In this document: positions 1 to 64,000 of the stretch, piece after piece
Position numbering within the stretch: the first letter of the stretch is position 1
Layout: every line of letters begins with the position of its first letter
Source: an uncultured Planctomycetia bacterium
Lineage (GTDB): Bacteria; Planctomycetota; UBA8108; UBA1146
Direction of reading: 5' to 3'
Assembly: GCA_964605665.1 (NCBI GenBank)
Contig: CAZSDP010000001.1
Location: 203,166-267,165 of the forward strand
Length of the DNA stretch: 64,000 nt
Made by a program: the position numbers and the translations under genes
The notes under the pieces: model-generated
What the model saw: the letters and a program-made list of their open reading frames with translations, nothing else
Told to the model about the DNA's origin: nothing
Databases searched by the model: none

Positions 1-519
1 CCACCAGTCGAACTCTGGTTCAACAGCCAAGGAGACAACGCGAAAGTCGCCCAAGCGGTCCAACAGAACCTCAAAGAGATCGGGATTGAAATCACCCTCA
101 AGCAGCTCGATTGGGCAGCCTTTATCGAAGCGTGCGATGCCGGAGAACCGGCGTTCTTTCGCTTGGGCTGGGTTGCCGACTATCCAGACCCAGAGAACTT
201 CCTCTATTTCCTCTTCCATTCCTCGAACAAGGGACCGAATGGAAATGTGTCATTCTACGATCGACCCGAAGTGGACGCTTTGATCGACCAAAGCTACTTT
301 GAAAGTGATCCCCAAAAGAGACTCGCACTGCTGCAAGAAGCAGAAGAGCTGATCCTCAAAGATTTCCCTTGGCTCTTTTTGACGTCGACGATGGAGGGAA
401 TTCTGGTCAAGCCCTACTTGAAAAACTTCAATCCGACCGCAATGGACGACGACAGTGCTGGAGGCTCACAAGTTCAATGGAATCGAGTCGAAATCGAAAC
501 TCCGAGCGGGACTGAATAA
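1..519 (+). CDS. ABC transporter substrate-binding protein, family 5 (peptide/nickel), C-terminal fragment (5' truncated by window edge)
   Basis: Frame 1 is open from nt 1. Translation contains 'GWVADYPDPENFLYFLF…NGNVSFYDRPEVDALID', typical of the OppA/DppA C-terminal lobe. It is followed by two permease genes. Confidence 0.8.
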   Translation, partial: PPVELWFNSQGDNAKVAQAVQQNLKEIGIEITLKQLDWAAFIEACDAGEPAFFRLGWVADYPDPENFLYFLFHSSNKGPNGNVSFYDRPEVDALIDQSYFESDPQKRLALLQEAEELILKDFPWLFLTSTMEGILVKPYLKNFNPTAMDDDSAGGSQVQWNRVEIETPSGTE

Positions 520-534
520 AGTCGAGGGCATTCG

Positions 535-1686
535 ATGTTGAGCTACACGCTGCGGAGAATTGCCGGAGTGATTCCGGTGATTCTCCTAGTGACACTACTG
601 GTCTTCACGCTGAATGCGTTGATTCCAGGAGACCCGGGACGAATCAGACTGGGTCAGCGCGCTGACCCAGATCAGGTCGCTGCGTGGAATTTCAAGCGTG
701 GCTACGACGCCCCTTTCATTCTGCAGTACCTACGTTATCTAGGGTTCGCTCCATCTCGGGTCTACCTCGATACCGCACTTCCCTCCGGGGAGCTCTCAGA
801 GGAGGCCTATGAGCAAGCGCGCGACCTACAGTCGCGTAATGCGCCACTCGAGGAGTACCAGGAGTTCGCGAAACAGTATCGACTGTCGGTCGATACCGAC
901 TCAGAGTTCGCAAAGAAGAGTCAGCCCCTTCTTTACCAATCGAGATTCCAAGGGGTCCTTCAGGGCAACTTCGGAGAGTCAGATGTCAAGGGGGGGAAGC
1001 GGGTTTTCCCAGTGATCGGGGAGGCGTTCCAGGTCACCCTAAGGCTTGCCTTCGGGTCGATTTTGGTCGCCATTTTTCTCGGCGTCTGCGCCGGAATCTT
1101 GTCCGCGGTCAAAAGCCGTACTTGGATCGACTACACGTCGATGGTTCTCGCCATCATCGGAGTATCCTTGCCCGTCTTCTGGCTCGGAATCCTGATGATC
1201 ATCTACGTTGCGCCAGTCGTTGGTTTACCGAGGAGTGGGTTCAATGACGCGACGCTACTGACGATGACGAAGTCGCTCGTCCTTCCCTGCATCGCCTTGG
1301 GCTTGATCTCGTCTGCAACGATCGCTCGATTGACCCGCTCGGCAATGCTCGACGTCTTGAGCCAAGACTATGTCAGAACCGCCAAGGCGAAAGGGCTCAA
1401 ACCCCGGATTGTCATTCTGAGACACGCTCTCCGCAATGCTTCGATCCCCATCGTGACCGTCGTCGGAAACTCGTTCGGCTATCTGCTCGTCGGAGCGGTC
1501 TTGACCGAGTCGGTGTTCGCCTTGCCCGGTCTCGGAAGAACAATCGTCGATTCCATCGTCCAGCGTGATCGGATGGTGATCACCGGAGGAATCTTGGTGA
1601 TGTCGGTGATTTTCGTCACCGTCAATCTACTCGTCGATCTCAGTTACGGATTCTTCGATCCGAGGGTGCGCCATGGCAGAGGTTGA
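535..1686 (+). CDS. ABC transporter permease, DppB/OppB family, with an extended ~140-aa periplasmic loop
   Basis: Multi-TM protein with the BPD-transporter signature region 'ARLTRSAMLDVLSQDYVRTAKAKGL' (EAA loop). Its end overlaps the next permease start. Confidence 0.9.
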   Translation: MLSYTLRRIAGVIPVILLVTLLVFTLNALIPGDPGRIRLGQRADPDQVAAWNFKRGYDAPFILQYLRYLGFAPSRVYLDTALPSGELSEEAYEQARDLQSRNAPLEEYQEFAKQYRLSVDTDSEFAKKSQPLLYQSRFQGVLQGNFGESDVKGGKRVFPVIGEAFQVTLRLAFGSILVAIFLGVCAGILSAVKSRTWIDYTSMVLAIIGVSLPVFWLGILMIIYVAPVVGLPRSGFNDATLLTMTKSLVLPCIALGLISSATIARLTRSAMLDVLSQDYVRTAKAKGLKPRIVILRHALRNASIPIVTVVGNSFGYLLVGAVLTESVFALPGLGRTIVDSIVQRDRMVITGGILVMSVIFVTVNLLVDLSYGFFDPRVRHGRG

Positions 1687-2584
1687 AAACCAACCACGCA
1701 AAGGTCGTTCGCCAACCCAGTTGGCAGTGCGAAGACTCAAGAAGAACCGCCTCGCGATGGTCGGCCTCGCAGCGGTGTCTGTCGTGGTGATCCTCGGCTT
1801 GTTTCCAGGTCTCCTCGCACCTCACGACTATGCACTGCAGTACCGAGACAATGATTCCTGGCAAGTTCCACCGATCTATTGGCCCGGCTTTTCAGGTGAA
1901 TCGAACCCGTCACATCCCCTCGGAACAGACGAGCTCGGAAGAGACGTCCTCTCGAGATTGATCTATGGAGCTGGAATTTCACTTCGAGTCGGTGTCGTGG
2001 GCACTGCGGTCGCCGTCTTGATCGGAGTTCTCTTCGGAGCCATTGCTGGCTATTTCGCGGGACTGACCGACTGGACAATTTCGCGATTGACCGACACCTT
2101 CTTCGCATTTCCGAGCCTACTCCTCGCCATCGGGATACTTGCCGTCTTCGAAGAGCCAAACGAGACGATTATTTTCGCGGCGCTCGGTCTAGTGGGTTGG
2201 CCAGGGGTCGCCCGAATCGTGCGAGGACAAGTGATCTCACTCCGAAACTCGGAATATGTGCTCGCGGCACAAGCACTCGGACAAAAGAATTCAGCGATCT
2301 TGATTCGCCACATTCTCCCCAATTGCATGGGGCCGATCGTGGTCGTGGCGACACTGATGATCGCAGGTAACATCCTCGCCGAGGCAGGACTGAGCTTCCT
2401 CGGAATCGGCCTCCCTCCTCCCAGTCCATCGTGGGGAAGAATGTTGGTCGACTCCAAGGAGTTTTGGCCAACGATGCCTTGGATGGGGGTCCTACCAGGA
2501 CTCGCCATCAGCTTTACAGTTCTCGGCTTCAATCTCTTTGGGGATGGCCTACGCGATGCGTTCGATCCGAAGATGAGGGCTTAG
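1673..2584 (+). CDS. ABC transporter permease, DppC/OppC family
   Basis: N-terminal OppC_N-like region, six TM segments and an EAA loop 'AAQALGQKNSAILIRHILPN'. Confidence 0.9.
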   Translation: MAEVENQPRKGRSPTQLAVRRLKKNRLAMVGLAAVSVVVILGLFPGLLAPHDYALQYRDNDSWQVPPIYWPGFSGESNPSHPLGTDELGRDVLSRLIYGAGISLRVGVVGTAVAVLIGVLFGAIAGYFAGLTDWTISRLTDTFFAFPSLLLAIGILAVFEEPNETIIFAALGLVGWPGVARIVRGQVISLRNSEYVLAAQALGQKNSAILIRHILPNCMGPIVVVATLMIAGNILAEAGLSFLGIGLPPPSPSWGRMLVDSKEFWPTMPWMGVLPGLAISFTVLGFNLFGDGLRDAFDPKMRA

Positions 2585-2648
2585 TACTTCGGCACCGACT
2601 TCCAAATAAAAACGACCAGTTGAACTCTCAGAACCGCTCCGCTCAACT

Positions 2649-3617
2649 TCAAGTCTGATCCTTAGGATCGAGAGCATCTCTCAGAGCATCCCCGAGATGC
2701 CCTAAGGCACCGAGCGTGGCGACAATGACCACAGAAGGGAAAAAGATCAGCCACCAGGGCGGATCGATCGGGGTCATCACTTCAAATGCGTCGCGTGAAA
2801 GCGTTCCCCAGCTCACCAAGGGGGCTTGTACCCCGAGACCAAGAAAACTCAAGAACGCCTCCACCAAGAGAATTTTTGGAATCGTCAGGGTCAAGGTGAC
2901 GATGATCACGGGGAGCAAGTTCGGAAACACGTGAGAACGAACCAACCGGGACGAGCTTCCTCCGAGCGCCCGCGCCGCCTCAACATATTCCCGTTCGCGT
3001 AATGAGATCACTTGGCCATGGACCACTCTTGCCATCGTCAGCCAGTAAACCAATCCCAAGGTCACCAAAAACACGGTGAGATTTCCCATTGTCCCCGAAA
3101 ACACCGGGACTCCTCTGGCGACCGTGACGAAGAAGATCACCAAGAAGATGAATGGGATCGAGTAAAGAACATCGACAATGCGCATCATCACATTGTCCAA
3201 CCAGCCTCCCACAAATCCTGCGGTAGCCCCCCAAAGTACGCCAATCGTCAAAGACACAAATGCGGCCGCAAGAGCGGTGACGAGAGAAATCCTCGCTCCC
3301 CATAGGATCCTCGAGAGCAGGTCGCGCCCCAACGCATCGGTACCGCAGAGAGCGTGAATCTCCGTATCTCCAAAGAGAAAACCTCTGACCGAATCATCGA
3401 GGTGAGATGCGGAGGAACGAACATCCAGTTGTGGGGGACTCAATGCCGCTGCGAGGTCGATCGCCTTCGGTGAGGACAAGGGGAGCCACGGAGTCGCGAG
3501 CGTCAAAAGACAAACAAAGCAGAGAAAGCAGAAGGCGGTGATCGTGCTCTTTCGCGCGAATAGTCGCCGTATCGCGCGCGATCCTGGACTTTTCGCAGAA
3601 GCAACCGCGTGCGGCAT
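2649..3617 (-). CDS. ABC transporter permease, DppC/OppC family
   Basis: 'YVEAARALGGSSSRLVRSHVFPNLLP' EAA loop. It is translationally coupled to the upstream permease (ATGA overlap at 3617). Confidence 0.9.
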   Translation of the reverse strand: MPHAVASAKSPGSRAIRRLFARKSTITAFCFLCFVCLLTLATPWLPLSSPKAIDLAAALSPPQLDVRSSASHLDDSVRGFLFGDTEIHALCGTDALGRDLLSRILWGARISLVTALAAAFVSLTIGVLWGATAGFVGGWLDNVMMRIVDVLYSIPFIFLVIFFVTVARGVPVFSGTMGNLTVFLVTLGLVYWLTMARVVHGQVISLREREYVEAARALGGSSSRLVRSHVFPNLLPVIIVTLTLTIPKILLVEAFLSFLGLGVQAPLVSWGTLSRDAFEVMTPIDPPWWLIFFPSVVIVATLGALGHLGDALRDALDPKDQT

Positions 3618-4534
3618 CAGGAACCTCCCACCCGTGGATCGAGGCCTCGTATCAGAAGATCCACAAGTAGATTGAAACTGCCGACCATCGCGGTGTAGAG
3701 CATCACGACCCCCATCGAGAGGGGATAGTCGCGATTCAAAGCAGCCTGGACGAAGTGACTCCCCAAACCGGGGATTGCGAAGACTTGCTCAATCACCAGA
3801 GACCCGGTGAGAATTCCGGCCGCGGCGGGACCGAGATAACTGACGACTGGGATAATTCCGGGGCGAAAGGCGTGCCTCCAGAGAGCTTGACTCGGGGTCA
3901 ATCCCTTCGCTCGCGCAGTACGGATGAAGTCTTCATTCATCGCTTCGCGCCAGCCGGTTCTCGCGAGACGAGCGATCGCGGCAGCAAATGGAAGCGCCAA
4001 ACAAACCGATGGCAAAACGAGATGTCGCACCCCGCCCCAACCAGCGGCGGGCAACCATCCGAGCCAAAATGAGAAGAAGAGAACCAGCGCGGATGCGAGA
4101 ACGAAGTTCGGAATCGCCAAGCCAAGACTAGACGCTGCCATCACCAGCGTGTCAGTTCTCTTCCCCGGGAAGAGCGCAGCGCGTGCTCCCGCATACAAAC
4201 CGAGACCCAATGCGATCACCAACGCCACGCCGCCGAGCAAGAGGCTGCGCGGAAGCCCCTGCCTGATCACCTCGACCACGCTATAGTCCACGAGTCGATA
4301 GCTCGGGCCCATATCTCCCTTGAGAGCAGCGGTCAAGTGCGACCAATACTGTCGGTAGATCGGGTCATTCAGTTTGTACTTCTCTTCGATCGCCTCGACG
4401 ACCGCGGCGGGAGGACTTCTCTCTTCGTCGAATGGTCCTCCGGGGACGGCACGCATCAAGAAGAAGGAGACGGTATAAACCGCCCAAAGGGTCAACAGCA
4501 GCCAGAGAGCTCGCTTGAACAGGAACCCGATCAC
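3617..4534 (-). CDS. ABC transporter permease, DppB/OppB family
   Basis: 'DFIRTARAKGLTPSQALWRHAFRPGIIP' EAA loop. Overlaps the SBP gene stop. Confidence 0.9.
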   Translation of the reverse strand: MIGFLFKRALWLLLTLWAVYTVSFFLMRAVPGGPFDEERSPPAAVVEAIEEKYKLNDPIYRQYWSHLTAALKGDMGPSYRLVDYSVVEVIRQGLPRSLLLGGVALVIALGLGLYAGARAALFPGKRTDTLVMAASSLGLAIPNFVLASALVLFFSFWLGWLPAAGWGGVRHLVLPSVCLALPFAAAIARLARTGWREAMNEDFIRTARAKGLTPSQALWRHAFRPGIIPVVSYLGPAAAGILTGSLVIEQVFAIPGLGSHFVQAALNRDYPLSMGVVMLYTAMVGSFNLLVDLLIRGLDPRVGGS

Positions 4535-6246
4535 CGAGTCTCTCCATCACTCTTAGAGTTCATCCACCGAAACAGCTTTGGCCACTGTTGGTCGAGAGCA
4601 TTCGGTCCGAGTCCTTGAAGCTCTGGGGAGATCATCGAGGTGGTGACTCCGTACCAGAGAGGGATCACCGGCCCACTTTCGAGTAACTGTCGCTCTGCTT
4701 CAAAGAGAAGCGTATCTCGTATGACACCATCGGGAGTACGTTCAGCCCGCGCGAGCAAGTCATCGTAAGTCGCGTCACTCCACCCAGTCCGATTCGAACC
4801 TGAATCAGTTCTAAAGACTTCCAGGAACGTCATCGGATCGAGATAGTCAGCAACCCACGAAGACGTCGCGACGTCATAGTCGAGAGCCCTTTGAGCATCG
4901 CGACTACTCTTACCCTCCAGATTTCGCAGGATCAGCTCGACTCCCAATTCACGCGCCCAAGTCTCTTGTAACCACTCCGCGACTCTTTGTTGGCGAGGTG
5001 ACGATGAATAGAGAAGCTCCAATTCTGGTGGTGGAGACCCCGCTGACTCCCCTGGAACTCGAAAACCCGCTCGACGCATCAGCTCTCGCGCCTGCTGAGG
5101 GTCAAAGCCGAGAGTGCCCCAGGTATCGGAGGTGATCTCGGTCGAAGAGAGCACACCCGCGGTCGACAGACATGCTCTCGCTTCTGGAAAAGGGGTCGAG
5201 GCCATCGGATCGAGTCGATTCAGGGCGATTTGCGGCCAAGGAACAAAACTCCAGGCCGGTTGTTCGCCTGAACCGATCACTCGATCGCAGAGCTCTCTTC
5301 GATCGATACTCATCGATAGAGCTCGCCTCAACGATTCGGACAATCGCTCAGCCCGGGTGGCATTGACTCTCAGAAATGCGATTTCCAGATGCGGTCGACG
5401 AGTGAAGACGCCCGCGAATTCTTGGTTCCCGACAAGATTTGGAATCACCGCATGAGGGATCTGAGTGATCCAGTCTGCTTCACCGGTGAGGAATAAATTC
5501 AATAGAGTGGTGGGGGACTCAGCAGAGAGGAAATCGATCGTCGAAACGGAAACCTCAGTCGATCCCCAATAGTGAGGATTCTTCTCCACACGAACCCGGT
5601 CACGGAGCCACCGATCCGCCAGCGAGTATGGTCCATTGGACACCAGTCGATTGGGAGCGAGAAGCGCAGACCCACCCGACTCTTCGACACTCTGGCGATG
5701 GACAGGAGCCAGGGGATAAAAGCTGGTCAACGAAAGAAAGTACGGAACTGGCTTTTCGAGTTCGACAATCAAGGTCTGCGGATCGGGACAGCGGATCGAA
5801 ACCGCGTCTCGTGATCCAATTCCCGAGGTGTATTCACGAGCACCGACGATCGGCCAAAGAAAAGACCCGTAAGCACAGCCCTCGCGTGGATCGAGCAATC
5901 TGAGCCAAGAGAACCGAAAATCCTCAGCGGTGAGGGGATCGCCATTCGACCACTGAAGTCGATCACGCAGCGTGAATTCGATCTGGCGACCATCGGGGGA
6001 GACCCGCCAAGACTTCGCGGCACCCGGGAGCGGCTCCAGAGTATGCGGATCCGCGATCGTGAGTCCTTCGAAGAGCGCCCGAAGCACTCTCCCTTCCGCG
6101 ACCGCTGTCACACGAGCAGGATCGAGGCTACCAGGGTCTCGGCCGATCCCGACCACCAATGTCGTTCGATCACGGGGCACTGACCCTGCGGCCAACAGAA
6201 AGGCCAGGTACAAAATGACGGAGAGCGTCATGATGACTCGACCCAA
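4531..6246 (-). CDS. ABC transporter substrate-binding protein, family 5 (peptide/nickel)
   Basis: 571 aa with an N-terminal signal-like hydrophobic segment. SBP_bac_5-like motifs ('WSNGDPLTAEDF', 'ADYLDPMTFLEVF'). It is the first gene of a minus-strand SBP–permease–permease operon. Confidence 0.85.
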   Translation of the reverse strand: MGRVIMTLSVILYLAFLLAAGSVPRDRTTLVVGIGRDPGSLDPARVTAVAEGRVLRALFEGLTIADPHTLEPLPGAAKSWRVSPDGRQIEFTLRDRLQWSNGDPLTAEDFRFSWLRLLDPREGCAYGSFLWPIVGAREYTSGIGSRDAVSIRCPDPQTLIVELEKPVPYFLSLTSFYPLAPVHRQSVEESGGSALLAPNRLVSNGPYSLADRWLRDRVRVEKNPHYWGSTEVSVSTIDFLSAESPTTLLNLFLTGEADWITQIPHAVIPNLVGNQEFAGVFTRRPHLEIAFLRVNATRAERLSESLRRALSMSIDRRELCDRVIGSGEQPAWSFVPWPQIALNRLDPMASTPFPEARACLSTAGVLSSTEITSDTWGTLGFDPQQARELMRRAGFRVPGESAGSPPPELELLYSSSPRQQRVAEWLQETWARELGVELILRNLEGKSSRDAQRALDYDVATSSWVADYLDPMTFLEVFRTDSGSNRTGWSDATYDDLLARAERTPDGVIRDTLLFEAERQLLESGPVIPLWYGVTTSMISPELQGLGPNALDQQWPKLFRWMNSKSDGETR

Positions 6247-6513
6247 TCGGGATTCCTTTCTGAAGCGGAGAGGCCCCGCTCACGCCGCCCATCGCTCTCG
6301 ATCAAAGTTGCATCGCCCGCGAGGATGCGCCCTATCGAAGAGAGTGTCCAATGATCTGAGCGACTCCCGAAGGCGAATTCGCGCAAAAACGAAAGATCGT
6401 CGCACTCGATTTTCACCTTTGCGGAGGCTGAATCGTTATCCTGACTCCATCAGTTCAGCGACCGGGGGGAGGATCAAAGCGTGACGAACAGCGGGCCAAT
6501 CCAGTCCACGAAG

Positions 6514-7167
6514 ATGCGAATCGTTCACCGTTGCAGGTCGTACCTATTGATGGTGAGCCTGCTCCTCGCTAGCTGTACAACCCCGATGAGTCTGATCGAA
6601 GAAGCGAACGAGGGAGGACGCCACGAACGCCGAGACGCGCTCGATAAGCTCGGTGAACTCGCCAGTCGAGAACAAGGCTTCCCCGACGATCCTGAACTTC
6701 GCGCTGCACTCAATCGCACTCTCGTGGAGCGATCCGCGGTCGAACCAAACCCGAGTTTACGGGCGCAAATGTTAAAAATCGCGGTCGACGCAGATCTCCC
6801 CGCCGCTTCAGAGTTGTTACTGAAAGCGTATAAAGACTCTCATCTCGCCGTCCGTCTCGAGGCGGTGTCCTCGATCACCGCTCTCCCATCGGACGCTCGT
6901 CGTGAACAACTCAAACGACAACTCGACTCCGATGACGATGCTCTCCTGCAAATTGCCGCGGCCTCCGAATACAGCGAAGTCGGGAGCATTGAGTGGGTTC
7001 CCGACTTGGTCGGCGTCATCGTTGATCCCCGTATCGACATCAATATTCGATTCCAAGCCTACTTGTCCGCTCTCGCCCTGACCGGCGAGGAATTGCTGTT
7101 CCTCCCGGCTGAGTGGGAACGCTGGAGCAATCGCACCCGGCAATCCCAAGAGAAATCGACCCCCTGA
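6514..7167 (+). CDS. HEAT-repeat lipoprotein (hypothetical)
   Basis: Internal Met followed by lipobox 'LLMVSLLLASC'. Repetitive α-helical 'LAVRLEAV…' HEAT/PBS-like repeats. The ORF track start at 6481 is also possible. Confidence 0.45.
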   Translation: MRIVHRCRSYLLMVSLLLASCTTPMSLIEEANEGGRHERRDALDKLGELASREQGFPDDPELRAALNRTLVERSAVEPNPSLRAQMLKIAVDADLPAASELLLKAYKDSHLAVRLEAVSSITALPSDARREQLKRQLDSDDDALLQIAAASEYSEVGSIEWVPDLVGVIVDPRIDINIRFQAYLSALALTGEELLFLPAEWERWSNRTRQSQEKSTP

Positions 7168-8267
7168 TGGGGAAGACCACCCCCCTCGATCGAGAAAACC
7201 GTCGCAAGAAATCCTTTTGGTTCGGGGTGAAGGCGCTCCTGGCGATCGGTCTGATCGGTTATCTCCTTCGCAGTGGAAAAATCGACCTCGAGACCCTTCG
7301 CGTGGCGACCCCGAGCAAAATCGTCGTTGCTCAACTCTTCTGGTTTTCCGCATTTCTTCTCACTGTACTGCGATGGCGACTCCTTCTGATCGCACTGGGA
7401 GTTCCCCACCGATTTCGAGATACCCTCCGGCTCAGCGGCCTTGGACTTTGTTTCAGTCAGGTGATCCCCGGCGCGACGGGTGGAGACTTGGTACGGGGGG
7501 TCCAGATCGCCCGCGAGAGCCCCGGAAAGGGCTCAAATGCCGTTCTGTCGGTACTCCTCGATCGAGCGATCGGTCTGACCGCCCTCACCGCAATCGGAGT
7601 GATCGGTGTCGTTCTGAGTCCTGCAGAAATGCGGGATAGTCCTCTTCTCAATCGCCTTGGCTACCTCCTCAGCGCCCTCTTTCTCGCGACCATAATCGTG
7701 GGTGCCCTGCTCTTCTGGCGGCGATTGTGGACCGACACTGTTTTGTCCCGCTGGCTCTCCGTCCTTCCCGGTCATCGCTGGTTTCTTCGATTGGGGGAGG
7801 CCCTTTGGCAGATGAAGCGGCGCGTTCGGACCTTGGTCGCCTGCTTTCTGATTTCGGTCGCATCTCATGGATTGTTCGTCCTCACCGCCTTTTCACTGGC
7901 GAAGAGCCTCTCTGGCGACGTCCCCTCAATCGGACGCTACTTCCTCTTGGTCCCCTTGGGTCAGCTCGCATTCAGCCTCCCTCTGACTCCGGGCGGAACC
8001 GGAGTCGGCCAATGGGCTTACGGAGAGCTCTTTCAGTCGGTGGGAGAAGCAAATGGGGCCGAACTCGCCACCCTGCTCCAAGCCACCTCGGTCTTCTGGG
8101 CGATTCTCGGCGCCTTCGCGCTCTTCCGGGGGGGGCGGGCCATCGGCGAAATTTGGTCAGAAAGCGTGGATCAGGGAGATGAGATCGAATTTGGCCACTC
8201 CACCCCATCCCCCTCACCTGAAGGAGAGATCCGCCAACCACCGAGAGACCCAACATCTGACCGCTGA
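7167..8267 (+). CDS. Integral membrane protein, lysylphosphatidylglycerol-synthase-TM-region-like (UPF0104 / flippase-like family)
   Basis: ATG overlaps the upstream stop (TGATG). There are ≥7 predicted TM helices. 'GATGGDLVRGVQIARE' and 'LLAIGLIGYLL' resemble the LPG_synthase_TM family. Confidence 0.55.
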   Translation: MGKTTPLDRENRRKKSFWFGVKALLAIGLIGYLLRSGKIDLETLRVATPSKIVVAQLFWFSAFLLTVLRWRLLLIALGVPHRFRDTLRLSGLGLCFSQVIPGATGGDLVRGVQIARESPGKGSNAVLSVLLDRAIGLTALTAIGVIGVVLSPAEMRDSPLLNRLGYLLSALFLATIIVGALLFWRRLWTDTVLSRWLSVLPGHRWFLRLGEALWQMKRRVRTLVACFLISVASHGLFVLTAFSLAKSLSGDVPSIGRYFLLVPLGQLAFSLPLTPGGTGVGQWAYGELFQSVGEANGAELATLLQATSVFWAILGAFALFRGGRAIGEIWSESVDQGDEIEFGHSTPSPSPEGEIRQPPRDPTSDR

Positions 8268-8421
8268 GACCACTTGCCGCTCCGAGGAGGCTTCGCTATC
8301 CTCTTACCGGTTACGGTGATGGGGAGACGCGTTGACGATTCCCAACGAAATCCATGGGATGATCCCGCGATCTGACCGCAACCCGATTCATGTGACTCAA
8401 GCAATCGAATGGACCTGAACC

Positions 8422-8646
8422 ATGTCTGTCCACAAGACTTTGAAAGCGGGCGATGGGCTGAAGCGAACCCGCAACGTGTTGAACCGCTACGAGAGAATCT
8501 TAGAGCTCGAACGACAGGGCGATTTCAGTGAGGGGCAAAGTCCCTACGGACTGCGCAAAGTCCGCATCGCCAAACCAAAGAAACGCGGAAAGACCAAGAA
8601 GAAGAAAGAAGAAGCTGCGGCCGAAGAGACCGGAGGGGTGTCTTGA
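8422..8646 (+). CDS. Small basic protein with a Lys-rich C-terminal tail (hypothetical)
   Basis: 74-aa ORF ending '…KPKKRGKTKKKKEEAAAEE'. I recognise no family. Confidence 0.35.
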   Translation: MSVHKTLKAGDGLKRTRNVLNRYERILELERQGDFSEGQSPYGLRKVRIAKPKKRGKTKKKKEEAAAEETGGVS

Positions 8647-8772
8647 GCGCCATCCGATGGTAAGCGCTTTGTCTCAGGTTTAAGCTTTGCTGGTCATGGC
8701 CGCGCCGCAATTCGTGGTAGCGGCCAATTTCGTGAGTTTGACCGATCGCGACACGTCGACGCGATCTCCTCC

Positions 8773-10833
8773 ATGACCGTCCCGCCTCAGGGGCACGATT
8801 CTGCTGATCGCAGGGAGTTCCCGATGCTTCGAATTCTATTCAGCGCGACCCTTTTGATCGTTCTTCTCCTCCTCGCCGGGTGCACTTCGAGCGACTCAGG
8901 GAGCTCTGCGAATCAGGAAGGCCAATCGTCGTCCGGAGGTTCAACCGAGAGCTCGAGTCTCTCTGATGCCGGGGGAAGTGAGATTGTCGAAGTCACCTAC
9001 AATCTCGAGATTCCAAATGTCTCCTACCAACTCAACCCCGATGCCGGAGATCCATCAGTTTCTGCTGAAGACGGTGGCCCCGGTTTCACTGGGGAAGGTT
9101 GGGAAACGAATTTGGAGTTCCCAGCGATCGGTTCTAGTGAAGCGGTCAAGGGAGGATCCCTCTCCACCGACATTCTGGACTGGCCCGCAACTTTGCGGAT
9201 GGGGGGACAAAATTGGAACACCTCCCTGAACTATCTCGTTCGCGATCTCTGTTACCCAGCATTGATTCAGCAACACCCGGTCACTCTGCAGTTCATTCCA
9301 GCTATCGCGTCACACTGGAAGATTTCCGATGACAAGATGACCTACCAATTCCGGATCAATCCAAAGGCGAAGTGGAGTGACGGAACACCGGTCACCGCTG
9401 AGGACTACGTCGCCTCCTACAATCTCTGGCTCGATCCGACGATTCTCTTCCCGAGTAACCAAGTGGTCTACGGAAAGTTCGCGCCCCGCGCCCTCTCCAA
9501 ATACATCTTGGAAATCCAATGCTCAGAAGAGAATTGGCGCAACTTGCTCTACTCGGGCGGAATGGTGATCTTGCCAGCGAAAGAGATCGAAGGCCTCACC
9601 GGTACTGAGTACTTAGACAGATACCAATTTGCCTACACTTCATTCTGTGGGCCGTACCAGGTGTCTGCGGATGATATCGAGATGAATCGCTCGGTCACTC
9701 TCACCCGGAATCCGGATTGGTGGGATGCAGACAATCCCGCTTGGACCGGCCTCTACAACATCGATGAAATTCGGTACGAGGTCGTCAAAGAAGCGGCACT
9801 TGTCTACGAAAAAGCAAAGCGAGGAGAGCTCGATTACTATGTGATTCCTCGAGCAAAGTGGTTTGCTTCCGACCTTCCAAAAGAAGATGTGTGTATCCGC
9901 GGCCTACTGGTACGCCACAAAATCTTCAACGATTCTCCAATCGGAACTTCAGGCATCGCGATGAATCGCCAACGCTCCCCCTTGGGAGACGTCAGGATGA
10001 GGAAGGCGATCTCACATCTTTTCGATCGCGACACCATGATTGAGAAGCTGTTCTACGACGAATACGAGAAACTCAACAGTTATTGGCAAGGCGGGACCTA
10101 CGGGAACCCCAAAAACGTCACAGTGGAGTATGACGAGCTTGCTGCCGATGAACTCTTGAACGAAATGGGCTACACCGAGCGAAACGACACGGGTTTCAGG
10201 ACGAAAGACGGAAAAATCCTGGAACTCGACCTGATGTATCGATCGAAGCAGAGCGAGATCTACCTCACGATCATCCAGGAGTCATTCGAACGGTTAGGAA
10301 TCAAGCTCAATCTGAAACTCCTGACCCCCTCCACCTTCTGGAAGAACTTGCAGGAAAAAGAGTACGAGCTCTCGATGATGAATTGGGGTGCGCTCGTCAT
10401 TCCCAATCCAGAGACATCCTGGAAGAGCACCCTCGCCCAGGAAAAAAATAACAACAATGTCACCGCCTTTGAGAGCGAACGCGTCGATGAACTCCTGATC
10501 GCCTACGACCGGGAGTACGACATCCAGAAGCGGCGCCAGATCATTCGTGAAATCGATGGCATCGTCTACAACGAACACCCCTATGCACTCGGTTGGTACA
10601 AACCAGCTCAGCGCGTCGTTTTCGCCAACAAGTTTTCTTGGCCTGAGTGGGGCACGAGTCGTATCTACGGTGATACTCAGGAACTGATTTACGTCTGGTG
10701 GGTTGACCCGGAAAAAGAGAAAGCACTCGAACAAGCGCGTAAAGACTCAACAATGAAGCTCGAGATCCCGCCACTGGAAAATCGCTTTTGGCCTCAGTGG
10801 AATGCTGCGCAAGAAGCGAAGGGATCCCTCTAG
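8773..10833 (+). CDS. Large (686 aa) oligopeptide-type ABC substrate-binding lipoprotein, family 5
   Basis: Lipobox 'LLLAGCTSS', a low-complexity S/G linker, then an SBP_bac_5 core ('KWSDGTPVTAEDY', 'NPDWWD'). It is the first gene of a 5-gene opp-like operon. Confidence 0.85.
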   Translation: MTVPPQGHDSADRREFPMLRILFSATLLIVLLLLAGCTSSDSGSSANQEGQSSSGGSTESSSLSDAGGSEIVEVTYNLEIPNVSYQLNPDAGDPSVSAEDGGPGFTGEGWETNLEFPAIGSSEAVKGGSLSTDILDWPATLRMGGQNWNTSLNYLVRDLCYPALIQQHPVTLQFIPAIASHWKISDDKMTYQFRINPKAKWSDGTPVTAEDYVASYNLWLDPTILFPSNQVVYGKFAPRALSKYILEIQCSEENWRNLLYSGGMVILPAKEIEGLTGTEYLDRYQFAYTSFCGPYQVSADDIEMNRSVTLTRNPDWWDADNPAWTGLYNIDEIRYEVVKEAALVYEKAKRGELDYYVIPRAKWFASDLPKEDVCIRGLLVRHKIFNDSPIGTSGIAMNRQRSPLGDVRMRKAISHLFDRDTMIEKLFYDEYEKLNSYWQGGTYGNPKNVTVEYDELAADELLNEMGYTERNDTGFRTKDGKILELDLMYRSKQSEIYLTIIQESFERLGIKLNLKLLTPSTFWKNLQEKEYELSMMNWGALVIPNPETSWKSTLAQEKNNNNVTAFESERVDELLIAYDREYDIQKRRQIIREIDGIVYNEHPYALGWYKPAQRVVFANKFSWPEWGTSRIYGDTQELIYVWWVDPEKEKALEQARKDSTMKLEIPPLENRFWPQWNAAQEAKGSL

Positions 10834-10894
10834 TCACTCTGACACGCTCGTCGTTCGGTTTCTGATCACCCCCGACTGGAGGAGCGGAAGCACC

Positions 10895-11923
10895 GTGGGA
10901 GCCTACTTTTCACGCCGAGCTCTGTTGATGATCCCGACATTTCTCGGGATCACTTTGCTCGTCTTCACGATCACCCGTTTTGTCCCCGGTGGGCCGGTGG
11001 ACAGAATGATCATGCAAATGCAGATGGGGGCTACTGCAGGTGAAGCAGGAGGAGTCGGAGGGGGCGAAGCTTCAAGTGTCGCAATTCCTGAGGCTGCGCT
11101 CGCCAGCCTGAAGGAACACTATCACCTCGACAAGTCTATCGCTCACGCTTACTTCCTCTGGTTGAGCGACTTGTTACGCTTCGACCTCGGGAACTCTTTC
11201 AAGTACAACCTCCCGGTGGTCGATCTCATCACCGCTCGATTTCCAGTCAGTATGTACTTTGGGCTCATCGGATTTTTCTTGGCATATTCGGTATGCATAC
11301 CACTTGGGGTATTCAAAGCGATACGACATGGAAGTCGCTTTGACTTTACCAGCAGTGCCTTGGTCTTTTTGGGGTACTCCATCCCGGGTTGGGCTTTGGG
11401 CCTGCTTCTCCTCCTCGTTCTTGGAGCAGAATTCGAGTTGGTTCCCCTCGGTAGTTTTCGTTCACAAGACTGGGATAAATTGGGAATGTTCGCAAAGATC
11501 AAAGATCAACTGCACCATACCATACTCCCCGTGATCGCTTACGCAGCTGGGAGCTTTGCCACGCTCACGATCTTGATGAAGAACTCCTTGATGGACAATC
11601 TCGGACAAGATTATGTCCGGACCGCTTTTGCCAAGGGGCTTCCTGAACGAAAAGCAATCTTTGTCCACGCTCTTCGAAATTCACTGATCCCAATCTGTAC
11701 CGGACTCGGTCACGCCATCGGCCTCGTGATGGCTGGGAGCTACCTGATCGAGAAAGTCTTCAATATCGATGGGATAGGGTACTTGGGCTTCACCTCCATC
11801 CTCGATCGTGACTACGCGGTCGTGATGGGGATCCTCGTCATCAACACCGGATTGATCCTACTCGGGAACATCTTGAGTGACGTCCTGTACGTGCTGGTCG
11901 ATCCTCGAATTCGTTTCCAATAG
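10895..11923 (+). CDS. Oligopeptide ABC permease, OppB/DppB family
   Basis: A GTG at 10895 is preceded by GGAGGA; the ORF track ATG at 10802 would overlap the SBP gene. EAA loop 'DYVRTAFAKGLPERKAIFVHALRNSLIP'. Confidence 0.8.
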   Translation: MGAYFSRRALLMIPTFLGITLLVFTITRFVPGGPVDRMIMQMQMGATAGEAGGVGGGEASSVAIPEAALASLKEHYHLDKSIAHAYFLWLSDLLRFDLGNSFKYNLPVVDLITARFPVSMYFGLIGFFLAYSVCIPLGVFKAIRHGSRFDFTSSALVFLGYSIPGWALGLLLLLVLGAEFELVPLGSFRSQDWDKLGMFAKIKDQLHHTILPVIAYAAGSFATLTILMKNSLMDNLGQDYVRTAFAKGLPERKAIFVHALRNSLIPICTGLGHAIGLVMAGSYLIEKVFNIDGIGYLGFTSILDRDYAVVMGILVINTGLILLGNILSDVLYVLVDPRIRFQ

Positions 11924-11930
11924 GGGATTA

Positions 11931-13037
11931 ATGATGACGAAGACCAAAGAAGAATCCCCACCTGTTGACGCTGAGACTCCGGTCGTTGAGAAGTCTCGAT
12001 CGGTTTTGCAGCGTCGATTTCAGAGATTCCGTCGACTGAAGCGCGGCTGGTACAGCTTCCTGATTTTGACCACTTTCTACGCCTTGAGCTTTTTCTGCCA
12101 TCTATTGGTGACTGAGAACGCACTCATCGTGAAGTACAACGGGAAACTCCACTTCCCTGCCTTTGGGAACTTCTACGAAGCGAAGGAGTTTGGCCAACGT
12201 CGCATTGGCGAGACTCACTACCGAATGCTTGCTGAGCAATTGGCAACGGACGACGACGAGGAGACTTGGGTGCTCCTGGCTCCGTATCCATACGGACCAT
12301 TCGAAAACCTACTTCGAGAATTGGAGGGGCCACCTCCACACAAGCCATCCGCGGTTCATTGGCTCGGCACCGACAATCGAGGACGAGACGTCTTTGCCCG
12401 GCTCGTCTATGGATTTTGGTACTCGATGACATTTGCCGTCGGGGTGGTCTTCGCTTCTTACTTGATCGGAATCTTCGTCGGAGCATGCTTCGGGTTCTTT
12501 GGTGGCCGCATCGACATCTACGGGCAACGACTGGTCGAAATCTGGGCCGCATTACCCTTTCTGTATACGGTGATGATCCTCTCCAACATCCTGCAACCAA
12601 GTCTCGGAATCTTGATCTTTCTCGTCGCTCTCTTCTCTTGGGTTGGAATCACCTATTACATGCGTGGAGAGTTTTACCGAGAAAAGTCTCGAGACTACGT
12701 TTCAGCGGCGATCGCACAAGGCGAGTCTCGTCTTGCCATCATGTTTCAGCACATCCTTCCCAATGCGCTCACACCCATCATCAGCTTTGCTCCGTTCGCT
12801 CTGGTTGGCGCAATCACCGCGATCGTTTCTCTCGACTTCCTCGGTCTCGGATTACCCGCCCCGACTCCAAGTTGGGGCGAACTGATGAATCAAGGTCTCG
12901 ACTCTCTCACCGCTGGGGACTACCACCTCATCCTGAGTCCCGTGCTCGCTCTATTCTCTACGCTTCTGATGGTTGTCTTCATTGGGGAAGCGATCCGCGA
13001 AGCGTTCGATCCAAAAGTCTTCTCGAGGTTGAGGTAA
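11931..13037 (+). CDS. Oligopeptide ABC permease, OppC/DppC family
   Basis: ATGATG start just after the upstream stop. 'DYVSAAIAQGESRLAIMFQHILPN' EAA loop. Confidence 0.85.
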   Translation: MMTKTKEESPPVDAETPVVEKSRSVLQRRFQRFRRLKRGWYSFLILTTFYALSFFCHLLVTENALIVKYNGKLHFPAFGNFYEAKEFGQRRIGETHYRMLAEQLATDDDEETWVLLAPYPYGPFENLLRELEGPPPHKPSAVHWLGTDNRGRDVFARLVYGFWYSMTFAVGVVFASYLIGIFVGACFGFFGGRIDIYGQRLVEIWAALPFLYTVMILSNILQPSLGILIFLVALFSWVGITYYMRGEFYREKSRDYVSAAIAQGESRLAIMFQHILPNALTPIISFAPFALVGAITAIVSLDFLGLGLPAPTPSWGELMNQGLDSLTAGDYHLILSPVLALFSTLLMVVFIGEAIREAFDPKVFSRLR

Positions 13038-13041
13038 TGAG

Positions 13042-14030
<989 letters not shown>

Positions 14031-14034
<4 letters not shown>

Positions 14035-15071
14035 CCGAACCGATTTTACAGCTCAAGAATCTGGAAGTTTTCTTTCCGGTTTATGGGGGAGTCCTCCGTC
14101 ACAAGATCGCCGAAGTTCGAGCGGTCGATGGGGTCTCACTCGCTGTCGATGAAGGGGAAACGATCGGACTCGTCGGGGAATCTGGATCAGGAAAAACCAC
14201 GGTTGGACGTGCAGTGATCAATCTACTGCGTCAGACAACTCCCGGAGTCCATCTCGGTGGGGAGGTCCTCTATCGAAGCCGTTCAGGAAAGGTCATCGAT
14301 CTGAATGGGCTTTCGCGTGCGGAAATGAAAGCGTATCGAGCTGAGATACAGATGGTCTTCCAGGACCCCTTCAGTTCTCTCAATCCTCGGATGACGGTCG
14401 AGCAAATCGTTGGAGGCCCGCTCGCATTGCACACAGATCTCGATCGGAAAGCTCGAAAACGACGAGTGGAAGAACTGCTCGAGCGAGTTGGATTGCAAGG
14501 GAGCTACGCCGCACGCTACCCCCATGAGTTTTCCGGAGGACAACGGCAACGGATCGGGATCGCCCGATCGCTCTCTACCAATCCGCGAGTGGTGATCGCC
14601 GATGAACCGGTCAGCGCCCTCGACGTTTCCGTTCAGGCACAAGTCGTGAATTTGATGGAAGATTTACAAGAGGAGTTTGGCCTCACCTATCTCTTCATCG
14701 CCCACGACATCGGAGTGGTCTACCACGTAAGCGACCGCATTGCGGTGATGTACCTCGGAAACATCGTTGAAACCGGTGGTGCGGAGGAATTGTATCGCAA
14801 TGCTCAACACCCCTACACTCAGGCGCTCCTCTCCGCAGTCCCTGAAGCAACGCCTCGCCGGACTCGACCCGATCGAACCGTACTCGAAGGCGACATCCCG
14901 ACTCCTCTAGCAAAGCCGAGTGGTTGCGGATTTAGAACCCGCTGCCCGATCGCCCAACCCGATTGTGCGATTGATATCCCGGCGTTCAAAGAGGTGAGCC
15001 CTGGACACAACGTTGCTTGCCCCCATACCGGCAGTCAGACTTCCAAGGAACAAGCAGTGGAGGCTGAATGA
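14031..15071 (+). CDS. Oligopeptide ABC transporter ATP-binding protein (OppF/DppF-like)
   Basis: Walker A 'GESGSGKT', signature 'FSGGQRQRI', Walker B 'VVIADEPVSALD'. ATGA-coupled to the upstream ATPase. Confidence 0.9.
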
Positions 15072-15080
15072 GGAATCACC

Positions 15081-16025
15081 ATGCTAAACCCGGGTTGTGA
15101 TCTGGACCTGGACTGGGTCCTCTCCGCACGCGCAAATCGATCTGCCATCGAACGTCGTGCCGCCACCCTCACCGGGCGGCGCACTGTAAAGAAAGAGTGG
15201 CAAGTTGGTTGGCTTGCACATGCGGTCACATGCATCGATTTAACGACACTCGCCGGTGATGACACCCCAGGCACCGTTCGGCGACTGGCCTCGAAAGCAT
15301 GTTCTCCCGTCCGTGAGTCGATCCTAAAGGCACATTCTCTGCCGCTCGACCTTCACTGTGGAGCGGTCTGCGTTTATCACAATTTGGTCCCTGTTGCGGT
15401 TGAGAGCTGCACCAACAAGGGAGTCAACGTCTGCGCAGTTTCAACTGGTTTTCCAGCGGGTCAAATCCCACACGCGCTCAAACTCGAGCAGATCGAAGCA
15501 TCGGTCAATGCCGGTGCTCAAGAGATCGACATCGTCGTTTCTCGACCGTTGGTTCTCGAAGGACGCTGGACGGAGCTGTATGAGGAAGTTCGCGACTTCC
15601 GCGCTGCCTGTGGCGACCAGGTCCACCTGAAATCGATTCTCGCTACTGGAGAGCTAGCAACACTCGCCCAGGTCGCAAAAGCCAGTCGAGTCTGCCTCGC
15701 AGCCGGCGCCGACTTCATCAAGACTTCCACCGGGAAAGAACCGGTGAACGCGACACTGCCCGTTGCCCTGGTGATGCTTCGAGCAATTCGCGAACATGCT
15801 GACCGAACGGGACATCTCGCAGGCTTCAAGCCAGCTGGGGGAATCAAGACTGCAAAACAGGCCATCGCTTTTCTGATGCTCGTCAAAGAAGAACTGGGAA
15901 CAGAGTCGATGCGATCCGATCGGTTTCGATTCGGCGCATCGTCACTACTTGCCGACCTTGAACGTCAACTGGAGTTTCACGCCACGGGCCGCTATTCCGC
16001 GGTCCATCACCATCCGATGGGTTGA
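15081..16025 (+). CDS. deoC: Deoxyribose-phosphate aldolase, long form
   Basis: 'CIDLTTLAGDDTP', 'CAVSTGFPAGQ' and 'IKTSTGKEP' carrying the Schiff-base lysine. 314 aa, like the long eukaryote-type DERA. Confidence 0.8.
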   Translation: MLNPGCDLDLDWVLSARANRSAIERRAATLTGRRTVKKEWQVGWLAHAVTCIDLTTLAGDDTPGTVRRLASKACSPVRESILKAHSLPLDLHCGAVCVYHNLVPVAVESCTNKGVNVCAVSTGFPAGQIPHALKLEQIEASVNAGAQEIDIVVSRPLVLEGRWTELYEEVRDFRAACGDQVHLKSILATGELATLAQVAKASRVCLAAGADFIKTSTGKEPVNATLPVALVMLRAIREHADRTGHLAGFKPAGGIKTAKQAIAFLMLVKEELGTESMRSDRFRFGASSLLADLERQLEFHATGRYSAVHHHPMG

Positions 16026-16037
16026 TAGGATGATGTC

Positions 16038-18419
16038 ATGACTGGAGCGAGCACCATTTTCGAGAATCTCGATTGGGGTCCCGCACCGGAGGCTGACGGT
16101 CCAGCACGAGCTTGGATCGAACAGCTTGGCGAGGTCGCCCCTTTGTTCATCGATGGAGACTGGGCTAGACCGAAGAAGGCATCGACCTTTCCCACTCGCA
16201 ACCCAGCAACGGGAGAAACGCTGACTCAAATTGTTCAGACCGAACAGAAGGAAGTCGACCGTGCAGTCCAAGCAGCTCGAGCTGCACAGCCCGGCTGGGC
16301 TTCGGTGGGGGGGGCTGCCCGAGCTCGCTACCTCTATGCGATTTCACGTGGCATCCAAAAGAACTCCAGGCTCTTCGCCACACTTGAGACCCTCGACAAC
16401 GGGAAACCGATTCGAGAAACCCGGGACATCGATGTCCCCCTGGTGGCTCGACACTTCCATCACCATGCTGGCTGGGCTGAGATCTTGGACGTCAAAGCTC
16501 CGACTTTGAAGCCGTGGGGGGTTTGTGGCCAGGTCGTGCCATGGAACTTCCCACTTCTCATGCTCGCCTGGAAAATCGCCCCAGCCCTCGCTGCAGGAAA
16601 CACCGTGGTTCTCAAACCTGCGGAATGGACGTCCCTCACCGCGATACTCTTTGCAGAGCTTTGCGACTCCGTTGGACTCCCTCCCGGAGTCGTCAACATC
16701 GTCACTGGCGATGGCACAACCGGAGCAGGACTAGTGGGGCATCCCGACATCGACAAGGTTGCATTTACCGGCTCCACAGAAGTCGGAAGAATCATCCGAA
16801 AGCAGATCGCCGGAAGCGGGAAGGGACTGACTCTCGAGCTCGGCGGAAAAAGCCCCTTTATCGTTTTCGAAGATGCGGATCTCGACTCAGCCATCGAGGG
16901 AATCGTCGACGCAATATGGTTTAACCAAGGGCAAGTTTGTTGCGCAGGCAGTCGATTGCTCGTCGCCGAATCGATCGCCGACGTCTTCCACGCTAAGCTT
17001 GAAGCACGGATGAAGCGCCTCAGAGTTGGTAACCCTCTCGACAAAGCCGTTGACCTCGGAGCGATGATCGAAGAAGACCACCTCAACAATGTCCGCTCGC
17101 TCTGCTCCGCTGCGGTAGAAGACGGCAATCGCTGCATTCAATCTGCAGAAGATTTGCCCAAGGAAGGATTTTGGTTCCCACCAACACTCTTCCCAAACGT
17201 CTCACCAGCGTCTCAAATCGCCCAAGAAGAAGTCTTCGGTCCAGTCCTCGTCTCGATGACCTTCAGAACTCCCACCGAGGCGATCGCGCTCGCGAATCAC
17301 ACTCGCTACGGCCTGGCCGGCAGTGTTTGGACGCAAGATCTCGATACAGCACTCCACGTCGCGAGAGCTCTTCACGCCGGCACGGTGTGGGTCAACTCAA
17401 CAAACCTCTTCGATGCGGCTTCCGGATTTGGTGGGGTTCGCGAATCAGGTTTTGGCCGTGAAGGGGGACTCGAGGGCCTTCATGCGTACCTTCGCCCGTC
17501 TGAATCGTGGGAACCGCAAACATCAGGACAAGCACCAGGAAAACTACAGACCAGCGATACCCAGCCAACGATCGAATCACCATCCCTCGATCGCACTGCG
17601 AAACTGTACATCGGAGGCAAACAGTGCCGACCCGATGGGGGCTACTCACTCGAAGTCTTAAATCCTGCTGGAGAAAACATCGACAAGGTGGGCCGCGGGA
17701 ATAGAAAAGACATCCGTAACGCGGTCGAAGCAGCGAACAGTGCGCGATCTTGGGGTCAAACCGATGCCCACCTTCGCTCTCAGATTCTTTGGTATCTGGC
17801 AGAGAATCTAGCGCCCCGTACCCAGGAACTCTCCAATCGCATCGCATCGATGACCGGCTGCGACACTGCATCCGCAACCGAAGAGGTTGAACTCGCGATT
17901 CAGAGACTGACACACTGGGCCTCTTGGGCCGATAAACACGATGGGGCAGTTCACGCCGTCCCAATTCGCGGCCTCGTACTCGCTCTTCACGAACCTGTCG
18001 GCGTGGTCGGAGTGGTGTGCCCAAACCACGAACCCCTCCTTTCGCTGATCGCCCTGGTAGCACCCTTGATCGCCACCGGGAACACTGTCGTCGCCATTCC
18101 GAGCGAGACTGCACCACTGGCTGCAACAGACCTCTACCAGGTCCTCGAAACCTCCGACATCCCGGGCGGCGTGCTCAATATCGTCACCGGAATCCACAGC
18201 GAGCTGACTCCACATCTCGCCTCCCACGATGCTATCGATATGATCTGGCATGCCGGCAGCAAAGAGAGCGCGGCCGAAGCGGAAGTCCTCTCCGCCGGAA
18301 ACCTCAAACGAACCTGGTGCCCACTCGGGTTCTCAGGAAGGCAACCTCGATCGAAGAGTGAGGAACTACTGAGGCAAGGAACCAGGGTCAAAAACCTCTG
18401 GCTTCCTCACGGAGTCTGA
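16038..18419 (+). CDS. NAD(P)-dependent aldehyde dehydrogenase with a C-terminal partial ALDH-like (NAD-binding half) duplication
   Basis: Complete ALDH core in aa 1–~490: 'VVPWNFPLLM', catalytic 'ELGGKSP', catalytic Cys 'QGQVCCAGSRL'. Residues ~500–793 repeat an ALDH N-terminal-like fold ('VCPNHEPLLSLIALVAPLIATGNTVV') without a second catalytic Cys. Confidence 0.8.
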   Translation: MTGASTIFENLDWGPAPEADGPARAWIEQLGEVAPLFIDGDWARPKKASTFPTRNPATGETLTQIVQTEQKEVDRAVQAARAAQPGWASVGGAARARYLYAISRGIQKNSRLFATLETLDNGKPIRETRDIDVPLVARHFHHHAGWAEILDVKAPTLKPWGVCGQVVPWNFPLLMLAWKIAPALAAGNTVVLKPAEWTSLTAILFAELCDSVGLPPGVVNIVTGDGTTGAGLVGHPDIDKVAFTGSTEVGRIIRKQIAGSGKGLTLELGGKSPFIVFEDADLDSAIEGIVDAIWFNQGQVCCAGSRLLVAESIADVFHAKLEARMKRLRVGNPLDKAVDLGAMIEEDHLNNVRSLCSAAVEDGNRCIQSAEDLPKEGFWFPPTLFPNVSPASQIAQEEVFGPVLVSMTFRTPTEAIALANHTRYGLAGSVWTQDLDTALHVARALHAGTVWVNSTNLFDAASGFGGVRESGFGREGGLEGLHAYLRPSESWEPQTSGQAPGKLQTSDTQPTIESPSLDRTAKLYIGGKQCRPDGGYSLEVLNPAGENIDKVGRGNRKDIRNAVEAANSARSWGQTDAHLRSQILWYLAENLAPRTQELSNRIASMTGCDTASATEEVELAIQRLTHWASWADKHDGAVHAVPIRGLVLALHEPVGVVGVVCPNHEPLLSLIALVAPLIATGNTVVAIPSETAPLAATDLYQVLETSDIPGGVLNIVTGIHSELTPHLASHDAIDMIWHAGSKESAAEAEVLSAGNLKRTWCPLGFSGRQPRSKSEELLRQGTRVKNLWLPHGV

Positions 18420-18443
18420 GACCAGTCGCACCGCGCGAAAGTC

Positions 18444-18492
18444 CGAGACCCGGAACAACCCAGTGCCGGAACAATTCAGAGCCGGAACAAAC
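18444..18492. repeat. Three direct repeats of 'ccggaacaa' with an exact 16-nt period
   Basis: Copies at ~18450, 18466 and 18482 in the convergent intergenic region between the ALDH and SDR genes. Confidence 0.5.
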
Positions 18493-18669
18493 TAGAGCCG
18501 CGGACCATGCCAAAGCCCGAGCAAACTCGAGCAACCGCGATCCAAACCGCTCCCAAATGGCCACCAACCGCGATTCTCGGCATTTCGGCACGCATCATAA
18601 TATACCTTATCGGAACGTCGAGAATTTGAGCGCCGGCCCTGGGTGACCCCGGACCGATCGACTTGGAAC

Positions 18670-19401
18670 TCAGATTCGACGTCGAAGCCGCCTCGCGACA
18701 AACGATGAAACCGCCTGCCCGATCGCCGCCAGCTCGACGATCATTGCCGCCCGACGCGGACGACTGATTTGCTCGGGTCGGTCGATGAGTGACTGGATCA
18801 CGACCCTCGCCGCCTTTTCCCGGGTCATCAGCAATGGTCTACGTCTCGATTTCGCGAGCTTGGTGTCCACGAAGCCGAACCGCACGTTCGTGATCGACAC
18901 CCCCTCGGGCCGCAGCGTGCGATTGAGCATCTCCAAATATGCGCTGAGAGCTTTCTTCGATGCGCAATAACTTGGAGCGTCCGACATCATGAACTTGTCA
19001 GCCAAACTGGAAAGGACAACGATATGCCCACCCTTGCCTTTCCACTTCGGGACAACAGCAGCAATCATCTCCACGACCGAGATCAAGTTTGTGTCGAAAC
19101 AGCGCCTCTCTCGACTCAGGTCGTCAGGACGGTACTGACTTCCCACTGCGGCGCAGTGGATCAGCGCTTGGAGACCTTGCTCTTCATTCAGGATCTTGTC
19201 GATAAATGCTGGAAACTCTTCCGTCGTCACATCGACAACGTGGTGCTTATAGTTACCAGGCATGCTTAGATTGCTTCTACTCGCCCCGATAACGCGACGC
19301 CCCGAGTCAAGAAGCTGCCTGGTGACCTCTTTTCCGATCCCATCGGAGTTACCGATGACCAGCACAGGCCCCTGATCGGCAGATGCCCGCTTGACGCTCA
19401 T
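18670..19401 (-). CDS. Short-chain dehydrogenase/reductase (SDR)
   Basis: The internal Met start forms an ATGA overlap with the upstream gene. Gly-rich 'VLVIGNSDGIGKE' NAD(P)-binding motif, SDR-length. Confidence 0.75.
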   Translation of the reverse strand: MSVKRASADQGPVLVIGNSDGIGKEVTRQLLDSGRRVIGASRSNLSMPGNYKHHVVDVTTEEFPAFIDKILNEEQGLQALIHCAAVGSQYRPDDLSRERRCFDTNLISVVEMIAAVVPKWKGKGGHIVVLSSLADKFMMSDAPSYCASKKALSAYLEMLNRTLRPEGVSITNVRFGFVDTKLAKSRRRPLLMTREKAARVVIQSLIDRPEQISRPRRAAMIVELAAIGQAVSSFVARRLRRRI

Positions 19402-20270
19402 CCACGGTCCAGTCGGGATCGGACCGCCTCGATGAATCGATTGAGCGCCGGTGGATGCTGCAGAAAGAACAGACTTGGCTCCAACAGCTCCAATTCCGCG
19501 AGCAACCATTTCCCATCTGAATCTTGAATCATGTCCACTCTGCCGTAGAGAATCTCCGGAACTCTCTCAAGGATCCGGCTTGCAAGTACCTTTTGCTCAT
19601 CGTTTGGCACAAATGCGTCAGAGATCCGCTCTTCATCATCGTGGAAACGTGGGGATTTACGAACTGCATGGGAACACTGACCATCGATAAAGACGATCGC
19701 GTGTTCCCCAATTGGACCCTCGACCGCTTCGAGGTATTCCTGAATCATCCAGTCTCGCTCGTGAGCACCATCACTCAAAAATTTCTGCGCGCGGTCGACC
19801 TCGTTCGCGTCGAACCTCTCAGTCATCAACGAGCCCGCCGAGATTGTCGGCTTCACCACAAAACGCGACCATCCCCTTTGCTCGATCAGACTCTCCACAT
19901 CGATGGCATGACCTCTTTCGATAAACTCGGTCGGAATTGTGGAGATTCCTAGGGCATCGTACTCACGGAGATACGTTTTTCTGAGGTTCCAACGACAGAC
20001 CTCCAGGGGATTGTAGAGGCGGCTCACCCCATTCACCGACTCTAACCAAGCCTCGAATTCCTCCGGATGCTCCGGATAGTTCCAACACGATCTCAAAATA
20101 CAAAGATCATACTTTTCAGGGGTCGCGGCCGGATCATCCCAAGGAAGTAGATCGACTTCGATTCCTGCCTCATCAAATGCCCCCACCAGCACCGCTTCAT
20201 CGGGATCCGGCTCAGGAATATCGATACAGGTCACCAGAGCCACCCGCCCCAATTCACTTTTCTTCATCAC
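19398..20270 (-). CDS. ATP-grasp family protein (RimK/glutathione-synthetase-like ligase)
   Basis: 290 aa. The central 'VVKPTISAGSLMTERF' and C-terminal 'WLLAELEL' pattern is consistent with an ATP-grasp fold. Coupled to both neighbours by ATGA overlaps. Confidence 0.5.
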   Translation of the reverse strand: MMKKSELGRVALVTCIDIPEPDPDEAVLVGAFDEAGIEVDLLPWDDPAATPEKYDLCILRSCWNYPEHPEEFEAWLESVNGVSRLYNPLEVCRWNLRKTYLREYDALGISTIPTEFIERGHAIDVESLIEQRGWSRFVVKPTISAGSLMTERFDANEVDRAQKFLSDGAHERDWMIQEYLEAVEGPIGEHAIVFIDGQCSHAVRKSPRFHDDEERISDAFVPNDEQKVLASRILERVPEILYGRVDMIQDSDGKWLLAELELLEPSLFFLQHPPALNRFIEAVRSRLDRG

Positions 20271-21802
20271 TGGGGATGACCTTCATGCTTTGATTTCTGG
20301 TCTGCCGCTGGCGGACAGATTTGATCGTAAGCAATTTCCTCAAGCGCCTCATCTGTCAACTGGCGAGCCATCTCTCTTGAGACGTCAATTCCATAGAAGA
20401 TGGAAGCTTGAATTCGTGCTTGCTCAGCAAAGAGCAGACTTCCGTCTATCGATTTTGCTCCATGACCAGCGCACAACTTCAAGAAGTCGGTCTCCTTCGG
20501 TTCATAGCTATAGTCGATTGCCCATCCTCCGCGGAATCGATCGATTGGCCATCTGAGCCGATCTTGGGAGATGGAACCTAATCCTGACGCGTTGATGAGG
20601 ATTTCCGTCCTCTCAATTTCCTCCGGCCCTGCCTCCGGGATCGAACCTTCGATCAGACACTTTGGCAACCGTCCTTTTATTCGCGGCAAGACTGAGACGC
20701 GCCCTCCCCGGGCGGCGAGCTCAAGGGCGATCGGCTGGGCAACTCCCCCACTTCCGATAATCAAAATCTTTTCACCAAACGGTATTTCGTGTTCAGAGAA
20801 GATCCGCACTAGAGCTGGAACATCGGTATTCCAACCCAACACATCCCCCTCTTCGTGCAGAAGCGTATTCCAACTGGGATGCCGCTCTTCGCCGGCAGCT
20901 CCCGCACGTCCTTGTCCACGCGCCCAAATCTTGTGAGGCGCCGTCACCGCTAGGCATCTCGGTGGCTCGTAGCTGCCGACAGCTCGCTCGAAAATGCCGT
21001 CTGGAGTATCTAAAGAGAAGTCGACCCAACGTTCACGATGGTTCGCCGCGGTGAGAACACGATTGTGAAAACCTGGCGAAATCGACCTCGTCACATCCCC
21101 ACCGATCACTGCACACCAACTCTGGCCGTCTCCTTGGAGCCCTCCTCCATATCGCGTCGGGATGCTCTGAACCACCGGCTGCCCCTCTGCCGTTCCGACG
21201 CAACCCGCCAATCGCCCATAAGCCCAGGACTGTCCATTGGCCAAAGCGAGAAATCGGGAAGCTGTTCCCATCTTTGAAGCCGCGAACATCACCACCGGTC
21301 GTGGTCCCCCAAACTCAGAGGAGATGCGCAATGCCTGTCCCGTTGCGGCAACTCCCCCATTCGCCAAAACGAGCTTTCCGGCATCGACGCCCGGCCTCAA
21401 CAAGTCTCGAGCTGCGCCGCGAATCGCCGCGTCCGATTGTGGCTCCTCGAGATGTCTGCTCAGAATCACCTGCACATCGAGAGATCGCTCACTGTTCAAG
21501 GACAGGTTCCTCAAGGCCGCTGGATCATCCACATCGAGATCGATCCAGAGTTTGCCTCCATGCCCCGCTATCGCGTCCTTCAGGTAACGAAGCCGTTCCG
21601 ATTCACGGGACAATCCCGGTTTCCAGGCGATCACCTTTGGCTGAGCGATGGCGCAGATCTCAGCAAGAGAAAGAGGCGAGTCCCACAAATCGAAGCGAAA
21701 TTCAATCGCTCCAGAGCTTCGAATCGCTCGCGAATCTTGCAAAAATCTACGAAAAGACTCTCGGCTCGGAAGGACCGTCACCCACCGCGGAGACAGCTCC
21801 AT
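20267..21802 (-). CDS. Bifunctional 3-dehydroquinate dehydratase (type I) / shikimate 5-dehydrogenase-like protein
   Basis: The N-terminal half matches AroD type I ('IEFRFDL', 'PVVMFAASKMGTASRFLALANGQSWAYG'). The C-terminal half matches AroE ('VIGGDVTRSISPGFHN', Rossmann 'ILIIGSGGVAQPIALEL'). Confidence 0.65.
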   Translation of the reverse strand: MELSPRWVTVLPSRESFRRFLQDSRAIRSSGAIEFRFDLWDSPLSLAEICAIAQPKVIAWKPGLSRESERLRYLKDAIAGHGGKLWIDLDVDDPAALRNLSLNSERSLDVQVILSRHLEEPQSDAAIRGAARDLLRPGVDAGKLVLANGGVAATGQALRISSEFGGPRPVVMFAASKMGTASRFLALANGQSWAYGRLAGCVGTAEGQPVVQSIPTRYGGGLQGDGQSWCAVIGGDVTRSISPGFHNRVLTAANHRERWVDFSLDTPDGIFERAVGSYEPPRCLAVTAPHKIWARGQGRAGAAGEERHPSWNTLLHEEGDVLGWNTDVPALVRIFSEHEIPFGEKILIIGSGGVAQPIALELAARGGRVSVLPRIKGRLPKCLIEGSIPEAGPEEIERTEILINASGLGSISQDRLRWPIDRFRGGWAIDYSYEPKETDFLKLCAGHGAKSIDGSLLFAEQARIQASIFYGIDVSREMARQLTDEALEEIAYDQICPPAADQKSKHEGHPQ

Positions 21803-21914
21803 TCTGACTCACCTCCCTTAGATTCGCCGTTCCCGGTGGCTTTTGGGGACACTCTTCTTTCACACATCAAGTCCATCAAAAGGAGAAAGTCGTGAAGGTC
21901 AGGCTCAGGATTTT

Positions 21915-21942
21915 GTTGGACCGATGCCGATAGTGGTTATAA
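21915..21942 (+). promoter_or_regulatory. Candidate σ70-type promoter (TTGGAC–16 nt–TATAAT) for a long rho leader
   Basis: Hexamers read directly. The TSS would lie ~940 nt upstream of the rho ATG. Confidence 0.3.
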
Positions 21943-22346
21943 TCTGCCACAGCAGCCGGGTCGAGTAGACCCTCGCTTGCTTCCCCGTGGCACTTCGATT
22001 CCAGTGAAACTGAATTCAATTCCAATGAGTTTGGTTGCCTTTTCGAGGCCTCTTGAGCATAGCCTTTCGACGAAAGGCCGTATCGGATCTCTCCGACTCT
22101 TGCAGGCCGTTCTTGTTCGGGGCTTTCTTTTTCGGGGGATTTCTTTTCAGGTCACCCGAACTCAAAGAAACCGAGTTCAATTCACTGGAATAGGCTCACC
22201 AGCTCATACGAGGCTTGACCGTCTTAGCTCGAGCAATCCAGAGCCCGCAATGGAGTGTATCCGTCAGCCAGGATTTGGAGTTCCTGCGCATGATCGGAAT
22301 GGGGTGTGTGCCTTTTGACGCCTCTCCGCTCGATGAATTGCTCGAT

Positions 22347-22440
22347 CGCAGTGGCGAACTCAGAAAACTGAGAACTCAGAAAACTGAGAATTCAGAGAAC
22401 TGAGAATTCAATGCACGTGACTTTCAGTGCACGAGACTCT
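22347..22440 (+). repeat. Six degenerate tandem 16-nt repeats (aactcagaaaactgag ×2, then variants) in the rho leader
   Basis: Direct reading: two perfect copies, then four decaying copies sharing a 'tcag' core. No spacers, so not CRISPR. Confidence 0.7.
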
Positions 22441-22888
22441 CAGTGAAACGATGCGCGGGTTAAAGTAGGGAAATCCGCAAGTCTTTAGAGACTGTTCTTT
22501 AAAGGCCGTCGAATCGTCTTCGTTTCGAGTTCCTCGAAACGCTCTCATGTCGGCGCTGACTTTCCAGCTGATCTCCAGTCCGGGTGCTTCGCATCGCCTT
22601 CTTTTGCCCCTTCGCCTTGTCGGAGCTTGAGCAAAATTCGGTGGTCGCTGTTAACCAAGATCGAGACGTTGGATTCAACTGATTCAATCCTCACTCATCA
22701 TGACGGTCGTACTGAAGTCCGTCGATTGAGGTTCACGCTCCAGATTTTCACATCTGTGTGAATTCACCTGGATCGTCATACCTCGCAACTCATCTGACCA
22801 ATGTGAGTCAGGCTTCACACCTCCGTTTCCCTGCAACGCGCGTTGAATTCGCGAGTGAAACGGTGACATATCAAGGAGAGATTCGAAC

Positions 22889-24478
22889 TTGAACTCCCAG
22901 AACCGAGACGATTCATCCAGTCAACGCCCTTCGGGCTCGCGTAGCCGCAGAGGTGGAAGAACCGGTGGATCCCGAAAGAGTGGCACAGGAGAGAGCCGCG
23001 CCGATGGTCGTAGTGATCGGCGCGCAGGTTCATCACGACGTTCGCAGCCACGCGCTTCCAGTTCAGAGCGAGGCGAGGAGCGCCGCACGCGAGGCTCGAA
23101 CCGACGCTCCGATGGACGGCATTCCGAGCATCGCCAGGGCCAAAATGGAGATTCCCGACGATCGCGTCGCACCACTGATGGTCGTCACCGCTCTACTGGT
23201 GATTCCCGCCGTGGAGAGAGCGAGGGCCGATCTGGACGCCCTTCCCGCTCTCATTCAGGCCGTGGGGGGAGAAACGACCAACGCCGACGGCAAAAGCCTC
23301 GCAACGATCATAGGAATTCCGACTTTGCGGTCGATGAGTCATATCCGACCGGGCCTGGCGACCGATCCAAGCGAGAGTTGGTTCGCGGGATCCTGGAAAT
23401 CGGAAACCAAGGTTTTGGCTTCCTTCGAAATCCACAAAAGAGCTTCCGCATTCAACCGATGGACGTCCATGTCGGAAAGCACCTCGTCACCCGATACCGC
23501 CTACGCTCTGGGCACTACATCGTCGGAGCCACCGGTGGACATCGAGCGCCGAAAGGACGCGGGCCTTCGCTTCACGAGATCCACACTGTTGATGGGGATC
23601 CACCATCCGCGGTACCAAAGCGTCCATTCTATAAGGATCTCACCAGTATCGATCCAACTGAACGGTTCCAACTCGGCACCAACGGTGACCTCTCGATGCG
23701 CCTCGCCGACCTGATTGCTCCTGTGGGTAGAGGGCAGCGCGCACTGATCGTCGCCCCCCCCCGTACAGGCAAGACCGTTCTTCTGCAGAAAATGGCCCAA
23801 TCGATCACTTCGAGCTACCACGATGTCGCTGTCGTCACCCTCCTGGTCGATGAACGACCGGAGGAAGTCACCGACTGGAAGCGAAACGTTCGCGCGGAAG
23901 TTTATGCGTCCAGCTCCGACGAAAATTCAAAAAGCCATGTTCGCGTTGCCGAGATGGTCTTGAACCGCTGCCATCGACTGCTCGAGTCTGGTTGCGACGT
24001 CGTCCTGCTCCTTGATTCACTGACACGCCTAGGTCGCGCTTACAACTTAGAAACGGCACACAGTGGGCGCACTCTCTCCGGAGGCGTCGACGCCAAGACT
24101 CTTGAGAAACCGAAAGCAATCTTTGGCGCTGCGAGAAATGTTGAAGGTGGCGGAAGTTTGACAATCATCGCGACTGCGTTGATTGAGACTGGTAGCCGAA
24201 TGGACGAAGTGATCTTCGAAGAATTCAAGGGTACCGGAAATATGGAGCTCGTTCTCTCCAGAAAACTCGCTGATCACCGCGTCTTCCCCGCGATCGACGT
24301 CACACTGTCAGGAACGCGTAAAGAAGAGAAGTTGTATACCACGGAGGAGATCGACCAGATTTGGAAATTGCGTCGAGTACTGACGAATGTGAACCCCATC
24401 GAGGGTATGGAACTACTCAGCGAACGCGTCGGGGCTTTCGAAGACAACCAGAACTTCTTGCTATCGCTCAAAGCCTAG
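22889..24478 (+). CDS. rho: Transcription termination factor Rho with a ~150-aa R/S/G/D-rich disordered N-terminal extension
   Basis: OB-fold RNA-binding region ('[14 protein letters not shown]'), Walker A 'PPRTGKT', Q/R loops, and '[14 protein letters not shown]…SGGVD…[52 protein letters not shown]'. N-terminus '[15 protein letters not shown]…[11 protein letters not shown]…'. Confidence 0.9.
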
Positions 24479-24513
24479 GCAATACACCCCAAATCCCCAC
24501 CGCTGCAAGGAAA

Positions 24514-25317
24514 TCACTTCTTCGGTAAGAGCTCAGTGGCGACGTCGGCGATCGTGACCCGGTACCAGCCAACCCGTTTTTTCTTCCCGCCGTGATAATC
24601 GGTTCCACCACTCTCGAGCAGGCGATGTTCTGCCGCGAATTCCTTCGCCACCACTCGTCTTTCACCCCGCATTACCGGAGATCTCGTCTCCATTCCTTGC
24701 AGGCCTTCTCTTAAGAGCCTCAGTCCAAACTTACGGACGTGCTCACTCTCCGGATGGGCCCAACATGAAATCCCACCACTTCGTCGAATCGTATCGATGA
24801 CTTCCGCTGTGCTCACCTCAGTTGGACGAAAACGGCTTCGATTCATAAAACCGCCATATAGCCGCTCAGGATTGCGCGGCCAGCCAATTCGCACCAAACA
24901 ACGTGCAACGTGACTGCGACAAGGAACAGCCTCACCAACCTCTGCTTCATAGTCTTTCCAATGCAGCGGTATCCCATCATTACGCAATGCAACAACCCCC
25001 GCCCGCATCCGAGTCCTTCGATCGGACTCCCGCTCCCCCACCCAATTCTGAAACTCCTCAGGAAATCCGGAGGGAAAGTAACCGAGTATATGGATCTCTC
25101 GGTCACCACTGAGCTTCGCGCTGATCTCGACCCCGGGTAGCAGTCGCGGGCCCGACTCCTGCGGGAGATCGTGATAGGCACCAACGGTGTCGTGGTCGCA
25201 GATCGAAAGCACCGCAACGGGTGCCTTCAAGAGTTCCGTTGGCGAGTCCTGACCGTCAGAGAAATGGCTATGAACATGGAGGTCGATTCGACTTGTCGGA
25301 AGAAGCCTCTCCGTCAT
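24514..25317 (-). CDS. PHP-domain metal-dependent phosphoesterase
   Basis: 'IDLHVHSHFSDGQ' PHP motif, with further His/Asp metal ligands downstream. Confidence 0.7.
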   Translation of the reverse strand: MTERLLPTSRIDLHVHSHFSDGQDSPTELLKAPVAVLSICDHDTVGAYHDLPQESGPRLLPGVEISAKLSGDREIHILGYFPSGFPEEFQNWVGERESDRRTRMRAGVVALRNDGIPLHWKDYEAEVGEAVPCRSHVARCLVRIGWPRNPERLYGGFMNRSRFRPTEVSTAEVIDTIRRSGGISCWAHPESEHVRKFGLRLLREGLQGMETRSPVMRGERRVVAKEFAAEHRLLESGGTDYHGGKKKRVGWYRVTIADVATELLPKK

Positions 25318-26801
25318 TCTGAGAGGGCTTTCGCCACCAAGGCCTTTCCTCTTACGATCCGCTCAATTGAGCGCTCCCGACCGAGGACATCCAGCACTTC
25401 ATAGATTCCTGGGGAGTCTTTCCGACCGGTCAAGGCGATGCGAAGAGGCATGAAGAGTTGCGGTTTCTTGATGGGTAACTCACGAAGGACTCCTTCGAGC
25501 GCCCCCTCAATCGTTGCCAAATCCCAGTTCGCCAATCCACTAAGGGCCTCAATCGTCGCCTCCAGAGTAGGGATCACGTCGGGAAGCGCACTCTTAGGAG
25601 GCGTCATATCGATTCCGCTGTACTCGTCTGGCTCGCCAAAGAACCACCGAGTCTTCTCCGCAACATCCGGCAATCGGTGCAATCTCTCTTGGACCACCGG
25701 AATGATCTGCTTCAGCCCTTCTTCATCGCAATTGTCAGGCAGCATCTTTTCACTCGTCAGTCGCCGAAAGAGTTCATCGGCTGGAAGTCTTCGCAAATGC
25801 TGACCGTTGATCCAGTCCAATTTTTCGAGGTCGAAAATCGGTGCTCCCAAAGAGATCTTCTCCAGGCGAAATTCCTCTTCGAAGTGCTTCATATCAAACA
25901 CCTCTTCTCCGGTCGGACTCGCCCAACCCATCAATGCCAAGAAATTCAAGAGAGCTTCAGGCAAGTAGCCTTCCGATCGGAACCAATCGAGAGAAACCGG
26001 GTTCTTTCGTTTGGAAATTTTCGACTTGTCAGCATTGCGCAAGAGCGGAACGTGAAAGAAACGGGGAAGCGGCGCCTCAAAGCCTCGATAGAGGAGTACG
26101 TGCTTGGGAGTTGAGACCAACCACTCTTCGGCTCGAACAACCTCAGTGATGCCAAAATCGATGTCGTCCACCACATTCGCCAAGTGGTAGGTCGGAAAAC
26201 CGTCGGACTTAAGAAGCACCTGGTCATCGATTTCCGAGTTTTGAATCTCGACTTTACCTCGAAGTTCATCTCGAAACACCGTCGTGCCACGACTCGGTAC
26301 ACGTAATCGAATGACATGTGTCTCGCCAGCTTGCGCTCGCTCTGCAGCAACACTCGGATCTAAATCTCGACAGTGGCCGTCATAGCCGAGGCGCTCTTTA
26401 TTCCTATTTTGCTCTTCTCGCAACGCCGCAATTCGCTCCGGGGTGCAGAAACAGCGATAGGCAGCACCTTTTTGAATCAGTTCATCGAGACGGCCCAAGT
26501 ACACCTCGAGCCTCTCCGACTGTCGGTAAGGGGCGTGCGGACCTCCGATGTCTGGACCTTCATCCCAAGACAAACCGAGCCAATCGAGCGCCTTGAAGAT
26601 CTGATTCTCCGCGGTCTCTTGGTAGCGACTGCGGTCAGTATCGTCGATCCTGAGGATGAACTTCCCATCATTTGCTCTTGCCCAACTACGATTGAACAAC
26701 GCCACATATGCAGTGCCGACATGTGGATCTCCCGTTGGACTCGGCGCAATTCGAACTCTTGGTTTGTTCAATGAGGCTCTCCGTCGGTCTATTCGTTTCA
26801 T
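25314..26801 (-). CDS. gltX: Glutamate–tRNA ligase
   Basis: HIGH motif 'PSPTGDPHVGTA', KMSKS-type 'KISKRK', class I catalytic core and anticodon-binding C-terminus. Confidence 0.9.
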   Translation of the reverse strand: MKRIDRRRASLNKPRVRIAPSPTGDPHVGTAYVALFNRSWARANDGKFILRIDDTDRSRYQETAENQIFKALDWLGLSWDEGPDIGGPHAPYRQSERLEVYLGRLDELIQKGAAYRCFCTPERIAALREEQNRNKERLGYDGHCRDLDPSVAAERAQAGETHVIRLRVPSRGTTVFRDELRGKVEIQNSEIDDQVLLKSDGFPTYHLANVVDDIDFGITEVVRAEEWLVSTPKHVLLYRGFEAPLPRFFHVPLLRNADKSKISKRKNPVSLDWFRSEGYLPEALLNFLALMGWASPTGEEVFDMKHFEEEFRLEKISLGAPIFDLEKLDWINGQHLRRLPADELFRRLTSEKMLPDNCDEEGLKQIIPVVQERLHRLPDVAEKTRWFFGEPDEYSGIDMTPPKSALPDVIPTLEATIEALSGLANWDLATIEGALEGVLRELPIKKPQLFMPLRIALTGRKDSPGIYEVLDVLGRERSIERIVRGKALVAKALSE

Positions 26802-27434
26802 TTACGGTTCGTCAGAAATACGAGCAGCACCTTGTTCAAGATCTAGAAGGCTTTTGACCCAACGACCGATCTGATCCATCTCCAAATTGACACGATCGCC
26901 CACCTGACGATCTGAGAGATTCGTGATTTCTAGAGTGTGTGGAATCAAAGCCACTGTAAATCTTGGTGGATCAATCTTGGCGACTGTCAAACTGACGCCA
27001 TCCAGCGTGATCGACCCCTTATGAATCACCTGAACCGGGACTTCCGCCGGAATCTCGACGGTCAGCAAAGTGTCATTGCTTCCATGAGAAACCTCCGTCA
27101 CTCGACCGGTCCCGTCGACGTGCCCCGTCACATAGTGGCCACCAAGGCGGTCGCCGACCCTCAGGGCGCGCTCCATATTCAAGGCGTCGCCTGGGTTACG
27201 TTCAGAGAGATTTGTACAACGCAGGGTCTCGTCCAACACGTCAAAACTGAGCGATCCTCCTGAGGTCTCCACCAAAGTGAGGCAGCAACCATCGACCGCG
27301 ATACTCTCTCCTAAAGCCAAATTCGCCCACATCTCCAGATCATTTTGCGGCAGCTGCAAAGTCAGCCGTCTTCCACTCGGAATCTCCTGAAGTCTCTCCA
27401 GTCTGCCGGTACAGTTCACGATTCCGGTGAACAT
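26802..27434 (-). CDS. ribE: Riboflavin synthase (alpha chain)
   Basis: Internal Met start 'MFTGIVNCTG' is preceded by GGAGGAG. Duplicated lumazine-binding halves ('GHVDGTG'). Confidence 0.85.
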   Translation of the reverse strand: MFTGIVNCTGRLERLQEIPSGRRLTLQLPQNDLEMWANLALGESIAVDGCCLTLVETSGGSLSFDVLDETLRCTNLSERNPGDALNMERALRVGDRLGGHYVTGHVDGTGRVTEVSHGSNDTLLTVEIPAEVPVQVIHKGSITLDGVSLTVAKIDPPRFTVALIPHTLEITNLSDRQVGDRVNLEMDQIGRWVKSLLDLEQGAARISDEP

Positions 27435-28077
27435 GTGACTCTCCTCCCCAACCATCCCCGATCTCCCCAAAATCGGGCTAAAGCCCCTACATCGCCGATA
27501 TTTAGTCGAACTGCAGCAAAAATCTTCCTCGAAGCTCTCTCCGACTAGGGGCTAGTCAGAACGGCTGAGGATCGTACCATCGAGAGTAGAAGCCGCCAAA
27601 AGAACCAGATTCGGTCACTTCTCCAGTCTCGACGTGCCTGACGATCGTCGCGACCAAATTTCAGAGAAGACCACCAATCTGGGAGTATTGACCAACTTGG
27701 GGGCAGCGTTATAATTCCAAGATCCACGGGCACCTGTTCCCATCGGAACATGGAGGTTCGGGATGATGGTTCTAGTCGAAGACGGGGAGTTACCCCTCCC
27801 GGGGTAAATTGTCTTCAATGGGTCGAACCGTCTCCTGATTCGCCCCCCCAATCTGGCGAAGGTTAGATTCTTACGCCGATCGCGATTTTGCACTCCTCGT
27901 TGGAGCGAATGATCGTCCGGCGGCACCGACATTGTCTACTGTTGGTGCGGAGGGGCCTGTGGTTCGATCTTGTGAAGCAAGTGGAGCAGGTTTCGATCTG
28001 CCAGAGTTCCGTGAAGGTTCTCCACGTCGGACGCGTGGCAGGCCCTTCCGAGATTCCCTGAGGGGAGGACGATTCTC

Positions 28078-28923
28078 ATGAGTGGGCTCGCAAAAGCCTT
28101 CGTGGTGATCAACCTGATCCTAGCGCTCTTCTTTTTGGGCGCTGTGTCGACGCTTTTCCAAACACAAAAGAACTGGCGTCAAGTCGCTGAAGAAGGTCTT
28201 GAGGACTTCAAAGCAACTTCCGCGGATCTTCAGGCCGAGATCGAACGCCGCGACGGAACGATCGATTCGCTGGAAAGCTCAAATAAGAACATTTCATCGC
28301 AGAACAAGGTCCTCATGTCGGACAAGCAGAAGTTGCTGGATGACAATGGCGATCTGAAGACCCAGCTCGCAAATTCCGAGAGCCGTGTCGATGACCTCAA
28401 CAACCAGCTCTCTATTCGCGATCAGCGGCTTCAAGACAAAGACAACGCTCTTGCCGCCAAAGAAGATCGGATTGCTGATCTGATCGGACAGGCATCAGAA
28501 GCGGATGAGGCGAGAAAGAAAGCGGTCAAGCTGGCCCAGAGATCTCTGCTCGACCAGCAGGAATTGGCCAAGCTCGCCGAAGACACCAACATCGAACTCG
28601 CGGAAGCACGCGCTGAGCTGGAAGATGCTCAACTCGTGATCTCTGGCTATGAAGCCTCTGGTGTCGGTTCGGTCATGGTCGCGCAGCCGAAGATTGACGG
28701 AGTCGTGATGGCGGTCAACAACGGAATCGTTGTTCTTTCCGTCGGTCGCGACGACAACGTCAAAGCCGGTTACGAATTCACCATTTACGAAGGCGATACC
28801 TTTATCGGCAAAGTAAAGGTGGAAAACGTCGTTGGCGACATGGCAGGCGCACGTGTTCTCTTCACCGAGAGTGGCCAAACGATCCGTGCTGGCAACAAAG
28901 CCTCCACGCGCTTGGGCGCCTAA
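28078..28923 (+). CDS. Membrane-anchored coiled-coil protein with a C-terminal β-rich domain (hypothetical)
   Basis: N-terminal TM 'AFVVINLILALFFLGAV', ~170 aa of heptad-like charged repeats, and a C-terminal 'VKAGYEFTIYEGDTFIGKVKVENVV' β-domain. It lies upstream of the mre cluster. Confidence 0.45.
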   Translation: MSGLAKAFVVINLILALFFLGAVSTLFQTQKNWRQVAEEGLEDFKATSADLQAEIERRDGTIDSLESSNKNISSQNKVLMSDKQKLLDDNGDLKTQLANSESRVDDLNNQLSIRDQRLQDKDNALAAKEDRIADLIGQASEADEARKKAVKLAQRSLLDQQELAKLAEDTNIELAEARAELEDAQLVISGYEASGVGSVMVAQPKIDGVVMAVNNGIVVLSVGRDDNVKAGYEFTIYEGDTFIGKVKVENVVGDMAGARVLFTESGQTIRAGNKASTRLGA

Positions 28924-28941
28924 TTCGGGAGGAGATGGCAC

Positions 28942-29169
28942 ATGTTTGATCAGCCAATCGTTGAGCGGAAGAGTTCGAGTCCACTTGCGACGAGTCTCCT
29001 CGTGCTTTCTGCGGTTTGCCTGCTCACCGCTTCTGTGTTTGTCGGAGCCCAAATCAAGGGCTTGACTGTCACCGGGTCGACCCCCACCGACAGCTCTCAA
29101 ACGCTGGAGAGTCAGCAGAAAAAAGCAATTCGCGATGCACGTTCGGTCATCACAAGCGAGGACGGCTAA
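28942..29169 (+). CDS. Small secreted/membrane protein (hypothetical)
   Basis: A GGAGGAG SD lies 7 nt upstream. Hydrophobic 'LLVLSAVCLLTASVFVGA' segment. Followed by a terminator. Confidence 0.35.
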   Translation: MFDQPIVERKSSSPLATSLLVLSAVCLLTASVFVGAQIKGLTVTGSTPTDSSQTLESQQKKAIRDARSVITSEDG

Positions 29170-29196
29170 ACGACTCTGACTTTAATTCGATAAAAC

Positions 29197-29240
29197 GACG
29201 CGCTCCCAACCATTTCAAGGTTGGGAGCGCGTTTCTATTG
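29197..29240 (+). terminator. Intrinsic terminator (13-bp perfect stem, 7-nt loop, T-rich tail)
   Basis: acgcgctcccaacc-atttcaa-ggttgggagcgcgt-ttctatt. Confidence 0.55.
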
Positions 29241-29702
29241 GGGGAAATCTCTCGACTCTCCCAACAGGTATGAATTGACAAAAATCGGGCGGGTCCCCCC
29301 TCCGCATCATCTCCACCCCAATGGCCCCACAGAAGCGTCTTCCACTCCGCTGCCCCCGCTACATCCCAGAAATGCTCGGGAAGCGACCGACTCGCGATGA
29401 GAATCTGGCAATCTATGCGACTGCCACTCTTCCTTGAAAGACTGCCGAAGCGTAGAATGTCCCTCTGCGGGAACGTCTCGCTCGCTGGGGAATACCGTCC
29501 TGTTCTCTTGCCAGTCCTGCTCGACCTCGCTGAGCCGCCCTTTGGCTGAGACCCCGCACTCGTACTCGTGAATTTGTAGAGTGCTACCAATCAACCTGGG
29601 TTCTCGAGTCATACGCCACGCAGCTCCGGGAGAGTCGCCAGTTTCGCGCTTCTGGGTGAAGTGGGAATCAACGATCGCTTCTACAGGTGGGGGAACCGAA
29701 CT

Positions 29703-30776
29703 ATGGTCCTACAGTTGATCAATAATTCGTTGAATCGACTCCTTGGGGTTTTTTCGACCGACATGGGTATCGACCTCGGAACAGCGAACACTCTGGTCTG
29801 TATTCGCGGCGAGGGAGTTGTGATTTCTGAGCCTTCGGTCGTGGCAGTCAAGGCAGGAACCAACCAAGTTCTACTTGGCGGTAAAGCGGTTGGCAGAGTC
29901 GCTAAAGAAATGATCGGCCGAACACCTGGTTCGATCGACTCGGTACGCCCTCTCAAAGATGGTGTGATCGCTGACTTTGAAGTGACCGAGGCCCTCCTCA
30001 AGTACTTCATTACTAAGGTGCATAAGCGAAAGAGATTCTTCAGTCCTCGCGTGGTGATCGCCGTTCCAAGTGGGATCACCGCAGTGGAAAAGCGTGCAGT
30101 CTACAATTCCGCTGAACGGGCCGGCGCTCGCAAGGTCTACCTCGTCGAAGAACCGCGCGCCGCAGGACTCGGTTCTGGCCTTGAGATTGAAGAGCCTATC
30201 GCAAGCATGGTGGTAGACATCGGAGGTGGCACGACTGAAATCGCCGTCATCTCTCTCGCTGATGTTGTCACATCTGTTTCCTTGCGAGTTGCTGGTGATG
30301 ATATGGATGAGGCGATCATCCAATACATGAAGAAGACCTATAACATTTTGCTCGGAGTTCTCACTGCAGAGCAAATCAAGATCGACATAGGCTCGGCCCA
30401 TCCTCTCGAGCAGGAACTTGAGCTCGAGGTGAAAGGGAGAGACCTTATCGTTGGCCTCCCCCGCTCGGTCCGAATCACTTCTGAAGAAATTCGTGAAGCA
30501 CTCGCCGAACCCGTAACAGCAATCATTGAAGGCATCAAAGAAACGCTCGAGAAAACCGATCCTGAACTCTCAGCGGACCTCGTTGAACGCGGACTGGTAT
30601 TGTGCGGAGGCGGAGTTCTGCTCCGTGGCCTAGACGAGCTGATCGCACGCGAAACCGGCCTCCCGGTGCGCATTGCCGAGGATCCATTAACGTGCGTCGC
30701 TCGAGGAACAGCCATCTTCCTCGAAAAGCTCGATCAATACTCGACCGTGCTGGATTCAATCGAGGACGACTTTTAG
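29703..30776 (+). CDS. mreB: Rod shape-determining actin homologue MreB
   Basis: 'GIDLGTANTLV', 'VIAVPSGITAVEKRAV', 'YLVEEPRAAGLG', 'VVDIGGGTTEIAVIS'. Confidence 0.9.
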   Translation: MVLQLINNSLNRLLGVFSTDMGIDLGTANTLVCIRGEGVVISEPSVVAVKAGTNQVLLGGKAVGRVAKEMIGRTPGSIDSVRPLKDGVIADFEVTEALLKYFITKVHKRKRFFSPRVVIAVPSGITAVEKRAVYNSAERAGARKVYLVEEPRAAGLGSGLEIEEPIASMVVDIGGGTTEIAVISLADVVTSVSLRVAGDDMDEAIIQYMKKTYNILLGVLTAEQIKIDIGSAHPLEQELELEVKGRDLIVGLPRSVRITSEEIREALAEPVTAIIEGIKETLEKTDPELSADLVERGLVLCGGGVLLRGLDELIARETGLPVRIAEDPLTCVARGTAIFLEKLDQYSTVLDSIEDDF

Positions 30777-30835
30777 TCCACGATGCAGTGGATTCACGAA
30801 CCACCATCGCCTGAGACTCATCGAGGACGATACAA

Positions 30836-31534
30836 ATGAAGCCTCGTCAGCGTGCGCAGTGGGCAGTGTTGGCGTGGTTGTTGATTATTCTTGTGGGCAC
30901 TGGCGCCCGCCTGATCAATTTCAGATCGGACGACGCCCAGCGAGACGAACAAGCGTGGGAGCTACTTCAAGAACACTTCAGTGACTCTTCTCGCCGCGCG
31001 GCCCAAAGCCAACTCGAGGAGCTGATCACAGTCTATGATCAAGGCCTCGATGGTTTTATCCCGATACCCGCCCGACTCTTCCCCACAAGTGACCTCTCAC
31101 CCCAAAGACAGTCTGGATTACTCAATCGCGGTCGAGAACACGGAATCAAAGTCGGTCAGGGAGTGATCGGTAGAAGGGGCGTTGTTGGGGCGATTGCTGA
31201 GGTTTCAAGGACGAGCAGTCGGATCATATTTTCCGACGATCCCGATTTCCGAGTGAGCTTCTCGATCCGAGCAAAGGGGCGCGGAGTTGCTGCTGGGGGC
31301 CCACGGAGGGGGCAGCTTCATCCGATACTACGCCTCGAATCACTTCAGTTTCAGGTAGGCGATCTACTTGTCACCAGTGGGACAGATGGGGTCTTTCCCC
31401 GCAGCCTTGTCGTTGGAACCGTCCGAACCGCGAGCTTACCGATAGAGTCGTGCAAGATATCACCTCCCCCAGACATCCATGAGCCACAAGAAGTTCTAGT
31501 ACTTGCTCTCCCCACCCTCCAGGAGGATAGATGA
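30836..31534 (+). CDS. mreC: Rod shape-determining protein MreC
   Basis: N-terminal TM, coiled coil, then β-domains ('GQGVIGRRGVVGAIAEV'). It sits between mreB and mreD. Confidence 0.75.
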   Translation: MKPRQRAQWAVLAWLLIILVGTGARLINFRSDDAQRDEQAWELLQEHFSDSSRRAAQSQLEELITVYDQGLDGFIPIPARLFPTSDLSPQRQSGLLNRGREHGIKVGQGVIGRRGVVGAIAEVSRTSSRIIFSDDPDFRVSFSIRAKGRGVAAGGPRRGQLHPILRLESLQFQVGDLLVTSGTDGVFPRSLVVGTVRTASLPIESCKISPPPDIHEPQEVLVLALPTLQEDR

Positions 31535-32022
31535 GGTCGATCCGCCCCTTCTATTGCATACTGGTACTCACCCTTGGGATGGCGATGCAATGGTCGCTGG
31601 CACCACTTCTTGTTGGTGGCCCCTGCACCGTGGACTTCACCCTACTGATCCTCATTTGGTTTGCTCTGATCGACCGCGTGGAACGGGTGACCTTGCTTTT
31701 GCTCGTGGTCATCGTCTTGCGAACCATCTACGGCGTCGCGACCCCGGTCGAAGCGGCACTACCCCTAATTTCTGGCCTGATTTGGACCAGATTTGCTCGA
31801 AGATTTGTCGATTCGCGGGACGACATACGCCGAATAGTGATCAGCTTGGGGGCGATCCTCATCGCAGGCCTACTGAACAGTATCTTGCTGAGCGAGTATT
31901 GGATCCAGGACATCGACCAGATGGTGGCTGGCGTCATCTACAGCTTGATCGCTGGGATCATGTTGTTCCCTATATTGGACGAGTTGATTCCCCTCTTGCG
32001 AAGCCCCCGATTTCCGATGTGA
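31531..32022 (+). CDS. mreD: Rod shape-determining protein MreD (polytopic membrane protein)
   Basis: 163 aa with 4–5 TM helices. Overlaps the mreC stop. Called from its position in the operon. Confidence 0.55.
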   Translation: MRSIRPFYCILVLTLGMAMQWSLAPLLVGGPCTVDFTLLILIWFALIDRVERVTLLLLVVIVLRTIYGVATPVEAALPLISGLIWTRFARRFVDSRDDIRRIVISLGAILIAGLLNSILLSEYWIQDIDQMVAGVIYSLIAGIMLFPILDELIPLLRSPRFPM

Positions 32023-32126
32023 CGTACTCCAGAGGGTTTTCTTTGACTATTCCCCTCTCACTATTCTCCAAGGTTCACCCCTGCGGTAACATTTCTCCAC
32101 CAAGTCACTGAGAGGATGCTATCGAG

Positions 32127-34271
32127 ATGCAAAGAAAGCGCATCACTATCCTTGTCCTACTCGTGATCTTGGGATTCTCCGCGGTTTCAGCCCGTCTCTA
32201 TTGGCTCCAAGCCCTCCAGTGGCGTGAATTTCATCTTCGAGCAGAAAATTTTCAGCGCCGCGTCCAAACAACTCCTGCTCCCCGGGGACGCATCCTCGAT
32301 CGATATGGGAAGGTGATCACTCAAGATGAACCGACTCATGAGATCGTCTACAACCTCAGCCAACTTGAACCTGTTCGCTGGCTATGCAGAAGAGTGCACC
32401 GGGTCATCGGAAAGTCTCCGAGCGGTCGTAATTTTCCATACGATGTCGACACTCTTTGGAACTCACTCGATGCGATACGAGCATCGGTACGCCCACAATT
32501 TGATCAGACGACACAGATCCCACTACAGATCTGGCTCTCTCGGCTACCCCTGGACTCTACACAGAGTCTCTCCAATGCCATTTCAGCGCGACCACGGGAC
32601 TTTCCAGGTCTCAAGGTGTTTCCCTCGAAGGGTGAAGTTTGGATCGATCCAAACGCCCTCTTCGCCGGAGAAATCGGAATCCGTTCTGTTGAACGCCGAC
32701 TCGAGCTCTCTCCTGGCTCCCTCTTCCAACAAGTTTGGCGAAGATACAAAAGCGTGAGCGATCCCGACCTGAGCTCCACGCGCAGGGAAGAGATTTACCG
32801 TTACTTAGAACACCACTTGGTTGGAAACATCACTGACCAACTCGCCGAGGACATTGTTACCAACCCGGAACTCTATCCTGGCCTGCGAGTCCGTGAAGTT
32901 CCGAGACGGTCATTTGTTGGACCTGCAGGTATCGCACGACTAATCGGTCGAGTCGGAGCACGAAGGCCTGACGATGAGCTACGGTGGAAGCAAGCCCAGG
33001 AACCGATCGTTGACCGGCTTCACTTTCGAACACTTAGCACTTTTCTTGCTCTACAAAAAGCCTCTCATCACTCTGAGGATCTCGTCGGACATGATGGAAT
33101 TGAACAACAGTTAGAAGACCACCTACGCGGTCGAAGCGGTGGCCAGCTGGTCATTCTCGATCACCGCCAAAATATGCGAGGTGAGCCGCTTGACGTCATC
33201 CCACCCACCCCTGGGCAGGATGTCGAGCTCACGCTCGATCTTGATCTCTGTCGGCAATTGCAATTGACGCTCGCCTCGAGAGATCCTCACGGTGCGTCTG
33301 CCCTGATCGCAAATGTTCAAACCGGCGAGATACTCGGCTGGTGTAGCTATCCAGCAGCGACTCCCGAAGTCTACCGCGACACTGGACAATATCGCCACTT
33401 GCAAGCACTCGGGCGGGGTCACTTCTTTGATCGCCCTGTCAGCTACCCACTCGAACCTGGATCGACTTTTAAGACCCTCGTTGCCCTCGCAGCCTTGGAA
33501 GAAGGCGTCGTCGATCCGACAGAGAAGATCACTTGCACCGGTGTCTACGATCCGGCAAACCCACAACACTTAAGATGCAATAATCACACTCCCTATCTCG
33601 ACTTGGATCTCCAAGAAGCACTTCTTCGATCTTGCAATGTTTACTTCTACAAAGTTGGTGGCGATCGCCTGGGGCTCGATAAACTCTCGTCATGGAGCGA
33701 CAAGTTTCAGTTTTGGAAACCAGTGAGTTGCGGGAGTGGTTTCGAACGCGTTGGAATCGGACCACGCTCTAGCCCGCACAGTGTTTCTATCGGACAAGCA
33801 TTCACGACAACCCCGATTCAAATGTTACGCCTCAGTGCGATGATCGCTCAAAGAGGACGAGCGCCGCAATTGACAGTGCTTCAAAGCGATGTCGGAAGAG
33901 TCGTAGAGGAGATTCCCCTTAGATCGAACACATGGAGTCAGGTGATTCGTGGAATGGAAAGAACTGTCCATGATCCCAACGGCACGGCGGCAAAGCCCCA
34001 CTATGGATTACAAGAATTCGATTGTGCAGTGAAAACCGGCTCTGCAGAGGTGCCGAAACAACAGATTCCTCCACAAGAGCGATTCCGTGAATGGAATCAC
34101 GCATGGCTGATCGGTTTCACCCCAGTGCAGAATCCCCTCTATGCATTTGTCATCGCCCTGGAACGTGTTGAGGGTCATGGGGGCGAAGAATGCGCCCCCA
34201 TCGTCACAGAAATCCTCAATTGGCTCTCTGAAAACAGGGCATTCGAAGGTAGGCGGGAAAGGCGACAGTGA
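32127..34271 (+). CDS. mrdA: Penicillin-binding protein 2 (elongasome transpeptidase)
   Basis: N-terminal TM and PBP dimerisation domain. 'STFK' active-site serine motif, with the SXN and KTG(S/T) regions downstream. Confidence 0.85.
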   Translation: MQRKRITILVLLVILGFSAVSARLYWLQALQWREFHLRAENFQRRVQTTPAPRGRILDRYGKVITQDEPTHEIVYNLSQLEPVRWLCRRVHRVIGKSPSGRNFPYDVDTLWNSLDAIRASVRPQFDQTTQIPLQIWLSRLPLDSTQSLSNAISARPRDFPGLKVFPSKGEVWIDPNALFAGEIGIRSVERRLELSPGSLFQQVWRRYKSVSDPDLSSTRREEIYRYLEHHLVGNITDQLAEDIVTNPELYPGLRVREVPRRSFVGPAGIARLIGRVGARRPDDELRWKQAQEPIVDRLHFRTLSTFLALQKASHHSEDLVGHDGIEQQLEDHLRGRSGGQLVILDHRQNMRGEPLDVIPPTPGQDVELTLDLDLCRQLQLTLASRDPHGASALIANVQTGEILGWCSYPAATPEVYRDTGQYRHLQALGRGHFFDRPVSYPLEPGSTFKTLVALAALEEGVVDPTEKITCTGVYDPANPQHLRCNNHTPYLDLDLQEALLRSCNVYFYKVGGDRLGLDKLSSWSDKFQFWKPVSCGSGFERVGIGPRSSPHSVSIGQAFTTTPIQMLRLSAMIAQRGRAPQLTVLQSDVGRVVEEIPLRSNTWSQVIRGMERTVHDPNGTAAKPHYGLQEFDCAVKTGSAEVPKQQIPPQERFREWNHAWLIGFTPVQNPLYAFVIALERVEGHGGEECAPIVTEILNWLSENRAFEGRRERRQ

Positions 34272-35428
34272 TTTTATCCTCGAGCCAAAATAGTCCCTTT
34301 CTCCTCTTTGCGATGGGCCTCTTGATCTTACTCCTCCTAATCGGTGGAGTGATCTTCGTGCACTCCGCCTCCTCTGGACCTGAAGACTCATTTCCCAGTC
34401 CTTTGGCAAAGGCACATCTCCTACGAATATTTGTTGGCTGTGCCGTGTTCGCGGTATTCGCGTTTAGCGATTATCGAACTTGGGAACGGTGGGCACCACT
34501 CTTGTATTGGATGGGAATTGGCCTACTACTCTTCCTGCTCTTCATCAAAGTTACTGAGGGGGGGGTTGTCCGCTGGTTCAAGATTGGCGGTGTGAGCGTA
34601 CAACCGTCGGAATGGGCGAAACTATTTACGATTTTCTGGCTCGCAAAGATTTTTCACAGCAGTCAAATCCAACGCAGCGGCACCCCTATTCTTCACCCTC
34701 TTCTCGTAGTCCTCCTTCCCTTCCTCTTGATCGCGATCCAACCCGATTTAGGAACGGCTCTCGTGTTCGTACCGATCGCCCTTGCAATCCTCTGGGTCGG
34801 GGGTGCCTCTTTAAAACTGATGGGAGTCATGGGATTGGCCGGCCTCGTATCTGCTGCCGTTGGATATCTCTTTCTCTTACGTGACTACCAAAGAGACCGG
34901 TTGCTGGTTTATATCGGCCGTGCTGGTGAAGATGTAGCAACCGCCCAGAGTTATCACGTCACCCATTCGATGATTTCCATCGGCTCAGGCGGACCATCTG
35001 GAAAAGGTCTCTTTCTGGGGACACATAGTGATCTCGGTTATCTTCCGGAGGATCACAACGATTTTATCTTCGGAGTCATCGGCGAAGAATGGGGACTGAT
35101 AGGGACGCTGGCAACTGTTGCTATATTCATGAGTCTCTACCTCATCTGCCTGAGAGTTGCGTGGAACACCCGAGAACCCTTCGGACGTCTGGCAGTTGTC
35201 GGGATCACCGCCCAATTGGCGTTCCAAACGATGGTCAATTTGGGAATGACTGTCGGACTCGTTCCTGTAACCGGTTTGCCCTTACCACTGGTCAGCTATG
35301 GCGGAACCTCGATGTATATCGTGATGGCGGGTCTCGGATTCATTTTTTCCGTCGCACGACAGCCGGTCGCTAGCCTACACCCTGACGGTCTCCTCGCAGG
35401 AACCTCGTCACCTCAACATCGGCCGTAG
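34268..35428 (+). CDS. rodA: Peptidoglycan glycosyltransferase RodA (SEDS family)
   Basis: 10-TM SEDS protein ending 'GLVPVTGLPLPLVSYGGTSM'. Overlaps the mrdA stop. Confidence 0.85.
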   Translation: MILSSSQNSPFLLFAMGLLILLLLIGGVIFVHSASSGPEDSFPSPLAKAHLLRIFVGCAVFAVFAFSDYRTWERWAPLLYWMGIGLLLFLLFIKVTEGGVVRWFKIGGVSVQPSEWAKLFTIFWLAKIFHSSQIQRSGTPILHPLLVVLLPFLLIAIQPDLGTALVFVPIALAILWVGGASLKLMGVMGLAGLVSAAVGYLFLLRDYQRDRLLVYIGRAGEDVATAQSYHVTHSMISIGSGGPSGKGLFLGTHSDLGYLPEDHNDFIFGVIGEEWGLIGTLATVAIFMSLYLICLRVAWNTREPFGRLAVVGITAQLAFQTMVNLGMTVGLVPVTGLPLPLVSYGGTSMYIVMAGLGFIFSVARQPVASLHPDGLLAGTSSPQHRP

Positions 35429-35429
35429 A

Positions 35430-36245
35430 TCATGGCCGGCTGTTCAATGCGGTCCAAAGACCGAGGCCGACCGAAACCGCGATCAGGTAGTACCCCCACA
35501 AGTAGATCCGTCCAGAATTCAACATCCTCAATAGAATCTGCAAAGCTATCAAGCCGACGACAAAGGCGGTCACAAAGCCCAGGCCCAGCGACAATGACAT
35601 CAGGTCTCCTGCCGCGCCAGACCCGACCACCTTCTTCAACTTCAACATCGTCGCTCCGACGATCAGAGGAGCTGCGATCATAAATGAATATCTGGCCGAG
35701 TCGGTACGGGATACTCCAATGAACAGTGCGGCGAGAATTGTAATACCGCTTCGTGACACCCCTGGAAGTAATGCCAACGCTTGCCAGCAGCCGATCCATA
35801 AAGCCGCGCCAACTCCGATTCTCTTTGGTTGCTGATTGACGGCCGTTTCACTGAAGCGATGCTGAATCAAAAAAGCTAATCCGCAAAAGAGCCAACAGAT
35901 CGACAGTAAGTAGGGATAGTGAGCTGAAAAACTCTCGATCGAATCTTCAAAAAGCAAACCAACGATTCCCGCTGGAACAGCTCCCAAACCAACGAGTAGC
36001 AGATCACGCCGATCTTCACCAGCTTGCCAAAATCCTCTCAGTAATCGCACAAAGTCACGTCGAAAAACGACGACGACTGAAAGCAGCGTTGCAAAATGCA
36101 AGAGAACATCAATCGTCAGGTCTCCCTGGAGAGAAGAGCCGGATATACGTTTCCAGGCTTCGAGATGGCCACTGGAGGAGATCGGTAAGAATTCGGTAAG
36201 GCCTTGGACGATCGCCAGAATCAAAAGTTCTAGGTAATTCTCCAA
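35430..36245 (-). CDS. uppP: Undecaprenyl-diphosphate phosphatase
   Basis: 'QGLTEFLPISSSGHL' BacA signature. 8 TM segments. Confidence 0.85.
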   Translation of the reverse strand: MENYLELLILAIVQGLTEFLPISSSGHLEAWKRISGSSLQGDLTIDVLLHFATLLSVVVVFRRDFVRLLRGFWQAGEDRRDLLLVGLGAVPAGIVGLLFEDSIESFSAHYPYLLSICWLFCGLAFLIQHRFSETAVNQQPKRIGVGAALWIGCWQALALLPGVSRSGITILAALFIGVSRTDSARYSFMIAAPLIVGATMLKLKKVVGSGAAGDLMSLSLGLGFVTAFVVGLIALQILLRMLNSGRIYLWGYYLIAVSVGLGLWTALNSRP

Positions 36246-36255
36246 CGTTGATTCC

Positions 36256-37251
36256 TCAGAACTTCACTGAGTGAAAGCGGCGCCAATTGTCCAAAATTTC
36301 AACGAGAGTATTGTCGAGAGATCGTACGGGAGACCAATTGGTCAGAGCCTGCAATCTTTCTGAAGTCCCCGTTACTGGATTTGAGTCTGGACCTCGACCT
36401 TCAAATCTCGCACGGTCCCGCGTGATCTCGATTTCAACACTGGTTTGTGCGCACAAGGACTCCAACAGATCACCGATTCGGTGCGTTTGCCCAGAGCAGA
36501 CGTTGAAGACTCCCCGTGCAGATGGGGTTTTGAGCAACTCTAAGTATGCTGATACAACATCCCTCACATCGAGGAAATCTCTCCGCGCGTCGAGATTACC
36601 GGTCAACACCCGCATTGGTCCGGCTGATTCACTGCGTTCCAACTCGGCGATCTGCTGGGCAAAACTCGAAAGTGCAAATGCATCAGACTGTCCTGGCCCA
36701 ACATGGTTGAAAGGTCGCGCGATAATCGTGCGAATCGAGTCCTGCTCACTCTTCTCAACCATTGCGAGCCACGCTTCCGCGGCCAGCTTTGACCACCCGT
36801 AACTGTGCTCTGGTTGGCACATACGCGTCTCATCTGCAGGCTGTTCGTTGTCCTTAGCCGCTCCATAAACAGCGCCTGTCGAGACATGAAGAAGCGTCGC
36901 CTCTGGACAGCATTTTTGCATAGCACGGTAGATCGAACGAACACCCTCAACATTGGTCCGCCAGGTCATCTCGGGATCAGCAGCGGCAGTCGCGATCGAT
37001 GTCACAGCAGCGAGGTGAACAACTGCGTCTGGCCGAAGTTCATTGAGTAAGTCCAAAACCGCAGTGTCATTTGGCAGGCAGAGCTCACGCCGGAAGTTCG
37101 GGTCACTGAGCAGCTCCCGATCATCATCCGCTACTAGGTCCGGCCCGGAGTTGGTTTTAACCGTCCCATAGCACTCGAGGCCATCGTTGATCAGCGCCCG
37201 TAAAAGGTGCTTCCCGACGAATCCATTCGCTCCGGTCACAAGTATCTTCAA
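36256..37251 (-). CDS. GDP-4-keto-6-deoxy-D-mannose reductase / GDP-L-fucose-synthase-like NAD-dependent epimerase/dehydratase
   Basis: '[15 protein letters not shown]' Rossmann start (Rmd-like) and YxxxK present. Lies immediately downstream of gmd with an overlap. Confidence 0.65.
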
Positions 37252-38264
37252 GGGGAAAGAGCCTCCGCACTCTCATGATCAAACTTTGCGAAACGAGCGG
37301 CTCGTCGATGCCGCTCCACATCACCATCCACCATCATCGCGATCAATTCTGGAAAAGTCGTCAGAGGTTCCCAATCCAACTTCTGCCTGGCATGGCTGGC
37401 GTCTCCAACGAGCAGATCGACTTCTGCCGGGCGCACCAGAGTGGGGTCAACCTTGACGTACTTCCGCCAATCTAGACCGACATGTGCAAATGCGCACTCC
37501 ACCATTTCACCGACCGTGTGGGTCTCGCCGGTGGCAATCACAAAGTCTTCCGGCTCATCGAGCTGCAACATCTTCCACATTGCTTGCACATAATCCCCGG
37601 CAAACCCCCAGTCTCTTCGCGCATCGAGGTTGCCAAGCTTCACTTCATCAGCAAACCCTAAAGAGATTCGGGCCACTGCGTCAGAGACTTTTCGCGTCAC
37701 AAACTCATGACCCCTTCGGGGCGACTCGTGATTGAAGAGAATGCCACTCGTGGCAAACAGTTTGTAACTCTCGCGATAGTTCACGGTGATCCAATGACCA
37801 TATGCTTTTGCGACCCCATAAGGGCTTCTCGGATGGAAGGGTGTTGTTTCTCGCTGCGGTGTCTCTCTGACTTTTCCAAACATCTCACTAGAGCTCGCTT
37901 GATAGTATCGAATCGTAGGATCGACATGCCGTACCGCTTCCAAAAGGCGAGTCACCCCCATCGCGGTAAACTCTGCGGTCAACACTGGTTCTCGAAAGCT
38001 GGTTGGAACAAAGGACTGCGCAGCAAGATTGTAGATCTCGTTCGGGCGAACCTCTTCAAGGAGTCTGACCAAAGAGAACTGATCGAGTAGATCCCCATAG
38101 ACAATGTTGAGTTGGTCTTTGATATGCTCAATGCGCTCGCCCGCTTCAGTAGAGCGACGACGCATCATTCCAAATACTTCATAACCTTTGCCAAGCAGCC
38201 ATTCCGCCAAATATGAGCCGTCTTGCCCAGTGATCCCAGTAATCAAGGCGCGCTGTGCAGTCAT
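37248..38264 (-). CDS. gmd: GDP-mannose 4,6-dehydratase
   Basis: '[25 protein letters not shown]', '[10 protein letters not shown]', '[12 protein letters not shown]'. Confidence 0.9.
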
Positions 38265-38788
38265 GAAGTGTCCTTCCCCGAAACTCCTCCGGTTTCAGGC
38301 GGTGAGCCTGAACCCTTGATTCGAGAAACCGTGTCACGACTCGAATGGTCTTTCGGGTCTCCAACGATAGCGATTTCTCCCCCGTACGCGCGGACTGTCG
38401 GTCCTTCCGGGACCGTATCCGGGGTGTAATCTGTCCCTTTGGCGTAAACCTCAGGACGAATCCGCACGAGGATGCTATCGACCGTTTTCTCGGAGAAGAT
38501 CAGCACTGCATCGACAGATCTGAGCCCGGCGAGCAACTCGGAGCGCTCATTTGCTGGGAAAATCGGGCGATGATCCCCTTTTGAGAGCCGTACGCTGGCA
38601 TCGTCATTGACACAGACAATAAGGAAATCCCCACGACTTTTTGCGTCGTCCAGGGAGCGCAAGTGCCCGACATGCAGCAAATCGAAACACCCGTTTGTCA
38701 GGACAATCCGATCCCCTCGTCGTCGGCGTTCTTCGACGAGAGTAGCGAGCGCTTCAAGGTCGGAGAATTGTGCGCCTGATCTGTCCAC
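38261..38788 (-). CDS. Stand-alone D-glycero-β-D-manno-heptose-1-phosphate adenylyltransferase-like cytidylyltransferase (RfaE/HldE domain II)
   Basis: '[18 protein letters not shown]' nucleotidyltransferase motif. 175 aa with no kinase domain. Confidence 0.75.
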
Positions 38789-38879
38789 AGCCCCTCCTCA
38801 GGAAATGACTGCGACCAGGCTAACCGTTCGTAGATTCAGTTTCGAATAGTTCGGTTGCCGGAGTTGTAGAGTCGAGTAC

Positions 38880-40301
38880 TCAACTCATCTCTGAACTCTG
38901 ATAGAGAGCCGTTGGAATGGCACAGATGCGCTTGGATTCGCCAAATATACCAACTGCAACCCCGTGAAGGACTTTCTTGTCTGTATCGTAACGACGACCA
39001 CGAATAGAGATTCTCGTCGATGATTCAGCGCTTCCATGAATCAGAACAACCGCCCTGGGGTTGGAGGTCCGACTTCCTGTCAACAACTCTAGGCGACTCC
39101 GAAGCCGAGAAATTCGCTGATCGACCCGCTGTTGCTCGGCATAAACTTCGTCTTCATCTTCATAAAAAGCGAGGCGCTTCTCTTCCGATAAGTGCCAGAC
39201 TTTCGAACGATCTTCACCCTCGGTTCCGTGCTTCGCCTTGAAGTCCTCGAAGAGTTTTCCGTGATAGAGGACCCAACGACGAATCTCGCTCTCAATTTCA
39301 TGCATTTGCTCGTTGATCCAACTCGCATGCCCAACCTCGATCGAAACTGGATGAAAGCCCGATGCGACCGCATCTGCGATTTCAGCACCGCTAATCGCCT
39401 CTACCGTTCCTCCCCGAATCACACAACCTTCAGTGGCAGCTTGCACGGTTCCGCGGGAACGACAGCGACAATCGGTCAGACCTTTGATCACGACCACGTC
39501 ATCCCCAGCGGTGATCGAAGTCCCGATTGCAGTTTGGACTTTGACCCTGCCTTCCGCCTCGATGGTCGTGCTCCCTCCCCCAACGATCTCCCCTTCGACT
39601 CGGATGTCACCCTCAGCTCGCAGTTGCACACCAACTCCGATATCGCCTTCGATGATCAGATGCCCACCAACCTCGATCGTTGTCTCCGCAGCAACTGAAC
39701 CAGAGATCTTCGCATCCCCGGGCCAGCGATAAGTCCCCGGCCCGATGCCATGGGAATGCAGGAGCGTTTTGACAATCTTGAGTTCGCTCTCATCTGCATG
39801 GAGAAATCCCGTCGCACGCGCCGTCCATACTCCATCGTCAACGCTGATGCCGCTTCCGGCCTTCAATACGGGAGATTCTTGAGTTGGAGGGGGAGGGACC
39901 GGGTGTCCAAGCACATCGACTCCCACTTGAGCCGCAGCTCCATCGGTCACCTGAAAGAGAGGATCCCCCTGCTTGACGTAGAGTGGGAGAAGCTCAACGT
40001 CGTCGTTCCCGGTTCTCGCTGGAGGGGCGAGCCTGTCTAGTCCCCCACCATGACCAGCGACCGAGGGGGTCCCTCGAGCGACAATCCAAGGGCCCGTATC
40101 CCCCGATTTCCAATCTGAAATGAGCGATTTAAGCGCTTCCTTAAGGACCCCGTGCTGAATTCCACAACCCTTGAGATACCGGTGAAGCGTATGAGCGTTT
40201 AATCCGCGGGGAGGGCGAGGTTCTAGTGGAGAAACCGCCGCTTCTAGACCATCTGCGGCGATTTGGAGGTCGAGAGCAGACCGAATTTCATCGTCCAACA
40301 A
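38880..40301 (-). CDS. DUF342 / FapA-like protein (β-helical repeat plus C-terminal coiled coil)
   Basis: Repetitive 'GxIxxxGDIxVxG' β-helix-like segment ('HLIIEGDIGVGVQLRAEGDIRVEGEIVGGG…'), then coiled-coil 'EIRRWVLYHGKLFEDFKAKH…'. The architecture is reminiscent of FapA. Confidence 0.4.
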   Translation of the reverse strand: MLDDEIRSALDLQIAADGLEAAVSPLEPRPPRGLNAHTLHRYLKGCGIQHGVLKEALKSLISDWKSGDTGPWIVARGTPSVAGHGGGLDRLAPPARTGNDDVELLPLYVKQGDPLFQVTDGAAAQVGVDVLGHPVPPPPTQESPVLKAGSGISVDDGVWTARATGFLHADESELKIVKTLLHSHGIGPGTYRWPGDAKISGSVAAETTIEVGGHLIIEGDIGVGVQLRAEGDIRVEGEIVGGGSTTIEAEGRVKVQTAIGTSITAGDDVVVIKGLTDCRCRSRGTVQAATEGCVIRGGTVEAISGAEIADAVASGFHPVSIEVGHASWINEQMHEIESEIRRWVLYHGKLFEDFKAKHGTEGEDRSKVWHLSEEKRLAFYEDEDEVYAEQQRVDQRISRLRSRLELLTGSRTSNPRAVVLIHGSAESSTRISIRGRRYDTDKKVLHGVAVGIFGESKRICAIPTALYQSSEMS

Positions 40302-40494
40302 GGCCCAACCTTCCTAACTTATTACGCAACAGCAACTTACGGACCCGCAGACCCGAAACAACGCCTCCTGGAAGCGAAATCCACCCTCAACAGCGTACAA
40401 CGCCCTTCTAGAACTCGGCAAACTTGGCCCAGCGTCCTACACCATCTCCTCTCTACAACAATCAAGATCAACGAATGGATGACCTGGAGGGCTG

Positions 40495-40516
40495 GGTGTG
40501 AAAAAATGTTCACACC
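40495..40516. promoter_or_regulatory. Perfect 8-bp-arm palindrome GGTGTGAA-N6-TTCACACC (candidate operator) in the divergent region between the DUF342 gene and the kinase/EBP gene
   Basis: Read directly. It lies ~85 nt upstream of the ATG at 40599. Confidence 0.45.
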
Positions 40517-40598
40517 TCAAGGATGGGACTCAATTGGACCTTCATTCGGAGTCGATCAGATTTTCCGGCGGGCCACCTGCCCCGCGAAATAGAGCAAG

Positions 40599-43500
40599 AT
40601 GAAACAGATCCAACACGATTACCGATTTCTCAAACCCCTGGGATCGGGGGCGGAGGGAGAGGTTTGGTTAGCAGAAGATCTCCGAAGGGACCAACTTCTC
40701 GTCTCCTGGAAACGACTTTTCGACTCTTCAACAGATCGGAAAATCCCGTCCGAGTTTCGAACGTTGCAAGGGATCCAACACCCAGCACTCGCGACGGTTC
40801 TAGAGAGTGGATTACTTCCCGATGGAGCTGGTCGCTGGTTCACAAGCCCATTTTTTCCTGGTCAATCGATCGACAAATTGCCTCGTCCGATAGACCCCGC
40901 TCTCCTCGAGGGGATTATCCGACGGGCTGTCGAAGGGATTGCCGCGCTTCACCGCTCTGGTTACCGCCACGGAGACCTTAAACCGGCTCACTTGCTTTGG
41001 AATGGCCCCCGACCTCTCGATGTACAGTTGATCGACCTGGGGCATGCTGCGCTCCTCGATGATCCCTCTCCGATCAATGCGGGAACGCCCCCGTACGCAG
41101 CTCCCGAATTGTGGAGCTCTTCACCAAAGCCACGCAGAAACACAGATCTCTACGCCCTCGCGATGATTGCCCTCGAAGTACTCAGAGGAGCACCCGTTCA
41201 ACAAAGTGTTGCACTGAGTGAGTGGCGAGATTGGCACCAACATGGCAACCGCGAGAGTGCACTCTCAGGAATAACAGTGCAGATTCGTGGCGCATTTCAC
41301 GAAGTGATCCGTTCCTGTTTGCAGCCCGACCCAGACGACCGTCCGCTTGACGCGGAAGCGATCTTACAGCAACTGCAACCATTCGAACCGACGAAGGAAG
41401 ACTCAGCGGAACAACGGAGTCGTTTCGATGAACTTCCGTTGATCGGTCGGGATCATTGGTTGACCACAAAGTATCAGGAGCTCAACTCTCCCGACGGTCC
41501 AGCCGGATTCCTACTGCTTGGAGAGGCGCGATCAGGACGCACGCGCCTGGTTCGCGCACTTGCCGCTCGCGTCAAATCTCGCGGCGGAATTGCCGTCGAA
41601 GGGGCATCTTCCGATCCGATCCACCAACGCGCACTTTCCACTCTCTCTCAACAGGCCCCCTGTCGTCTCCTCTGGTTCGACAACGTCATGGAACATCACT
41701 TTGAATCGGTCATCCAGGGGTGGAAACGGGTACGTTCTCTCGCTGGCTCCTCCGAGACTCGGCTCATCGCCATCGTCGACCCCTCGGCAAGTTCCGCTGC
41801 TTTGGCTCATCTAAAGAGAAGACTTGCCGGCATCTCTGGTCCAGTAAAAAGTGAGTTCCTGGCGGGGCTCGACCGCACGAGCTTTCACGAGTTGTTTCAA
41901 TATACTCACCAAAGCAAGGGGCGATCCGCTCTCGCCCCAACTGAAATCGATGCTCTATGGAGAAGTAGCGGCGGATCTCCCGCCAGTCTTGCACCCGACC
42001 CACCTCGCCCACCCTCCTCAAGACACGCACAAAGCGTGCTCGGACCTCGCTTGGGAAGCTGGTTGGCGCACATTCCAACTTCGCTGCCTTGGCATGTGCT
42101 CAAAGAAGCCTCTGGCAATTTAGATGAAGAGCTCGAGGATCTGTTTCTTTCTTGCGGATCAGGTGGACCAACCCGAGTTGAGAGTCGAGGTGAAACTCGA
42201 GTTCTTCCTTGGCCAGCGATCTTCCCCGTTGATTCGTCGATTCGACACCTCGCTGAAACTTGGAGGGATCGTGACGCTCCCACCGGACGATGGGCAGCGC
42301 TCTACCTCGAGGCGATTTCCGGAATCGTGATCTCTTCCGAAGCTTGGAGAATTGAGGTCGAGTCAGCGCGGCTCCGCGAGGATCCAGTGTCCCTACTCTC
42401 TCTGGCTCAAATCGCCCCTCAACCCGAACTGAAACATTGGCTCGAGATCGAAGGACGAGCACTGAGCGGAGAAGCGCAGAGGGTGGTCGATGAGTTGCCC
42501 GATCACCCGAGTGAACTCAACTCAGAACAGAGCATGATTTGCTCCACGATTCTGCAAACGACGGCCGGTCCAGCGCGAGCACTTCCATACGCGCTGCATT
42601 CACTGGAACATGCAGACAAGAGCTCTGTCATGGCGAGAAAGATACACGCAGCCTGCATCGCCCATGAATCTGGGGACGGAAAACTCGTAGACTCCTTAGT
42701 TCGTGATCTCGACAATCGATCAGAATTGAGCCCCCATTCCCTTTTCGAACTCGGGTCACTGCACTTACGACGTGGCCGATTCGCCGAGGCTGAGCCTTGC
42801 TTAAGTCAAGCGTTGAAACGATCGCGAGGCGGCGTTTCACCTCCGATCGTTTTGAAGTGCATGTCAGCACTCGCAGGGCACGCTCGTCTCACTGGTGACC
42901 TGCAGACCGCCCTTCAACGGATTCAAGTCGCGCATCGATACGCATCCTTCTTGAAAGTCGAGGAGGAGAATCCGGGATTGGTGGGAAACCTCGGAGCCAT
43001 TCTTCACTCGCTCCGTCGGTCTGACGAAGCCCTCCTTGCCTATCTGCGTGCCAATCAACTGGTGAAACGACGACCCGACCCAAATCTTGAAGTCCATCTG
43101 CAACTTGGGCTCGGTACAGTTCTGCGAGATCGTGGATCTCTGTTTGAAGCTTATCGCGCTCTGCGACGCTCCGTTCGCCTGGCCCGCACCACCAAAATGG
43201 GGCCGATTCTTGCCGCTGCGCTCGGCAACACCGGCGACCTAGAGCTCCTCATGGGAAACCCTCGAGCTTCGGCAATCCACCGATCTGAACTCCTTGAGTT
43301 GGCGGAAAAGGTCGGTGATCCAGCGCTTCTCCGACAAGCGCGCATCGCACTCGCGGCGGCCTCTTTGCACCTCGGCCAATGGAATCGATCGAATACCCTT
43401 TTGGAAGCTGCTGAAGAAGCCAAAGGAGTCGGAGGCTTACGACTTGATTCTTGGAATCTCGTCGTTCGCGCAGAATGGCTAGACCTTCATGGCGACAGAC

Positions 43501-45473
43501 GAGCTGCACTCACTGCGGCTGCAGCCGCTCTGCGCACTGCGTTTAGGAGCGGGCGTTCCTACATGGCAGCGACATCACTCCGCTTGATCTCTCGACAGGT
43601 CGCTAAACTCGGCGATGTTCCCCGTGCAATTCGACTTCTATCACGGGGACTTGAACTCGCTCGTCAAGACCCATGTCCCCCTCTCGCACGAATCCCTCTG
43701 GAACTCGAGAAACTTCACTGGACCGAGTCGCTCAACGGCGAAAGACGAACCGACCTCCGACTGACCCTCGCTAGGAACGCCAGGCAACACGGCTTACTGG
43801 AAGAATTCCTCGTCGCAACAGCACCGATATCAGACCTGCTTCCAGACGACCTAGCCGAAGCTCAAGGTGGTTTACGCGGCCGCCTCCTTCGCCGCTACGG
43901 TCATGCTGGGATCGACGCATTAGAAAAACGAAGAGGTTTCACGATCGCAGCAAGAGTAGCGACCACCCGCATGGAACTCCAAGTGAGCAGCTCCACGATC
44001 GAGGACTCCCCTGAAGAACCCTCACTTGAATTGCCCGAACGGCTTCAGAATCTATCGACCAATCTAGGGGCCGATGGCGCCTTGGCGTTGTCACGTCCGA
44101 TCAGAGCCTGGAGGCATGTCTGTAAGGTCGGCAATATCCAGTCGCCGGAAGCCTCCGATCTGCCGACGACCACAACTCTCTGGCCTGGCTCGACGTGGTC
44201 GCTGTGGATCCCGATACACTCCTCAACCCCTTGCGCCCTATGGTTGCAGGGAAGTGGTCAAGCTCCCGATATCGAATCGCTCGATCTGCGCGGTTGGAAT
44301 GAGACGATCACAGTTCATAGGTTGAAAAGTAATGAAGAGCGGCTCAAGAAGCTCGTCAAGCAACTACGCAGCGATCTCCAAGATTCTCGAGAAGAGAAGA
44401 TATCAGAGCGAGCCCGCCTAGAAACCCAACTGCTGACTCAACGGCTCGAGGTGACTCAAGATGGAGAGAGCCCCTCGGAGAACTCCATTTGGATCTCGGA
44501 ATCCCCCGCGATGAAAGCTCTTGAAGGACTCCTACCTCAGTGGGCGAAGAGTCAGCTACCGATTCTACTTTGGGGAGAAAGTGGAGTCGGTAAAAGCGCT
44601 CTTCTCTCGCGACTCTCACGCCTCTCTGGAGAATCTCCGATCACTGAAAACTGCGCAGCATTGCCCGAGCCTCTTCTCGAAGCTGAACTCTTCGGATACG
44701 TACCTGGAGCCTTTACCGGGGCAGAACAGGAACACAGCGGTCTCTTCGAGCGCGCTGCTGGAAACTCGCTGATTCTCGATCACCTCGATGAACTTCCCCT
44801 CAACCTACAGGCAAAGCTGTTGCGGGTCTTAGACTCAGGTAAGTTCCGACCTCTTGGCGCAGAAGAGGATCGGCAAGTTCAGTTTCGATTGATCGCCACC
44901 CTCAGGGATGATCCGCAAACCCTGATCGAACAGAATCGTCTGCGCCTCGATCTGTACTATCGACTTCAAGGTATCGAAGGGCATGTCCCTCCTCTTCGCC
45001 GCCGCAGGGAAGAGATCGGCCCTCTTTTGGAAGCGTATCTGAGTGAGGCTGCTCGAATTCAGGTCCGGCCACAGCCAACGATCCACCCACAGGCACTTTC
45101 TATCCTTGAGGCTGCAGACTGGCCTGGGAATGTCAGAGAATTGGTGAATGCCACACAACGCTGGCTGATCCAATCGGTCGATACCCTTCGCCCTGAGGAC
45201 CTAGACCGGGAATTCGTGCAGACTCCTGCAGTGGGTGATCCGTCTGGAAACACCGCATTCACAGAGAGAAAGGACGCAGCATCAACGACCGTCGCCACCT
45301 GGTCGGGAGAGGACTGGCGAACAGAGACGGAGAGATTCCACCGCGGTCTTCTTCGGGCCGCTCTCGATCGCTTCGCTGGGAATCAAACTCAGACCGCTCA
45401 AGCTCTCGGAATCAGTAGAAGACACCTGCAAAATCTGCTCAACAAACTTGATCTCAGGGAGCAAGAGGAATGA
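40599..45473 (+). CDS. Giant fusion protein: Ser/Thr protein kinase – degenerate STAND/AAA_16 NTPase – TPR array – σ54-interaction AAA+ domain – Fis-type HTH
   Basis: Kinase: Gly loop 'GSGAEGEV', 'VSWK', catalytic loop 'YRHGDLKPAHLLW', 'DLG', 'PPYAAPE'. STAND-like: 'LLGEARSGRT'. C-terminal enhancer-binding module: Walker A 'GESGVGKS', 'GAFTGA', 'LDLYYRL…PPLRRRREEI', HTH 'QTAQALGISRRHLQNLLNKL'. Confidence 0.8.
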   Translation: MKQIQHDYRFLKPLGSGAEGEVWLAEDLRRDQLLVSWKRLFDSSTDRKIPSEFRTLQGIQHPALATVLESGLLPDGAGRWFTSPFFPGQSIDKLPRPIDPALLEGIIRRAVEGIAALHRSGYRHGDLKPAHLLWNGPRPLDVQLIDLGHAALLDDPSPINAGTPPYAAPELWSSSPKPRRNTDLYALAMIALEVLRGAPVQQSVALSEWRDWHQHGNRESALSGITVQIRGAFHEVIRSCLQPDPDDRPLDAEAILQQLQPFEPTKEDSAEQRSRFDELPLIGRDHWLTTKYQELNSPDGPAGFLLLGEARSGRTRLVRALAARVKSRGGIAVEGASSDPIHQRALSTLSQQAPCRLLWFDNVMEHHFESVIQGWKRVRSLAGSSETRLIAIVDPSASSAALAHLKRRLAGISGPVKSEFLAGLDRTSFHELFQYTHQSKGRSALAPTEIDALWRSSGGSPASLAPDPPRPPSSRHAQSVLGPRLGSWLAHIPTSLPWHVLKEASGNLDEELEDLFLSCGSGGPTRVESRGETRVLPWPAIFPVDSSIRHLAETWRDRDAPTGRWAALYLEAISGIVISSEAWRIEVESARLREDPVSLLSLAQIAPQPELKHWLEIEGRALSGEAQRVVDELPDHPSELNSEQSMICSTILQTTAGPARALPYALHSLEHADKSSVMARKIHAACIAHESGDGKLVDSLVRDLDNRSELSPHSLFELGSLHLRRGRFAEAEPCLSQALKRSRGGVSPPIVLKCMSALAGHARLTGDLQTALQRIQVAHRYASFLKVEEENPGLVGNLGAILHSLRRSDEALLAYLRANQLVKRRPDPNLEVHLQLGLGTVLRDRGSLFEAYRALRRSVRLARTTKMGPILAAALGNTGDLELLMGNPRASAIHRSELLELAEKVGDPALLRQARIALAAASLHLGQWNRSNTLLEAAEEAKGVGGLRLDSWNLVVRAEWLDLHGDRRAALTAAAAALRTAFRSGRSYMAATSLRLISRQVAKLGDVPRAIRLLSRGLELARQDPCPPLARIPLELEKLHWTESLNGERRTDLRLTLARNARQHGLLEEFLVATAPISDLLPDDLAEAQGGLRGRLLRRYGHAGIDALEKRRGFTIAARVATTRMELQVSSSTIEDSPEEPSLELPERLQNLSTNLGADGALALSRPIRAWRHVCKVGNIQSPEASDLPTTTTLWPGSTWSLWIPIHSSTPCALWLQGSGQAPDIESLDLRGWNETITVHRLKSNEERLKKLVKQLRSDLQDSREEKISERARLETQLLTQRLEVTQDGESPSENSIWISESPAMKALEGLLPQWAKSQLPILLWGESGVGKSALLSRLSRLSGESPITENCAALPEPLLEAELFGYVPGAFTGAEQEHSGLFERAAGNSLILDHLDELPLNLQAKLLRVLDSGKFRPLGAEEDRQVQFRLIATLRDDPQTLIEQNRLRLDLYYRLQGIEGHVPPLRRRREEIGPLLEAYLSEAARIQVRPQPTIHPQALSILEAADWPGNVRELVNATQRWLIQSVDTLRPEDLDREFVQTPAVGDPSGNTAFTERKDAASTTVATWSGEDWRTETERFHRGLLRAALDRFAGNQTQTAQALGISRRHLQNLLNKLDLREQEE

Positions 45474-46200
45474 GTTGCAGATCTTACCGGGAACTTTCGT
45501 TCACACTTCGCCGTCGAAAACGTTGCCTCCACTTGACATATCCCTCGGCAACGCGCCGTAACCCGCCCAACTAAATCGCCACAAACCACCAAATAAACAG
45601 CACTTACAACACCTTCACGATGTCTCTTCGAGGATTGGAACGGCGGGTGCTTTGCTTCACTCGGCTGTAAGAGACCTGTGAGGAGGACAGGGGTGGCCGC
45701 TGGAATCTGGGCTTACTTCGTCGACACTCGCTATGGTGTCGCGAAGGAAGCTCGGGGAGGACTCCGGCGCTGCCCCCTCCTTTTTGCCTTCGATTCCTTA
45801 AATAGATAAACAACCCGACTTGGAGCAGCGGCTTTCGCTCCTTCATTCACCACCTGTCAATGAGTCCCTTCTTGACCGCCGCTACTTGCCTAGATACCCT
45901 CGAACTGTAGCCCTGTAACGATTCAGGGCGCATCATGGGTTCAAAAGAGAGAATCTGCCCGCTGGGACTCCTGAGGTGTGAAGCCTGTGAAATCGGGAGT
46001 TCGTTGACTTCACCGAATCGTGACGGTCTTAACTGGGTGAAGCGAGGCCGATGAGGTATCCAGCGGGGCAGTCCGCTCGTCTTTTCAACTCGATTGGACT
46101 TGAACTCGATGTGACGTGGAGGAGCGCTCTCGGATCACGCAAGAGATCCCCTGTGACCTCCACTTGAGATTGACGTACCTCGATGTGGGAGAGGAATACT

Positions 46201-47427
46201 ATGGCTCAGCCACTCGATTGCCAAAGTCAACCCACTCCAAAATCTCCACGACGCTGGTACCCAAAGAGCTTTGCCCCGCTCGCCGCACTTCTGATTCTTC
46301 TCTCAGCCACCGCGAAGATCGAAGCAAATCACTTTGTTCGTGGTGACGTGAATTTTGATGGATTTGTCACCATCGCTGATGCTTCTCGATTGATCAGAGC
46401 AACCATCCTCGGGGACACCACCATTCAGTTTGCTTGCTCAGATAGTGCGGATGTCGATGACAACGGGATTGTCGAGTTTCTTGATGCGGTTCAGCTGATC
46501 ACATTTCTTTTTGGCGCCGACGGAGCAGGAGCACTTCCACATCCTTATCCTCAACCGGGGGAGGACCAAACCACGGATAGCTTGCCAAATTGCACGGGGG
46601 TCCATACGCCCTGCGTCGGCTCGAATTGTCCAAATGGGTCAGAGATCCCCCACATCTTCTTCTTGAGCCAAGAATCGGATAACCCCCTCGAACTGATGTT
46701 GGGCGCTGGCGGGCCAACCACAGCGATACCGATTCGGATGACCTCGATCGACCCGGTGGAGGGATTCACTCTCAGCATGATCTTTGATCCCCAGCAGATC
46801 GCCTCGATAGATATCGACTTTGAGGGGGGGGTCGCAGCGGAATACAACGCGGATCTCCGAATCTCCCATGTCAGCTCCGCGCATCCTGGCCATGTCTATG
46901 CCTACGTCGTCATGGAAATGTTCCCCCCTTTCACCGAGGAGGCGATCCCCGCCGGATTCGAACTTCTTTTGGGCCACCTGCTCGTCGAAGTTCAAGAGTC
47001 TGTCCCTGTTGGCGCTACTGTTGAAATCGGATTTGAGACTCTCCCACCCGTCGGTCAAGAACCACCGATGCGAAACGAGGTTGTTCAAGGAGGAGGATTC
47101 GGCATTCGCTACCCGATCACCCACACCAGATCATTCTTGGTCGAGCACCCTCATAACCTCTTCATTCGCGGTGACGTTAATCGGGATGGCTACGTCAACA
47201 TTGGAGATGCGATCCCACTACTACAGTTCTTGTTCCTCAACCTTCAGGATGCTCCTCTCTGCTTTGACGCTTGCGATGTCAATGACTCAGGTTCGATCGA
47301 CTTGGGAGACTCCATCACGCTGCTGATGACCCTCTTCCAGCCCCAGCTTGGAATCCAACCTGCTGCCCCATTCCCATATCCATCAGTCGACCCGACCACC
47401 GATTCACTACCCTGCGAGAATTTCTAG
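46201..47427 (+). CDS. Secreted protein with two dockerin-type Ca-binding repeat pairs flanking a β-rich middle domain
   Basis: Signal-like 'LAALLILLSATAKIEA'. Dockerin repeats 'GDVNFDGFVTIAD…DVDDNGIVEFLD' and 'GDVNRDGYVNIGD…DVNDSGSIDLGD'. Each is followed by a 'PFPYP…DPTTDSLP(N)C' tail. The ORF track start at 46183 is an alternative. Confidence 0.6.
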   Translation: MAQPLDCQSQPTPKSPRRWYPKSFAPLAALLILLSATAKIEANHFVRGDVNFDGFVTIADASRLIRATILGDTTIQFACSDSADVDDNGIVEFLDAVQLITFLFGADGAGALPHPYPQPGEDQTTDSLPNCTGVHTPCVGSNCPNGSEIPHIFFLSQESDNPLELMLGAGGPTTAIPIRMTSIDPVEGFTLSMIFDPQQIASIDIDFEGGVAAEYNADLRISHVSSAHPGHVYAYVVMEMFPPFTEEAIPAGFELLLGHLLVEVQESVPVGATVEIGFETLPPVGQEPPMRNEVVQGGGFGIRYPITHTRSFLVEHPHNLFIRGDVNRDGYVNIGDAIPLLQFLFLNLQDAPLCFDACDVNDSGSIDLGDSITLLMTLFQPQLGIQPAAPFPYPSVDPTTDSLPCENF

Positions 47428-47870
47428 AGATTCTCCTGACCTAACTTCGCCGCATCCCAACCTCTCCTCTGTCTCCACCTCGTCAGTTGGGGACCGCAGA
47501 ACTGCTTGAGGTTCCCCACTCACTGCGGATTTCACGATTCTAGAACCACCCCTTAAGTCACGACTCAGCTCCTGCCTTTCGTTCAGATCTCAAAGAGGAT
47601 TTCCTCCTCTATTCAACGGGTGGTCTGAACTTCTCTGGAACCCAACAGCCCCCGGCCACACATTCACCAAGGACCGGAAAAATTGGGGCCTATCGAGAAG
47701 CAATCAGGTGGCAACTTGTGATTCTGCAAACGTTCGTGAAGAGCGTTGAGGATGATCACTCGACAGAATCAGCTCTCCTATCACTAGGTCGGGAGCTCGA
47801 GGGTGAGTCGTGCACGGCATGGGTCAGCATTTCGGATGAGATCGGTCCGATTCCTAGGCGAGAGCGAAAC

Positions 47871-47907
47871 AAAAAAAAAAGAGGCGCAATCGGGGAAATT
47901 GCGCCCC
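47871..47907 (-). terminator. Rho-independent terminator on the minus strand (8-bp GC-rich stem plus T10)
   Basis: Minus strand reads gggcgcaat-ttccccg-attgcgcc-tc-tttttttttt. Confidence 0.65.
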
Positions 47908-48122
47908 CTCGGAAAGAAATGAAGCAAGCAGAGCGTGCTCTACCGAGCCTTGCTCTGTGCAGTCGCGAGAGCGAGAGCCACCGCTCCGGCGACAATCTGC
48001 CCAGTCACCACTTTAGATAGGCAACTGAGCGTTTCCCCCCGAAGGGGAAAAGGTCAGAAAGGAAGAGGCGCCTAGCCAAGGGCTGGCCCCATACTCCTCC
48101 TCTCCTGTCCCTAAAGAGCCCA
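47871..48122 (-). ncRNA. Candidate ~250-nt small RNA (σ54-type promoter to intrinsic terminator). No ORF ≥60 aa; a 5-codon mini-ORF sits behind a strong SD.
   Basis: Region is ORF-free and lower in GC. Promoter motif upstream, terminator downstream. The internal 'ggaggaggagtATGgggccagcccttggcTAG' encodes only MGPALG. No tmRNA, RNase P or SRP motifs recognised. Confidence 0.2.
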
Positions 48123-48131
48123 CCACATACT

Positions 48132-48149
48132 AAGCACGCGAGGTGCCAA
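48132..48149 (-). promoter_or_regulatory. σ54-type −24/−12 promoter-like element (minus strand: tTGGCACctcgcgTGCTt)
   Basis: GG and GC dinucleotides are separated by exactly 10 nt. TGGCAC is exact; the −12 region reads GTGCT against consensus TTGCW. Two GC palindromes (GGGGGACCCCC at ~48191–48201; GGAGGACCTCC at ~48344–48354) lie upstream in the minus-strand sense and could be activator sites. Confidence 0.3.
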
Positions 48150-48329
48150 AACGGCCCACACAACCTAACTTATTATATATCAGGGCCTTAGGGGGACCCC
48201 CTTCCGCCAACAAACAGCCCGACCGGGTAGATTTTAACCGCCCAGTAACCGGGAACACCTAAGCTTCGACAGAAGAAAGACTTACGGATCCGGCCAAAAA
48301 CTTACCGGCCGTACCTCGGAGGGCCTAAT

Positions 48330-48626
48330 CTATAACCGGTCTCGGAGGACCTCCAGGAGGGCGAGTCTTTGTCCGGCCTCAACTCGCGCTCCCTCGCCAA
48401 TCCAGTGCTCCAGAACTGTGCCATCATATGGAGACGAGATCACCACAGAGCCGCTAGAAGCAAGGACAACGGCGAGAGGCTCCCCAGATCGGGCCTGCTC
48501 CCCTTCGCCGACGAGCCACTCCAAAAGCACCCACTCCCTGCGCTCGAGGTCATCGGGTACTTTGACAAATTGTTGGTCTTTGGTGGCCCCCATCGGTACT
48601 TCTCCTCTTGCTGAGGACATCCTCAC
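48330..48626 (-). CDS. Small lipoyl/biotinyl-domain-like protein lacking the modifiable lysine
   Basis: 'VKVPDDLERREWVLLEWLVGEGEQARSGEPLAVVLASSGSVVISSPYDGTVLEHWIGEGARVEAGQRLALLE' aligns by eye to a lipoyl-domain hybrid fold. The 'ETDKA' position reads 'ASSGS'. Confidence 0.45.
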   Translation of the reverse strand: MRMSSARGEVPMGATKDQQFVKVPDDLERREWVLLEWLVGEGEQARSGEPLAVVLASSGSVVISSPYDGTVLEHWIGEGARVEAGQRLALLEVLRDRL

Positions 48627-48674
48627 CTAGGGCCGAAAAGAACGCAAGACGGAGAGCTTCAACGGAAACTTGGT

Positions 48675-49061
48675 TCAGGGCGCACTCGACTCAAGGCGCT
48701 TCTTGCACTCGATACAGTGGGTAGCAAAGGGAATCGCCTCCAAGCGCGCATCACCAATCGGACCTTCACACTCTTCGCAGGTGGTATATGTTCCATCGTC
48801 GATGCGGTGGATCGCTCGCTGGATTTGCTCCAAAGTTGCCCCGCTAGTCCGAAATTGTTCAAAAACAACGGCATCGGCACTGGTATCGCCAGCGAGGTCC
48901 TCAAGATCCGCGATGTGATGACGATCTTCTTGTGCACTCAGGGAGTCGAGCCCTGTCTCGACGTCTTCACTCAAGAGCCGAAGCTGATCAACGAGGCGTT
49001 CTCTGACCTTTTGCAGGTGATCTTCCATCTTGCAGTCTCCCGATAAGGGGCAGTCTCCCAC
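48675..49061 (-). CDS. DksA/TraR-family C4 zinc-finger protein
   Basis: N-terminal coiled coil plus 'CEECEGPIGDARLEAIPFATHCIECK' (CxxC-N17-CxxC). Confidence 0.75.
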   Translation of the reverse strand: MGDCPLSGDCKMEDHLQKVRERLVDQLRLLSEDVETGLDSLSAQEDRHHIADLEDLAGDTSADAVVFEQFRTSGATLEQIQRAIHRIDDGTYTTCEECEGPIGDARLEAIPFATHCIECKKRLESSAP

Positions 49062-49261
49062 GGTTGCTTGAGCCCACCATTAACCCACTGGCAAACGCTG
49101 GTGAATCACAAGTTGCTCCGGACTCTCACGCCGAGCCTCCGAACCAACAACTGCATGAGAATACCATCTTCAAATCCTCCTGGCCGAAATCGCCATCACT
49201 TCTTCGGCTCAGAATCTCAGCAGCCAGCGAAATTTACCGCTGAGATCGACCCGATTGTGGC

Positions 49262-49308
49262 AAAAAAAAAACGGTCCCGATCGCTCGATAAAGGAGCGAT
49301 CGGGACCG
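49262..49308 (-). terminator. Strong Rho-independent terminator on the minus strand (14-bp perfect stem plus T10)
   Basis: Minus strand reads cggtcccgatcgctc-ctttatc-gagcgatcgggaccg-tttttttttt, directly after the stop of the 49332..50693 gene. Confidence 0.75.
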
Positions 49309-49331
49309 TGAATCGGGCGTTAGAGACTCTC

Positions 49332-50693
49332 TTACGGACAGACTGTCGAGGTCAAACAACCAACGCCATCCGCATCCCCACTCGGATCGGGTCCGCAATC
49401 GGGGAAGGGCGCCGCAGGCTCGGGGCCCATCGTGAACAAGTAATTCAAAAGCGTAATCGGATCGGACAGATCCACCCCGCCGCTATCATTGACATCGGCA
49501 GTGTCCAAACATGCGGGCTCAGGCCCCATGGTGAACAGGTAATTTAAGAGGAAGATGGGATCGGACAGATCGATCGTCAAAGATCCGTTGACGTCACCTC
49601 GTACAAAGACTCCTCCGGTGACCCCCGATTCAATTTCAAAAGAGCCGTCGATCACGATCGGTAGAACGCTTGACTCTCCAATACTGATGGCGATCGCCAC
49701 TGGCGGTGCAGGAGCGGGAGGAGAGAGATCGGAAGTGAACGACAAAGGAGTCAAACCGACTGTCGCTGTGGCCGAAACGTCATAGGACGTGACGATAATC
49801 TCGTGCTCAACTCCGACCGGCAAAACGCTGACGGAGCCGCCAGCCATCGGAGACATGATTGCTCCAACCGTAATACCAGTCCCGCCGCTCGGAGCGAGAT
49901 CAGCAAAGAAGAATCCAGCTCCCGCGCCTCCATTGAGCGCTTGCACAGCGGCACCCTGATCCACAGATGTCGCCGTCAGTGAAGAACCATCGTGCAAAAC
50001 GCCCAGACTAAAGCCGTGAACGTCGAGCGAGTTCGTCATCAGTAACGGTACGCTCGCAACTTCCCCTTGGGGCACCGCCGCAATCGGGGCAAATGAAAGC
50101 TCAAATGGAACCACGTCGATATCGATGATGGCGTCTTCTATCGTTGGGAAGAGGCTCGACCCCGAAAGCGGGCCCGCCCCGGGAACGACAACAGTCTGGG
50201 GTGCGGGCTGTCCCGGAATACCAGCATTGTCGCAATAGCTAATTGTCGCGGTGGTTCCGTTTGGGCCGACCAAGGCGTAATCGATATTGACGACCTCATA
50301 GTCCAAGCCTGGGGGCAACTGCGCACAAGATACGAAACAAATGATCACACCTTGGCTCACCCCTCCGGCGTCAGTGTCATCTCCGCCGTAGAAGTTGATC
50401 TCATTGAAATCAACCGGGCTTCCATTCTTGGCGACTTCGCAAGTCGCGCCGGTCGTCGCGCTGATCGGCTGTACCAGGTTGAAGTCATGACAGACTCCGA
50501 GTGACCACCCACCCAGCGGGTCAGCCCCGTCGAGAACATCGAGGAGCGCAACCAGGCTGATTTCCTCACCAGAGGAACCGCTCAATCCCTGGGGAAACCT
50601 CAAGGTGTAGTTTTCACCTTGGGCCAACGCCTGCGAGGGTAAAAGGAGGGAAAGGCAGATGAGCAGTAGTGAAGCTCCGATAATGCGACACAT
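49332..50693 (-). CDS. Secreted β-rich protein with a C-terminal dockerin-type repeat pair (paralogue of 46201..47427)
   Basis: Signal peptide 'MCRIIGASLLLICLSLLLPSQALAQ'. Internal duplicated 'GxSLGVxHD' domains. C-terminal 'RGDVNGSLTIDLSDPIFLLNYLF…DVNDSGGVDLSDPITLLNYLF' then 'PAAPFPDCGPDP'. Confidence 0.6.
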   Translation of the reverse strand: MCRIIGASLLLICLSLLLPSQALAQGENYTLRFPQGLSGSSGEEISLVALLDVLDGADPLGGWSLGVCHDFNLVQPISATTGATCEVAKNGSPVDFNEINFYGGDDTDAGGVSQGVIICFVSCAQLPPGLDYEVVNIDYALVGPNGTTATISYCDNAGIPGQPAPQTVVVPGAGPLSGSSLFPTIEDAIIDIDVVPFELSFAPIAAVPQGEVASVPLLMTNSLDVHGFSLGVLHDGSSLTATSVDQGAAVQALNGGAGAGFFFADLAPSGGTGITVGAIMSPMAGGSVSVLPVGVEHEIIVTSYDVSATATVGLTPLSFTSDLSPPAPAPPVAIAISIGESSVLPIVIDGSFEIESGVTGGVFVRGDVNGSLTIDLSDPIFLLNYLFTMGPEPACLDTADVNDSGGVDLSDPITLLNYLFTMGPEPAAPFPDCGPDPSGDADGVGCLTSTVCP

Positions 50694-50842
50694 TCCAATT
50701 CCTCGTTTCTCTTCAGCTGTAGAGGAGGATCGAGTCGATCTCTCCAGCCCCTCAGCTCTCAGATGCTTGAACTCTCCAGAATTAGAGGTCCTCAAGTGAT
50801 TTCAAACTCCGAAATTGGGTCCGAGCGTGACCCAAGCGGCCA

Positions 50843-50880
50843 TTATAGCACAATTTGCCCCAATTCACCCTCTCCCGCTG
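50843..50880 (-). promoter_or_regulatory. Candidate σ70 promoter with an extended −10 (TGcTATAAT) for the dockerin-protein gene
   Basis: Minus strand reads 'ggcaaattgtgcTATAATgg'. Gives a ~140-nt 5' UTR. Confidence 0.3.
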
Positions 50881-51080
50881 TACAGAAACAAGACGCTGTT
50901 GAGCAGGTCGCGCCTCAGCCTCGAATCCCCTCGGTCCTGATCAGATTGTCTAAAAGCCAGACGAGAGGTTCATGATCCGCCCCATCCCACCACGCCACAA
51001 TCGGTCGCCAGAGGGCCGTTCTCGCCGATCCACCCGATTAGGCCGCCAATGGAACGGAAATCTCACCCAAAGTAGAGGGT

Positions 51081-51096
51081 AGGCCCCTCCCTTGCC
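51081..51096 (+). promoter_or_regulatory. Weak σ54-like −24/−12 element (aGGCCCctcccTTGCc) ~45 nt upstream of the 51140 gene
   Basis: GG-N10-GC spacing is correct and TTGC is exact. The −24 region matches GGC only. Confidence 0.2.
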
Positions 51097-51139
51097 ACTG
51101 TGACTGGTGACGGGCGAAGTCCCGTAGGGAGGATGAAGA

Positions 51140-51826
51140 ATGAACTCGGAAGCCAACCAAAGCTCAGACAATCCTGGAGACCTCTCGACCCTTCAAAAGG
51201 TGAGCCGCGTTGAACCGGTCGGCGAGCTGAAGGAGAAGGGAATCTCGAGGGTTCAGCTGATCAGCCGCAGCCAATTTGAGACGGTCATCAGAGATGCGGT
51301 TGCGAGAGAGATTCTCAATATTCTCGACCAGGTCGAGCTCTCAGCTGAGGAACAAGAAGTCCTTACAGAGCGAGCAATCGCAAGACTCTCTGGAGAAGTT
51401 CCACAGATAGAAGCCAAACCATCAGAGTCGAACAGTTCCAACCCCTCAAGTGAAGAAGTGACTCCTTCCCCTTCGACAACTTCTGACTTCGACCCAACGG
51501 CGTTCAAGCAGAAGATCATCGAAGAAGTAGGCGGCTTAGTTTCTCAGAACTGGAGAGAAGAACTAAAGTCCGCTCAAGTCTCTCAATCAAACCATATCGG
51601 TCGACTCGAAGACCGCATCGATTCTCTTATGAATGCGCTCGACCAAATTGAAAAACTGATGGAGAAGTCCGATTCCACGCCTGCTGACGAGACTCACTCA
51701 ACTCAATCAAATGGCACGAGCAACGGAACTCTAGGTGGAATGAAAAATGAGCTCCTTGAGCAGCTCTTCGATGCGAACTTAGTACTCCGAGAATTGGAGG
51801 CTGGCGAAGACCTCGACGGAGAATAA
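51140..51826 (+). CDS. Acidic Ser/Glu-rich hypothetical protein (candidate partner of the downstream actin homologue)
   Basis: 228 aa. Low-complexity acidic 'SESNSSNPSSEEVTPSPSTTSDFDP' and a coiled-coil-like C-terminal half. SD 'gggagga' upstream. Confidence 0.45.
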   Translation: MNSEANQSSDNPGDLSTLQKVSRVEPVGELKEKGISRVQLISRSQFETVIRDAVAREILNILDQVELSAEEQEVLTERAIARLSGEVPQIEAKPSESNSSNPSSEEVTPSPSTTSDFDPTAFKQKIIEEVGGLVSQNWREELKSAQVSQSNHIGRLEDRIDSLMNALDQIEKLMEKSDSTPADETHSTQSNGTSNGTLGGMKNELLEQLFDANLVLRELEAGEDLDGE

Positions 51827-51972
51827 ACAGAAAGTGACGACTGAGAATACCTCTGGACTTCGGTTCACATGTTGGTGAATTGCTCCCCACCAACGTCTTA
51901 CCGAAAACGGACAATCCAAATTTGAAATTCAGGAGCCGCACCACAAGGTCGCGATAGAAGAAGAGGAGATCG

Positions 51973-53085
51973 ATGAGCACCAAGACCCAAGGAAATGGCA
52001 GCAAACCAGCTTCGAAAACTCGAAAGGCCTCTACGGCCAAAGCGAACACCAAGACGGAGATTCTTCATGTCGGAATCGACCTTGGTACCTCACGATCTGC
52101 TGTTGCGACCTCAACGGGAGTCAGAGACTTGATTGCGAGCGTTGTCGGCTGGCCAAAAGACACGATCTCCGCCAAGGCATTCGGAAAAGGAACCCAATTT
52201 GGTGGTGACGTCCTGAAAAACCGGCTCGCACTCGATGTTTGCTGGCCACTCGCTGACGGAAATCTCATCTTCACCGACCTCGAAGGTAAAGAGCAAACCC
52301 GAGCACGTCGAGCAGCAGAAGAGCTGATGAAAGAGATCAAGCGGCTAGCCCAACCAGCTAAGAACGAATCGATCTATGCCGTGATCGGAGCCCCCGCTGA
52401 GGCCACTCGAGAGAACAAGCAGGCAATCATCGAAATAGCTCAAAAAGCCGGCATTGACGCGGTCATGGTCGTTTCCGAGCCATTTGCTGTGGCATACACT
52501 GTCGATGCCTTGATCGATTCAATCGTCATCGATATCGGAGCCGGAACGATCGATCTCTGCCGAATGTCAGGCACATTACCCACCGAGGAAGATCAGGTCA
52601 CCGTCTTCAAGGCTGGAAACTACATCGATCAAGAAATTGCAAATCGAGTCCGCGAAAAGTATGGAGACGCTCAGTTTTCCATCAACATGATTAAGCTAGC
52701 CAAGGAACGGTTCTCTTCCGTTACCCAAAACGCCCAAAGAGCTCTGGTGACCTTCCCCGTGGATGGTGTACCGACCGAGCTCGACATCACCAAAGAAGTC
52801 CGCGAGGCGGTAAATTTGATTGTCCCTGAGGTTGTTGAGGGAATTCGAAAGCTCGTCGCGACCTTTGATCCTGAGTTCCAAGAGCGAATTCGAAACCGGG
52901 TCTTCGTATCCGGAGGTGGATCACTGATCTACGGAATTCGCGAGGCGATCGAAATTGGAATGCAGGAGATTGGTGGAGGCAAAGTCAGCCTCGTCGATGA
53001 GCCAGTTTACGCCGGTGCTGACGGAGCGCTCAAACTTGCCCAAGAGATGCCTGCGAAGTTCTGGGCCAAACTCAAGAGCAACTAA
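51973..53085 (+). CDS. Actin-family ATPase, MamK-like (distinct from MreB) with a basic N-terminal tail
   Basis: 'ILHVGIDLGTSRSAV' (phosphate 1), 'SVVGWPKD', 'YAVIGAPAEATRENKQAIIEIAQKAGIDAVMVVSEPFAVAY', 'IVIDIGAGTIDLCRMSG' (phosphate 2), 'VFVSGGGS'. The order and spacing match, by recollection, MamK-type actins rather than MreB. N-terminal 'KPASKTRKASTAKANTK'. Confidence 0.65.
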   Translation: MSTKTQGNGSKPASKTRKASTAKANTKTEILHVGIDLGTSRSAVATSTGVRDLIASVVGWPKDTISAKAFGKGTQFGGDVLKNRLALDVCWPLADGNLIFTDLEGKEQTRARRAAEELMKEIKRLAQPAKNESIYAVIGAPAEATRENKQAIIEIAQKAGIDAVMVVSEPFAVAYTVDALIDSIVIDIGAGTIDLCRMSGTLPTEEDQVTVFKAGNYIDQEIANRVREKYGDAQFSINMIKLAKERFSSVTQNAQRALVTFPVDGVPTELDITKEVREAVNLIVPEVVEGIRKLVATFDPEFQERIRNRVFVSGGGSLIYGIREAIEIGMQEIGGGKVSLVDEPVYAGADGALKLAQEMPAKFWAKLKSN

Positions 53086-53161
53086 GTCTACAGTTGAACT
53101 AGACAATCGCGGGGACGGAATCGGTTCGATTCCGTCCCCGCTCTACATCCGGAACGCAAAT

Positions 53162-54223
53162 TCAAAGCACGTTCTGCCAATCCTCGCTCTTTGAGAAATT
53201 GGCGAATGCTCCGCCGGTGTGCCAAAAGAGAACACGAGATCCAGCTGGGATATAGCCCTCAGCAACGGCTTTTCGGAGTCCGAGATAGGCCTTGCCGGTA
53301 TAGCAAGGATCAACGAGAGCACCCTCTTTCATCGCTAAATCAGCATAGCGATTTAACTCCTCTGCCGTGGTCAGGCCGTAACCACGACCTTGCAAACCTT
53401 CGAGGAAGCGATCAGCCTCTCCCAGCACCTGATCTTCGGCCGGCAAGTGATGCCGCTCAGTTAAATCAGATCGAATCGCTGTGACCTTTTCTCGAAAGTA
53501 AGCCGCATCGTCACAAACCGGCACGCCTATAATTTGCCAATCTCGCTGGAGCGCATCACGTCCCGCGCTCAGCCCCGCCGATGTCCCTCCCGATCCCACG
53601 GCATGAACGATGAAATCGAAAGGAACTCCAAGCCGCTCTTCTTGTTGGTAGAGTTCCTCAGCTGCTGCGACAAATCCTAGGGCGCCGAGCGCATCGGATG
53701 CCCCTTCCGGAATCACAAATACTCGAGAACCACTTTGTTCAATCTTCTCCCGGGTTCTATCGAGCAATTCTCTCCCCTGCTGGTATTCCTCACGACTGAC
53801 CCAATCAATCTTTGCGCCCGCGATTGAATTGAGGAGTGTGTTTCCCGATCGCACCGAAGGCGCTCTGCCATCTTCAGTACGAAGCAATAAATGCGGCTCC
53901 AAACCGACGCGGCGAGCGAGAAACGTTGTAGCTCTGCAGTGATTCGAGTCCACACCGCCGCAGGTCAAGACCGCGTCGCACTTCTTCGCAATGGCCTTCG
54001 AAAAGGAAAACTCTAGTTTTCGTACTTTGTTTCCGCTGAGTTCGAACCCGGTCAAATCATCACGCTTGACCCACAAATCGACTCCCAATTCTGAGCCGAT
54101 CCGTTTCCAGTGTTCAATTGGGGTGGGTGTGCGTGCCACCTCTAGTCGCGAAGGAATCTCCAACAACCTGGACCCCGTAGTCCGTGAATTTGGAAGGTCT
54201 TCTGCCACGGGTGACTCCTTCAT
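53162..54223 (-). CDS. PLP-dependent D-cysteine desulfhydrase / ACC deaminase family enzyme
   Basis: 'VKRDDLTGFELSGNKVRKLEF' with the PLP lysine. Fold type II tryptophan-synthase-β-like. Confidence 0.75.
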   Translation of the reverse strand: MKESPVAEDLPNSRTTGSRLLEIPSRLEVARTPTPIEHWKRIGSELGVDLWVKRDDLTGFELSGNKVRKLEFSFSKAIAKKCDAVLTCGGVDSNHCRATTFLARRVGLEPHLLLRTEDGRAPSVRSGNTLLNSIAGAKIDWVSREEYQQGRELLDRTREKIEQSGSRVFVIPEGASDALGALGFVAAAEELYQQEERLGVPFDFIVHAVGSGGTSAGLSAGRDALQRDWQIIGVPVCDDAAYFREKVTAIRSDLTERHHLPAEDQVLGEADRFLEGLQGRGYGLTTAEELNRYADLAMKEGALVDPCYTGKAYLGLRKAVAEGYIPAGSRVLFWHTGGAFANFSKSEDWQNVL

Positions 54224-55368
54224 CCTCGCCGACCGCGGAGTTCTTCCGATATCACTCGCAGTCGATCCACGACAAAAGACAATTCAGCGTCGGAGCTCTG
54301 AGGTCCTAATGAAAATCGAAGAGCACCTTGAATCTCTGCTTCTGGAACACCCATCGCGGCTAGGACGTGCGACGGTTCACGTGCACCAGATGAACATGCC
54401 GACCCACTCGAGGCAGCGATTCCTTCTAGATCGAGACGGACGAGAACCGTCTCTGCGACCAAGTCCTGAAGAGTGACGGAAATACAATTCGGAAAGTGAT
54501 GGCTGATCGGTGAGATCACCCGCAAACCTGGGATCGAGCTCAATTGGCTTCGAAACTCCTCCGCTTTCCGAGTGAGATCACCCAATTCCCACAAAGGCGA
54601 TCTCTGACAGATCTCCGCCAAGGCCCCCATACCAACAATCGCGAGCAAATTCTCTGTCCCAGGCCGGACCTTTCTTTCCTGCGGACCTCCACGAAGAATC
54701 GGATCTAGAACAACCCCCCGTCGAACCCAAAGAGCGCCGACTCCGGTGGGACCGAAACTCTTGTGCGCAGTGATTGTTGCGGCATCGACTCCCAGCTCTG
54801 AGACCTTTACTGGGAGACGGAAAAACCCCTGTGCGCCATCCGTATGTACCAGAGCACCCTGCTGATGGAACCAATCAACCCAGTCACGGAGTAGCTGGAC
54901 TGTACCCGTCTCATTATTGACCCATTGAAGTGAGACTAAGGCACCTTCAAAATCCCAACCCATGCTCCGGATCTTCATATCGAGCAATCCGGACTCTGTC
55001 ACAGGAAGCTCGCCTCCTGGAGCACCTTCCGCCCAGCGTTTCTTCGCTGCTTCTCTAACGGACGGATGCTCGGTCGCTGAGATCCAAAGCGGTTGTTCCG
55101 ATTCGGCTATTCCCAGAAGCAGCGCGTTATTGCTCTCTGTACCTCCAGACGTGAAAAACAACTCTGAAGGCTCGACCCCAAGTAGCAGAGATAACTGTTC
55201 ACGGGCTTTCTCAAGCAAAGCGCGCGCTACGCGTCCGGGACCATGGAGCGAGGATGGATTTCCAACGAGGGACTCGCTGAGATGCTGCCGTAAGACTCCT
55301 GATACTTCTGGGTGAAGCGGAGTCGTGGCATTGTGATCAAGATAGATCGAACCAAACTGCTGTATCAT
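54220..55368 (-). CDS. Cysteine desulfurase (class V aminotransferase, IscS/NifS-like)
   Basis: 'IYLDHNATTPL', 'ITAHKSFGPTGVGALWV' (PLP lysine), 'SSGSACSSG' catalytic Cys loop. Confidence 0.85.
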   Translation of the reverse strand: MIQQFGSIYLDHNATTPLHPEVSGVLRQHLSESLVGNPSSLHGPGRVARALLEKAREQLSLLLGVEPSELFFTSGGTESNNALLLGIAESEQPLWISATEHPSVREAAKKRWAEGAPGGELPVTESGLLDMKIRSMGWDFEGALVSLQWVNNETGTVQLLRDWVDWFHQQGALVHTDGAQGFFRLPVKVSELGVDAATITAHKSFGPTGVGALWVRRGVVLDPILRGGPQERKVRPGTENLLAIVGMGALAEICQRSPLWELGDLTRKAEEFRSQLSSIPGLRVISPISHHFPNCISVTLQDLVAETVLVRLDLEGIAASSGSACSSGAREPSHVLAAMGVPEAEIQGALRFSLGPQSSDAELSFVVDRLRVISEELRGRRG

Positions 55369-55392
55369 CTACTTTTCGGATCGTTCGCCAGG

Positions 55393-55863
55393 TCAAAACG
55401 GAGCTCGTGAAACCTCTCCCGAGAAAGACTCGAGCAATCGAACGTCCTTCGCAGGATCGATCCGCCACTCACCACCTTCCCCCGTTGCCTCAAACTTCAG
55501 ATAGAGAGGGATTTCATCGAAATCTGGGAGTTCATCATCACCAAAGAAGTAAATCACTGTCACAGCTTGCGCTTGCTGCGGAGGTACTCCAGGAATCGGC
55601 TCATAACCTGACAACTGTTGGCTATTTGAAATCATCTTCCTCAAAGGTTCCCCTTCGAGTCTCCCGAAACGCAAGGCTAATGAGAATTCAGTCGCTGAGT
55701 GCTCAGAACGAAAACTATCGACCATGCAGTCGTAGGCAAACCGATCCTGCTTCGTTTCGACAGCATAGCGGAACATCCGCACCGTCTGATCGGGCGACAA
55801 TCGATCGAAGTAGCGATCAGGTTTAGGGACAGATGCGCAACAGCCGACCAATGCGATGGTCAT
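55393..55863 (-). CDS. Hypothetical lipoprotein
   Basis: Internal Met start with lipobox 'MTIALVGCCAS'. No recognisable family. Confidence 0.35.
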   Translation of the reverse strand: MTIALVGCCASVPKPDRYFDRLSPDQTVRMFRYAVETKQDRFAYDCMVDSFRSEHSATEFSLALRFGRLEGEPLRKMISNSQQLSGYEPIPGVPPQQAQAVTVIYFFGDDELPDFDEIPLYLKFEATGEGGEWRIDPAKDVRLLESFSGEVSRAPF

Positions 55864-55894
55864 GAAGCTGAAAAAGAGCACTCCCTTTGATCGA

Positions 55895-56407
55895 TCAACC
55901 GTCACGACGCGTCGCAGAGTAGACTTCACTGACGTCAAACCCACCGCCTCGGCCTGCCCGCACATATCGAGCTTTTCCTGTAACCGGGTTCATGATCCAA
56001 AGGAAGTTGGTGAGATTCCGCTCACTCAACTGAAATTGCACCTGATCAACCGGAAACACCTCTGTGTCAATTTCATAGATGCGTGAACGGATCACGGACT
56101 CTTCCGCCCCGTCCGGCAGCATTAAGAACTGTAGCTTTCCGGTCGGCTGATGGACGATCCAGAGATTTCTACGAAACGTAAAAAACAGATACTCACCATC
56201 GGTATTCCCCCCAATGTCGCCAGACTCCGCAGCGAACAGGCTTTCAGTGATCAGAGGGCTCTGATTCTCAGGGGAACTGAACACCACGGCACCAAGCACC
56301 ACGCCGACAAAGAGGAGCACAAGTCCTTGGGTAGATTTCGGGCGACGACTCGAGGCCACCCCTGTTGGGCGATTCGACTCAATCCTGTTCATCATCAACC
56401 TCTGCAT
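55895..56407 (-). CDS. Hypothetical membrane-anchored protein
   Basis: N-terminal TM 'GLVLLFVGVVLGAVVF'. Start chosen to avoid overlap with the upstream BFN gene. Uncertain. Confidence 0.3.
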   Translation of the reverse strand: MQRLMMNRIESNRPTGVASSRRPKSTQGLVLLFVGVVLGAVVFSSPENQSPLITESLFAAESGDIGGNTDGEYLFFTFRRNLWIVHQPTGKLQFLMLPDGAEESVIRSRIYEIDTEVFPVDQVQFQLSERNLTNFLWIMNPVTGKARYVRAGRGGGFDVSEVYSATRRDG

Positions 56408-56960
56408 CTCCTTCATTTTCCGTCTCTGGTCCCCAAGAGGAAAGTAGATCAGTTTCGAACGTCTCAGCGGAAACATCGGCGCCGATAACTGAGGCCCAAT
56501 CAGCCCCTGTAAGATCGGCAATTGCCAGACTCGAAACGTCTTGTACCTCTTCAAAGACTTCGCGGGTTACCTGGATTTCAGCACGGTTCTTCAAGGCGAG
56601 TACCAAGCAATCACTTGGACGGGCATCGATGCGCACTTCATTGCGACGACCGACCCACTGCCCACCTTTCTCCGAACCCGTTTGTTCTAAAATGAGTGTT
56701 GCACAGAAAGCGTTATCAAGAATGCTCGTCACGACAATTTGGCGAACTTTTATGTCGAATCCCAGCAAAACAGCTTGGAGCAGATCGTGCGTGAGGGGTC
56801 TTTCTGCAGGTTCGCCCTTAATCTCACGACGGATCGCCATCGCTTCGTGCAATCCGATGAAGACCACGAATGACTTCTTGTCATTCCCGAGCAACACCGC
56901 AGAGCCAGCAGATGCTGGCCCGATCACTTTCTGAATCTCAACTGGGATCAGATCCTCCAC
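56379..56960 (-). CDS. Bifunctional nuclease (BFN/DUF151) family protein with an acidic tail
   Basis: 'SAVLLGNDKKSFVVFIGLHEAMAI…THDLL…IDARPSDCLVLALK' matches the BFN-domain pattern. C-terminus 'ENEGDAEVDDEQD'. Confidence 0.65.
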   Translation of the reverse strand: MEDLIPVEIQKVIGPASAGSAVLLGNDKKSFVVFIGLHEAMAIRREIKGEPAERPLTHDLLQAVLLGFDIKVRQIVVTSILDNAFCATLILEQTGSEKGGQWVGRRNEVRIDARPSDCLVLALKNRAEIQVTREVFEEVQDVSSLAIADLTGADWASVIGADVSAETFETDLLSSWGPETENEGDAEVDDEQD

Positions 56961-57124
56961 TTGAGAACCCCTCCCGCGTTCGAGGCGTAACGAACGCGTC
57001 TATGCGGCACAAACACCGTAACCATGAGATTTTAGCCTGGAATAGACCCGGATGTGGAGCCCTCATCCCGAAGGAATACAGAAACTGCAGCGATTTTGGA
57101 GACAAATGTGGTTTTAAAGAGTCG

Positions 57125-57901
57125 TCATCCCGCGGTCGAACGGTGATCGATCATGGCATCCAGCCAACTTCGATACTTCGGATGTCCTGCAACGAGATCG
57201 AGGCGAACCGATTTCGGGTTTTGCCCCACCAGAGGAGCCCAAGAGTCGACTCCGACCCCATGAGGGGAAACGAGATGAGCCCCCGATTCGATCAGCACCA
57301 ACCAGCCTGCTGCAATGTCAAAGGTCCGAGAATCTCCCCAGGCTCCCCCACCGAACTGGCCATTCGCGACACTGACGAGCTCTAGAGCAGTCGCGCCGAG
57401 AAGACGATCGATACAGAATCCAGGGAGAACTGAACGCCAGTCTTGTTTCGTCCTTCGCCACCGCCGACTTACGCTGATCACAGCATTGGGTGGAAACTCT
57501 GGCAGCACGAGGGGAACACCGTCCAGAGAAGCCCCTTGGCCCGAAATTGCCTCAAAAACTCGATTGTGAACAGGATCGATCACCCAGCCAAGAATGGGCC
57601 AACCACTCTCGATATACGAAAAACTAGCTCCGAACCACGGAAGATCACAGGTGAGGTTGGTGGTTCCATCGAGAGGATCGATCAACCAACCCGAACCAGC
57701 CCACTTCATCGTATCGGGCAGTTCTTCACCAACGACATTGTCGGTGGGAAACTGAGAGCTGAGGGCAAGTCGAAACCGCCCTTCCAAATCTGCATCGAAC
57801 GAGGAGTCAAGTGGTGTGGGTAGGTTTTGTAAGTCGGCCAAGAAACGTACTGACTGAGCTCGACCAAACTGAAGACGGTCGGCGTGGTCGTGACCGCTCA
57901 T
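57125..57901 (-). CDS. Inositol monophosphatase family protein (SuhB/CysQ-like)
   Basis: 'WLIDPLDGTTNL' and 'WDIAAG' motifs. ATGA overlap with pgk. Confidence 0.8.
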   Translation of the reverse strand: MSGHDHADRLQFGRAQSVRFLADLQNLPTPLDSSFDADLEGRFRLALSSQFPTDNVVGEELPDTMKWAGSGWLIDPLDGTTNLTCDLPWFGASFSYIESGWPILGWVIDPVHNRVFEAISGQGASLDGVPLVLPEFPPNAVISVSRRWRRTKQDWRSVLPGFCIDRLLGATALELVSVANGQFGGGAWGDSRTFDIAAGWLVLIESGAHLVSPHGVGVDSWAPLVGQNPKSVRLDLVAGHPKYRSWLDAMIDHRSTAG

Positions 57902-59184
57902 GAATCGGAGCGCTTCGCTAGATATTCAGGGAGGGGATCCTTCGCGGACTGTTCTAGTAACTCTAGTCCTGGAAGCTGAACACCTTCCAAGAACTCGAGC
58001 GCAGCACCGCCACCGGTACAAACGTGAGTCACCCGACTCGCGACACCAATTTTTCGAGCAGCAGCAGCTGTATCGCCACCTCCGACGACCGTCGTCCCCG
58101 AGTGCTCGCCTAAGAATTTTGCGATCAAACGAGTCCCACCACAGAAGGTCTCATTTTCAAACACGCCCATCGGGCCATTCCAAAAGATCGTCTCAGCAGA
58201 GGAGAGGACTTGAGTAAAGCGGCCTTGCGTCTCAGGACCGATGTCCAAGAATAGCCGTTGGGAGCCGGGATCATCTCCAACTCGCCATCTTTCTCCCTCG
58301 TGGTCTTCTATTGAGCCACCTGTGATCATGTCTGTTGGAAAGACCCACTGTACCTCAGTCCCCGTCGCTAAGAGCTCTCGTGCCACGTCGATCGCGCCCT
58401 CTTCGACTCGTGAACCTCCAACGGGTATGCCCTGAGCTGCGAGGAACGTGTTTGCCATCCCTCCGCCGACGATAAATCCGTCGACTCGATCTCTCAGCTG
58501 TTCGATGACCCCGATCTTGTCTGACACCTTTGCCCCACCCAAAATCACCCAGAATGGTCGACGTGGCCGGTCTCTGATTTTCTTGAGTACCTCCACTTCT
58601 TGCTCGATGAGATATCCAGCAAAAGCGGGCAGCCGCGCGGCAACTCCGACAACTGATGCATGTGCTCGATGGCAGGTCCCGAAGGCATCATTCACGAAGA
58701 CGTCGATCGTATCGCCAAGTGAACGCGCAAACTCCGGATCATTCTTCTTCTCGCGGGGATCAAAGCGCAGATTTTCCAACAAGCAAATTTCGCCAGGCCC
58801 GACATTCTTTGCCATCTCTCGCGACCGGCTGTCCGCTGGCATGCCACCGACAAACTGCACCGGCTGCTGTAGATGATCTGCAAGACTCTCTGCAACGGGT
58901 GAAAGGCTGAACTGATTCTCAGGCCCTTTAGGTCGACCCAAGTGTGAGCAAAGCACCACAGCACATCCTTGCTGTAGAAGCGCCCGAAGAGTAGGAAGAG
59001 ATGCGAGAATTCGCGTCTGGTCTGCAACGAACCAATTCGATTCATCCACACCTGAAGATTGTTGAGGATCTGCCGACAGCGGAACATTGAGATCCGCCCG
59101 GACCAAGACTCGAACTCCAGGGGATAAACGGTCGAAAAGTAGATGAAGCGATCGCATCGAAAGACCTTCCCAACGCTGGTTCAA
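57898..59184 (-). CDS. pgk: Phosphoglycerate kinase
   Basis: 'RADLNVP', 'ILGGAKVSDKIGVI', 'VGGGMANTFLAAQG', 'GGGDTAAA'. The true start may be the internal 'MRSLHLL' Met. Confidence 0.9.
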   Translation of the reverse strand: MNQRWEGLSMRSLHLLFDRLSPGVRVLVRADLNVPLSADPQQSSGVDESNWFVADQTRILASLPTLRALLQQGCAVVLCSHLGRPKGPENQFSLSPVAESLADHLQQPVQFVGGMPADSRSREMAKNVGPGEICLLENLRFDPREKKNDPEFARSLGDTIDVFVNDAFGTCHRAHASVVGVAARLPAFAGYLIEQEVEVLKKIRDRPRRPFWVILGGAKVSDKIGVIEQLRDRVDGFIVGGGMANTFLAAQGIPVGGSRVEEGAIDVARELLATGTEVQWVFPTDMITGGSIEDHEGERWRVGDDPGSQRLFLDIGPETQGRFTQVLSSAETIFWNGPMGVFENETFCGGTRLIAKFLGEHSGTTVVGGGDTAAAARKIGVASRVTHVCTGGGAALEFLEGVQLPGLELLEQSAKDPLPEYLAKRSDS

Positions 59185-59202
59185 GATCCTCGATCCCGAA
59201 AC

Positions 59203-59514
59203 TCAGCGTAATAGACGGAAGGTACTGCGTAACTCTTCAAACGAAAAGGGCCCCCAGAAGGTCTGATGTAAATCTCTACCGATCACCCGGAAGCCGCTTT
59301 CGGGTCCCTGCATAAGTAATTCAGCACTCTTGGCAACATCGCTGAAGTCGTTAGAGCCCTCTAACAGGTCAACCGTTCTCTTGACGTGACCAAAGGTCCC
59401 TTGAGACCCGGTCATATTCCAGAGTTCCCAGGAAGATCGAGTTCCCACGGAGGAAGCGCAGCCCGCATTGAAAAGGCAAACAACTGCGATCAGGGCCAAC
59501 AATTTGAGTTTCAT
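59203..59514 (-). CDS. Small lipoprotein (hypothetical)
   Basis: Internal Met with lipobox 'MKLKLLALIAVVCLFNAGCASS'. The 5' part of the longer ORF is probably not translated. Confidence 0.35.
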   Translation of the reverse strand: MKLKLLALIAVVCLFNAGCASSVGTRSSWELWNMTGSQGTFGHVKRTVDLLEGSNDFSDVAKSAELLMQGPESGFRVIGRDLHQTFWGPFSFEELRSTFRLLR

Positions 59515-59993
59515 CCGGTGAACCTGTCCGATCACTCGATTTACTGACATCCTGCATCTCCGGAGTCTTGAGCCACGGTCAGCGGCATGGTCAGCGGCAT
59601 GGTCACCGCGTGGGGAAGCGCTTTCGCCTCGATTCTGGCCGCCATCTTCCGGCGCCAGCTTTCTCGAGTGAAACAAAAAGCACCGAGTTTCATCGTCTGA
59701 ACCAGAATCTCGAAAAGAACCAAAACCAACGTCAGCAGCACCACCGACCATGCGGCCAATGAAGGGTCGATTGGGCGCTCATTGAACAACAAACGGTCAC
59801 TCGTTCTGTTTTCTATCACGAGCAACTCCGCGAAACCGTCGAGCCTACGCGAATCTGTCGCCATCGACTACCACTCATCAGTATAGCTCCTCAAACGGAA
59901 TCTGCCGATTTCCAAAAAACCCTCTCGGAAACTCAGCGGTCAAAGCAGCTCAAAACACCGATAAAGCTCCCTCCCGCATGGCCAGGCAATTCC

Positions 59994-61010
59994 CTAAAGC
60001 CGCTTCTTGAACCAGGAATAGTCTTCCAGTTTCTTCTCCAACTCTTCAATTGTCGCGTGATACGACCAATTGATTGATTTCGACTTGTCGTGATCAACGT
60101 TTGCAGACAGGTTCTTCTTGAACTTCATCCGCCCGACACTTCGTGTCGAACCATCGGCACGACGCTCGAGAATCTGCATTTGAACTTCACCCGTAAACAC
60201 GTGGTACAAAGGCTTATTGTAGAACCGCACTGTCTTAGCAAAGTAGCACCGTACCTTTACCCTAATCTCAAAGGCACACTTCTCGGGATCTCCACTTTTC
60301 GTCACACGCATCGGCTCTGAAAAAGAGCGGCAGAGCTTCGAAACCACATGAGAGGCCCCAGACACCTTCGGGCGTTCACGTCCAATCCGCTCGTCGAGGA
60401 CAAGGTGAATCATTTCCGCGCTCGCGGGCAGAGGTGGTAACCCTCTCTCCTCTGCAGGTGAAGGTTTCGGAATCGAAAACCGGTCGGGCATCTCTATCAG
60501 ATCTTCAGTGGGAGTCTCTTCCAACTCCGCCCGCTTTGCTTCGATTTCCGGAGAGCCTTCAAGAAACCAATCACCAGCAAGCCAAAGATATCCGAGTTTG
60601 GTTCGAGCTTCCTCATTGTCCGGTGACAGCTGCATCACCTTCTTAAAATGAAGAATCGCTTCCGCCTTCAATTCATTTTGATCACAAAACCTGGCGAGTT
60701 CGAGATGACCTGAGGAATCGTTGTCCGCAAGCTCTTTGACCCGGTCGAGATATTCCTCATATGGGGTTCTGGTTTCGACCCGTTTGACAATATCACTACG
60801 TTCAACCGTCACGACTCCGGTCGTCGTCTTAATACTGACGAGATCACCAATTTCACGGACGATCTCACCAACCAAGCGACGCCCATCCTTGAGCCGAAAC
60901 TCGTCAGCAAAGCCGGACGTGCTCGACCCTAGAATTCCGATCAAGAGTAGCGGTAAAGCCCACCTGAAGCGGCCGAAGCCAGAAGTCGGCCGCGTCAATA
61001 GTTGTGTCAT
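59994..61010 (-). CDS. Secreted TPR-like hypothetical protein
   Basis: Internal Met 'MTQLLTRPTSGFGRFRWALPLLLIGILGSS' signal. 'AEAILHFKKVMQLSPDNEEARTKLGYLW' TPR-like segment. Confidence 0.4.
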   Translation of the reverse strand: MTQLLTRPTSGFGRFRWALPLLLIGILGSSTSGFADEFRLKDGRRLVGEIVREIGDLVSIKTTTGVVTVERSDIVKRVETRTPYEEYLDRVKELADNDSSGHLELARFCDQNELKAEAILHFKKVMQLSPDNEEARTKLGYLWLAGDWFLEGSPEIEAKRAELEETPTEDLIEMPDRFSIPKPSPAEERGLPPLPASAEMIHLVLDERIGRERPKVSGASHVVSKLCRSFSEPMRVTKSGDPEKCAFEIRVKVRCYFAKTVRFYNKPLYHVFTGEVQMQILERRADGSTRSVGRMKFKKNLSANVDHDKSKSINWSYHATIEELEKKLEDYSWFKKRL

Positions 61011-61374
61011 GTCTTGGTTCTTTCTCTCCCGGGCTGCGCGCAAATGGGTCCCACCCAAAGCAACCACGATCTCTACAGAGGAACGACTCGACTTCGCCGA
61101 CCGGTTCCTCAAAGATTGCCTCAGCGTGCGGTACCCCGCCTCGCCAAGTTCCCCGCAATCGGTGTGCCGCCGAAGCGGCGCATTTGTAAATCCCCGATGT
61201 CTTCCCCCTGAAACAGGACGCCGAAGCTCTCTCGAAGTAAGATATCGGCGTCGAAGGGGCTGAAAAAGCCCCAGATCTCGTTTTTGCATGTACTTCACAG
61301 AAAGGCCGATGGAGACTTCTAGAGTCTCCGCTTGGTGAATCTCGCCACCTGGCATCTCTGGAACCCCGGAAAAT

Positions 61375-63216
61375 GTGAAGGGTCACTCGATGAGTTTCGT
61401 ATCTGCTCGAAACTCGGCTGCGAACCACCCCCAAAATCGAGGCCGATCGAAGAACGACCACCGCTGGCTGTTGTGGATGACTGTCCTTTTTTCGGTCAGT
61501 TGCCAACCCTCACTGGAAGAAGGTCGGTCGACAATCACTAAAATGCCCAGCACTTCGGAGTCCCTCCCTCGTCTCTCCGATGATCGATCGCTCGGTGTTT
61601 CCTTTCATCATGTGAATGGGATGTTCGGACAACGGTACTTTTGCGAAATGGTCGGACCTGGAGGGGCTCTCTTCGACGTCGATGGAGATGGTGACCTCGA
61701 TCTGTTCTTGGTCCAGGGATCAGCACTTGGCGGCGTCCCACTTTCCGAGTCGATTTTCCCGCCAGATCCAAACGCCCCCCAAGGTGACCGGCTACTCATC
61801 AATCAACTCAAAGAGAGTGGGGAGTTGAGATTCCGAGACACCACTGAAGAGTCCGGTATCTCAGAGAGCGAATATGGGATGGGATGCACAGTGGGTGATG
61901 TCGATGGAGACGGTGATCCAGACATTTACGTCACAAACTTCGGTCGAGATCGCCTGTGGCTAAACCAAGGCGATACAACCTTTGTTGAGGCCTCTGCCAA
62001 CGCAGGCCTGGCCGAAGATGACTGGACCACCAGCGCCGTCTTTTTTGACTGCGATCTAGACGGAGATCTCGATCTGTTCGTCTGCACCTACGTCGACTAC
62101 CGATTGGAAAACCACAAACCTTGCTACTCAGAAACGAGTGCAATCGATTACTGTGGTCCGAGCAGCTTCCGTTCTCAACCTGATCGCCTCTATCTCAATC
62201 AAGGAGATGGCGTTTTCCAGGATGTGACGTCTACTAGCCGCATTGGAACTGAAGTTGGCGCTGGTCTAGGAGTTGTCACCGCAGACTTTGATGCTGACGG
62301 CCTTCTCGATATCTATGTCGCTAATGATGGCACTCCAAATCGACTTTGGAAAAACCTCGGCGATGGCACTTTTGTCGACACGGGCCTCCTCGCTGGCTGC
62401 GCTTACAATCGAGACGGGCGAGCAGAAGCCAGCATGGGCATCGAAGCTTCCGACTTCGATGCCGACGGAGACGAAGATGTCTTCCTCACTCATCTCACCG
62501 ATGAAACGAACACGCTCTACAAAAATGACGGGAATGGAGTTTTCGAGGACGTCTCTGCCCCAATCGGTTTGGGAGTTCCCAGCCGAGCATTTACCGGATT
62601 TGGAACCGCAACCTTTGATTATGATCTCGATGGCTTTCTAGACTTGTTTGTCGCCAATGGGGCGGTAAAGACGATCGAAGCGCTCGCCGCAAAGGGCGAC
62701 CCCTATCCCCTTCGCCAAAGAAATCAGCTGTTCCGAAACCGCGGTGATGGCCGCTTTGAAGAAGTACTCCCCCAAACCGAGCCTGTTCTGAAACAAGCTG
62801 AGGTGAGCAGAGGAGTTCTCTCTGGAGACATCAATAATGACGGCGCTATAGACCTCGTCGTCTTGAACAACTCAGCCCTACCCCAGATTCTGATCGGAAC
62901 CACGCCAAAACCCACGGATTGGATCGGATTCGATGTTCGAAGACCGGATGGGCAACGTCCCGCCATCGGGACCCTCATCGAATTGAAGATCGGCTCGGAA
63001 ACAAGTCGGATCCAAAGAGTTCGCGTCGCAGCGAGCTACCTCAGCGCAAATGACCCTCGGATTATTTTTGGTCTTAGGAATCAAGAACCAGCAGCGCTGA
63101 GCGCAATCCTCCATCACCCAGGTGGCCTATCAGAGAGTTTTGACGGTCTCAAGCCGGGCAAATACCAGACCCTCATTCAAGGGCAGGGCAAGGCTCTTGA
63201 AGTTGAAGGTAGATAA
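61375..63216 (+). CDS. CRTAC1-family protein (FG-GAP/VCBS repeats plus ASPIC/UnbV domain)
   Basis: Seven 'DxDxDGxxD' β-propeller repeats ('FDVDGDGDLDLF', 'VGDVDGDGDPDIYV', 'ADFDADGLLDIYVAN', …). C-terminal 'RVAASYLSANDPRIIFGL' ASPIC/UnbV-like domain. Confidence 0.8.
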   Translation: MKGHSMSFVSARNSAANHPQNRGRSKNDHRWLLWMTVLFSVSCQPSLEEGRSTITKMPSTSESLPRLSDDRSLGVSFHHVNGMFGQRYFCEMVGPGGALFDVDGDGDLDLFLVQGSALGGVPLSESIFPPDPNAPQGDRLLINQLKESGELRFRDTTEESGISESEYGMGCTVGDVDGDGDPDIYVTNFGRDRLWLNQGDTTFVEASANAGLAEDDWTTSAVFFDCDLDGDLDLFVCTYVDYRLENHKPCYSETSAIDYCGPSSFRSQPDRLYLNQGDGVFQDVTSTSRIGTEVGAGLGVVTADFDADGLLDIYVANDGTPNRLWKNLGDGTFVDTGLLAGCAYNRDGRAEASMGIEASDFDADGDEDVFLTHLTDETNTLYKNDGNGVFEDVSAPIGLGVPSRAFTGFGTATFDYDLDGFLDLFVANGAVKTIEALAAKGDPYPLRQRNQLFRNRGDGRFEEVLPQTEPVLKQAEVSRGVLSGDINNDGAIDLVVLNNSALPQILIGTTPKPTDWIGFDVRRPDGQRPAIGTLIELKIGSETSRIQRVRVAASYLSANDPRIIFGLRNQEPAALSAILHHPGGLSESFDGLKPGKYQTLIQGQGKALEVEGR

Positions 63217-64000
63217 TGAGCAGTCTTCTTCGATTACTGCTGAGCATCTCGATTCTACTTGGCGGCTGTACCCCATCAGATCGCAACGCTTCGCCGCTAG
63301 ATACTGAGTCCGGGCAGGCCCCCACTCTCGAGAACAAACCCGTTGGATCTTCTCCTGCTTCCTTTCCATGGCCAAGTCTCTCCGACTTTGAGCCACTGGT
63401 TCAGGATCACTTGCAGAAGACGAAAGAGCAGCTGAATCACGCAATCGAGTCGGAAGAACGGGCCAATGAACTAGCAAACCAATATGGGACTGCCGGTATG
63501 GTGTATCACGCTTATACACTGCGCGAGGCTGCGCGATTTGCTTATCAACAAGCAGAGGCTCTTGATCCAAGTGATCCGCGCTGGCCCTATCTACGTGGAC
63601 ATGTTGTACGCGTCGGAGATCACGTCGCTGAGGCGATTCCCGCTTTTCAACGAGCACTCGAACTAGAACCAGAACTCGTTGCCGGCTGGGTTGCTCTCGG
63701 CGAGATACTCTTTGAACTCAATAGAAACCGAGAGTCCGCGGAAGCGTTTCAAAAAGCCATCGCCTACGATCCCCTATGTGCTGCCGCCCACGGAGGAATC
63801 GGACGTAACAACCTAGAAGCCAAGAACTTTGCCGCAGCTGCAGAGAGCCTGAAAAAAGCGATTGAGATCGCGCCTCACGCCAGTTCATTTCGATATCCAC
63901 TGGGCCTAGCATTTCGAGGATTGGGAGATTCCAAGCGTGCGATTGAGGAGATGGAACAGCGTGGAATGATTAACGCCGCTCCGGCAGATCGCTATCTCCA
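63216..64000 (+). CDS. TPR-repeat lipoprotein (3' truncated by window edge)
   Basis: taATG overlap with the upstream stop. Lipobox 'LLGGCTPS'. TPR-like 'AIPAFQRALELEPELVAGWVALGEILFELNRNRESAEAFQKAIAYDP'. A typical partner of CRTAC1-family genes. Confidence 0.6.
   Translation, partial: MSSLLRLLLSISILLGGCTPSDRNASPLDTESGQAPTLENKPVGSSPASFPWPSLSDFEPLVQDHLQKTKEQLNHAIESEERANELANQYGTAGMVYHAYTLREAARFAYQQAEALDPSDPRWPYLRGHVVRVGDHVAEAIPAFQRALELEPELVAGWVALGEILFELNRNRESAEAFQKAIAYDPLCAAAHGGIGRNNLEAKNFAAAAESLKKAIEIAPHASSFRYPLGLAFRGLGDSKRAIEEMEQRGMINAAPADRYL

Follow-up and report, generated by a model that had tools for sequence, protein, structure and literature searches.

A probable long, conserved untranslated rho leader in uncultured marine Planctomycetota, with a candidate role in autogenous Rho-dependent control

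Results and discussion

We suggest that the 1086-nt gap between the divergent aroDE and rho genes (21803-22888) in a 64-kb stretch of DNA from an uncultured marine member of Planctomycetota (hereafter the window) serves as the template for a rho leader of ~940 nt, the most likely function of which, in what we consider an evenly balanced judgement, is autogenous Rho-dependent control. From the sequence we infer the transcription start, read-through into rho and the dependence on Rho. The transcript would open with a small conserved hairpin, followed by a hairpin domain of ~190 nt closed by an inverted repeat, then by a variable linker with 16-nt repeats and a highly conserved pyrimidine-rich block, and its 3' end would carry a hairpin, a strong Shine-Dalgarno (SD) sequence and a TTG start codon (Table 1). 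At high levels, Rho would stop transcription within its own leader, and at low levels more of the polymerases would get through to the coding sequence. How much of the RNA is exposed and how efficiently translation starts may be adjusted by the structured 5' domain and by the hairpin near the start codon. Autogenous attenuation is the most economical reading, since Rho acts on untranslated nascent RNA and the leader is ~1 kb long. The first-pass annotation of this DNA had pointed out that Rho commonly autoregulates through its own leader, for which there is precedent in four organisms: Rho-dependent attenuation in the rho leader is established in B. subtilis, E. coli, Salmonella and Caulobacter (PMC11599450), and the Salmonella rho leader, where the sRNA SraL counters attenuation, is listed together with SraL in a table of PMC12360218.

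Table 1. Features of the rho locus and its predicted leader (positions counted from the first nucleotide of the window)
Feature	Coordinates	Strand	Details
aroD/aroE-like fusion gene, upstream of rho	20267-21802	-	Divergent from rho
Sigma-70-type promoter-like element	21916-21943	+	TTGGAC 21916-21921; 16-nt spacer CGATGCCGATAGTGGT; TATAAT 21938-21943
5'-proximal hairpin GGGTC-GAGTA-GACCC	21958-21972	+	~8-22 nt past the predicted start
Irregular hairpin domain, ~190 nt	21998-22191	+	Closed by 11-bp inverted repeat
AGTGAAAC motif, three copies	22002-22009, 22441-22448, 22853-22860	+	All three retained in L001
T-rich 16-nt tandem repeat (TTCTTTTTCGGGGGAT x2.4)	22110-22147	+	Found by TRF; apical part of the hairpin domain
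Tandem array, six 16-nt units in one register	22356-22451	+	Three near-identical GAACTCAGAAAACTGA, then three decayed
Most conserved leader block	22479-22640	+	90-95% identity to L001; pyrimidine-rich
Hairpin CCGTTTC ... GAAACGG, immediately before the ribosome-binding site	22823-22863	+	Inverted repeat; present in consensus and single-sequence folds; sequence kept in L001
SD sequence AAGGAGA and rho start TTG	22873-22879 and 22889-22891	+	Nine bases between; conserved in the clade
rho coding sequence	22889-24478	+	529 aa; TTG start; Pfam Rho_RNA_bind and ATP-synt_ab

The rho locus and its relatives

The best homologues of the encoded Rho, the N-terminal ~150 aa of which are rich in R, S, G and D, belong to marine Planctomycetota/Planctomycetia MAGs (e.g. 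TMED53 and UBA1146). Our comparison set comprised ~30 related planctomycete genomes, the nearest being the L001-L004/L099 species, whose Rho shares 95% identity across the alignment (93% by BLASTP); L099 is identical to L001, so it adds no further leader variant. The gene order aroDE(-), gap, rho(+), unknown(-), gltX(-), riboflavin synthase(-) is intact in all relatives fetched. At the rho start, almost every one of the ~30 clade members compared has CAAGGAG, followed after 6-7 nt by TTG or GTG, the SD sequence being CAGGGAG, ACGAGGAG or TAGGAGT in a few of them. Many gaps of 500-1900 nt lie between long ORFs in this genome.

The gap is non-coding and constrained

The window gap aligns end to end with that of L001 and is 82% identical to it over 1021 aligned columns. 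Four-fold degenerate sites of rho, aroDE, gltX and a neighbouring gene are only 48-53% identical between the same two genomes. By this measure the leader is under purifying selection, because its identity of 82% compares with ~50% at four-fold sites. Constraint is unevenly spread: identity is 90-97% in the promoter region and the initial 90 nt of the transcript, 40-72% apically in the 5' domain, 0-40% in the repeat region (mostly because of insertion), 90-95% in the block at 22479-22640 and 97% in the stretch at 22790-22829, and the conserved blocks include GTCTTTAGAGRCTGTTCTTTAAAG. The AGTGAAAC motif occurs four times on the plus strand of the 64 kb, three of these inside the leader, and is absent from the leaders of other species.

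None of this conservation resembles that of a protein-coding gene. Mismatches between the two gaps are distributed 65/55/62 by codon phase, i.e. with no period-3 signal, and indels of 1, 2, 8, 14 and 48 nt disrupt the reading frames. ORFs of 17-113 aa are present on both strands of the gap and are unconserved; only 4 of the 19 ORFs of at least 15 aa are intact in L001, none of the four with a credible SD sequence. The two longest of the intact ORFs (32 and 62 aa) lie inside a 95%-identical block, and 14 of 16 and 15 of 21 of their codon changes, respectively, alter the amino acid. The two longest plus-strand ORFs of the gap had no match in Pfam, and no leader-peptide uORF conserved together with a ribosome-binding site was found in the leader. 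A 158-aa minus-strand call in the L001 gap was considered as a hidden gene and dropped, as it has no intact counterpart in the window. Thus, the earlier description of ~1.1 kb before rho without a credible ORF holds for the full 1086 nt, in which there is neither a conserved ORF nor a coding pattern, and an unannotated small gene on either strand, which had been put forward as something that would explain the region differently, was looked for and is absent (tests of ORF conservation and of synonymous change were both negative). We conclude that the gap is most likely a long untranslated leader of rho mRNA.

Beyond the closest relatives the sequence of the leader turns over rapidly across the clade. 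In L005, L019 and L041, whose aroDE protein is 42-52% identical to that of the window, BLAST and nhmmer could align the promoter together with the first ~30 nt of the transcript; the ribosome-binding site and start region aligned as well for some of the pairs, and nothing else did. When four blocks of the leader were turned into profiles, nhmmer matched none of them in the leaders of other species, and scanning metagenomes for the promoter pattern brought up contigs of the L005 type alone. What is clade-wide, on this comparison, is the architecture: a promoter and a 5' hairpin, then an untranslated stretch of several hundred nucleotides, and finally a strong SD sequence with a non-ATG start. 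The window contains no recognisable member of a known RNA family: Rfam 15 gave no match at the gathering score in the whole 64 kb, an E-value scan of 21000-23500 returned only chance-level hits (miRNA and CRISPR-repeat models with E of 0.9 or more), and no tRNA or tmRNA was found.

A promoter-like element conserved across the clade

The promoter-like element combines a perfect TATAAT with a -35 hexamer, TTGGAC, that agrees with TTGACA at three of six positions and keeps its TTG, for which reason a consensus promoter scanner made no call at 21916-21943. With a relaxed pattern, two sites were found in the whole 64 kb, compared to 0.5 expected. It is this element, reported earlier at ~21915, that stands out in the comparison between species. 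It is identical in L001-L004, and 24-26 of its 28 positions, spacer included, are retained in L005, L019 and L041, in which the leaders are otherwise unalignable; ~20 further species from more distant subclades carry the variants CTGGAA-N17-TATCAT or CTGGAT-N17-TATGAT at the equivalent place. Among ~25-30 species representatives the distance from promoter to rho start is always 390-970 nt, and in the relatives with leaders of 390-470 nt the promoter is the sole conserved upstream element. The conservation of its spacer, CGATGCCGAT, far exceeds what the -35 and -10 hexamers would need. No second promoter-like site was found on either strand of the gap, in the window or in L001. Across these species the promoter is thus the best-conserved element of the leader and the strongest comparative signal, and a transcription start of rho is predicted at ~21949-21951, ~7 nt past the TATAAT.

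Predicted RNA structure of the leader

The hairpin close to the predicted 5' end is kept as GGGTCGAG..GACC in five species, where its sequence is conserved without covariation, and in other subclades a different small hairpin occupies the same position after the predicted start. It is followed by the hairpin domain, the closing inverted repeat of which is a perfect one of 11 nt, ATTCCAGTGAA (21998-22008) and TTCACTGGAAT (22181-22191), with 172 nt between its arms. The first-pass annotation had described it as a repeat of 10 nt with a shared core; the repeat is present and the core is real, each arm being flanked by a direct repeat (GAAACYGARTTCAATTC) such that GAAACTGAATTCAATTC (22006) and GAAACCGAGTTCAATTC (22167) are 88% identical. 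Taken by itself, however, the inverted repeat is within chance, because 16% of dinucleotide shuffles of the gap hold a perfect one of at least 11 nt. The domain is extended by the helices TGAATTC/GAGTTCA and TGAGTTTGG/CCGAACTCA, and the segment 21951-22210 folds in RNAfold at -92.4 kcal/mol (z -3.24), a stability that none of 200 shuffles attained. Its orthologue in L001, folded independently, gives a z of -3.83 and the same basal helices, despite the 14-nt indel and low apical identity. Elsewhere in the leader the z values (repeats, -1.3; 22440-22700, -1.7; 3' end, -0.4) lack significance, and a sliding-window survey of ten leaders gave slightly negative values for the close group and values around zero for the short leaders.

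Covariation, which had been proposed as a check, was sought with RNAalifold in an alignment of the window, L001 and L002 and lends no support to any helix: 5 of the 311 consensus pairs had compensatory support, in an alignment that holds just two distinct sequences. A count of the surviving pairs of the window's own fold gave no support beyond chance either: where pairs of the 5' domain had changed, 15 of 23 no longer form in L001. The slid control used in this count is an unclean null, its slid pairs being non-canonical in the window from the outset. The helices of the domain persist because the sequences persist, and the 5' structured domain, a product of fold prediction, is plausible but not proven. 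At the other end of the leader, the SD region is predicted to pair with early rho codons.

The 16-nt repeats are the least conserved part

The most conspicuous feature of the leader is the tandem array, which had been described as six decaying 16-nt repeats; this description is right, with the correction that the array begins at 22356 and not at 22347. TRF divides it in two, 22356-22410 (period 16, 3.4 copies, 94% matches) and 22408-22445 (period 16, 2.4 copies, 86%). The trinucleotide TCA is invariant at unit positions 5-7 across all six units, and each of the three near-identical units forms a CTCAG-AAAA-CTGAG mini-hairpin of 5 bp, with a 14-bp palindrome per unit. Such tandem arrays are far beyond chance. 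In L001 three degenerate units stand at the same place (L001 3506-3553), the difference being exactly 48 nt (3 x 16), and the palindrome is lost. The array is, in fact, the least conserved part of the leader. Lack of conservation of the repeats had been named as a point that would count against their importance, and for the array this is what we see, with six units here and three in L001. The suggestion that it is a regulator-binding or rut array accordingly fares badly, as it concerns the least conserved segment, which differs in copy number between the two species. The near-identical copies look as if they had expanded recently, by something like slippage, in a linker under little constraint, and the array is unlikely to be the functional core of the leader. 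The T-rich repeat at 22110-22147, which the first-pass annotation missed, adjoins the 14-nt indel relative to L001 in a segment of 40-50% identity.

The same periodicity recurs outside the leader. Repeats of 16 nt reported at 18444-18492 are indeed present, at 18446-18500 (period 16, 3.4 copies, 79%), 27 nt past the stop codon of an aldehyde-dehydrogenase gene, in a tail that is C/A-rich, T-poor and without an intrinsic terminator; the array is absent from the L001 species. In L101, a 15-nt array of 2.8 copies lies right behind the aldehyde-dehydrogenase gene, and arrays of 16, 15 and 17 nt occur in other intergenic regions. Of the five tandem arrays in the whole 64 kb, all but one have period 16. 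The rho leaders of L019, L041 and L034 contain 16-nt arrays of unrelated sequence at other leader positions, mostly non-palindromic, and further arrays in rho leaders have units of 17 nt (L041) and 15 nt (L021). Lag 16 was the sole lag at which three independent leaders reached at least 26 of 32 matches, and no lag did so in 20 shuffled sets. Given that 15-17-nt arrays are found in other untranslated regions of the lineage, the periodicity is not specific to rho; as far as these arrays indicate, it belongs to the untranslated regions of the lineage generally. Sorting the arrays into coding and non-coding ones by stop-free stretches was tried and proved too coarse in these G+C-rich genomes.

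One could imagine that the 15-17-nt arrays (mode 16), rather than being neutral minisatellites, offer regularly spaced loading sites to a multimeric RNA-binding machine, for which the Rho of this lineage with its disordered R/G-rich N-terminus would be the most plausible candidate, and that termination or attenuation is tuned locally as units are gained and lost, but we consider this very improbable. Arrays are seen in the rho leaders of at least four species, in the aldehyde-dehydrogenase tail in two species and at other intergenic sites of L101, which is the basis cited for such a reading. Equating the period of 16 with a Rho footprint was rejected: E. coli Rho binds 5 nt per subunit with linkers of 4-5 nt, i.e. 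with a period of ~10 nt (PMC12360218), and a 16-nt footprint has no direct support.

Evidence bearing on Rho-dependent attenuation

The earlier reading of the leader as containing rut-like or attenuator elements stands in part: the leader is non-coding and constrained and its promoter is conserved, whereas neither the composition of a rut site nor an intrinsic attenuator is borne out. Overall C/G in the leader is 1.07, and C/G reaches at least 1.5 in 11 of its 86 80-nt windows, compared to 20% of such windows across the whole 64 kb; a C>G composition is therefore not distinctive here, C-rich windows being fewer than in the background. A rut site would be expected to span ~60-80 nt rich in C, poor in G and with little structure. 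Local candidates, C-rich and weakly paired, are modest (C/G ~1.5 at 22510-22630, and 1.6-1.8 at 22730-22830, where mean pairing is 0.51-0.56). This test of composition is a weak one in the present case because Rho has an R/S/G-rich N-terminal region, and in M. tuberculosis an R/G-rich disordered domain of Rho shifts the choice of Rut sites to other motifs and structured substrates (PMC13650167). The best candidate for a Rho-loading or factor-binding region, a function inferred from its conservation and composition, is the block at 22479-22640; the composition of 22500-22630 is C 0.32, T 0.31, G 0.24 and A 0.13, with ~3.5 YC dinucleotides per 16 nt. No convincing intrinsic terminator was found in the leader, the sole candidate being a stem of 5 bp with 3 GC at 22582-22599, which is weaker still in L001; the three terminator-like matches found are in line with shuffles (1.7 expected).

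A second long leader is present in the window at 27716-28077, preceded by the same kind of promoter (27688-27715). It is 360 nt long, ~97% identical to L001 and has a fold z of -3.5 and no Rfam match. As this second leader is even more conserved, long conserved leaders are not peculiar to rho here, and they may be a general habit of the lineage that is not tied to Rho.

Alternative explanations

The second leader bears directly on an alternative that we regard as rather unlikely, in which the leader is co-transcribed with rho and acts mainly post-transcriptionally, as a platform on which an sRNA, an RNA-binding protein or a ligand would control translation initiation or mRNA stability, with Rho not being the sensor. 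An unrelated leader in the same window that is equally conserved and structured would fit this, as would the conservation across the clade of the 5' hairpin, the SD-adjacent hairpin and the non-ATG start, the predicted pairing of the SD region with early codons, the threefold occurrence of AGTGAAAC kept in L001, and a 160-nt block the identity of which (90-95%) exceeds the need of a degenerate rut site. At the same time, no riboswitch or cis-regulatory family was matched, no candidate partner was identified, and the leader sequence is lost beyond the closest relative, which would be unusual for a ligand-binding RNA. Such a platform and Rho attenuation are compatible and often act together. It is improbable, in our opinion, that transcription from the promoter at 21916 yields a non-coding RNA of its own (e.g. 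the structured domain of ~250 nt) while rho has an unrecognised nearer promoter. Although both orthologues have a 5' domain with a fold significantly more stable than that of shuffles, and blocks of the leader differ in conservation, no intrinsic terminator follows the domain (just the weak 5-bp candidate at 22582), the gap has no second promoter-like element in either orthologue, the relatives with leaders of 390-470 nt leave little room for two units, and Rfam gave no match.

Two further explanations take the repeats as their starting point. That the palindromic 16-bp units (CTCAGAAAACTGAG) and the promoter spacer are operators of a DNA-binding regulator of rho or aroDE would account for the 14-bp palindrome in each of the three perfect units and for a spacer, CGATGCCGAT, conserved far past what the hexamers need. 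We nevertheless find this quite improbable, given that the array lies ~410 bp downstream of the promoter, that the closest relative has three units instead of six and has lost the palindrome, and that the arrays of other species consist of unrelated, mostly non-palindromic units; the conservation of the spacer is a separate matter, which could hold even with the array irrelevant. Finally, the region could be a largely functionless spacer with repeats and inverted repeat arising by chance or slippage, as the chance-level frequency of the inverted repeat, the instability of the array and the many 500-1900-nt gaps of the genome might suggest. This is scarcely credible against a leader 82% identical where neutral sites are ~50% identical, blocks at 95% and a promoter conserved in ~30 species; the conservation data, with four-fold sites taken as the neutral proxy, disfavour it.

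Comparison with known systems

We return to autogenous Rho-dependent attenuation as the favoured reading. We take the rho leader described here to be several times longer than those of E. coli/Salmonella, B. subtilis and Caulobacter. As in the rho leaders of E. coli/Salmonella, B. subtilis and Caulobacter crescentus, an untranslated stretch without a constrained ORF or a strong intrinsic terminator runs from the promoter to rho (PMC11599450, PMC12360218), and the logic would, by analogy, be shared in that excess Rho ends its own transcript early. Unlike those systems, the present leader has no similarity to them at the level of sequence or Rfam and no classical C>G bubble, and its Rho has an R/S/G-rich N-terminal region that may alter the choice of RNA. 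Long leaders under conditional Rho-dependent termination are modulated by sRNAs, riboswitches and CsrA (Table 2 of PMC12360218). The leader described here resembles them in its length of several hundred nucleotides and in its alternation of structured and unstructured conserved blocks, where structure could hide or expose Rho-loading sites, and differs from them in having no homologous family.

Stabilising stem-loops at the 5' end are known in bacterial mRNAs, e.g. in the ompA leader, and the small hairpin found here is similar in lying ≤~25 nt from the predicted 5' end, at a position conserved across the clade. The array in turn is like slippage minisatellites in its head-to-tail copies, in the variation between close relatives (six versus three) and in combining identical newest copies with decayed older ones, but simple slippage would not predict a period of 15-17 nt (mode 16) that returns, with units of unrelated sequence, across several species and untranslated sites.

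Implications

The leader is probably an autogenous Rho-dependent attenuator, unusually long and not homologous to those described. To our knowledge, there is almost no experimental work on transcription termination in Planctomycetota. If this reading is true, autogenous control of Rho through its own leader would extend to this phylum, and would do so in an unusually long form of 0.4-1 kb, the architecture of which is conserved across a whole marine clade. The parts are defined well enough for testing (the promoter, the 5' hairpin, the 190-nt domain and the 160-nt conserved block), and it is the repeats, the most conspicuous feature, that we consider least likely to form the functional core. 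Two small puzzles, a 16-nt periodicity found throughout the lineage and long leaders that are very highly conserved, more so than synonymous sites, suggest extensive regulation at the level of RNA in these uncultured bacteria.

Conserved leaders and a candidate operator

The window holds a second long leader, which begins with a promoter-like element of the same type as that of rho and extends to a gene with a product of 281 aa. The ~360 nt that follow this promoter are ~97% identical to positions 8519-9166 of L001, a locus of a nearest-relative species; between the same two loci this conservation exceeds that of any adjacent coding sequence (81-84% nucleotide identity) and far exceeds that of four-fold sites (~50%). 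The leader has a folding z-score of -3.5, with none of 100 shuffles equally stable, and it returned no Rfam match. We regard it as a candidate structured leader or non-coding RNA.

The spacer of the rho promoter holds a CCGAT/GCCGAT direct repeat, is nearly invariant in five species with otherwise unalignable leaders, and differs from the spacer of the same-type promoter of the second leader. It may be a rho-specific operator. The rho leader also contains three of the four occurrences of the 8-mer AGTGAAAC on the 64-kb plus strand; all three are retained in L001, and the 8-mer was not found in rho leaders of other species.

Coordinates of promoter-like elements, leader features and tandem arrays
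Feature	Locus	Position	Strand
Second promoter-like element, TTGACC-N16-TATAAT	window	27688-27715	
Second long leader with its promoter	window	27688-28077	
Gene following the second leader	window	28078-28923	
rho promoter spacer, CGATGCCGATAGTGGT	window	21922-21937	
8-mer in rho leader, three copies	window	22002-22009; 22441-22448; 22853-22860	+
Aldehyde-dehydrogenase gene	window	16038-18419	
Aldehyde-dehydrogenase tail region	window	18420-18570	
Promoter-like site, TCGACG-16-TATGAT	window	18594-18621	-
Tandem arrays	window	18446-18500; 22110-22147; 22356-22451	
Tandem arrays	L019	1600-1641; 1736-1773	
Tandem arrays	L041	1865-1909; 2090-2138	
Tandem array	L034	872-910	
Tandem array	L021	2728-2773	
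Tandem arrays	L101	259-290; 2165-2205; 2678-2712; 12424-12465	

Gene tails and short tandem arrays

The tail of the aldehyde-dehydrogenase gene is rich in C and A but poor in T (A 0.32, C 0.37, G 0.24, T 0.07), contains no intrinsic terminator, and resembles a region of Rho-dependent termination. It carries a 16-nt array of unit CCGGAACAA, which is missing in the L001 species; at the equivalent site after the same gene in another species (L101) there is a different array of 15 nt. A promoter-like site faces the gene's 3' end in antisense orientation, and the stretch that holds it, CATCATAATATACCTTATCGGAAC, is conserved with L099 (a nearest-relative locus) and L100.

Short arrays of 2-3.5 copies with a period of 15-17 nt (mode 16) recur in untranslated regions of this planctomycete lineage, their unit sequences being unrelated to each other. 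The period is 16 in four of the five tandem arrays of the 64-kb window; among loci from other phyla, this applies to only 1 of ~21 arrays with a period that is not a multiple of three.

The Rho N-terminus and start codon

Residues 1 to ~150 of the window's Rho form an R/S/G/D-rich low-complexity region (22889-23370 encode residues 1-160), and no Rho_N domain (PF07498) was detected in the protein. Across the clade this region differs greatly in length, from ~30 aa to ~380 aa, the longest (L019, a more distant member; 2227-3375) being made of 13 coding repeats of 15 nt. Translation of rho starts at TTG or GTG, never ATG, in nearly all clade members with an assignable start (window position 22889; loci L001-L043), and across these loci CAAGGAG lies mostly 6-7 nt upstream. 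This indicates that a weak start codon combined with a strong Shine-Dalgarno sequence is a conserved trait of rho in this clade.

What the first reader, a model, noticed from the sequence alone, without database searches (positions are those of the whole stretch)
40599..45473. Single-polypeptide Ser/Thr kinase → STAND → TPR → σ54 enhancer-binding protein (1624 aa)
**Architecture and integrity.**
- The N-terminal Hanks-type kinase domain has VAIK-like 'VSWK', catalytic-loop 'HGDLKPAH', 'DLG' and 'APE'. It is therefore a non-RD kinase with His at the Mg-Asn position.
- It is fused, through a degenerate P-loop NTPase ('GEARSGRT', K→R) and a >400-aa TPR array, to a complete σ54 activator module.
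- That module carries Walker A 'GESGVGKS', an intact GAFTGA loop, arginine-finger/sensor II 'YRL…PPLRRRREEI' and a Fis-type HTH.
- In the σ54 AAA+ domain, Walker B reads 'LILDHLDE'. The canonical catalytic Glu of hhhhDE is His, although a DE pair follows two residues later.

**Why it matters.** PknK/AfsR/MalT-like kinases normally end in LuxR or SARP outputs, and σ54 EBPs normally take REC/GAF/PAS/FHA inputs. A direct kinase–EBP fusion would be a one-component eukaryotic-like kinase input to σ54 transcription.

**Genomic context.** An operator-like palindrome lies upstream. Within 3–6 kb downstream are dockerin proteins, a candidate σ54-promoter sRNA and a σ54-like motif before an actin-like pair.
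Basis: partly seen in the sequence, partly recalled or inferred. Interest (0 to 1): 0.8.

Follow-up and report, generated by a model that had tools for sequence, protein, structure and literature searches.

The report
Kinase-fused sigma-54 activator with partner small RNA
One 1624-residue protein really does join a eukaryote-like protein kinase to a sigma-54 transcription activator; the fusion itself is already common in sequence databases, but this rare Planctomycetota branch has lost the activator's usual catalytic glutamate and sits next to a conserved sigma-54-type promoter for a small RNA, so its wiring can be tested directly.

Summary
Window 40599-45473 (+) is one uninterrupted 1624-aa ORF: Hanks kinase, degenerate STAND P-loop, TPR, sigma-54 AAA+, Fis-type HTH. 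Every quoted motif is present, and about 16 full-length orthologues rule out a two-gene artefact.

The novelty claim does not hold. More than 100 database clusters carry Pkinase + Sigma54_activat + HTH_8, mostly Myxococcota and mostly with a GAF domain.

What is distinctive:
- This is a small clade labelled Planctomycetota.
- The kinase catalytic-loop Asn is always His.
- The AAA+ Walker B Glu is always His, Gln or Arg.
- Walker A reads GKS/T instead of GKE.
- The GAF has shrunk to an ~85-aa GAF-like fold.
- All domains are under purifying selection.

Synteny is conserved down to 32% identity. A dyad, GTGGGAAC-N4-GTTCCCAC, lies at the stop codon. About 137 bp downstream is a -24/-12 element, followed by a ~125-nt structured RNA supported by covariation. 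A second copy of the dyad overlaps the gene's own sigma-70-like promoter. A second sigma-54-type small RNA and a -24/-12 element before the actin-like pair are also conserved.

Best model: an autoregulated one-component activator of the adjacent small RNA, with a slow or rewired ATPase. rpoN could not be checked.

The parts
40479..40507 (+). Sigma-70-like promoter of the regulator gene: -35 ATGACC (40479-40484), 17-bp spacer, -10 AAAAAT (40502-40507) preceded by TG.
   Evidence: Block conserved in the alignment of upstream regions: TTGAC[CG], 16-17 bp, then AA[AG][AG]AT in L001, L002, L004, L005 and L006. Sequence read. Promoter function is inferred.
40496..40515 (.). Dyad GTGTGAAA-AAAT-GTTCACAC overlapping the -10 and start region of the gene's own promoter.
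   Evidence: It is the best match in the 64-kb window to GTGNGAAC-N4-GTTCNCAC (1 mismatch); the only other match with <=2 mismatches is 45487-45506. The same dyad lies upstream of the orthologues in L001 (5880) and L004 (9950), and in weaker form in L002. It is absent in L005 and L006.
40599..45473 (+). Gene for the 1624-aa kinase-STAND-TPR-(mini-GAF)-sigma-54 AAA+-HTH regulator.
40620..41369 (+). Hanks-type Ser/Thr kinase domain (aa 8-257). Gly loop GSGAEGEV, K38, E52, HGD126LKPAH131, D146LG, T163, APE170.
   Evidence: Pkinase E 7.9e-21. PDB alignments. H124, G125, D126, K128, P129, H131, D146, L147, G148, G162, T163 and E170 are invariant in 9 orthologues.
41421..42038 (+). Degenerate STAND-type NTPase (aa ~275-480). 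'IGRD' lead-in, P-loop GEARSGRT (Lys to Arg; the fourth Gly is also lost), Walker B-like LLWFD361N.
   Evidence: Weak AAA_16 hit at aa 281-348. Orthologues P0006, P0007, P0009 and P0010 keep GxxGxGK[ST] and hit AAA_16/NACHT/nSTAND_NTPase5. dN/dS 0.17.
42156..43850 (+). Helical/TPR region (aa ~520-1084) with MalT-like TPR hits.
   Evidence: TPR_12 E 3.5e-12, TPR_2, TPR_1. TPR_MalT E 6.3e-11 at aa 796-1023, at 42.6 bits just below its 45-bit cut-off. The C-terminal half is the best-conserved clade-specific segment. dN/dS 0.09.
44031..44288 (+). Truncated GAF-like sensor domain (aa ~1145-1230: one helix and a five-stranded sheet), followed by a long signalling helix (aa ~1230-1285) leading into the AAA+ domain.
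44493..45230 (+). Sigma-54-type AAA+ domain and lid (aa 1299-1544). Walker A GESGVGK1332S, N1352, GAFTGA 1370-1375, Walker B LILD1394-H1395-LDEL, T1434, R1449/R1455, R1513.
   Evidence: Sigma54_activat E 2.8e-45 and AAA_lid_14 E 4.7e-14. NtrC1 alignment, E 1e-47. Invariant residues listed.
45342..45434 (+). Fis-type helix-turn-helix (aa 1582-1612).
   Evidence: HTH_8 E 1.5e-7. dN/dS 0.065, the lowest of all domains.
45487..45506 (.). Dyad CCGGGAAC-TTTC-GTTCACAC, 14 nt after the stop codon. Proposed enhancer (UAS) for promoter P1.
   Evidence: Present at or overlapping the stop codon in all 7 distinct lineages; consensus GTGGGAAC-N4-GTTCCCAC. In most loci these are the best matches in the whole locus; L002's copy is too diverged to pass that scan's cut-off and was located by alignment. 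Fixed geometry: 133.5-138.5 bp from dyad centre to the -24 GG.
45533..45538 (+). Conserved TTGACA element 42-43 bp from the dyad. Role unknown; no matching -10 follows it.
   Evidence: Also present 8 nt after the stop in L013.
45636..45651 (+). P1, a sigma-54-type -24/-12 element: TGGAACGGCGGGTGCT (GG 45637-38, GC 45649-50).
   Evidence: Syntenic in the other lineages, with GG-N10-GC invariant: L001 TGGAACGGTGGGTGCT, L002 CGGCACTGCGATTGCG, L004 TGGTGAGCCCGTTGCT, L005 TGGCACGGAGAATGCT, L006 TGGAACGGCCGTTGCA, L007 TGGTACACCGGATGCT, L013 CGGCACGACTCATGCC.
45662..45786 (+). sRNA1, a ~125-nt structured RNA. Conserved single-stranded 5' end GGCUGUA..GACCUGUGAGGAGG, a long interrupted hairpin, an internal purine-rich GGAGAGA loop, and a U-run at 45781-45785.
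   Evidence: The 5' block starts 13-14 nt after the -12 GC in 7 lineages. RNAalifold finds 33 pairs, 17 of them with compensatory changes. 85.8% of cells are paired against 50-58% for slid controls, and 0/500 shuffles reach the observed values. No Rfam family matches. The ends are predicted, not mapped.
48133..48148 (-). P2, a second sigma-54-type -24/-12 element: TGGCACCTCGCGTGCT.
   Evidence: Syntenic TGGCAC-N7-TGCT on the same strand in L004 (17320), L005 (16937), L006 (17585) and L007 (6205). No copy of the GGAAC-N4-GTTCC dyad lies upstream.
47871..48122 (-). sRNA2, ~250 nt. Conserved 5' end GGGCUCUUUAGGGACAGGAGAGG, variable middle, near-invariant pyrimidine-rich CUUGCUUCAUUUCUUUCC, and a strong intrinsic terminator with a U10 run.
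   Evidence: Alignment of 5 lineages. Sequence. Folds, with terminator stems that change by compensatory substitutions. Best Rfam match is only tfoR at 18 bits, E 0.35.
51081..51096 (+). P3, a weaker sigma-54-like element AGGCCCCTCCCTTGCC, 59 nt upstream of the 228-aa gene that precedes the MreB-like gene.
   Evidence: GGCCC-N5-[CG]TTGCC lies 61-82 nt upstream of the orthologous gene in L002, L004 and L005. L006 has GGGCACGGTCGTTGCT 167 nt upstream. These elements were not recovered as an aligned block, so this is the least secure of the three.

Best explanation
**What it is.** The ORF is a genuine single-polypeptide, cytoplasmic 'one-component' regulator. It belongs to a large but experimentally uncharacterised family: Hanks kinase, STAND NTPase, TPR, GAF, sigma-54 AAA+ and Fis-type HTH. 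It represents a small divergent clade of that family, from uncultured bacteria that NCBI labels Planctomycetota.

**Proposed mechanism.**
- Inferred: the C-terminal HTH binds the dyad GTGGGAAC-N4-GTTCCCAC.
- Shown: one copy sits at the gene's own stop codon, ~137 bp upstream of a conserved -24/-12 promoter (P1).
- Inferred: from there the AAA+ ring contacts sigma-54 holoenzyme through the invariant GAFTGA loop and switches on a ~125-nt structured small RNA. Read-through may also reach the dockerin gene behind it.
- Shown for position, inferred for function: a second copy overlaps the -10/start region of the gene's own sigma-70-like promoter and gives negative autoregulation.
- Inferred by analogy with MalT/PknK-type STAND proteins and GAF-EBPs: the N-terminal modules decide when the AAA+ domains may assemble.

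**State of the catalytic sites.**
- The kinase keeps Lys, Glu and both Asp residues and is non-RD. It is probably active, possibly Mn-preferring because Asn is replaced by His.
- The STAND P-loop in this sub-branch is fixed as Arg, so it is probably a non-hydrolysing scaffold.
- The AAA+ site lacks the Walker B Glu throughout the clade. It keeps the Walker A Lys, Walker B Asp, both Arg fingers, the sensor II Arg and the Glu-switch Asn.
- It has also gained GKS/T in Walker A and an acidic residue at Walker-B +3.
- I therefore expect a tight-ATP-binding, slowly hydrolysing (or rewired) activator rather than a dead one. It should behave like the engineered PspF E108Q.
For: **Architecture and integrity**
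-.
- Purifying selection in every domain: dN/dS is 0.08 for the kinase, 0.09 for the AAA+ domain, 0.065 for the HTH and 0.17 for the STAND region.

**Family membership and clade-specific motif changes**
- Motif table over 120 homologues.
- Clade members P0001-P0011 have HGDxKPxH and LD[HQR]; the rest have HGDxKPxN and LLDEIGEM.
- Further members found by exhaustive search keep the same pattern.

**Link to P1 and sRNA1**
- Gene order is conserved down to 32% identity.
- The dyad, the TTGACA element, the -24/-12 element and the RNA 5' block keep near-fixed spacing in 7 lineages.
- In L005 and L007 the dyad overlaps the stop codon itself.
- The only two matches with <=2 mismatches to the dyad in 64 kb flank this gene.
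- This is the only GAFTGA protein in the window or in any locus (Pfam scans).
- An eighth lineage, L013, again shows TTGACA, CGGCAC-N5-ATGC and a stable RNA with z = -5.2.

**RNA reality**
- Covariation statistics.

**Plausibility of activity without the Walker B Glu**
- PspF E108Q has <1% ATPase and 30-fold tighter ATP binding, and still activates transcription, optimally at ~0.02 mM ATP (PMC4132715).

**General EBP behaviour**
- EBPs bind dyad-symmetry UAS sites more than 50 bp upstream, and can act as both repressor and activator (PMC12754779).
Against: - No experiment or transcriptome was available. DNA binding, the RNA ends, kinase activity and ATPase activity are all inferred.
- rpoN was not found in the window or in any fetched locus, and the rest of the genome could not be searched.
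- On ordinary duplex DNA at normal ATP, PspF E108A and E108Q fail to activate. The clade also tolerates His, Gln or Arg at that position, which fits 'no catalytic role here' as well as it fits rewiring.
- Two distant members have GAFTSA or GAFTDA.
- The P1 -24/-12 element in the window is an imperfect match (TGGAAC...GTGC).
- The window as a whole shows no excess of sigma-54 consensus matches: 22 observed against 22.7 expected.
- P2 and P3 have no copy of the dyad, so at best only part of the local sigma-54 regulon is explained.
- The autoregulatory dyad is missing in L005 and L006.
Confidence: 0.6

Rival explanations
1. The AAA+ module is catalytically dead. The protein acts mainly as a DNA-bound repressor, or as a sigma-54-holoenzyme 'holder'. 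It would occupy the dyads and perhaps engage sigma-54 through GAFTGA without opening the promoter, while a conventional EBP encoded elsewhere, or none, fires P1, P2 and P3.
For: - The Walker B Glu is absent in every clade member, and the Asn that follows the sensor I Thr is also replaced.
- PspF E108A and E108Q do not activate on duplex DNA at standard ATP.
- One dyad overlaps the gene's own -10 region, which is a repressor-type position.
- P2 and P3 lack the dyad, so another activator probably exists.
Against: - The GAFTGA loop, both Arg fingers, the sensor II Arg and the Walker A Lys are invariant, and dN/dS in the AAA+ domain is 0.09. That is more constraint than a simple DNA-binding repressor needs.
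- The dyad-to-promoter distance (~137 bp) and its rigid conservation are typical of an enhancer, not an operator.
- No second EBP is linked to the locus in any lineage.
Confidence: 0.2
2. The kinase domain is a pseudokinase or scaffold that binds nucleotide but does not phosphorylate. It would act only as an allosteric or oligomerisation module for the STAND/TPR arm.
For: - The catalytic-loop Asn, which ligates the metal, is replaced by His in the whole clade and in a neighbouring branch (P0088, P0107, P0111, P0115, P0119).
- The HRD Arg is absent.
- No FHA-domain protein or phosphatase gene is linked to the locus.
Against: - The Lys/Asp/Asp triad used to define active kinases is intact: K38, D126, D146. 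So are the alpha-C Glu, the Gly loop, the activation-loop Thr and APE. Most of these are invariant.
- The His itself is invariant, which suggests a functional substitution rather than decay.
- dN/dS is 0.08.
- HGD (non-RD) is the norm in the whole family, which otherwise keeps the Asn.
Confidence: 0.25
3. The adjacency of P1/sRNA1 to the gene is inherited synteny without a regulatory link. The dyad would be bound by another factor, and the real targets of this regulator would lie elsewhere.
For: - The whole neighbourhood (mreBCD-pbp2-rodA through to the aminotransferase gene) is syntenic, so conservation of order alone is weak evidence.
- No binding data exist.
Against: - Intergenic sequence is otherwise poorly conserved, whereas the dyad, the promoter and the RNA 5' block keep exact spacing.
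- The dyad recurs at the regulator's own promoter.
- Known precedents place sigma-54-dependent small-RNA genes next to their EBP genes: glmY with glrR (PMC3045617) and qrr1 with luxO (PMC10162802), both found.
Confidence: 0.12
4. Assembly or annotation artefact: two adjacent genes (a PknK-like kinase and an EBP) have been joined by a sequencing error.
For: None found.
Against: - About 16 independent full-length orthologues of 1566-1710 aa come from different samples and assemblers, including JGI, ENA, Logan and NCBI.
- The 78%-identical orthologue is collinear and 1624 aa, with dS ~1 and no frame disruption.
- More than 100 family members share the same fusion.
Confidence: 0.01

Closest known systems
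Pkinase-(AAA_16)-TPR-GAF-Sigma54_activat-HTH_8 proteins of Myxococcota and other phyla. These are database entries labelled 'sigma 54-interacting transcriptional regulator' or 'PknK'. From memory, such kinase-EBP fusions were noted in the Sorangium cellulosum genome and kinome papers, but those papers were not held, so this is unverified.
   Same: - Same domain order and size (1400-1800 aa).
- Same non-RD HGD kinase, GAFTGA and Fis-type HTH.
- Recovered with E 1e-38 to 1e-63.
   Different: - The sister family keeps the kinase Asn (HGDxKPxN), the canonical Walker A GKE and Walker B LLDEIGEM, and a full Pfam-detectable GAF.
- The window clade has His, GKS/T, LD[HQR]xD/EE and only an ~85-aa GAF-like remnant.
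- As far as I could find, no member of either group has been studied experimentally.
Canonical bacterial enhancer-binding proteins: NtrC1 (1NY6), NtrC, PspF, ZraR, NifA.
   Same: - The AAA+ domain aligns over 228 residues with NtrC1 (E 1e-47).
- Walker A Lys, GAFTGA, Arg fingers, sensor II Arg, lid and Fis-type HTH are all present.
- A dyad UAS lies ~140 bp upstream of a -24/-12 promoter.
   Different: - The Walker B catalytic Glu (NtrC1 E239, PspF E108) is His, Gln or Arg.
- Walker A ends in Ser or Thr rather than Glu.
- The input is a kinase-STAND-TPR arm instead of REC, PAS, V4R or a full GAF.
- Scores are below every NCBIfam equivalog cut-off.
PspF E108Q and NtrC1 E239A, engineered Walker B variants.
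   Same: - The substitution is at the same position. 3M0E (NtrC1 E239A) is among the best PDB matches.
- PspF E108Q binds ATP 30-fold more tightly, hydrolyses at <1% of wild type, and still remodels sigma-54 holoenzyme (PMC4132715).
   Different: - Those are laboratory mutants of otherwise canonical proteins.
- Here the change is natural, clade-wide, under purifying selection, and accompanied by other active-site changes.
PknK (Mycobacterium tuberculosis) and MalT/AfsR-type STAND regulators. Domain descriptions are from memory.
   Same: - An N-terminal Hanks kinase is followed by an AAA_16-type NTPase and a MalT-like TPR region.
- JGI's automatic name for family members is 'PknK'.
   Different: - The output module is a sigma-54 AAA+ domain plus Fis HTH rather than LuxR/SARP or none.
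- The STAND P-loop Lys is Arg in this sub-branch.
EBP genes with an adjacent sigma-54-dependent small RNA: GlrR-GlmY/GlmZ (PMC3045617), LuxO-Qrr1 (PMC10162802), and Nla19/PxrR-Pxr in Myxococcus (from memory).
   Same: - The regulator gene is physically linked to a small-RNA gene driven by a -24/-12 promoter with an upstream activator site.
- A second small RNA with a partly similar 5' end lies in the same locus, reminiscent of the GlmY/GlmZ and Qrr siblings.
   Different: - Those EBPs are response regulators fed by histidine kinases. Here the input is fused into the same polypeptide and is a Ser/Thr kinase plus STAND/TPR.
- The small RNAs match no Rfam family.
- Their targets are unknown.

Membership tests
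Bacterial enhancer-binding protein (sigma-54 activator) | AAA+ domain of the Sigma54_activat type | tested here: met
   PF00158 E 2.8e-45, 154.5 bits against a cut-off of 20.2. NtrC1 alignment E 1e-47.
Bacterial enhancer-binding protein (sigma-54 activator) | GAFTGA sigma-54-contact loop | tested here: met
   GAFTGA at aa 1370-1375, invariant in 9 aligned orthologues. Two distant clade members have GAFTSA or GAFTDA.
Bacterial enhancer-binding protein (sigma-54 activator) | Walker A Lys, and Walker B Asp-Glu with a catalytic Glu | tested here: not met
   - Walker A GESGVGK1332S and Walker B Asp1394 are present.
- The Glu position is His1395. It is His, Gln or Arg in all clade members, but Glu in the ~95 other family members in which the motif was found, apart from one with DD.
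Bacterial enhancer-binding protein (sigma-54 activator) | Arg fingers and sensor II Arg | tested here: met
   R1449, R1455 (LRLDLYYRL) and R1513 (WPGNVRE) align with the NtrC1 equivalents and are invariant.
Bacterial enhancer-binding protein (sigma-54 activator) | C-terminal DNA-binding HTH and a cognate upstream activator site | tested here: inconclusive
   - HTH_8 E 1.5e-7.
- A conserved dyad lies ~137 bp upstream of a -24/-12 element.
- Binding itself could not be tested.
Bacterial enhancer-binding protein (sigma-54 activator) | Sigma-54 (rpoN) in the genome, and -24/-12 promoters | tested here: inconclusive
- Three syntenic GG-N10-GC elements are conserved across lineages, which is indirect evidence that sigma-54 is in use.
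Hanks-type (eukaryote-like) Ser/Thr protein kinase | Pkinase fold with the Lys (VAIK), Asp (HRD) and Asp (DFG) triad | tested here: met
   PF00069 E 7.9e-21, 75.1 bits against a cut-off of 31.7. K38, D126 and D146 are present and conserved.
Hanks-type (eukaryote-like) Ser/Thr protein kinase | Catalytic-loop Asn (metal ligand) and HRD Arg | tested here: not met
   - The loop reads HGDLKPAH: Arg to Gly (non-RD) and Asn to His.
- The His is invariant in the clade.
Hanks-type (eukaryote-like) Ser/Thr protein kinase | Phosphotransfer activity | not testable with these tools
   Needs an autophosphorylation assay.
STAND NTPase (AAA_16 / MalT / PknK type) | P-loop GxxxxGK[ST] and Walker B hhhhD in a domain that matches the HMM | tested here: not met
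   - In the window protein AAA_16 scores 19.9 bits against a cut-off of 32.6, and the P-loop is GEARSGRT.
- Orthologues P0007 and P0010 meet the criterion (AAA_16 43.5 bits; GPRGSGKT and GPPGSGKS).
- The domain is therefore homologous but degenerate here.
STAND NTPase (AAA_16 / MalT / PknK type) | C-terminal TPR/MalT-like sensor array | tested here: met
   TPR_12 46.8 bits (cut-off 30.1) and TPR_2 32.6 bits (cut-off 27). TPR_MalT scores 42.6 bits, just below its 45-bit cut-off.
GAF domain | Sequence-profile match | tested here: not met
   No PF01590, PF13185 or PF13492 hit. hhalign against the GAF region of the sister family gives probability 0.3.
GAF domain | GAF fold | tested here: inconclusive
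   - The model has pLDDT 91.8.
- Foldseek gives probability 0.99, E 0.05, TM ~0.5.
- The domain is about half the size of a standard GAF.

The most novel reading that the evidence does not exclude
This would be a natural clade of sigma-54 activators that has dispensed with the Walker B catalytic glutamate. It would fire its promoter by ATP binding, or by very slow or relocated hydrolysis.

- Ring assembly would be licensed by a fused Ser/Thr kinase plus STAND/TPR/mini-GAF input.
- Its dedicated output would be a pair of previously undescribed sigma-54-dependent small RNAs.
- Those RNAs lie in a conserved cell-envelope and cell-shape locus (elongasome genes, dockerin-type surface proteins, a second actin-like protein) of an uncultured Planctomycetota lineage.
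Probability: 0.25. Interest if true: 0.8.

Novelty: new variant of a known kind. Interest (0 to 1): 0.6.

Why it matters
**A tractable test case.** Kinase-EBP fusions are abundant in sequence data, but I found no experimental study of one. How Hanks kinases reach the transcription machinery in bacteria is mostly known through indirect routes. This locus offers a defined candidate circuit: a regulator, two copies of its likely DNA site, a -24/-12 promoter, and a small-RNA product. The circuit is compact enough to rebuild in E. coli or in vitro.

**A question for the sigma-54 field.** The clade-wide loss of the Walker B glutamate occurs in a domain that otherwise keeps every sigma-54-activation determinant and is under purifying selection. 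That is a natural counterpart of the PspF E108Q mutant. It bears on whether ATP hydrolysis is strictly required for sigma-54 activation in vivo.

**New RNAs.** The two small RNAs match no Rfam family, and the lineage they come from is uncultured.

Tried and rejected
1. **Window-wide sigma-54 consensus count.** TGGCAC-N5-TTGCW with <=2 mismatches gave 22 matches against 22.7 expected. This is uninformative on its own. Only synteny across loci separated signal from noise.
2. **First -24/-12 script.** The script had an index error for the GC position, so its 'no hits' is void. It was redone.
3. **GAF by sequence.** Pfam and hhalign against the sister family were both negative. Only the fold comparison suggested a GAF-like domain.
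4. **Genome search with the 9-sequence alignment.** A 4-sequence alignment gave only 2 loci among 185,579 species genomes.
5. **Metagenome scan with the sRNA1 5' block.** It gave 3 loci. Two duplicate L004, and one (L010) is a false positive inside a ferredoxin-like CDS.
6. **Target prediction.** I computed duplex energies for both small RNAs against the translation-initiation regions of the syntenic genes. Energies were unspecific: the pyrimidine-rich sRNA2 seed pairs with any Shine-Dalgarno sequence. No target is claimed.
7. **Literature search for the fusion.** Searches found nothing explicit in the held library. Perez 2008, Pereira 2011 and Bush & Dixon 2012 are not held. My recollection that Sorangium kinase-EBP fusions were reported is therefore unverified.
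8. **Rfam.** No family at gathering threshold. The best relaxed match is tfoR at 18 bits, which I treat as chance.
9. **rpoN or a second EBP.** Neither was found in the window or the loci fetched by then (L001-L011) (Pfam scans).
10. **CRP-type reading of the upstream palindrome.** Rejected. TGTGA and TCACA are 8 nt apart rather than 6, and the same dyad recurs as GGAAC-N4-GTTCC at P1.
11. **TTGACA at 45533 as a sigma-70 -35 element.** Rejected, because no conserved -10 follows it in any lineage.

Full report
**1. The observation**

Window 40599-45473 (+) is one ATG-initiated ORF of 1624 codons with no internal stop. Pfam places the following domains:
- Pkinase at aa 8-257 (E 7.9e-21).
- TPR_12, TPR_2 and TPR_MalT between aa 714 and 1023.
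- Sigma54_activat at aa 1299-1459 (E 2.8e-45).
- AAA_lid_14 at aa 1467-1544.
- HTH_8 at aa 1582-1612.

NCBIfam aligns the last ~350 residues end to end with NorR, NtrC, NifA and PspF. Every score is below its equivalog cut-off.

PDB alignments confirm the two unusual positions:
- H131 sits where kinases have the catalytic-loop Asn.
- H1395 sits where NtrC1 has the Walker B Glu, 'LFLDEIGEL' against 'LILDHLDEL'.

The central P-loop GEARSGRT lies in a region that scores only weakly for AAA_16 in this protein. In orthologues P0007 and P0010 the same region scores for AAA_16, NACHT and nSTAND_NTPase5 and reads GxxGxGK[ST]. 'Degenerate STAND, Lys to Arg' is therefore correct by orthology.

**2. One gene, not two**

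Nine relatives of 1566-1652 aa align over the full length. An exhaustive HMMER search of 1.84 billion cluster representatives used the clade-specific middle of the protein (aa 770-1290). It found only about 16 long-stretch relatives, most of them 1600-1700 aa.

The 78%-identical orthologue in L001 was called short. From its true ATG (L001 5983) it is also exactly 1624 aa. With dS ~1, dN/dS by domain is:
- Kinase 0.08.
- STAND 0.17.
- TPR 0.09.
- Mini-GAF 0.15.
- AAA+ 0.09.
- HTH 0.065.

No domain is decaying.

**3. Is the fusion new?**

No. A single homology search returned 151 proteins at E <= 1e-10. Nearly all of the 120 listed carry PF00069 and PF00158, and most also PF02954. Most also have GAF domains and are 1400-1800 aa. 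They come from Polyangiaceae, Sorangiineae, Labilithrix, Planctomycetes, Eisenbacteria and Acidobacteriota MAGs, and NCBI and JGI already give them automatic names.

I found no paper in the held library that discusses them. My recollection that the Sorangium genome and kinome papers mention such fusions could not be checked, because the papers are not held.

**4. What is special about this branch**

A motif table over 120 homologues, extended to new members, separates a small clade from the rest. The clade comprises P0001-P0011 and P0127-P0131; NCBI labels its members Planctomycetota.

| Feature | This clade | Rest of the family |
|---|---|---|
| Kinase catalytic loop | HGDxKPxH | HGDxKPxN |
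| Walker A | GKS/T (GKD in two) | GKE |
| Walker B | LxLD-[H/Q/R]-h-[D/E]-[E/D] | LLLDEIGEM |
| GAF domain | No Pfam GAF | Pfam-detectable GAF |

- A neighbouring branch (P0088, P0107, P0111, P0115, P0119) already has the Asn-to-His change but keeps the Asp-Glu pair. The kinase change is therefore the older of the two.
- Within the clade, the STAND P-loop Lys is intact in the deeper members and is Arg in the window's sub-branch.
- The following are invariant: GAFTGA, Walker A Lys, Walker B Asp, R1449, R1455, R1513 and T1434. T1434 is probably the sensor I Thr, with a one-residue shift.

The segment between the TPR region and the AAA+ domain shows no sequence similarity to the sister family's GAF. 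It nevertheless folds with high confidence (pLDDT 91.8) into a helix plus a five-stranded sheet, followed by a long helix. Fold comparison gives:
- Roadblock/LC7 folds score close behind.
- Foldseek agrees at low significance.

I read this segment as a truncated GAF.

**5. Context**

Gene order is conserved from 78% down to 32% protein identity:
- mreB-mreC-mreD-pbp2-rodA.
- A variable block of bacA, GDP-sugar genes and FapA.
- The regulator.
- A ~405-aa dockerin protein.
- A small biotin-lipoyl-like gene.
- A DksA/TraR zinc-finger gene.
- A second dockerin-like protein.
- A ~230-aa protein followed by an MreB-like protein.
- An aminotransferase.

Aligning the intergenic regions showed that the DNA just after the regulator's stop codon is the best-conserved non-coding sequence. 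Seven distinct lineages share these elements:
- (a) A dyad with consensus GTGGGAAC-N4-GTTCCCAC, lying between 2 nt before and 39 nt after the stop. In L005 and L007 the stop TGA is part of the dyad.
- (b) TTGACA, 42-43 bp further on.
- (c) A GG-N10-GC element, whose GG is 133.5-138.5 bp from the dyad centre. Examples are the window's TGGAACGGCGGGTGCT, L005's TGGCACGGAGAATGCT and L002's CGGCACTGCGATTGCG.
- (d) The block GCUGUA..GACCUGUGAGGAGG, 13-14 nt after the GC, which begins a ~125-nt hairpin-rich RNA ending in a U-run.

Evidence that the RNA is real:
- RNAalifold predicts 33 pairs, 17 of them with compensatory changes.
- 85.8% of cells are paired, against 50-58% when partners are slid by 1-3 columns.
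- None of 500 shuffles reaches any observed measure.
- Rfam has no match.

An eighth lineage, fetched afterwards as a test (L013), again has TTGACA just after the stop, CGGCACGACTCATGCC, and a stable RNA with z = -5.2. Its dyad is degenerate and its RNA 5' end differs.

**6. The upstream palindrome**

In the 64-kb window, the only two matches to the dyad with <=2 mismatches are 45487-45506 and 40496-40515. The same holds locus by locus.

The upstream copy overlaps a conserved TTGAC[CG]-17 bp-AA[AG][AG]AT promoter-like block. That is a repressor-type position. It is present in the window, L001, L002 and L004 but not in L005 or L006.

**7. Other sigma-54-type elements**

- On the minus strand, TGGCAC-N7-TGCT at 48148-48133 is syntenic in five lineages.
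- It precedes a ~190-315-nt RNA with a near-invariant CUUGCUUCAUUUCUUUCC stretch and a strong terminator whose stem covaries.
- A weaker GGCCC-N5-CTTGCC lies 59-82 nt upstream of the gene pair that ends in the MreB-like gene.
- Neither element has the dyad upstream.
- At a score of >=10/12, most hits in each locus are these syntenic sites. This is why the flat window-wide count is not evidence against them.
- The regulator is the only GAFTGA protein in the window and in every locus. No RpoN-box ORF is present (Pfam scans).

**8. Mechanism**

*Shown:*
- The architecture.
- Clade-wide motif states.
- Purifying selection.
- Conserved geometry of dyad, promoter and RNA.
- RNA covariation.

*Inferred:*
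- The HTH binds the dyads.
- The protein activates P1 through sigma-54.
- The upstream dyad autoregulates.
- The N-terminal arm gates AAA+ assembly.

The missing Walker B Glu need not mean a dead activator. PspF E108Q has <1% ATPase and 30-fold tighter ATP binding. It still activates, best at ~0.02 mM ATP, and it depends on GAFTGA. It does, however, fail on duplex DNA at standard ATP (PMC4132715).

The co-occurring GKE-to-GKS/T change, and the new acidic residue at Walker-B +3, suggest a rewired site rather than a decayed one. This cannot be decided by sequence alone.

**9. Verdict**

- The finding is real and well described.
- Its headline novelty, the fusion as such, is not new.
- The clade's active-site changes and its tightly linked sigma-54-type small-RNA module are, as far as I could find, undescribed.
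- They make the system directly testable.

Noticed in passing
window 47871-48148 (-): A second conserved sigma-54-type promoter (TGGCACCTCGCGTGCT) drives a ~250-nt RNA. The RNA has a near-invariant pyrimidine-rich stretch, CUUGCUUCAUUUCUUUCC, and a strong terminator with a U10 run. It is syntenic in L004, L005, L006 and L007 and has no Rfam family. Its 5' end (GGGCUCUUUAGGGACAGGAGAGGAGG) loosely resembles the 5' end of sRNA1 and of the L013 RNA, so the two may be siblings.
   Followed up: partly
window 45533-45538, and the same position in L001, L002, L004, L005, L006, L007 and L013: A TTGACA hexamer is kept at a fixed 42-43 bp from the dyad and ~100 bp upstream of the -24 element. No conserved -10 follows it, so it is unlikely to be a sigma-70 promoter. 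It may be a site for a bending protein or for a second factor.
   Followed up: partly
window 51081-51096 (+); genes 51140-51826 and 51973-53085: A GGCCC-N5-CTTGCC element lies 59 nt upstream of a 228-aa acidic protein with no Pfam match. That gene is followed by a divergent MreB-like protein (MreB_Mbl E 1.8e-26, against 9e-140 for the canonical MreB at 29661-30776). The pair and the element are syntenic in four other loci.
   Followed up: partly
window 46183-47427 (+) and 49332-50795 (-): Two secreted-looking proteins with dockerin/EF-hand-like GDVNxDG repeats flank the sRNA2 / DksA region. The first hits Dockerin_1 (E 1.1e-13). The second has no Pfam hit at E 1e-3 but carries the same repeats at its C-terminus. 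Both are conserved in every orthologous locus.
   Followed up: partly
window 48330-48626 (-) and 48675-49061 (-): A 98-aa biotin-lipoyl/HlyD-like mini-protein and a 128-aa DksA/TraR C4 zinc-finger protein lie between the two small-RNA genes. The DksA-like gene is present in all orthologous loci whose downstream region was recovered (L002, L004, L005, L006).
   Followed up: no
window 38880-40301 (-): A FapA (DUF342) protein of 473 aa is transcribed divergently from the regulator. It is present in most orthologous loci, including L013, but absent in L005.
   Followed up: no
L001 5983-6156: The public gene call for orthologue P0002 starts 58 codons too late. The true ATG at L001 5983 restores the Gly loop and VAIK Lys of the kinase and gives exactly 1624 aa.
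   Followed up: yes
window 16038-18419 (+): A 793-aa protein carries two Aldedh stretches, apparently a fused double aldehyde dehydrogenase. It sits next to a DeoC-type aldolase and downstream of two Opp/Dpp-type ABC transporter clusters (535-6246 and 8773-15071).
   Followed up: no
window 22889-24478 (+): A Rho termination factor homologue of 529 aa has a ~160-aa N-terminal extension before the Rho RNA-binding domain.
   Followed up: no
L010 6791-6811: The sRNA1 5' block pattern also matches by chance inside a 4Fe-4S ferredoxin-like coding sequence (C-K-T-C-E-E-V-C-P). This is a caution for pattern-only searches with this motif.
   Followed up: yes

Follow-up and report, generated by a model that had tools for sequence, protein, structure and literature searches.

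Genes A and B, two convergent genes in the 64-kb window (the whole stretch of DNA analysed, from an uncultured marine planctomycete), are predicted to encode Sec-exported proteins composed only of cohesin and dockerin modules, with neither an enzyme nor an anchor domain (Table 1). Cohesin and dockerin are the socket and the plug of cellulosome-type assemblies, and with two plugs and one socket in A and one plug and two sockets in B, we consider it fairly probable that the two proteins serve a non-cellulosomal, 'planctosome'-like network as Ca-dependent adaptor scaffoldins, with σ54-linked regulation. A preliminary description of this DNA had recognised the dockerin repeats and had concluded that a cohesin-like partner is absent from the window. 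Its observations were confirmed in part and its interpretation was partly supported, but this key inference proved wrong, because the middle domains of A and B are themselves assigned as cohesins; the partner thought to be missing is, as judged from sequence and models, carried within A and B.

The cohesin fold of the β-rich middle domains common to A and B was reached by two structure-comparison methods and a profile search. The best Foldseek matches in the PDB for the AF2 models of protein A (pLDDT 81.8, pTM 0.77) and protein B (pLDDT 79.2) were cohesins or a cohesin dyad (E 5e-8 to 4e-13), the gene B cohesins matching the dyad 3l8q with an E value of 4e-13 and reaching a TM of 0.80 against single cohesins, and the A and B family profiles matched solved cohesins with E values of 1e-5 and 4e-5. 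The Pfam Cohesin model matched five of 12 B-family and two of 17 A-family members and gave no match in the window's own proteins, even at E<=1. Cohesin 1 of B is homologous to cohesin 2 (B_Coh2 HMM match, 1.3e-24), and the proposed similarity between the middle domains of A and B was found both by BLASTP (E 2e-19 over 241 aa, middle domain included) and by module HMM cross-matches (A-Coh vs B-Coh2, 4.8e-11; B-Coh2 vs A-Coh, 4.7e-7), indicating that the two proteins are paralogous, middle domains included.

The dockerin assignment held for protein A, which carries two Pfam Dockerin_1 modules (51.6 bits; cut-off 22.9 bits), one at each end as had been described, with all four Ca loops, two of them in dockerin 2, being canonical (DxNxDGxxxxxD type). 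Protein B stayed just under the cut-off (19.4 bits), with a degenerate first Ca loop; its dockerin is matched by A-family dockerin HMMs (1e-22 to 2e-28) and consists of two near-identical halves (DLSDPIxLLNYLFTMGPEPA twice, an internal duplication), the two family profiles match solved dockerins (5e-8 and, for the B family, 1e-6), and we read the repeats of both proteins as real dockerin modules. The Cys-containing Pro-rich tails already remarked on are invariant across A and B orthologues (C354, P390, P392, D397 and C405 of protein A in the orthologue alignment). Each dockerin has two invariant cysteines, one preceding the second Ca loop and the other closing the tail, which probably form a disulfide clasp, a feature that fits an oxidising extracytoplasmic location. 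Export of both proteins is likewise predicted from their conserved signal peptides, followed by no later TM segment or lipobox: the hydrophobic 12-mer of A is kept by nearly all orthologues, and the hydrophobic core and AxA/Q of B recur throughout its family. A search of A and B for anchoring modules (SLH, sortase signal, lipobox, TM segment) found none. ORF and start inspection gave 46201 and 50693 as the best starts of A and B, the latter matching the JGI gene call, and a Shine-Dalgarno-like GGAGAGGA or GAGGAA lies 6-7 nt 5' of the two starts.

Table 1. Coordinates of genes, modules and predicted regulatory elements in the window.
Feature	Position	Strand	Remarks
Related palindrome	40496-40515		upstream of activator gene
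Ser/Thr kinase - TPR/MalT-like - σ54 AAA+ activator - HTH	40599..45473	+	1624 aa
Palindrome, candidate upstream activating site	45490..45506	.	GGAAC-N4-GTTCACAC; just past activator stop codon
σ54-type -24/-12 promoter upstream of A	45636..45651	+	TGGAACGGCGGGTGCT
Conserved structured leader RNA	45663..45800	+	GGCUGUAnnnGACCUGUGAGGAGG...; after the σ54-type promoter of A
Gene A	46201-47427	+	signal peptide-Doc-Coh-Doc
A signal peptide	46201..46326	+	residues 1-42, ...LAALLILLSATAKIEA/NH; n-h-c pattern
A dockerin 1	46330..46590	+	residues 44-130; Pro-rich tail with terminal Cys
A cohesin module	46633..47154	+	residues 145-318; includes GFTLSMIFD
A dockerin 2	47155..47427	+	includes stop codon; tail PAAPFPYPSVDPTTDSLPC; second Dockerin_1 stretch
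σ54-dependent small RNA	47868..48121	-	~250 nt here, ~160 nt in other lineages
Terminator of small RNA	47878-47910	-	14-bp hairpin + U10
σ54 -24/-12 promoter of small RNA	48133..48148	-	TGGCACCTCGCGTGCT; one mismatch to consensus
Barrel-sandwich (biotinyl/lipoyl-like) protein	48330..48626	-	without modifiable lysine
DksA/TraR-family C4 zinc-finger protein	48675..49061	-	likely ATG 49028, 117 aa
Intrinsic terminator of B	49262..49309	-	16-bp perfect stem + U10; limits also placed at 49271-49309
Gene B	49332-50693	-	signal peptide-Coh-Coh-Doc
B dockerin	49332..49610	-	includes stop codon; residues 362-453; tail PAAPFPDCGPDP...C...C
B cohesin 2	49620..50108	-	residues 196-358; includes GFSLGVLHD; AF2 + Foldseek
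B cohesin 1	50109..50621	-	residues 25-195; includes GWSLGVCHD; AF2 + Foldseek
B signal peptide	50622..50693	-	MCRIIGASLLLICLSLLLPSQALA/Q; hydrophobic core, then AxA/Q
Candidate σ70 promoter of B	50842..50850	-	extended -10 TGCTATAAT
Acidic coiled-coil protein (228 aa) and MamK-family actin-like protein (370 aa)	51140..53085	+	divergent flanking pair

The kinase-fused σ54 activator (Pfam Sigma54_activat 154.5 bits, Pkinase 75.1 bits, HTH_8) adjoins A in six lineages; in L002, L004, L006, L008 and L082 the A orthologue comes immediately after it. The predicted σ54 promoter between the activator gene and A retains GG..AC-N..TGC invariantly in five lineages (alignment A4) and is followed by the leader RNA (31 predicted pairs, six with compensatory changes; alignments A4 and A6), which may represent the 5' UTR of A or an independent small RNA; the hairpin at its end does not exceed shuffled sequence in stability, so that a discrete terminator is unsupported. 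On the other side of A, the candidate σ54 small RNA of the preliminary description was found to be conserved in five lineages and 14 further metagenome contigs. Its promoter has TTGGCAC and TGC invariant across lineages (alignment A3), and GGCAC-N5-nTGC is present in 13 of the 14 metagenome copies, the fourteenth being cut by the contig end. RNAalifold predicted 50 pairs, 14 with compensatory changes, leaving an invariant 13-nt UUCAUUUCUUUCC single-stranded; the 3' hairpin has a stability of -20 kcal/mol, no Rfam family was matched, and the assignment as a new, undescribed σ54-dependent sRNA is well supported by this conservation. As the σ54 pattern count over the whole window is not above chance, the case for both promoters rests on cross-lineage conservation. 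The activator is likely to drive the two of them, and the palindrome next to its stop codon, which is aligned in five lineages (alignment A4), present in L082 and the sole exact match within the window, is a candidate upstream activating site; the related palindrome is conserved in L004. Upstream of gene B, an alignment of the window, L002 and L007 contained the putative σ70-type promoter (TGnTATAAT or TGnTATGAT) and no conserved σ54 motif.

The geometry of A and B around a small island was as claimed, and several lineages share the arrangement. Two strong hairpin-T10 terminators, said to close both ends of the block, do exist; since they belong to B and to the sRNA, both on the minus strand, they bracket only the island, and a terminator scan recognised none for gene A. 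The terminator of B (MFE -32.9 kcal/mol, z -9.9 vs shuffles) is predicted to insulate the DksA gene from B. The island contents were also correctly named. The DksA-like protein (zf-dskA_traR, 48.4 bits; TIGR02420 dksA, 62 bits, under the cut-off of 115.5) conserves DLEDLA (DxxDxA) and CxxC-N17-CxxC, and the barrel-sandwich protein (Pfam Biotin_lipoyl, 30.1 bits; cut-off 22.1) has SSG, GEG, SDA or SSG at the lysine position across four lineages. Whether these genes and the sRNA have any tie to A and B is a close call, and we give not quite even weight to their being housekeeping genes or independent regulators placed there by the gene order of the clade. The collinearity between the window and L006 spans the housekeeping genes PGK, inositol phosphatase, PALP and aminotransferase, and synteny alone is thus no proof of a link; moreover, L008 keeps the barrel-sandwich gene without a DksA gene between it and B, short-form lineages have neither gene beside B, the DxxDxA tip is that of a general RNA-polymerase-binding factor, and the terminator of B would insulate the island. 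Against independence, the sRNA lies downstream of the B orthologue wherever the flank suffices (12 of 14 metagenome loci), and in the distant L039 and L043, which have different surroundings, a DksA gene comes after tandem B paralogues. From sequence, the DksA-like and barrel-sandwich genes are conserved neighbours of A and B, with at most a putative functional coupling.

The idea of a self-contained, separately regulated module was partly right, the conserved block being larger, from the kinase/σ54 activator through the MamK-like actin (NCBIfam MamK NF040964, 390.1 bits; cut-off 400), and the putative promoter of B being of σ70 type. The coiled-coil and MamK-like genes adjoin the B orthologue at every locus with enough flank, and mreBCD-pbp2-rodA is adjacent or within ~5 kb in six loci (window, L006, L039, L082, L085 and L087). 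These neighbours, the single-copy, positionally conserved state of A and B among scattered paralogues, and the complementary valence of Doc-Coh-Doc and Coh-Coh-Doc would suit a dedicated matched pair (three dockerins, three cohesins) that forms a closed heterocomplex or lattice, a cell-envelope element with functional ties to the elongasome as well as to the coiled-coil protein and MamK-like actin, and with no general enzyme recruitment; the pTM of the A model, high for three modules, could likewise reflect an intramolecular dockerin-cohesin contact. We regard this as unlikely, however, as B occurs without a nearby A in several lineages, the conserved neighbourhood may be mere collinearity, and a transmembrane connector would be needed to link cytoplasmic MamK-like actins with the exported A and B.

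A and B are assigned by sequence to an expanded (Coh)1-4-Doc family of uncultured marine Planctomycetota MAGs, of which they form a positionally conserved pair. Among 256 module-bearing ORFs across the 82 loci examined, the architectures included Coh-Coh-Doc (107), Coh3-Doc (56), Coh-Doc (39) and Doc-Coh-Doc (12), with at least 9-15 such ORFs per MAG, counted within the examined loci alone; in a set of 1.84 billion representatives, 524 clusters match the family, with lengths of ~270, 440 and 590 aa. It is improbable that the modules are no longer a binding pair and serve as generic Ca-binding β-sandwich adhesins, for example for polysaccharide or other cells. The sequence identity of only 9-17% to characterised cohesins and the missed Pfam Cohesin model would agree with such a role, and non-cellulosomal cohesin- and dockerin-like modules without known partners are reportedly widespread, a point ascribed to Peer et al. 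in 2009. On the other hand, cohesins and dockerins are co-expanded in the same genomes (9-21 vs 9-20 modules per MAG sample), one dockerin closes almost every cohesin protein of the family, and the Ca loops and the duplicated halves of the B dockerin are preserved. A reading of A and B as cargo or surface proteins that carry dockerins only, within a self-contained operon set at 46201-50693 and with the cohesin scaffold elsewhere, is highly improbable: the dockerins are real, module HMMs found no separate cohesin-only gene in the window and the arrangement is kept across several lineages, but the cohesin identity of the middle domains contradicts it, the conserved block reaches past these limits, and some lineages retain B and the sRNA while lacking A, DksA and the barrel-sandwich gene.

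In the favoured adaptor-scaffoldin reading, dockerins of the family would bind its cohesins in a Ca-dependent manner, and with their valence A and B would therefore act as adaptors, connecting to each other, to paralogues and to proteins of the same genome whose last module is of this dockerin subtype. As module HMMs place cohesins and dockerins in the window only in A and B, these proposed partners would have their genes in other parts of the genome. The same dockerin and tail occur on PKD, TIG, FG-GAP, M12B peptidase, serpin, peroxidase, HYR, LTD, CotH and Kelch proteins (the tail in 45 of 59 unrelated dockerin-bearing matches), and the same-genome proteins with this dockerin type have adhesin-like or protease-like bodies. 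Conserved motifs suggest that the activator next to A would drive the σ54 promoter and leader before A as well as the σ54 sRNA on its other side, while B would be under its own σ70-type promoter and closed by its strong terminator. The network would resemble the published 'planctosome' idea, in which cohesin and dockerin modules are carried by LTD and HYR proteins (PMC6461901). Recruited proteins would have adhesin-like (HYR, LTD, TIG, FG-GAP, Kelch) or protease-/serpin-type bodies, and the outcome would be a 'planctosome'-like complex outside the cytoplasm that, unlike the cellulosome, is non-cellulolytic.

The products of the convergent paralogous genes A and B are most likely adaptor scaffoldins of a non-cellulosomal cohesin-dockerin system, and so a variation on a type of protein already known. 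Both genes are preceded by Shine-Dalgarno-like sequences 6-7 nt upstream of their starts, and both products carry a predicted signal peptide, in line with the export proposed in the preliminary description. The dockerin and tail motifs quoted there were present in A and B, and A matched the Pfam model Dockerin_1 (PF00404, gathering cut-off 22.9 bits) with 51.6 bits over two modules, while B scored 19.4-19.6 bits, just below the cut-off. Dockerin_1 matches were found in 16 of the 17 members of the A family (the orthologues of A) and, at E<=0.01, in 7 of the 12 members of the B family; the B dockerin was recognized by the A-family dockerin HMMs at 1e-22 to 2e-28, and the two family profiles matched solved dockerins at 5e-8 and 1e-6 (1.1e-6 for the B-family profile). 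The type I organization, two duplicated segments of ~22 residues in which an EF-hand-like Ca loop (D-x-N/D-x-D/N-G-x5-D) precedes a helix, was found in both proteins: the four loops of A (residues 49, 84, 325 and 359) are canonical, as is the loop of B at residue 400, the one at residue 367 being degenerate at position 6 (L for G), and a helix is predicted after every loop in the structural models. In B the module is a near-perfect internal duplication, with DLSDPIxLLNYLFTMGPEPA present twice. Thrombospondin-type-3 or generic EF-hand repeats were rejected, as the EF-hand models stayed below their own cut-offs and the dockerin model scored higher. Each dockerin has a Pro-rich tail and two cysteines, all invariant in the orthologues compared (17 of A type, 12 of B type). 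Of 59 dockerin-bearing proteins with no other relationship, 45 terminate in this arrangement too, which therefore marks a planctomycete dockerin subtype. No catalytic domain, transmembrane segment, lipobox or recognizable anchor was found in A or B, nor any further Pfam domain. Tat export of A (RR in SPRRWYP) was rejected because the motif is not kept in the orthologues, and lipoprotein anchoring of B (LLIC) because there is no true lipobox.

Coordinates of the features discussed, as positions in the window
Feature	Position	Strand	Remarks
MreB, true	29661-30776		465.5 bits
Canonical mreB-mreC-(mreD)-pbp2-rodA operon	29661-35428	+	~5 kb upstream of activator gene
FapA-family protein (flagellar assembly protein A-like)	38880-40301	-	divergent from activator; same neighbour in related loci L004 and L005
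Palindrome GTGTGAAAAAATGTTCACAC	40496-40515		~85 nt upstream of activator gene start; also in L004
Palindrome GGAACTTTCGTTCACAC	45490-45506		conserved; directly after activator stop codon, ~130 nt upstream of putative σ54 promoter of A
Promoter in front of A, predicted σ54 type	45636-45651	+	conserved in five lineages, conserved leader behind it
Interval between start codons of A and B	46201-50693
Gene A	46201-47427	+	408 aa
Non-coding stretch of island	47428-48329		holds sRNA
sRNA, predicted	47868-48148	-
sRNA 3' end, 14-bp hairpin + U10	47868-47910	-	terminator, -20 kcal/mol
sRNA promoter, predicted σ54 type	48133-48148	-	conserved; reads TGGCACCTCGCGTGCT
Small barrel-sandwich gene	48330-48626	-
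DksA/TraR-type gene	48675-49061	-
Gene B	49332-50693	-	453 aa
B promoter candidate	50842-50850		conserved extended -10 element instead of σ54 motif
Coiled-coil protein, then MamK-family actin-like protein	51140-53085	+	coiled-coil protein acidic, Ser/Glu-rich, 228 aa, no family match
MamK-like actin gene	51973-53085		390.1 bits vs NCBIfam NF040964, cut-off 400

The paralogy of A and B, which had also been proposed, extends through the middle domains: the proteins align at E 2e-19 over 241 residues, middle domain included, and the module HMMs of the two families cross-match (cohesin, 4.8e-11 and 4.7e-7; dockerin, 1e-14 to 2e-28). Of the two outcomes that the preliminary description had named as refuting it, a failed dockerin HMM and middle domains without similarity, neither was observed. 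AlphaFold2 models built upon the orthologue alignments (A, pLDDT 81.8, pTM 0.77; B, pLDDT 79.2) were compared with the PDB using Foldseek. The best 50 matches of the A model were all cohesins, and the B model matched a type II cohesin dyad across both β domains (E 4e-13) as well as single cohesins with TM up to 0.80; the top matches of the two models were cohesins 5nrk, 4uyp, 5lxv and the 3l8q dyad. As modelled, the middle domains of A and B have the nine-stranded β-sandwich with jelly-roll topology of solved cohesins, and their identity to the matched scaffoldin cohesins is 9-17%. The Pfam Cohesin model (PF00963) did not match the window's own A or B even at E<=1; among the orthologues it matched 5 of the 12 in the B family (best 5.7e-6) and 2 of the 17 in the A family (best 1.5e-4), and the family profiles retrieved the solved cohesins 4uyp_A (1.1e-5) and 3l8q_A (4.2e-5). 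Structure matches, profile searches and orthologue Pfam matches agree on cohesin, which gives A the architecture signal peptide-Doc-Coh-Doc and B the architecture signal peptide-Coh-Coh-Doc (Doc, dockerin; Coh, cohesin). Cohesins, the type of partner that had been reported as absent from the window, are therefore there, in the middle domains of A and B themselves. The high pTM of the A model could reflect an intramolecular dockerin-cohesin contact. A search of the 64-kb window with the module HMMs found no cohesin or dockerin gene besides A and B.

The modules belong to a large family whose named relatives are all uncultured Planctomycetota MAGs, mostly marine. A B-family motif scan of one genome per species gave 75 loci, with several per MAG, and the module HMMs applied to 82 loci detected 256 module-bearing ORFs, including 107 with the architecture Coh-Coh-Doc, 56 Coh3-Doc, 39 Coh-Doc and 12 Doc-Coh-Doc, as well as 28 larger proteins with a terminal dockerin. 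Single MAGs have at least 9-15 module-bearing genes, counted over the loci covered, and about as many cohesin as dockerin modules. When the B cohesin pair was searched against 1.84 billion cluster representatives, 524 clusters were retrieved, with lengths near 270, 440 and 590 aa. The same dockerin subtype is carried on PKD, TIG, FG-GAP, M12B peptidase, serpin, peroxidase, HYR, LTD, CotH and Kelch proteins; in the sample of genomes, the relatives bearing this module included no glycoside hydrolase. Giant ORFs of ~1,690-1,745 aa lie directly downstream of Coh3-Doc genes in 12 of the related loci (L013, L014, L017, L018, L023-L025, L028, L030, L031, L033 and L042). They end in a dockerin and include two stretches that weakly resemble cohesins, and the one member scanned (L013) contains Big_5, FG-GAP and TIG domains; this conserved giant protein may serve the same network as a large node.

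In the cellulosomes of clostridia and ruminococci, adaptor scaffoldins are described as allowing more dockerin proteins, and more types of them, to be incorporated (PMC11557425). Like them (ScaA/ScaB of Acetivibrio cellulolyticus, ScaC of Ruminococcus flavefaciens), A and B combine cohesin(s) and dockerin in one exported, non-catalytic polypeptide. In contrast to cellulosomal scaffoldins, whose dockerin subunits are plant-cell-wall glycoside hydrolases, no GH family appeared in the lists from the sampled genomes; moreover, the host is a Gram-negative planctomycete and not a Firmicute, an SLH or sortase anchor is missing, A has the order Doc-Coh-Doc with a dockerin at both ends, and the dockerin has the added Pro-rich tail and two invariant cysteines. 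Another related system is that of the 'planctosome' hypothesis for freshwater Nemodlikiaceae, which comprises Coh/Doc modules and LTD, HYR and peptidase partners (Andrei et al. 2019; PMC6461901). Both systems have non-cellulosomal Coh and Doc modules in Planctomycetes, and LTD, HYR and peptidase domain types also occur here on dockerin-bearing proteins near paralogues; the combination by which that hypothetical assembly is defined (Coh/Doc in Planctomycetes with LTD, HYR or peptidase, no cellulases) was thus found here, A and B themselves being without HYR or LTD. The 'planctosome' model, however, consists of a single large LTD anchor that carries one cohesin, together with a Doc-HYR-Coh adaptor (PMC6461901), whereas A and B are small and consist of Coh and Doc modules only, their family is expanded within single MAGs, their hosts are marine and the pair lies in a conserved regulatory locus. 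The non-cellulosomal cohesin/dockerin protein of Archaeoglobus fulgidus (PDB 2xdh) differs in being archaeal, a single case instead of an expanded family, and without a Cys-clasped tail.

For A and B, the searches and models show what the modules are, that export signals are present, that the Ca-binding loops are intact and that both module types have expanded together. Ca-dependent cohesin-dockerin binding would make connectors of A, with its two plugs and one socket, and of B, with one plug and two sockets. Outside the cytoplasm, the two would probably join one another, their paralogues and adhesin-like or protease-like proteins that carry a dockerin tag. Judging only from the invariant residues, the cysteine pair may form a disulfide clasp on each dockerin. 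In the R. flavefaciens ScaA dockerin, contacts between the N- and C-terminal ends are reported to form an intramolecular clasp that stabilizes the module (PMC3821032); the conserved Cys pair and tail of A and B could play the same role, although, unlike the ScaA clasp, theirs would be a covalent disulfide with a ~25-residue Pro-rich extension.

Between A and B lies a small island, on the minus strand throughout, with a DksA-like gene, a barrel-sandwich gene and a predicted sRNA, the latter present in the window and in L002, L006, L007, L008 and L082-L096. It would measure ~250-300 nt in the window and ~160 nt in the short-form lineages, and it lies downstream of the B orthologue wherever the flank reaches far enough, except in L082. 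Five lineages share an 18-nt motif (CUUGCUUCAUUUCUUUCC) without a single change, although the identity of their A proteins to that of the window is only ~37-47%. A metagenome scan yielded 14 further copies, all with hairpin and T-run and 13 with the promoter GGCAC-N5-nTGC, the fourteenth being cut by the contig end. RNAalifold applied to nine sRNA sequences gave 50 pairs, 14 with compensatory changes, and left the invariant UUCAUUUCUUUCC single-stranded. By prediction, the sRNA thus has the traits of the σ54-dependent class: its -24 GG / -12 GC promoter and its structure are conserved, and its terminator is discrete. A small ORF antisense to the 3' motif (MKQAER...) was rejected, as the peptide diverges after six residues and the hairpin keeps compensatory changes. 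An Rfam search of the region returned no family, just two sub-threshold chance matches upon terminators. A search for targets gave none: when the RNA was paired with 50 translation-initiation regions of the window, duplex energies fell within random background, and the seed complement GGAAAGAAATGAA, allowing at most one mismatch, was found in 1.43 Mb of sequence solely at the sRNA gene itself. The sRNA terminator reads T10 in the window (47868-47877) and T12 in L001 (12810-12821), a JGI contig, and A differs from its L001 copy by 1 of 408 residues; the window therefore comes from a close but non-identical assembly or strain. JGI metagenome 3300002231 contains a contig essentially identical to the window.

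The σ54-dependent sRNAs of the Qrr/LuxO and GlmY/GlrR type are encoded next to their activator. The sRNA described here resembles them in its predicted -24/-12 promoter, short structured RNA, intrinsic terminator, conserved single-stranded stretch and location near an enhancer-binding protein gene, but it matches no Rfam family in sequence or structure, its neighbouring activator (1624 aa) has a Ser/Thr kinase and a TPR region fused to the σ54 AAA+ and HTH domains, and in some lineages it lies away from any activator gene. Taken together, these features make it a well-supported, undescribed family of putative σ54-dependent RNAs. To our knowledge, almost no sRNAs are known from its phylum, the Planctomycetota. 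The activator gene adjoins the A orthologue in six lineages. Two palindromes, both containing the half-site TTCACAC, are candidate binding sites of its HTH domain. In the A leader, a small ORF after GAGGAGG was rejected as unconserved, and a terminator at its end as no more stable than shuffles. No conserved σ54 promoter was found upstream of B, where the extended -10 element is conserved instead; the B terminator is very strong (-32.9 kcal/mol, z -9.9).

The DksA-like protein scored 48.4 bits against PF01258, the model of its C4 zinc finger (cut-off 24.9), and its CxxC-N17-CxxC motif and its coiled-coil tip of DxxDxA type (DLEDLA) are conserved in 4 of 6 lineages, the other two reading DLEDID. 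Its score of 62 bits against the equivalog TIGR02420 is below the cut-off of 115.5, so it is a member of the DksA/TraR family but not necessarily the canonical DksA. In L082, a more distant genome, the DksA-like gene (13017-13853, minus strand) has a long lysine/alanine-rich, histone-H1-like N-terminal extension with KKKSAAKK repeats before the zinc finger. The barrel-sandwich protein matched PF00364 with 30.1 bits (cut-off 22.1) and is without the modifiable lysine (E-x-M-K-M or D-K-A tip) in 4 of 4 lineages, as read against an approximate BCCP-like consensus. Beyond B, the MamK-like actin scored just 67-82 bits against MreB models, and no magnetosome genes were found near it and its coiled-coil neighbour; wherever the flank is long enough, the two genes sit beside the B orthologue.

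The window shares the order activator-A-sRNA-barrel-sandwich-DksA-B-coiled-coil-MamK-like with L002, L006 and L096, and L004 and L007 together show it on two contigs. L008 is without DksA, L082 retains activator-A-sRNA-DksA without B, and one group of lineages has only MamK-like/coiled-coil, B and sRNA, abutting rodA-pbp2-mreDCB. From these patterns, the links that persist most are therefore that of A with the activator and that of B with both the sRNA and the MamK-like pair. The proposal of a self-contained operon did not hold, as window and L006 are collinear far beyond the block, through housekeeping genes, and as L008, L082 and the short-form lineages keep different subsets. What the preliminary description had observed was largely right and its interpretation half right, dockerins, paralogy and export being correct, the missing cohesin and the self-contained operon not.

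The mreBCD-pbp2-rodA operon directly abuts the locus in L006, L039, L082, L085 and L087, a recurrent neighbourhood. Because the locus repeatedly adjoins these elongasome genes, we considered whether the (Coh)n-Doc family, in which A and B would be the conserved core, might form a self-assembling envelope lattice or matrix in which every subunit is both plug and socket and no enzyme is recruited, its production being wired to cell growth through the co-travelling locus (activator, two σ54 RNAs, MamK-like actin with acidic coiled-coil, adjacent mreBCD-pbp2-rodA). We regard such a structure as unlikely, and for the A/B pair it is a less likely reading than that of adaptor scaffoldins. None of these findings settles a long-standing question. 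If the modules bind as predicted, these marine Planctomycetota would have a cohesin-dockerin assembly made largely of enzyme-free connectors, which would carry the principle of the cellulosome over to Gram-negative, non-cellulolytic bacteria and offer many new orthogonal plug-socket pairs for protein engineering. Since the cohesins are too divergent for routine annotation, which labels such proteins 'hypothetical' or only 'dockerin-containing', systems of this kind are probably under-counted.
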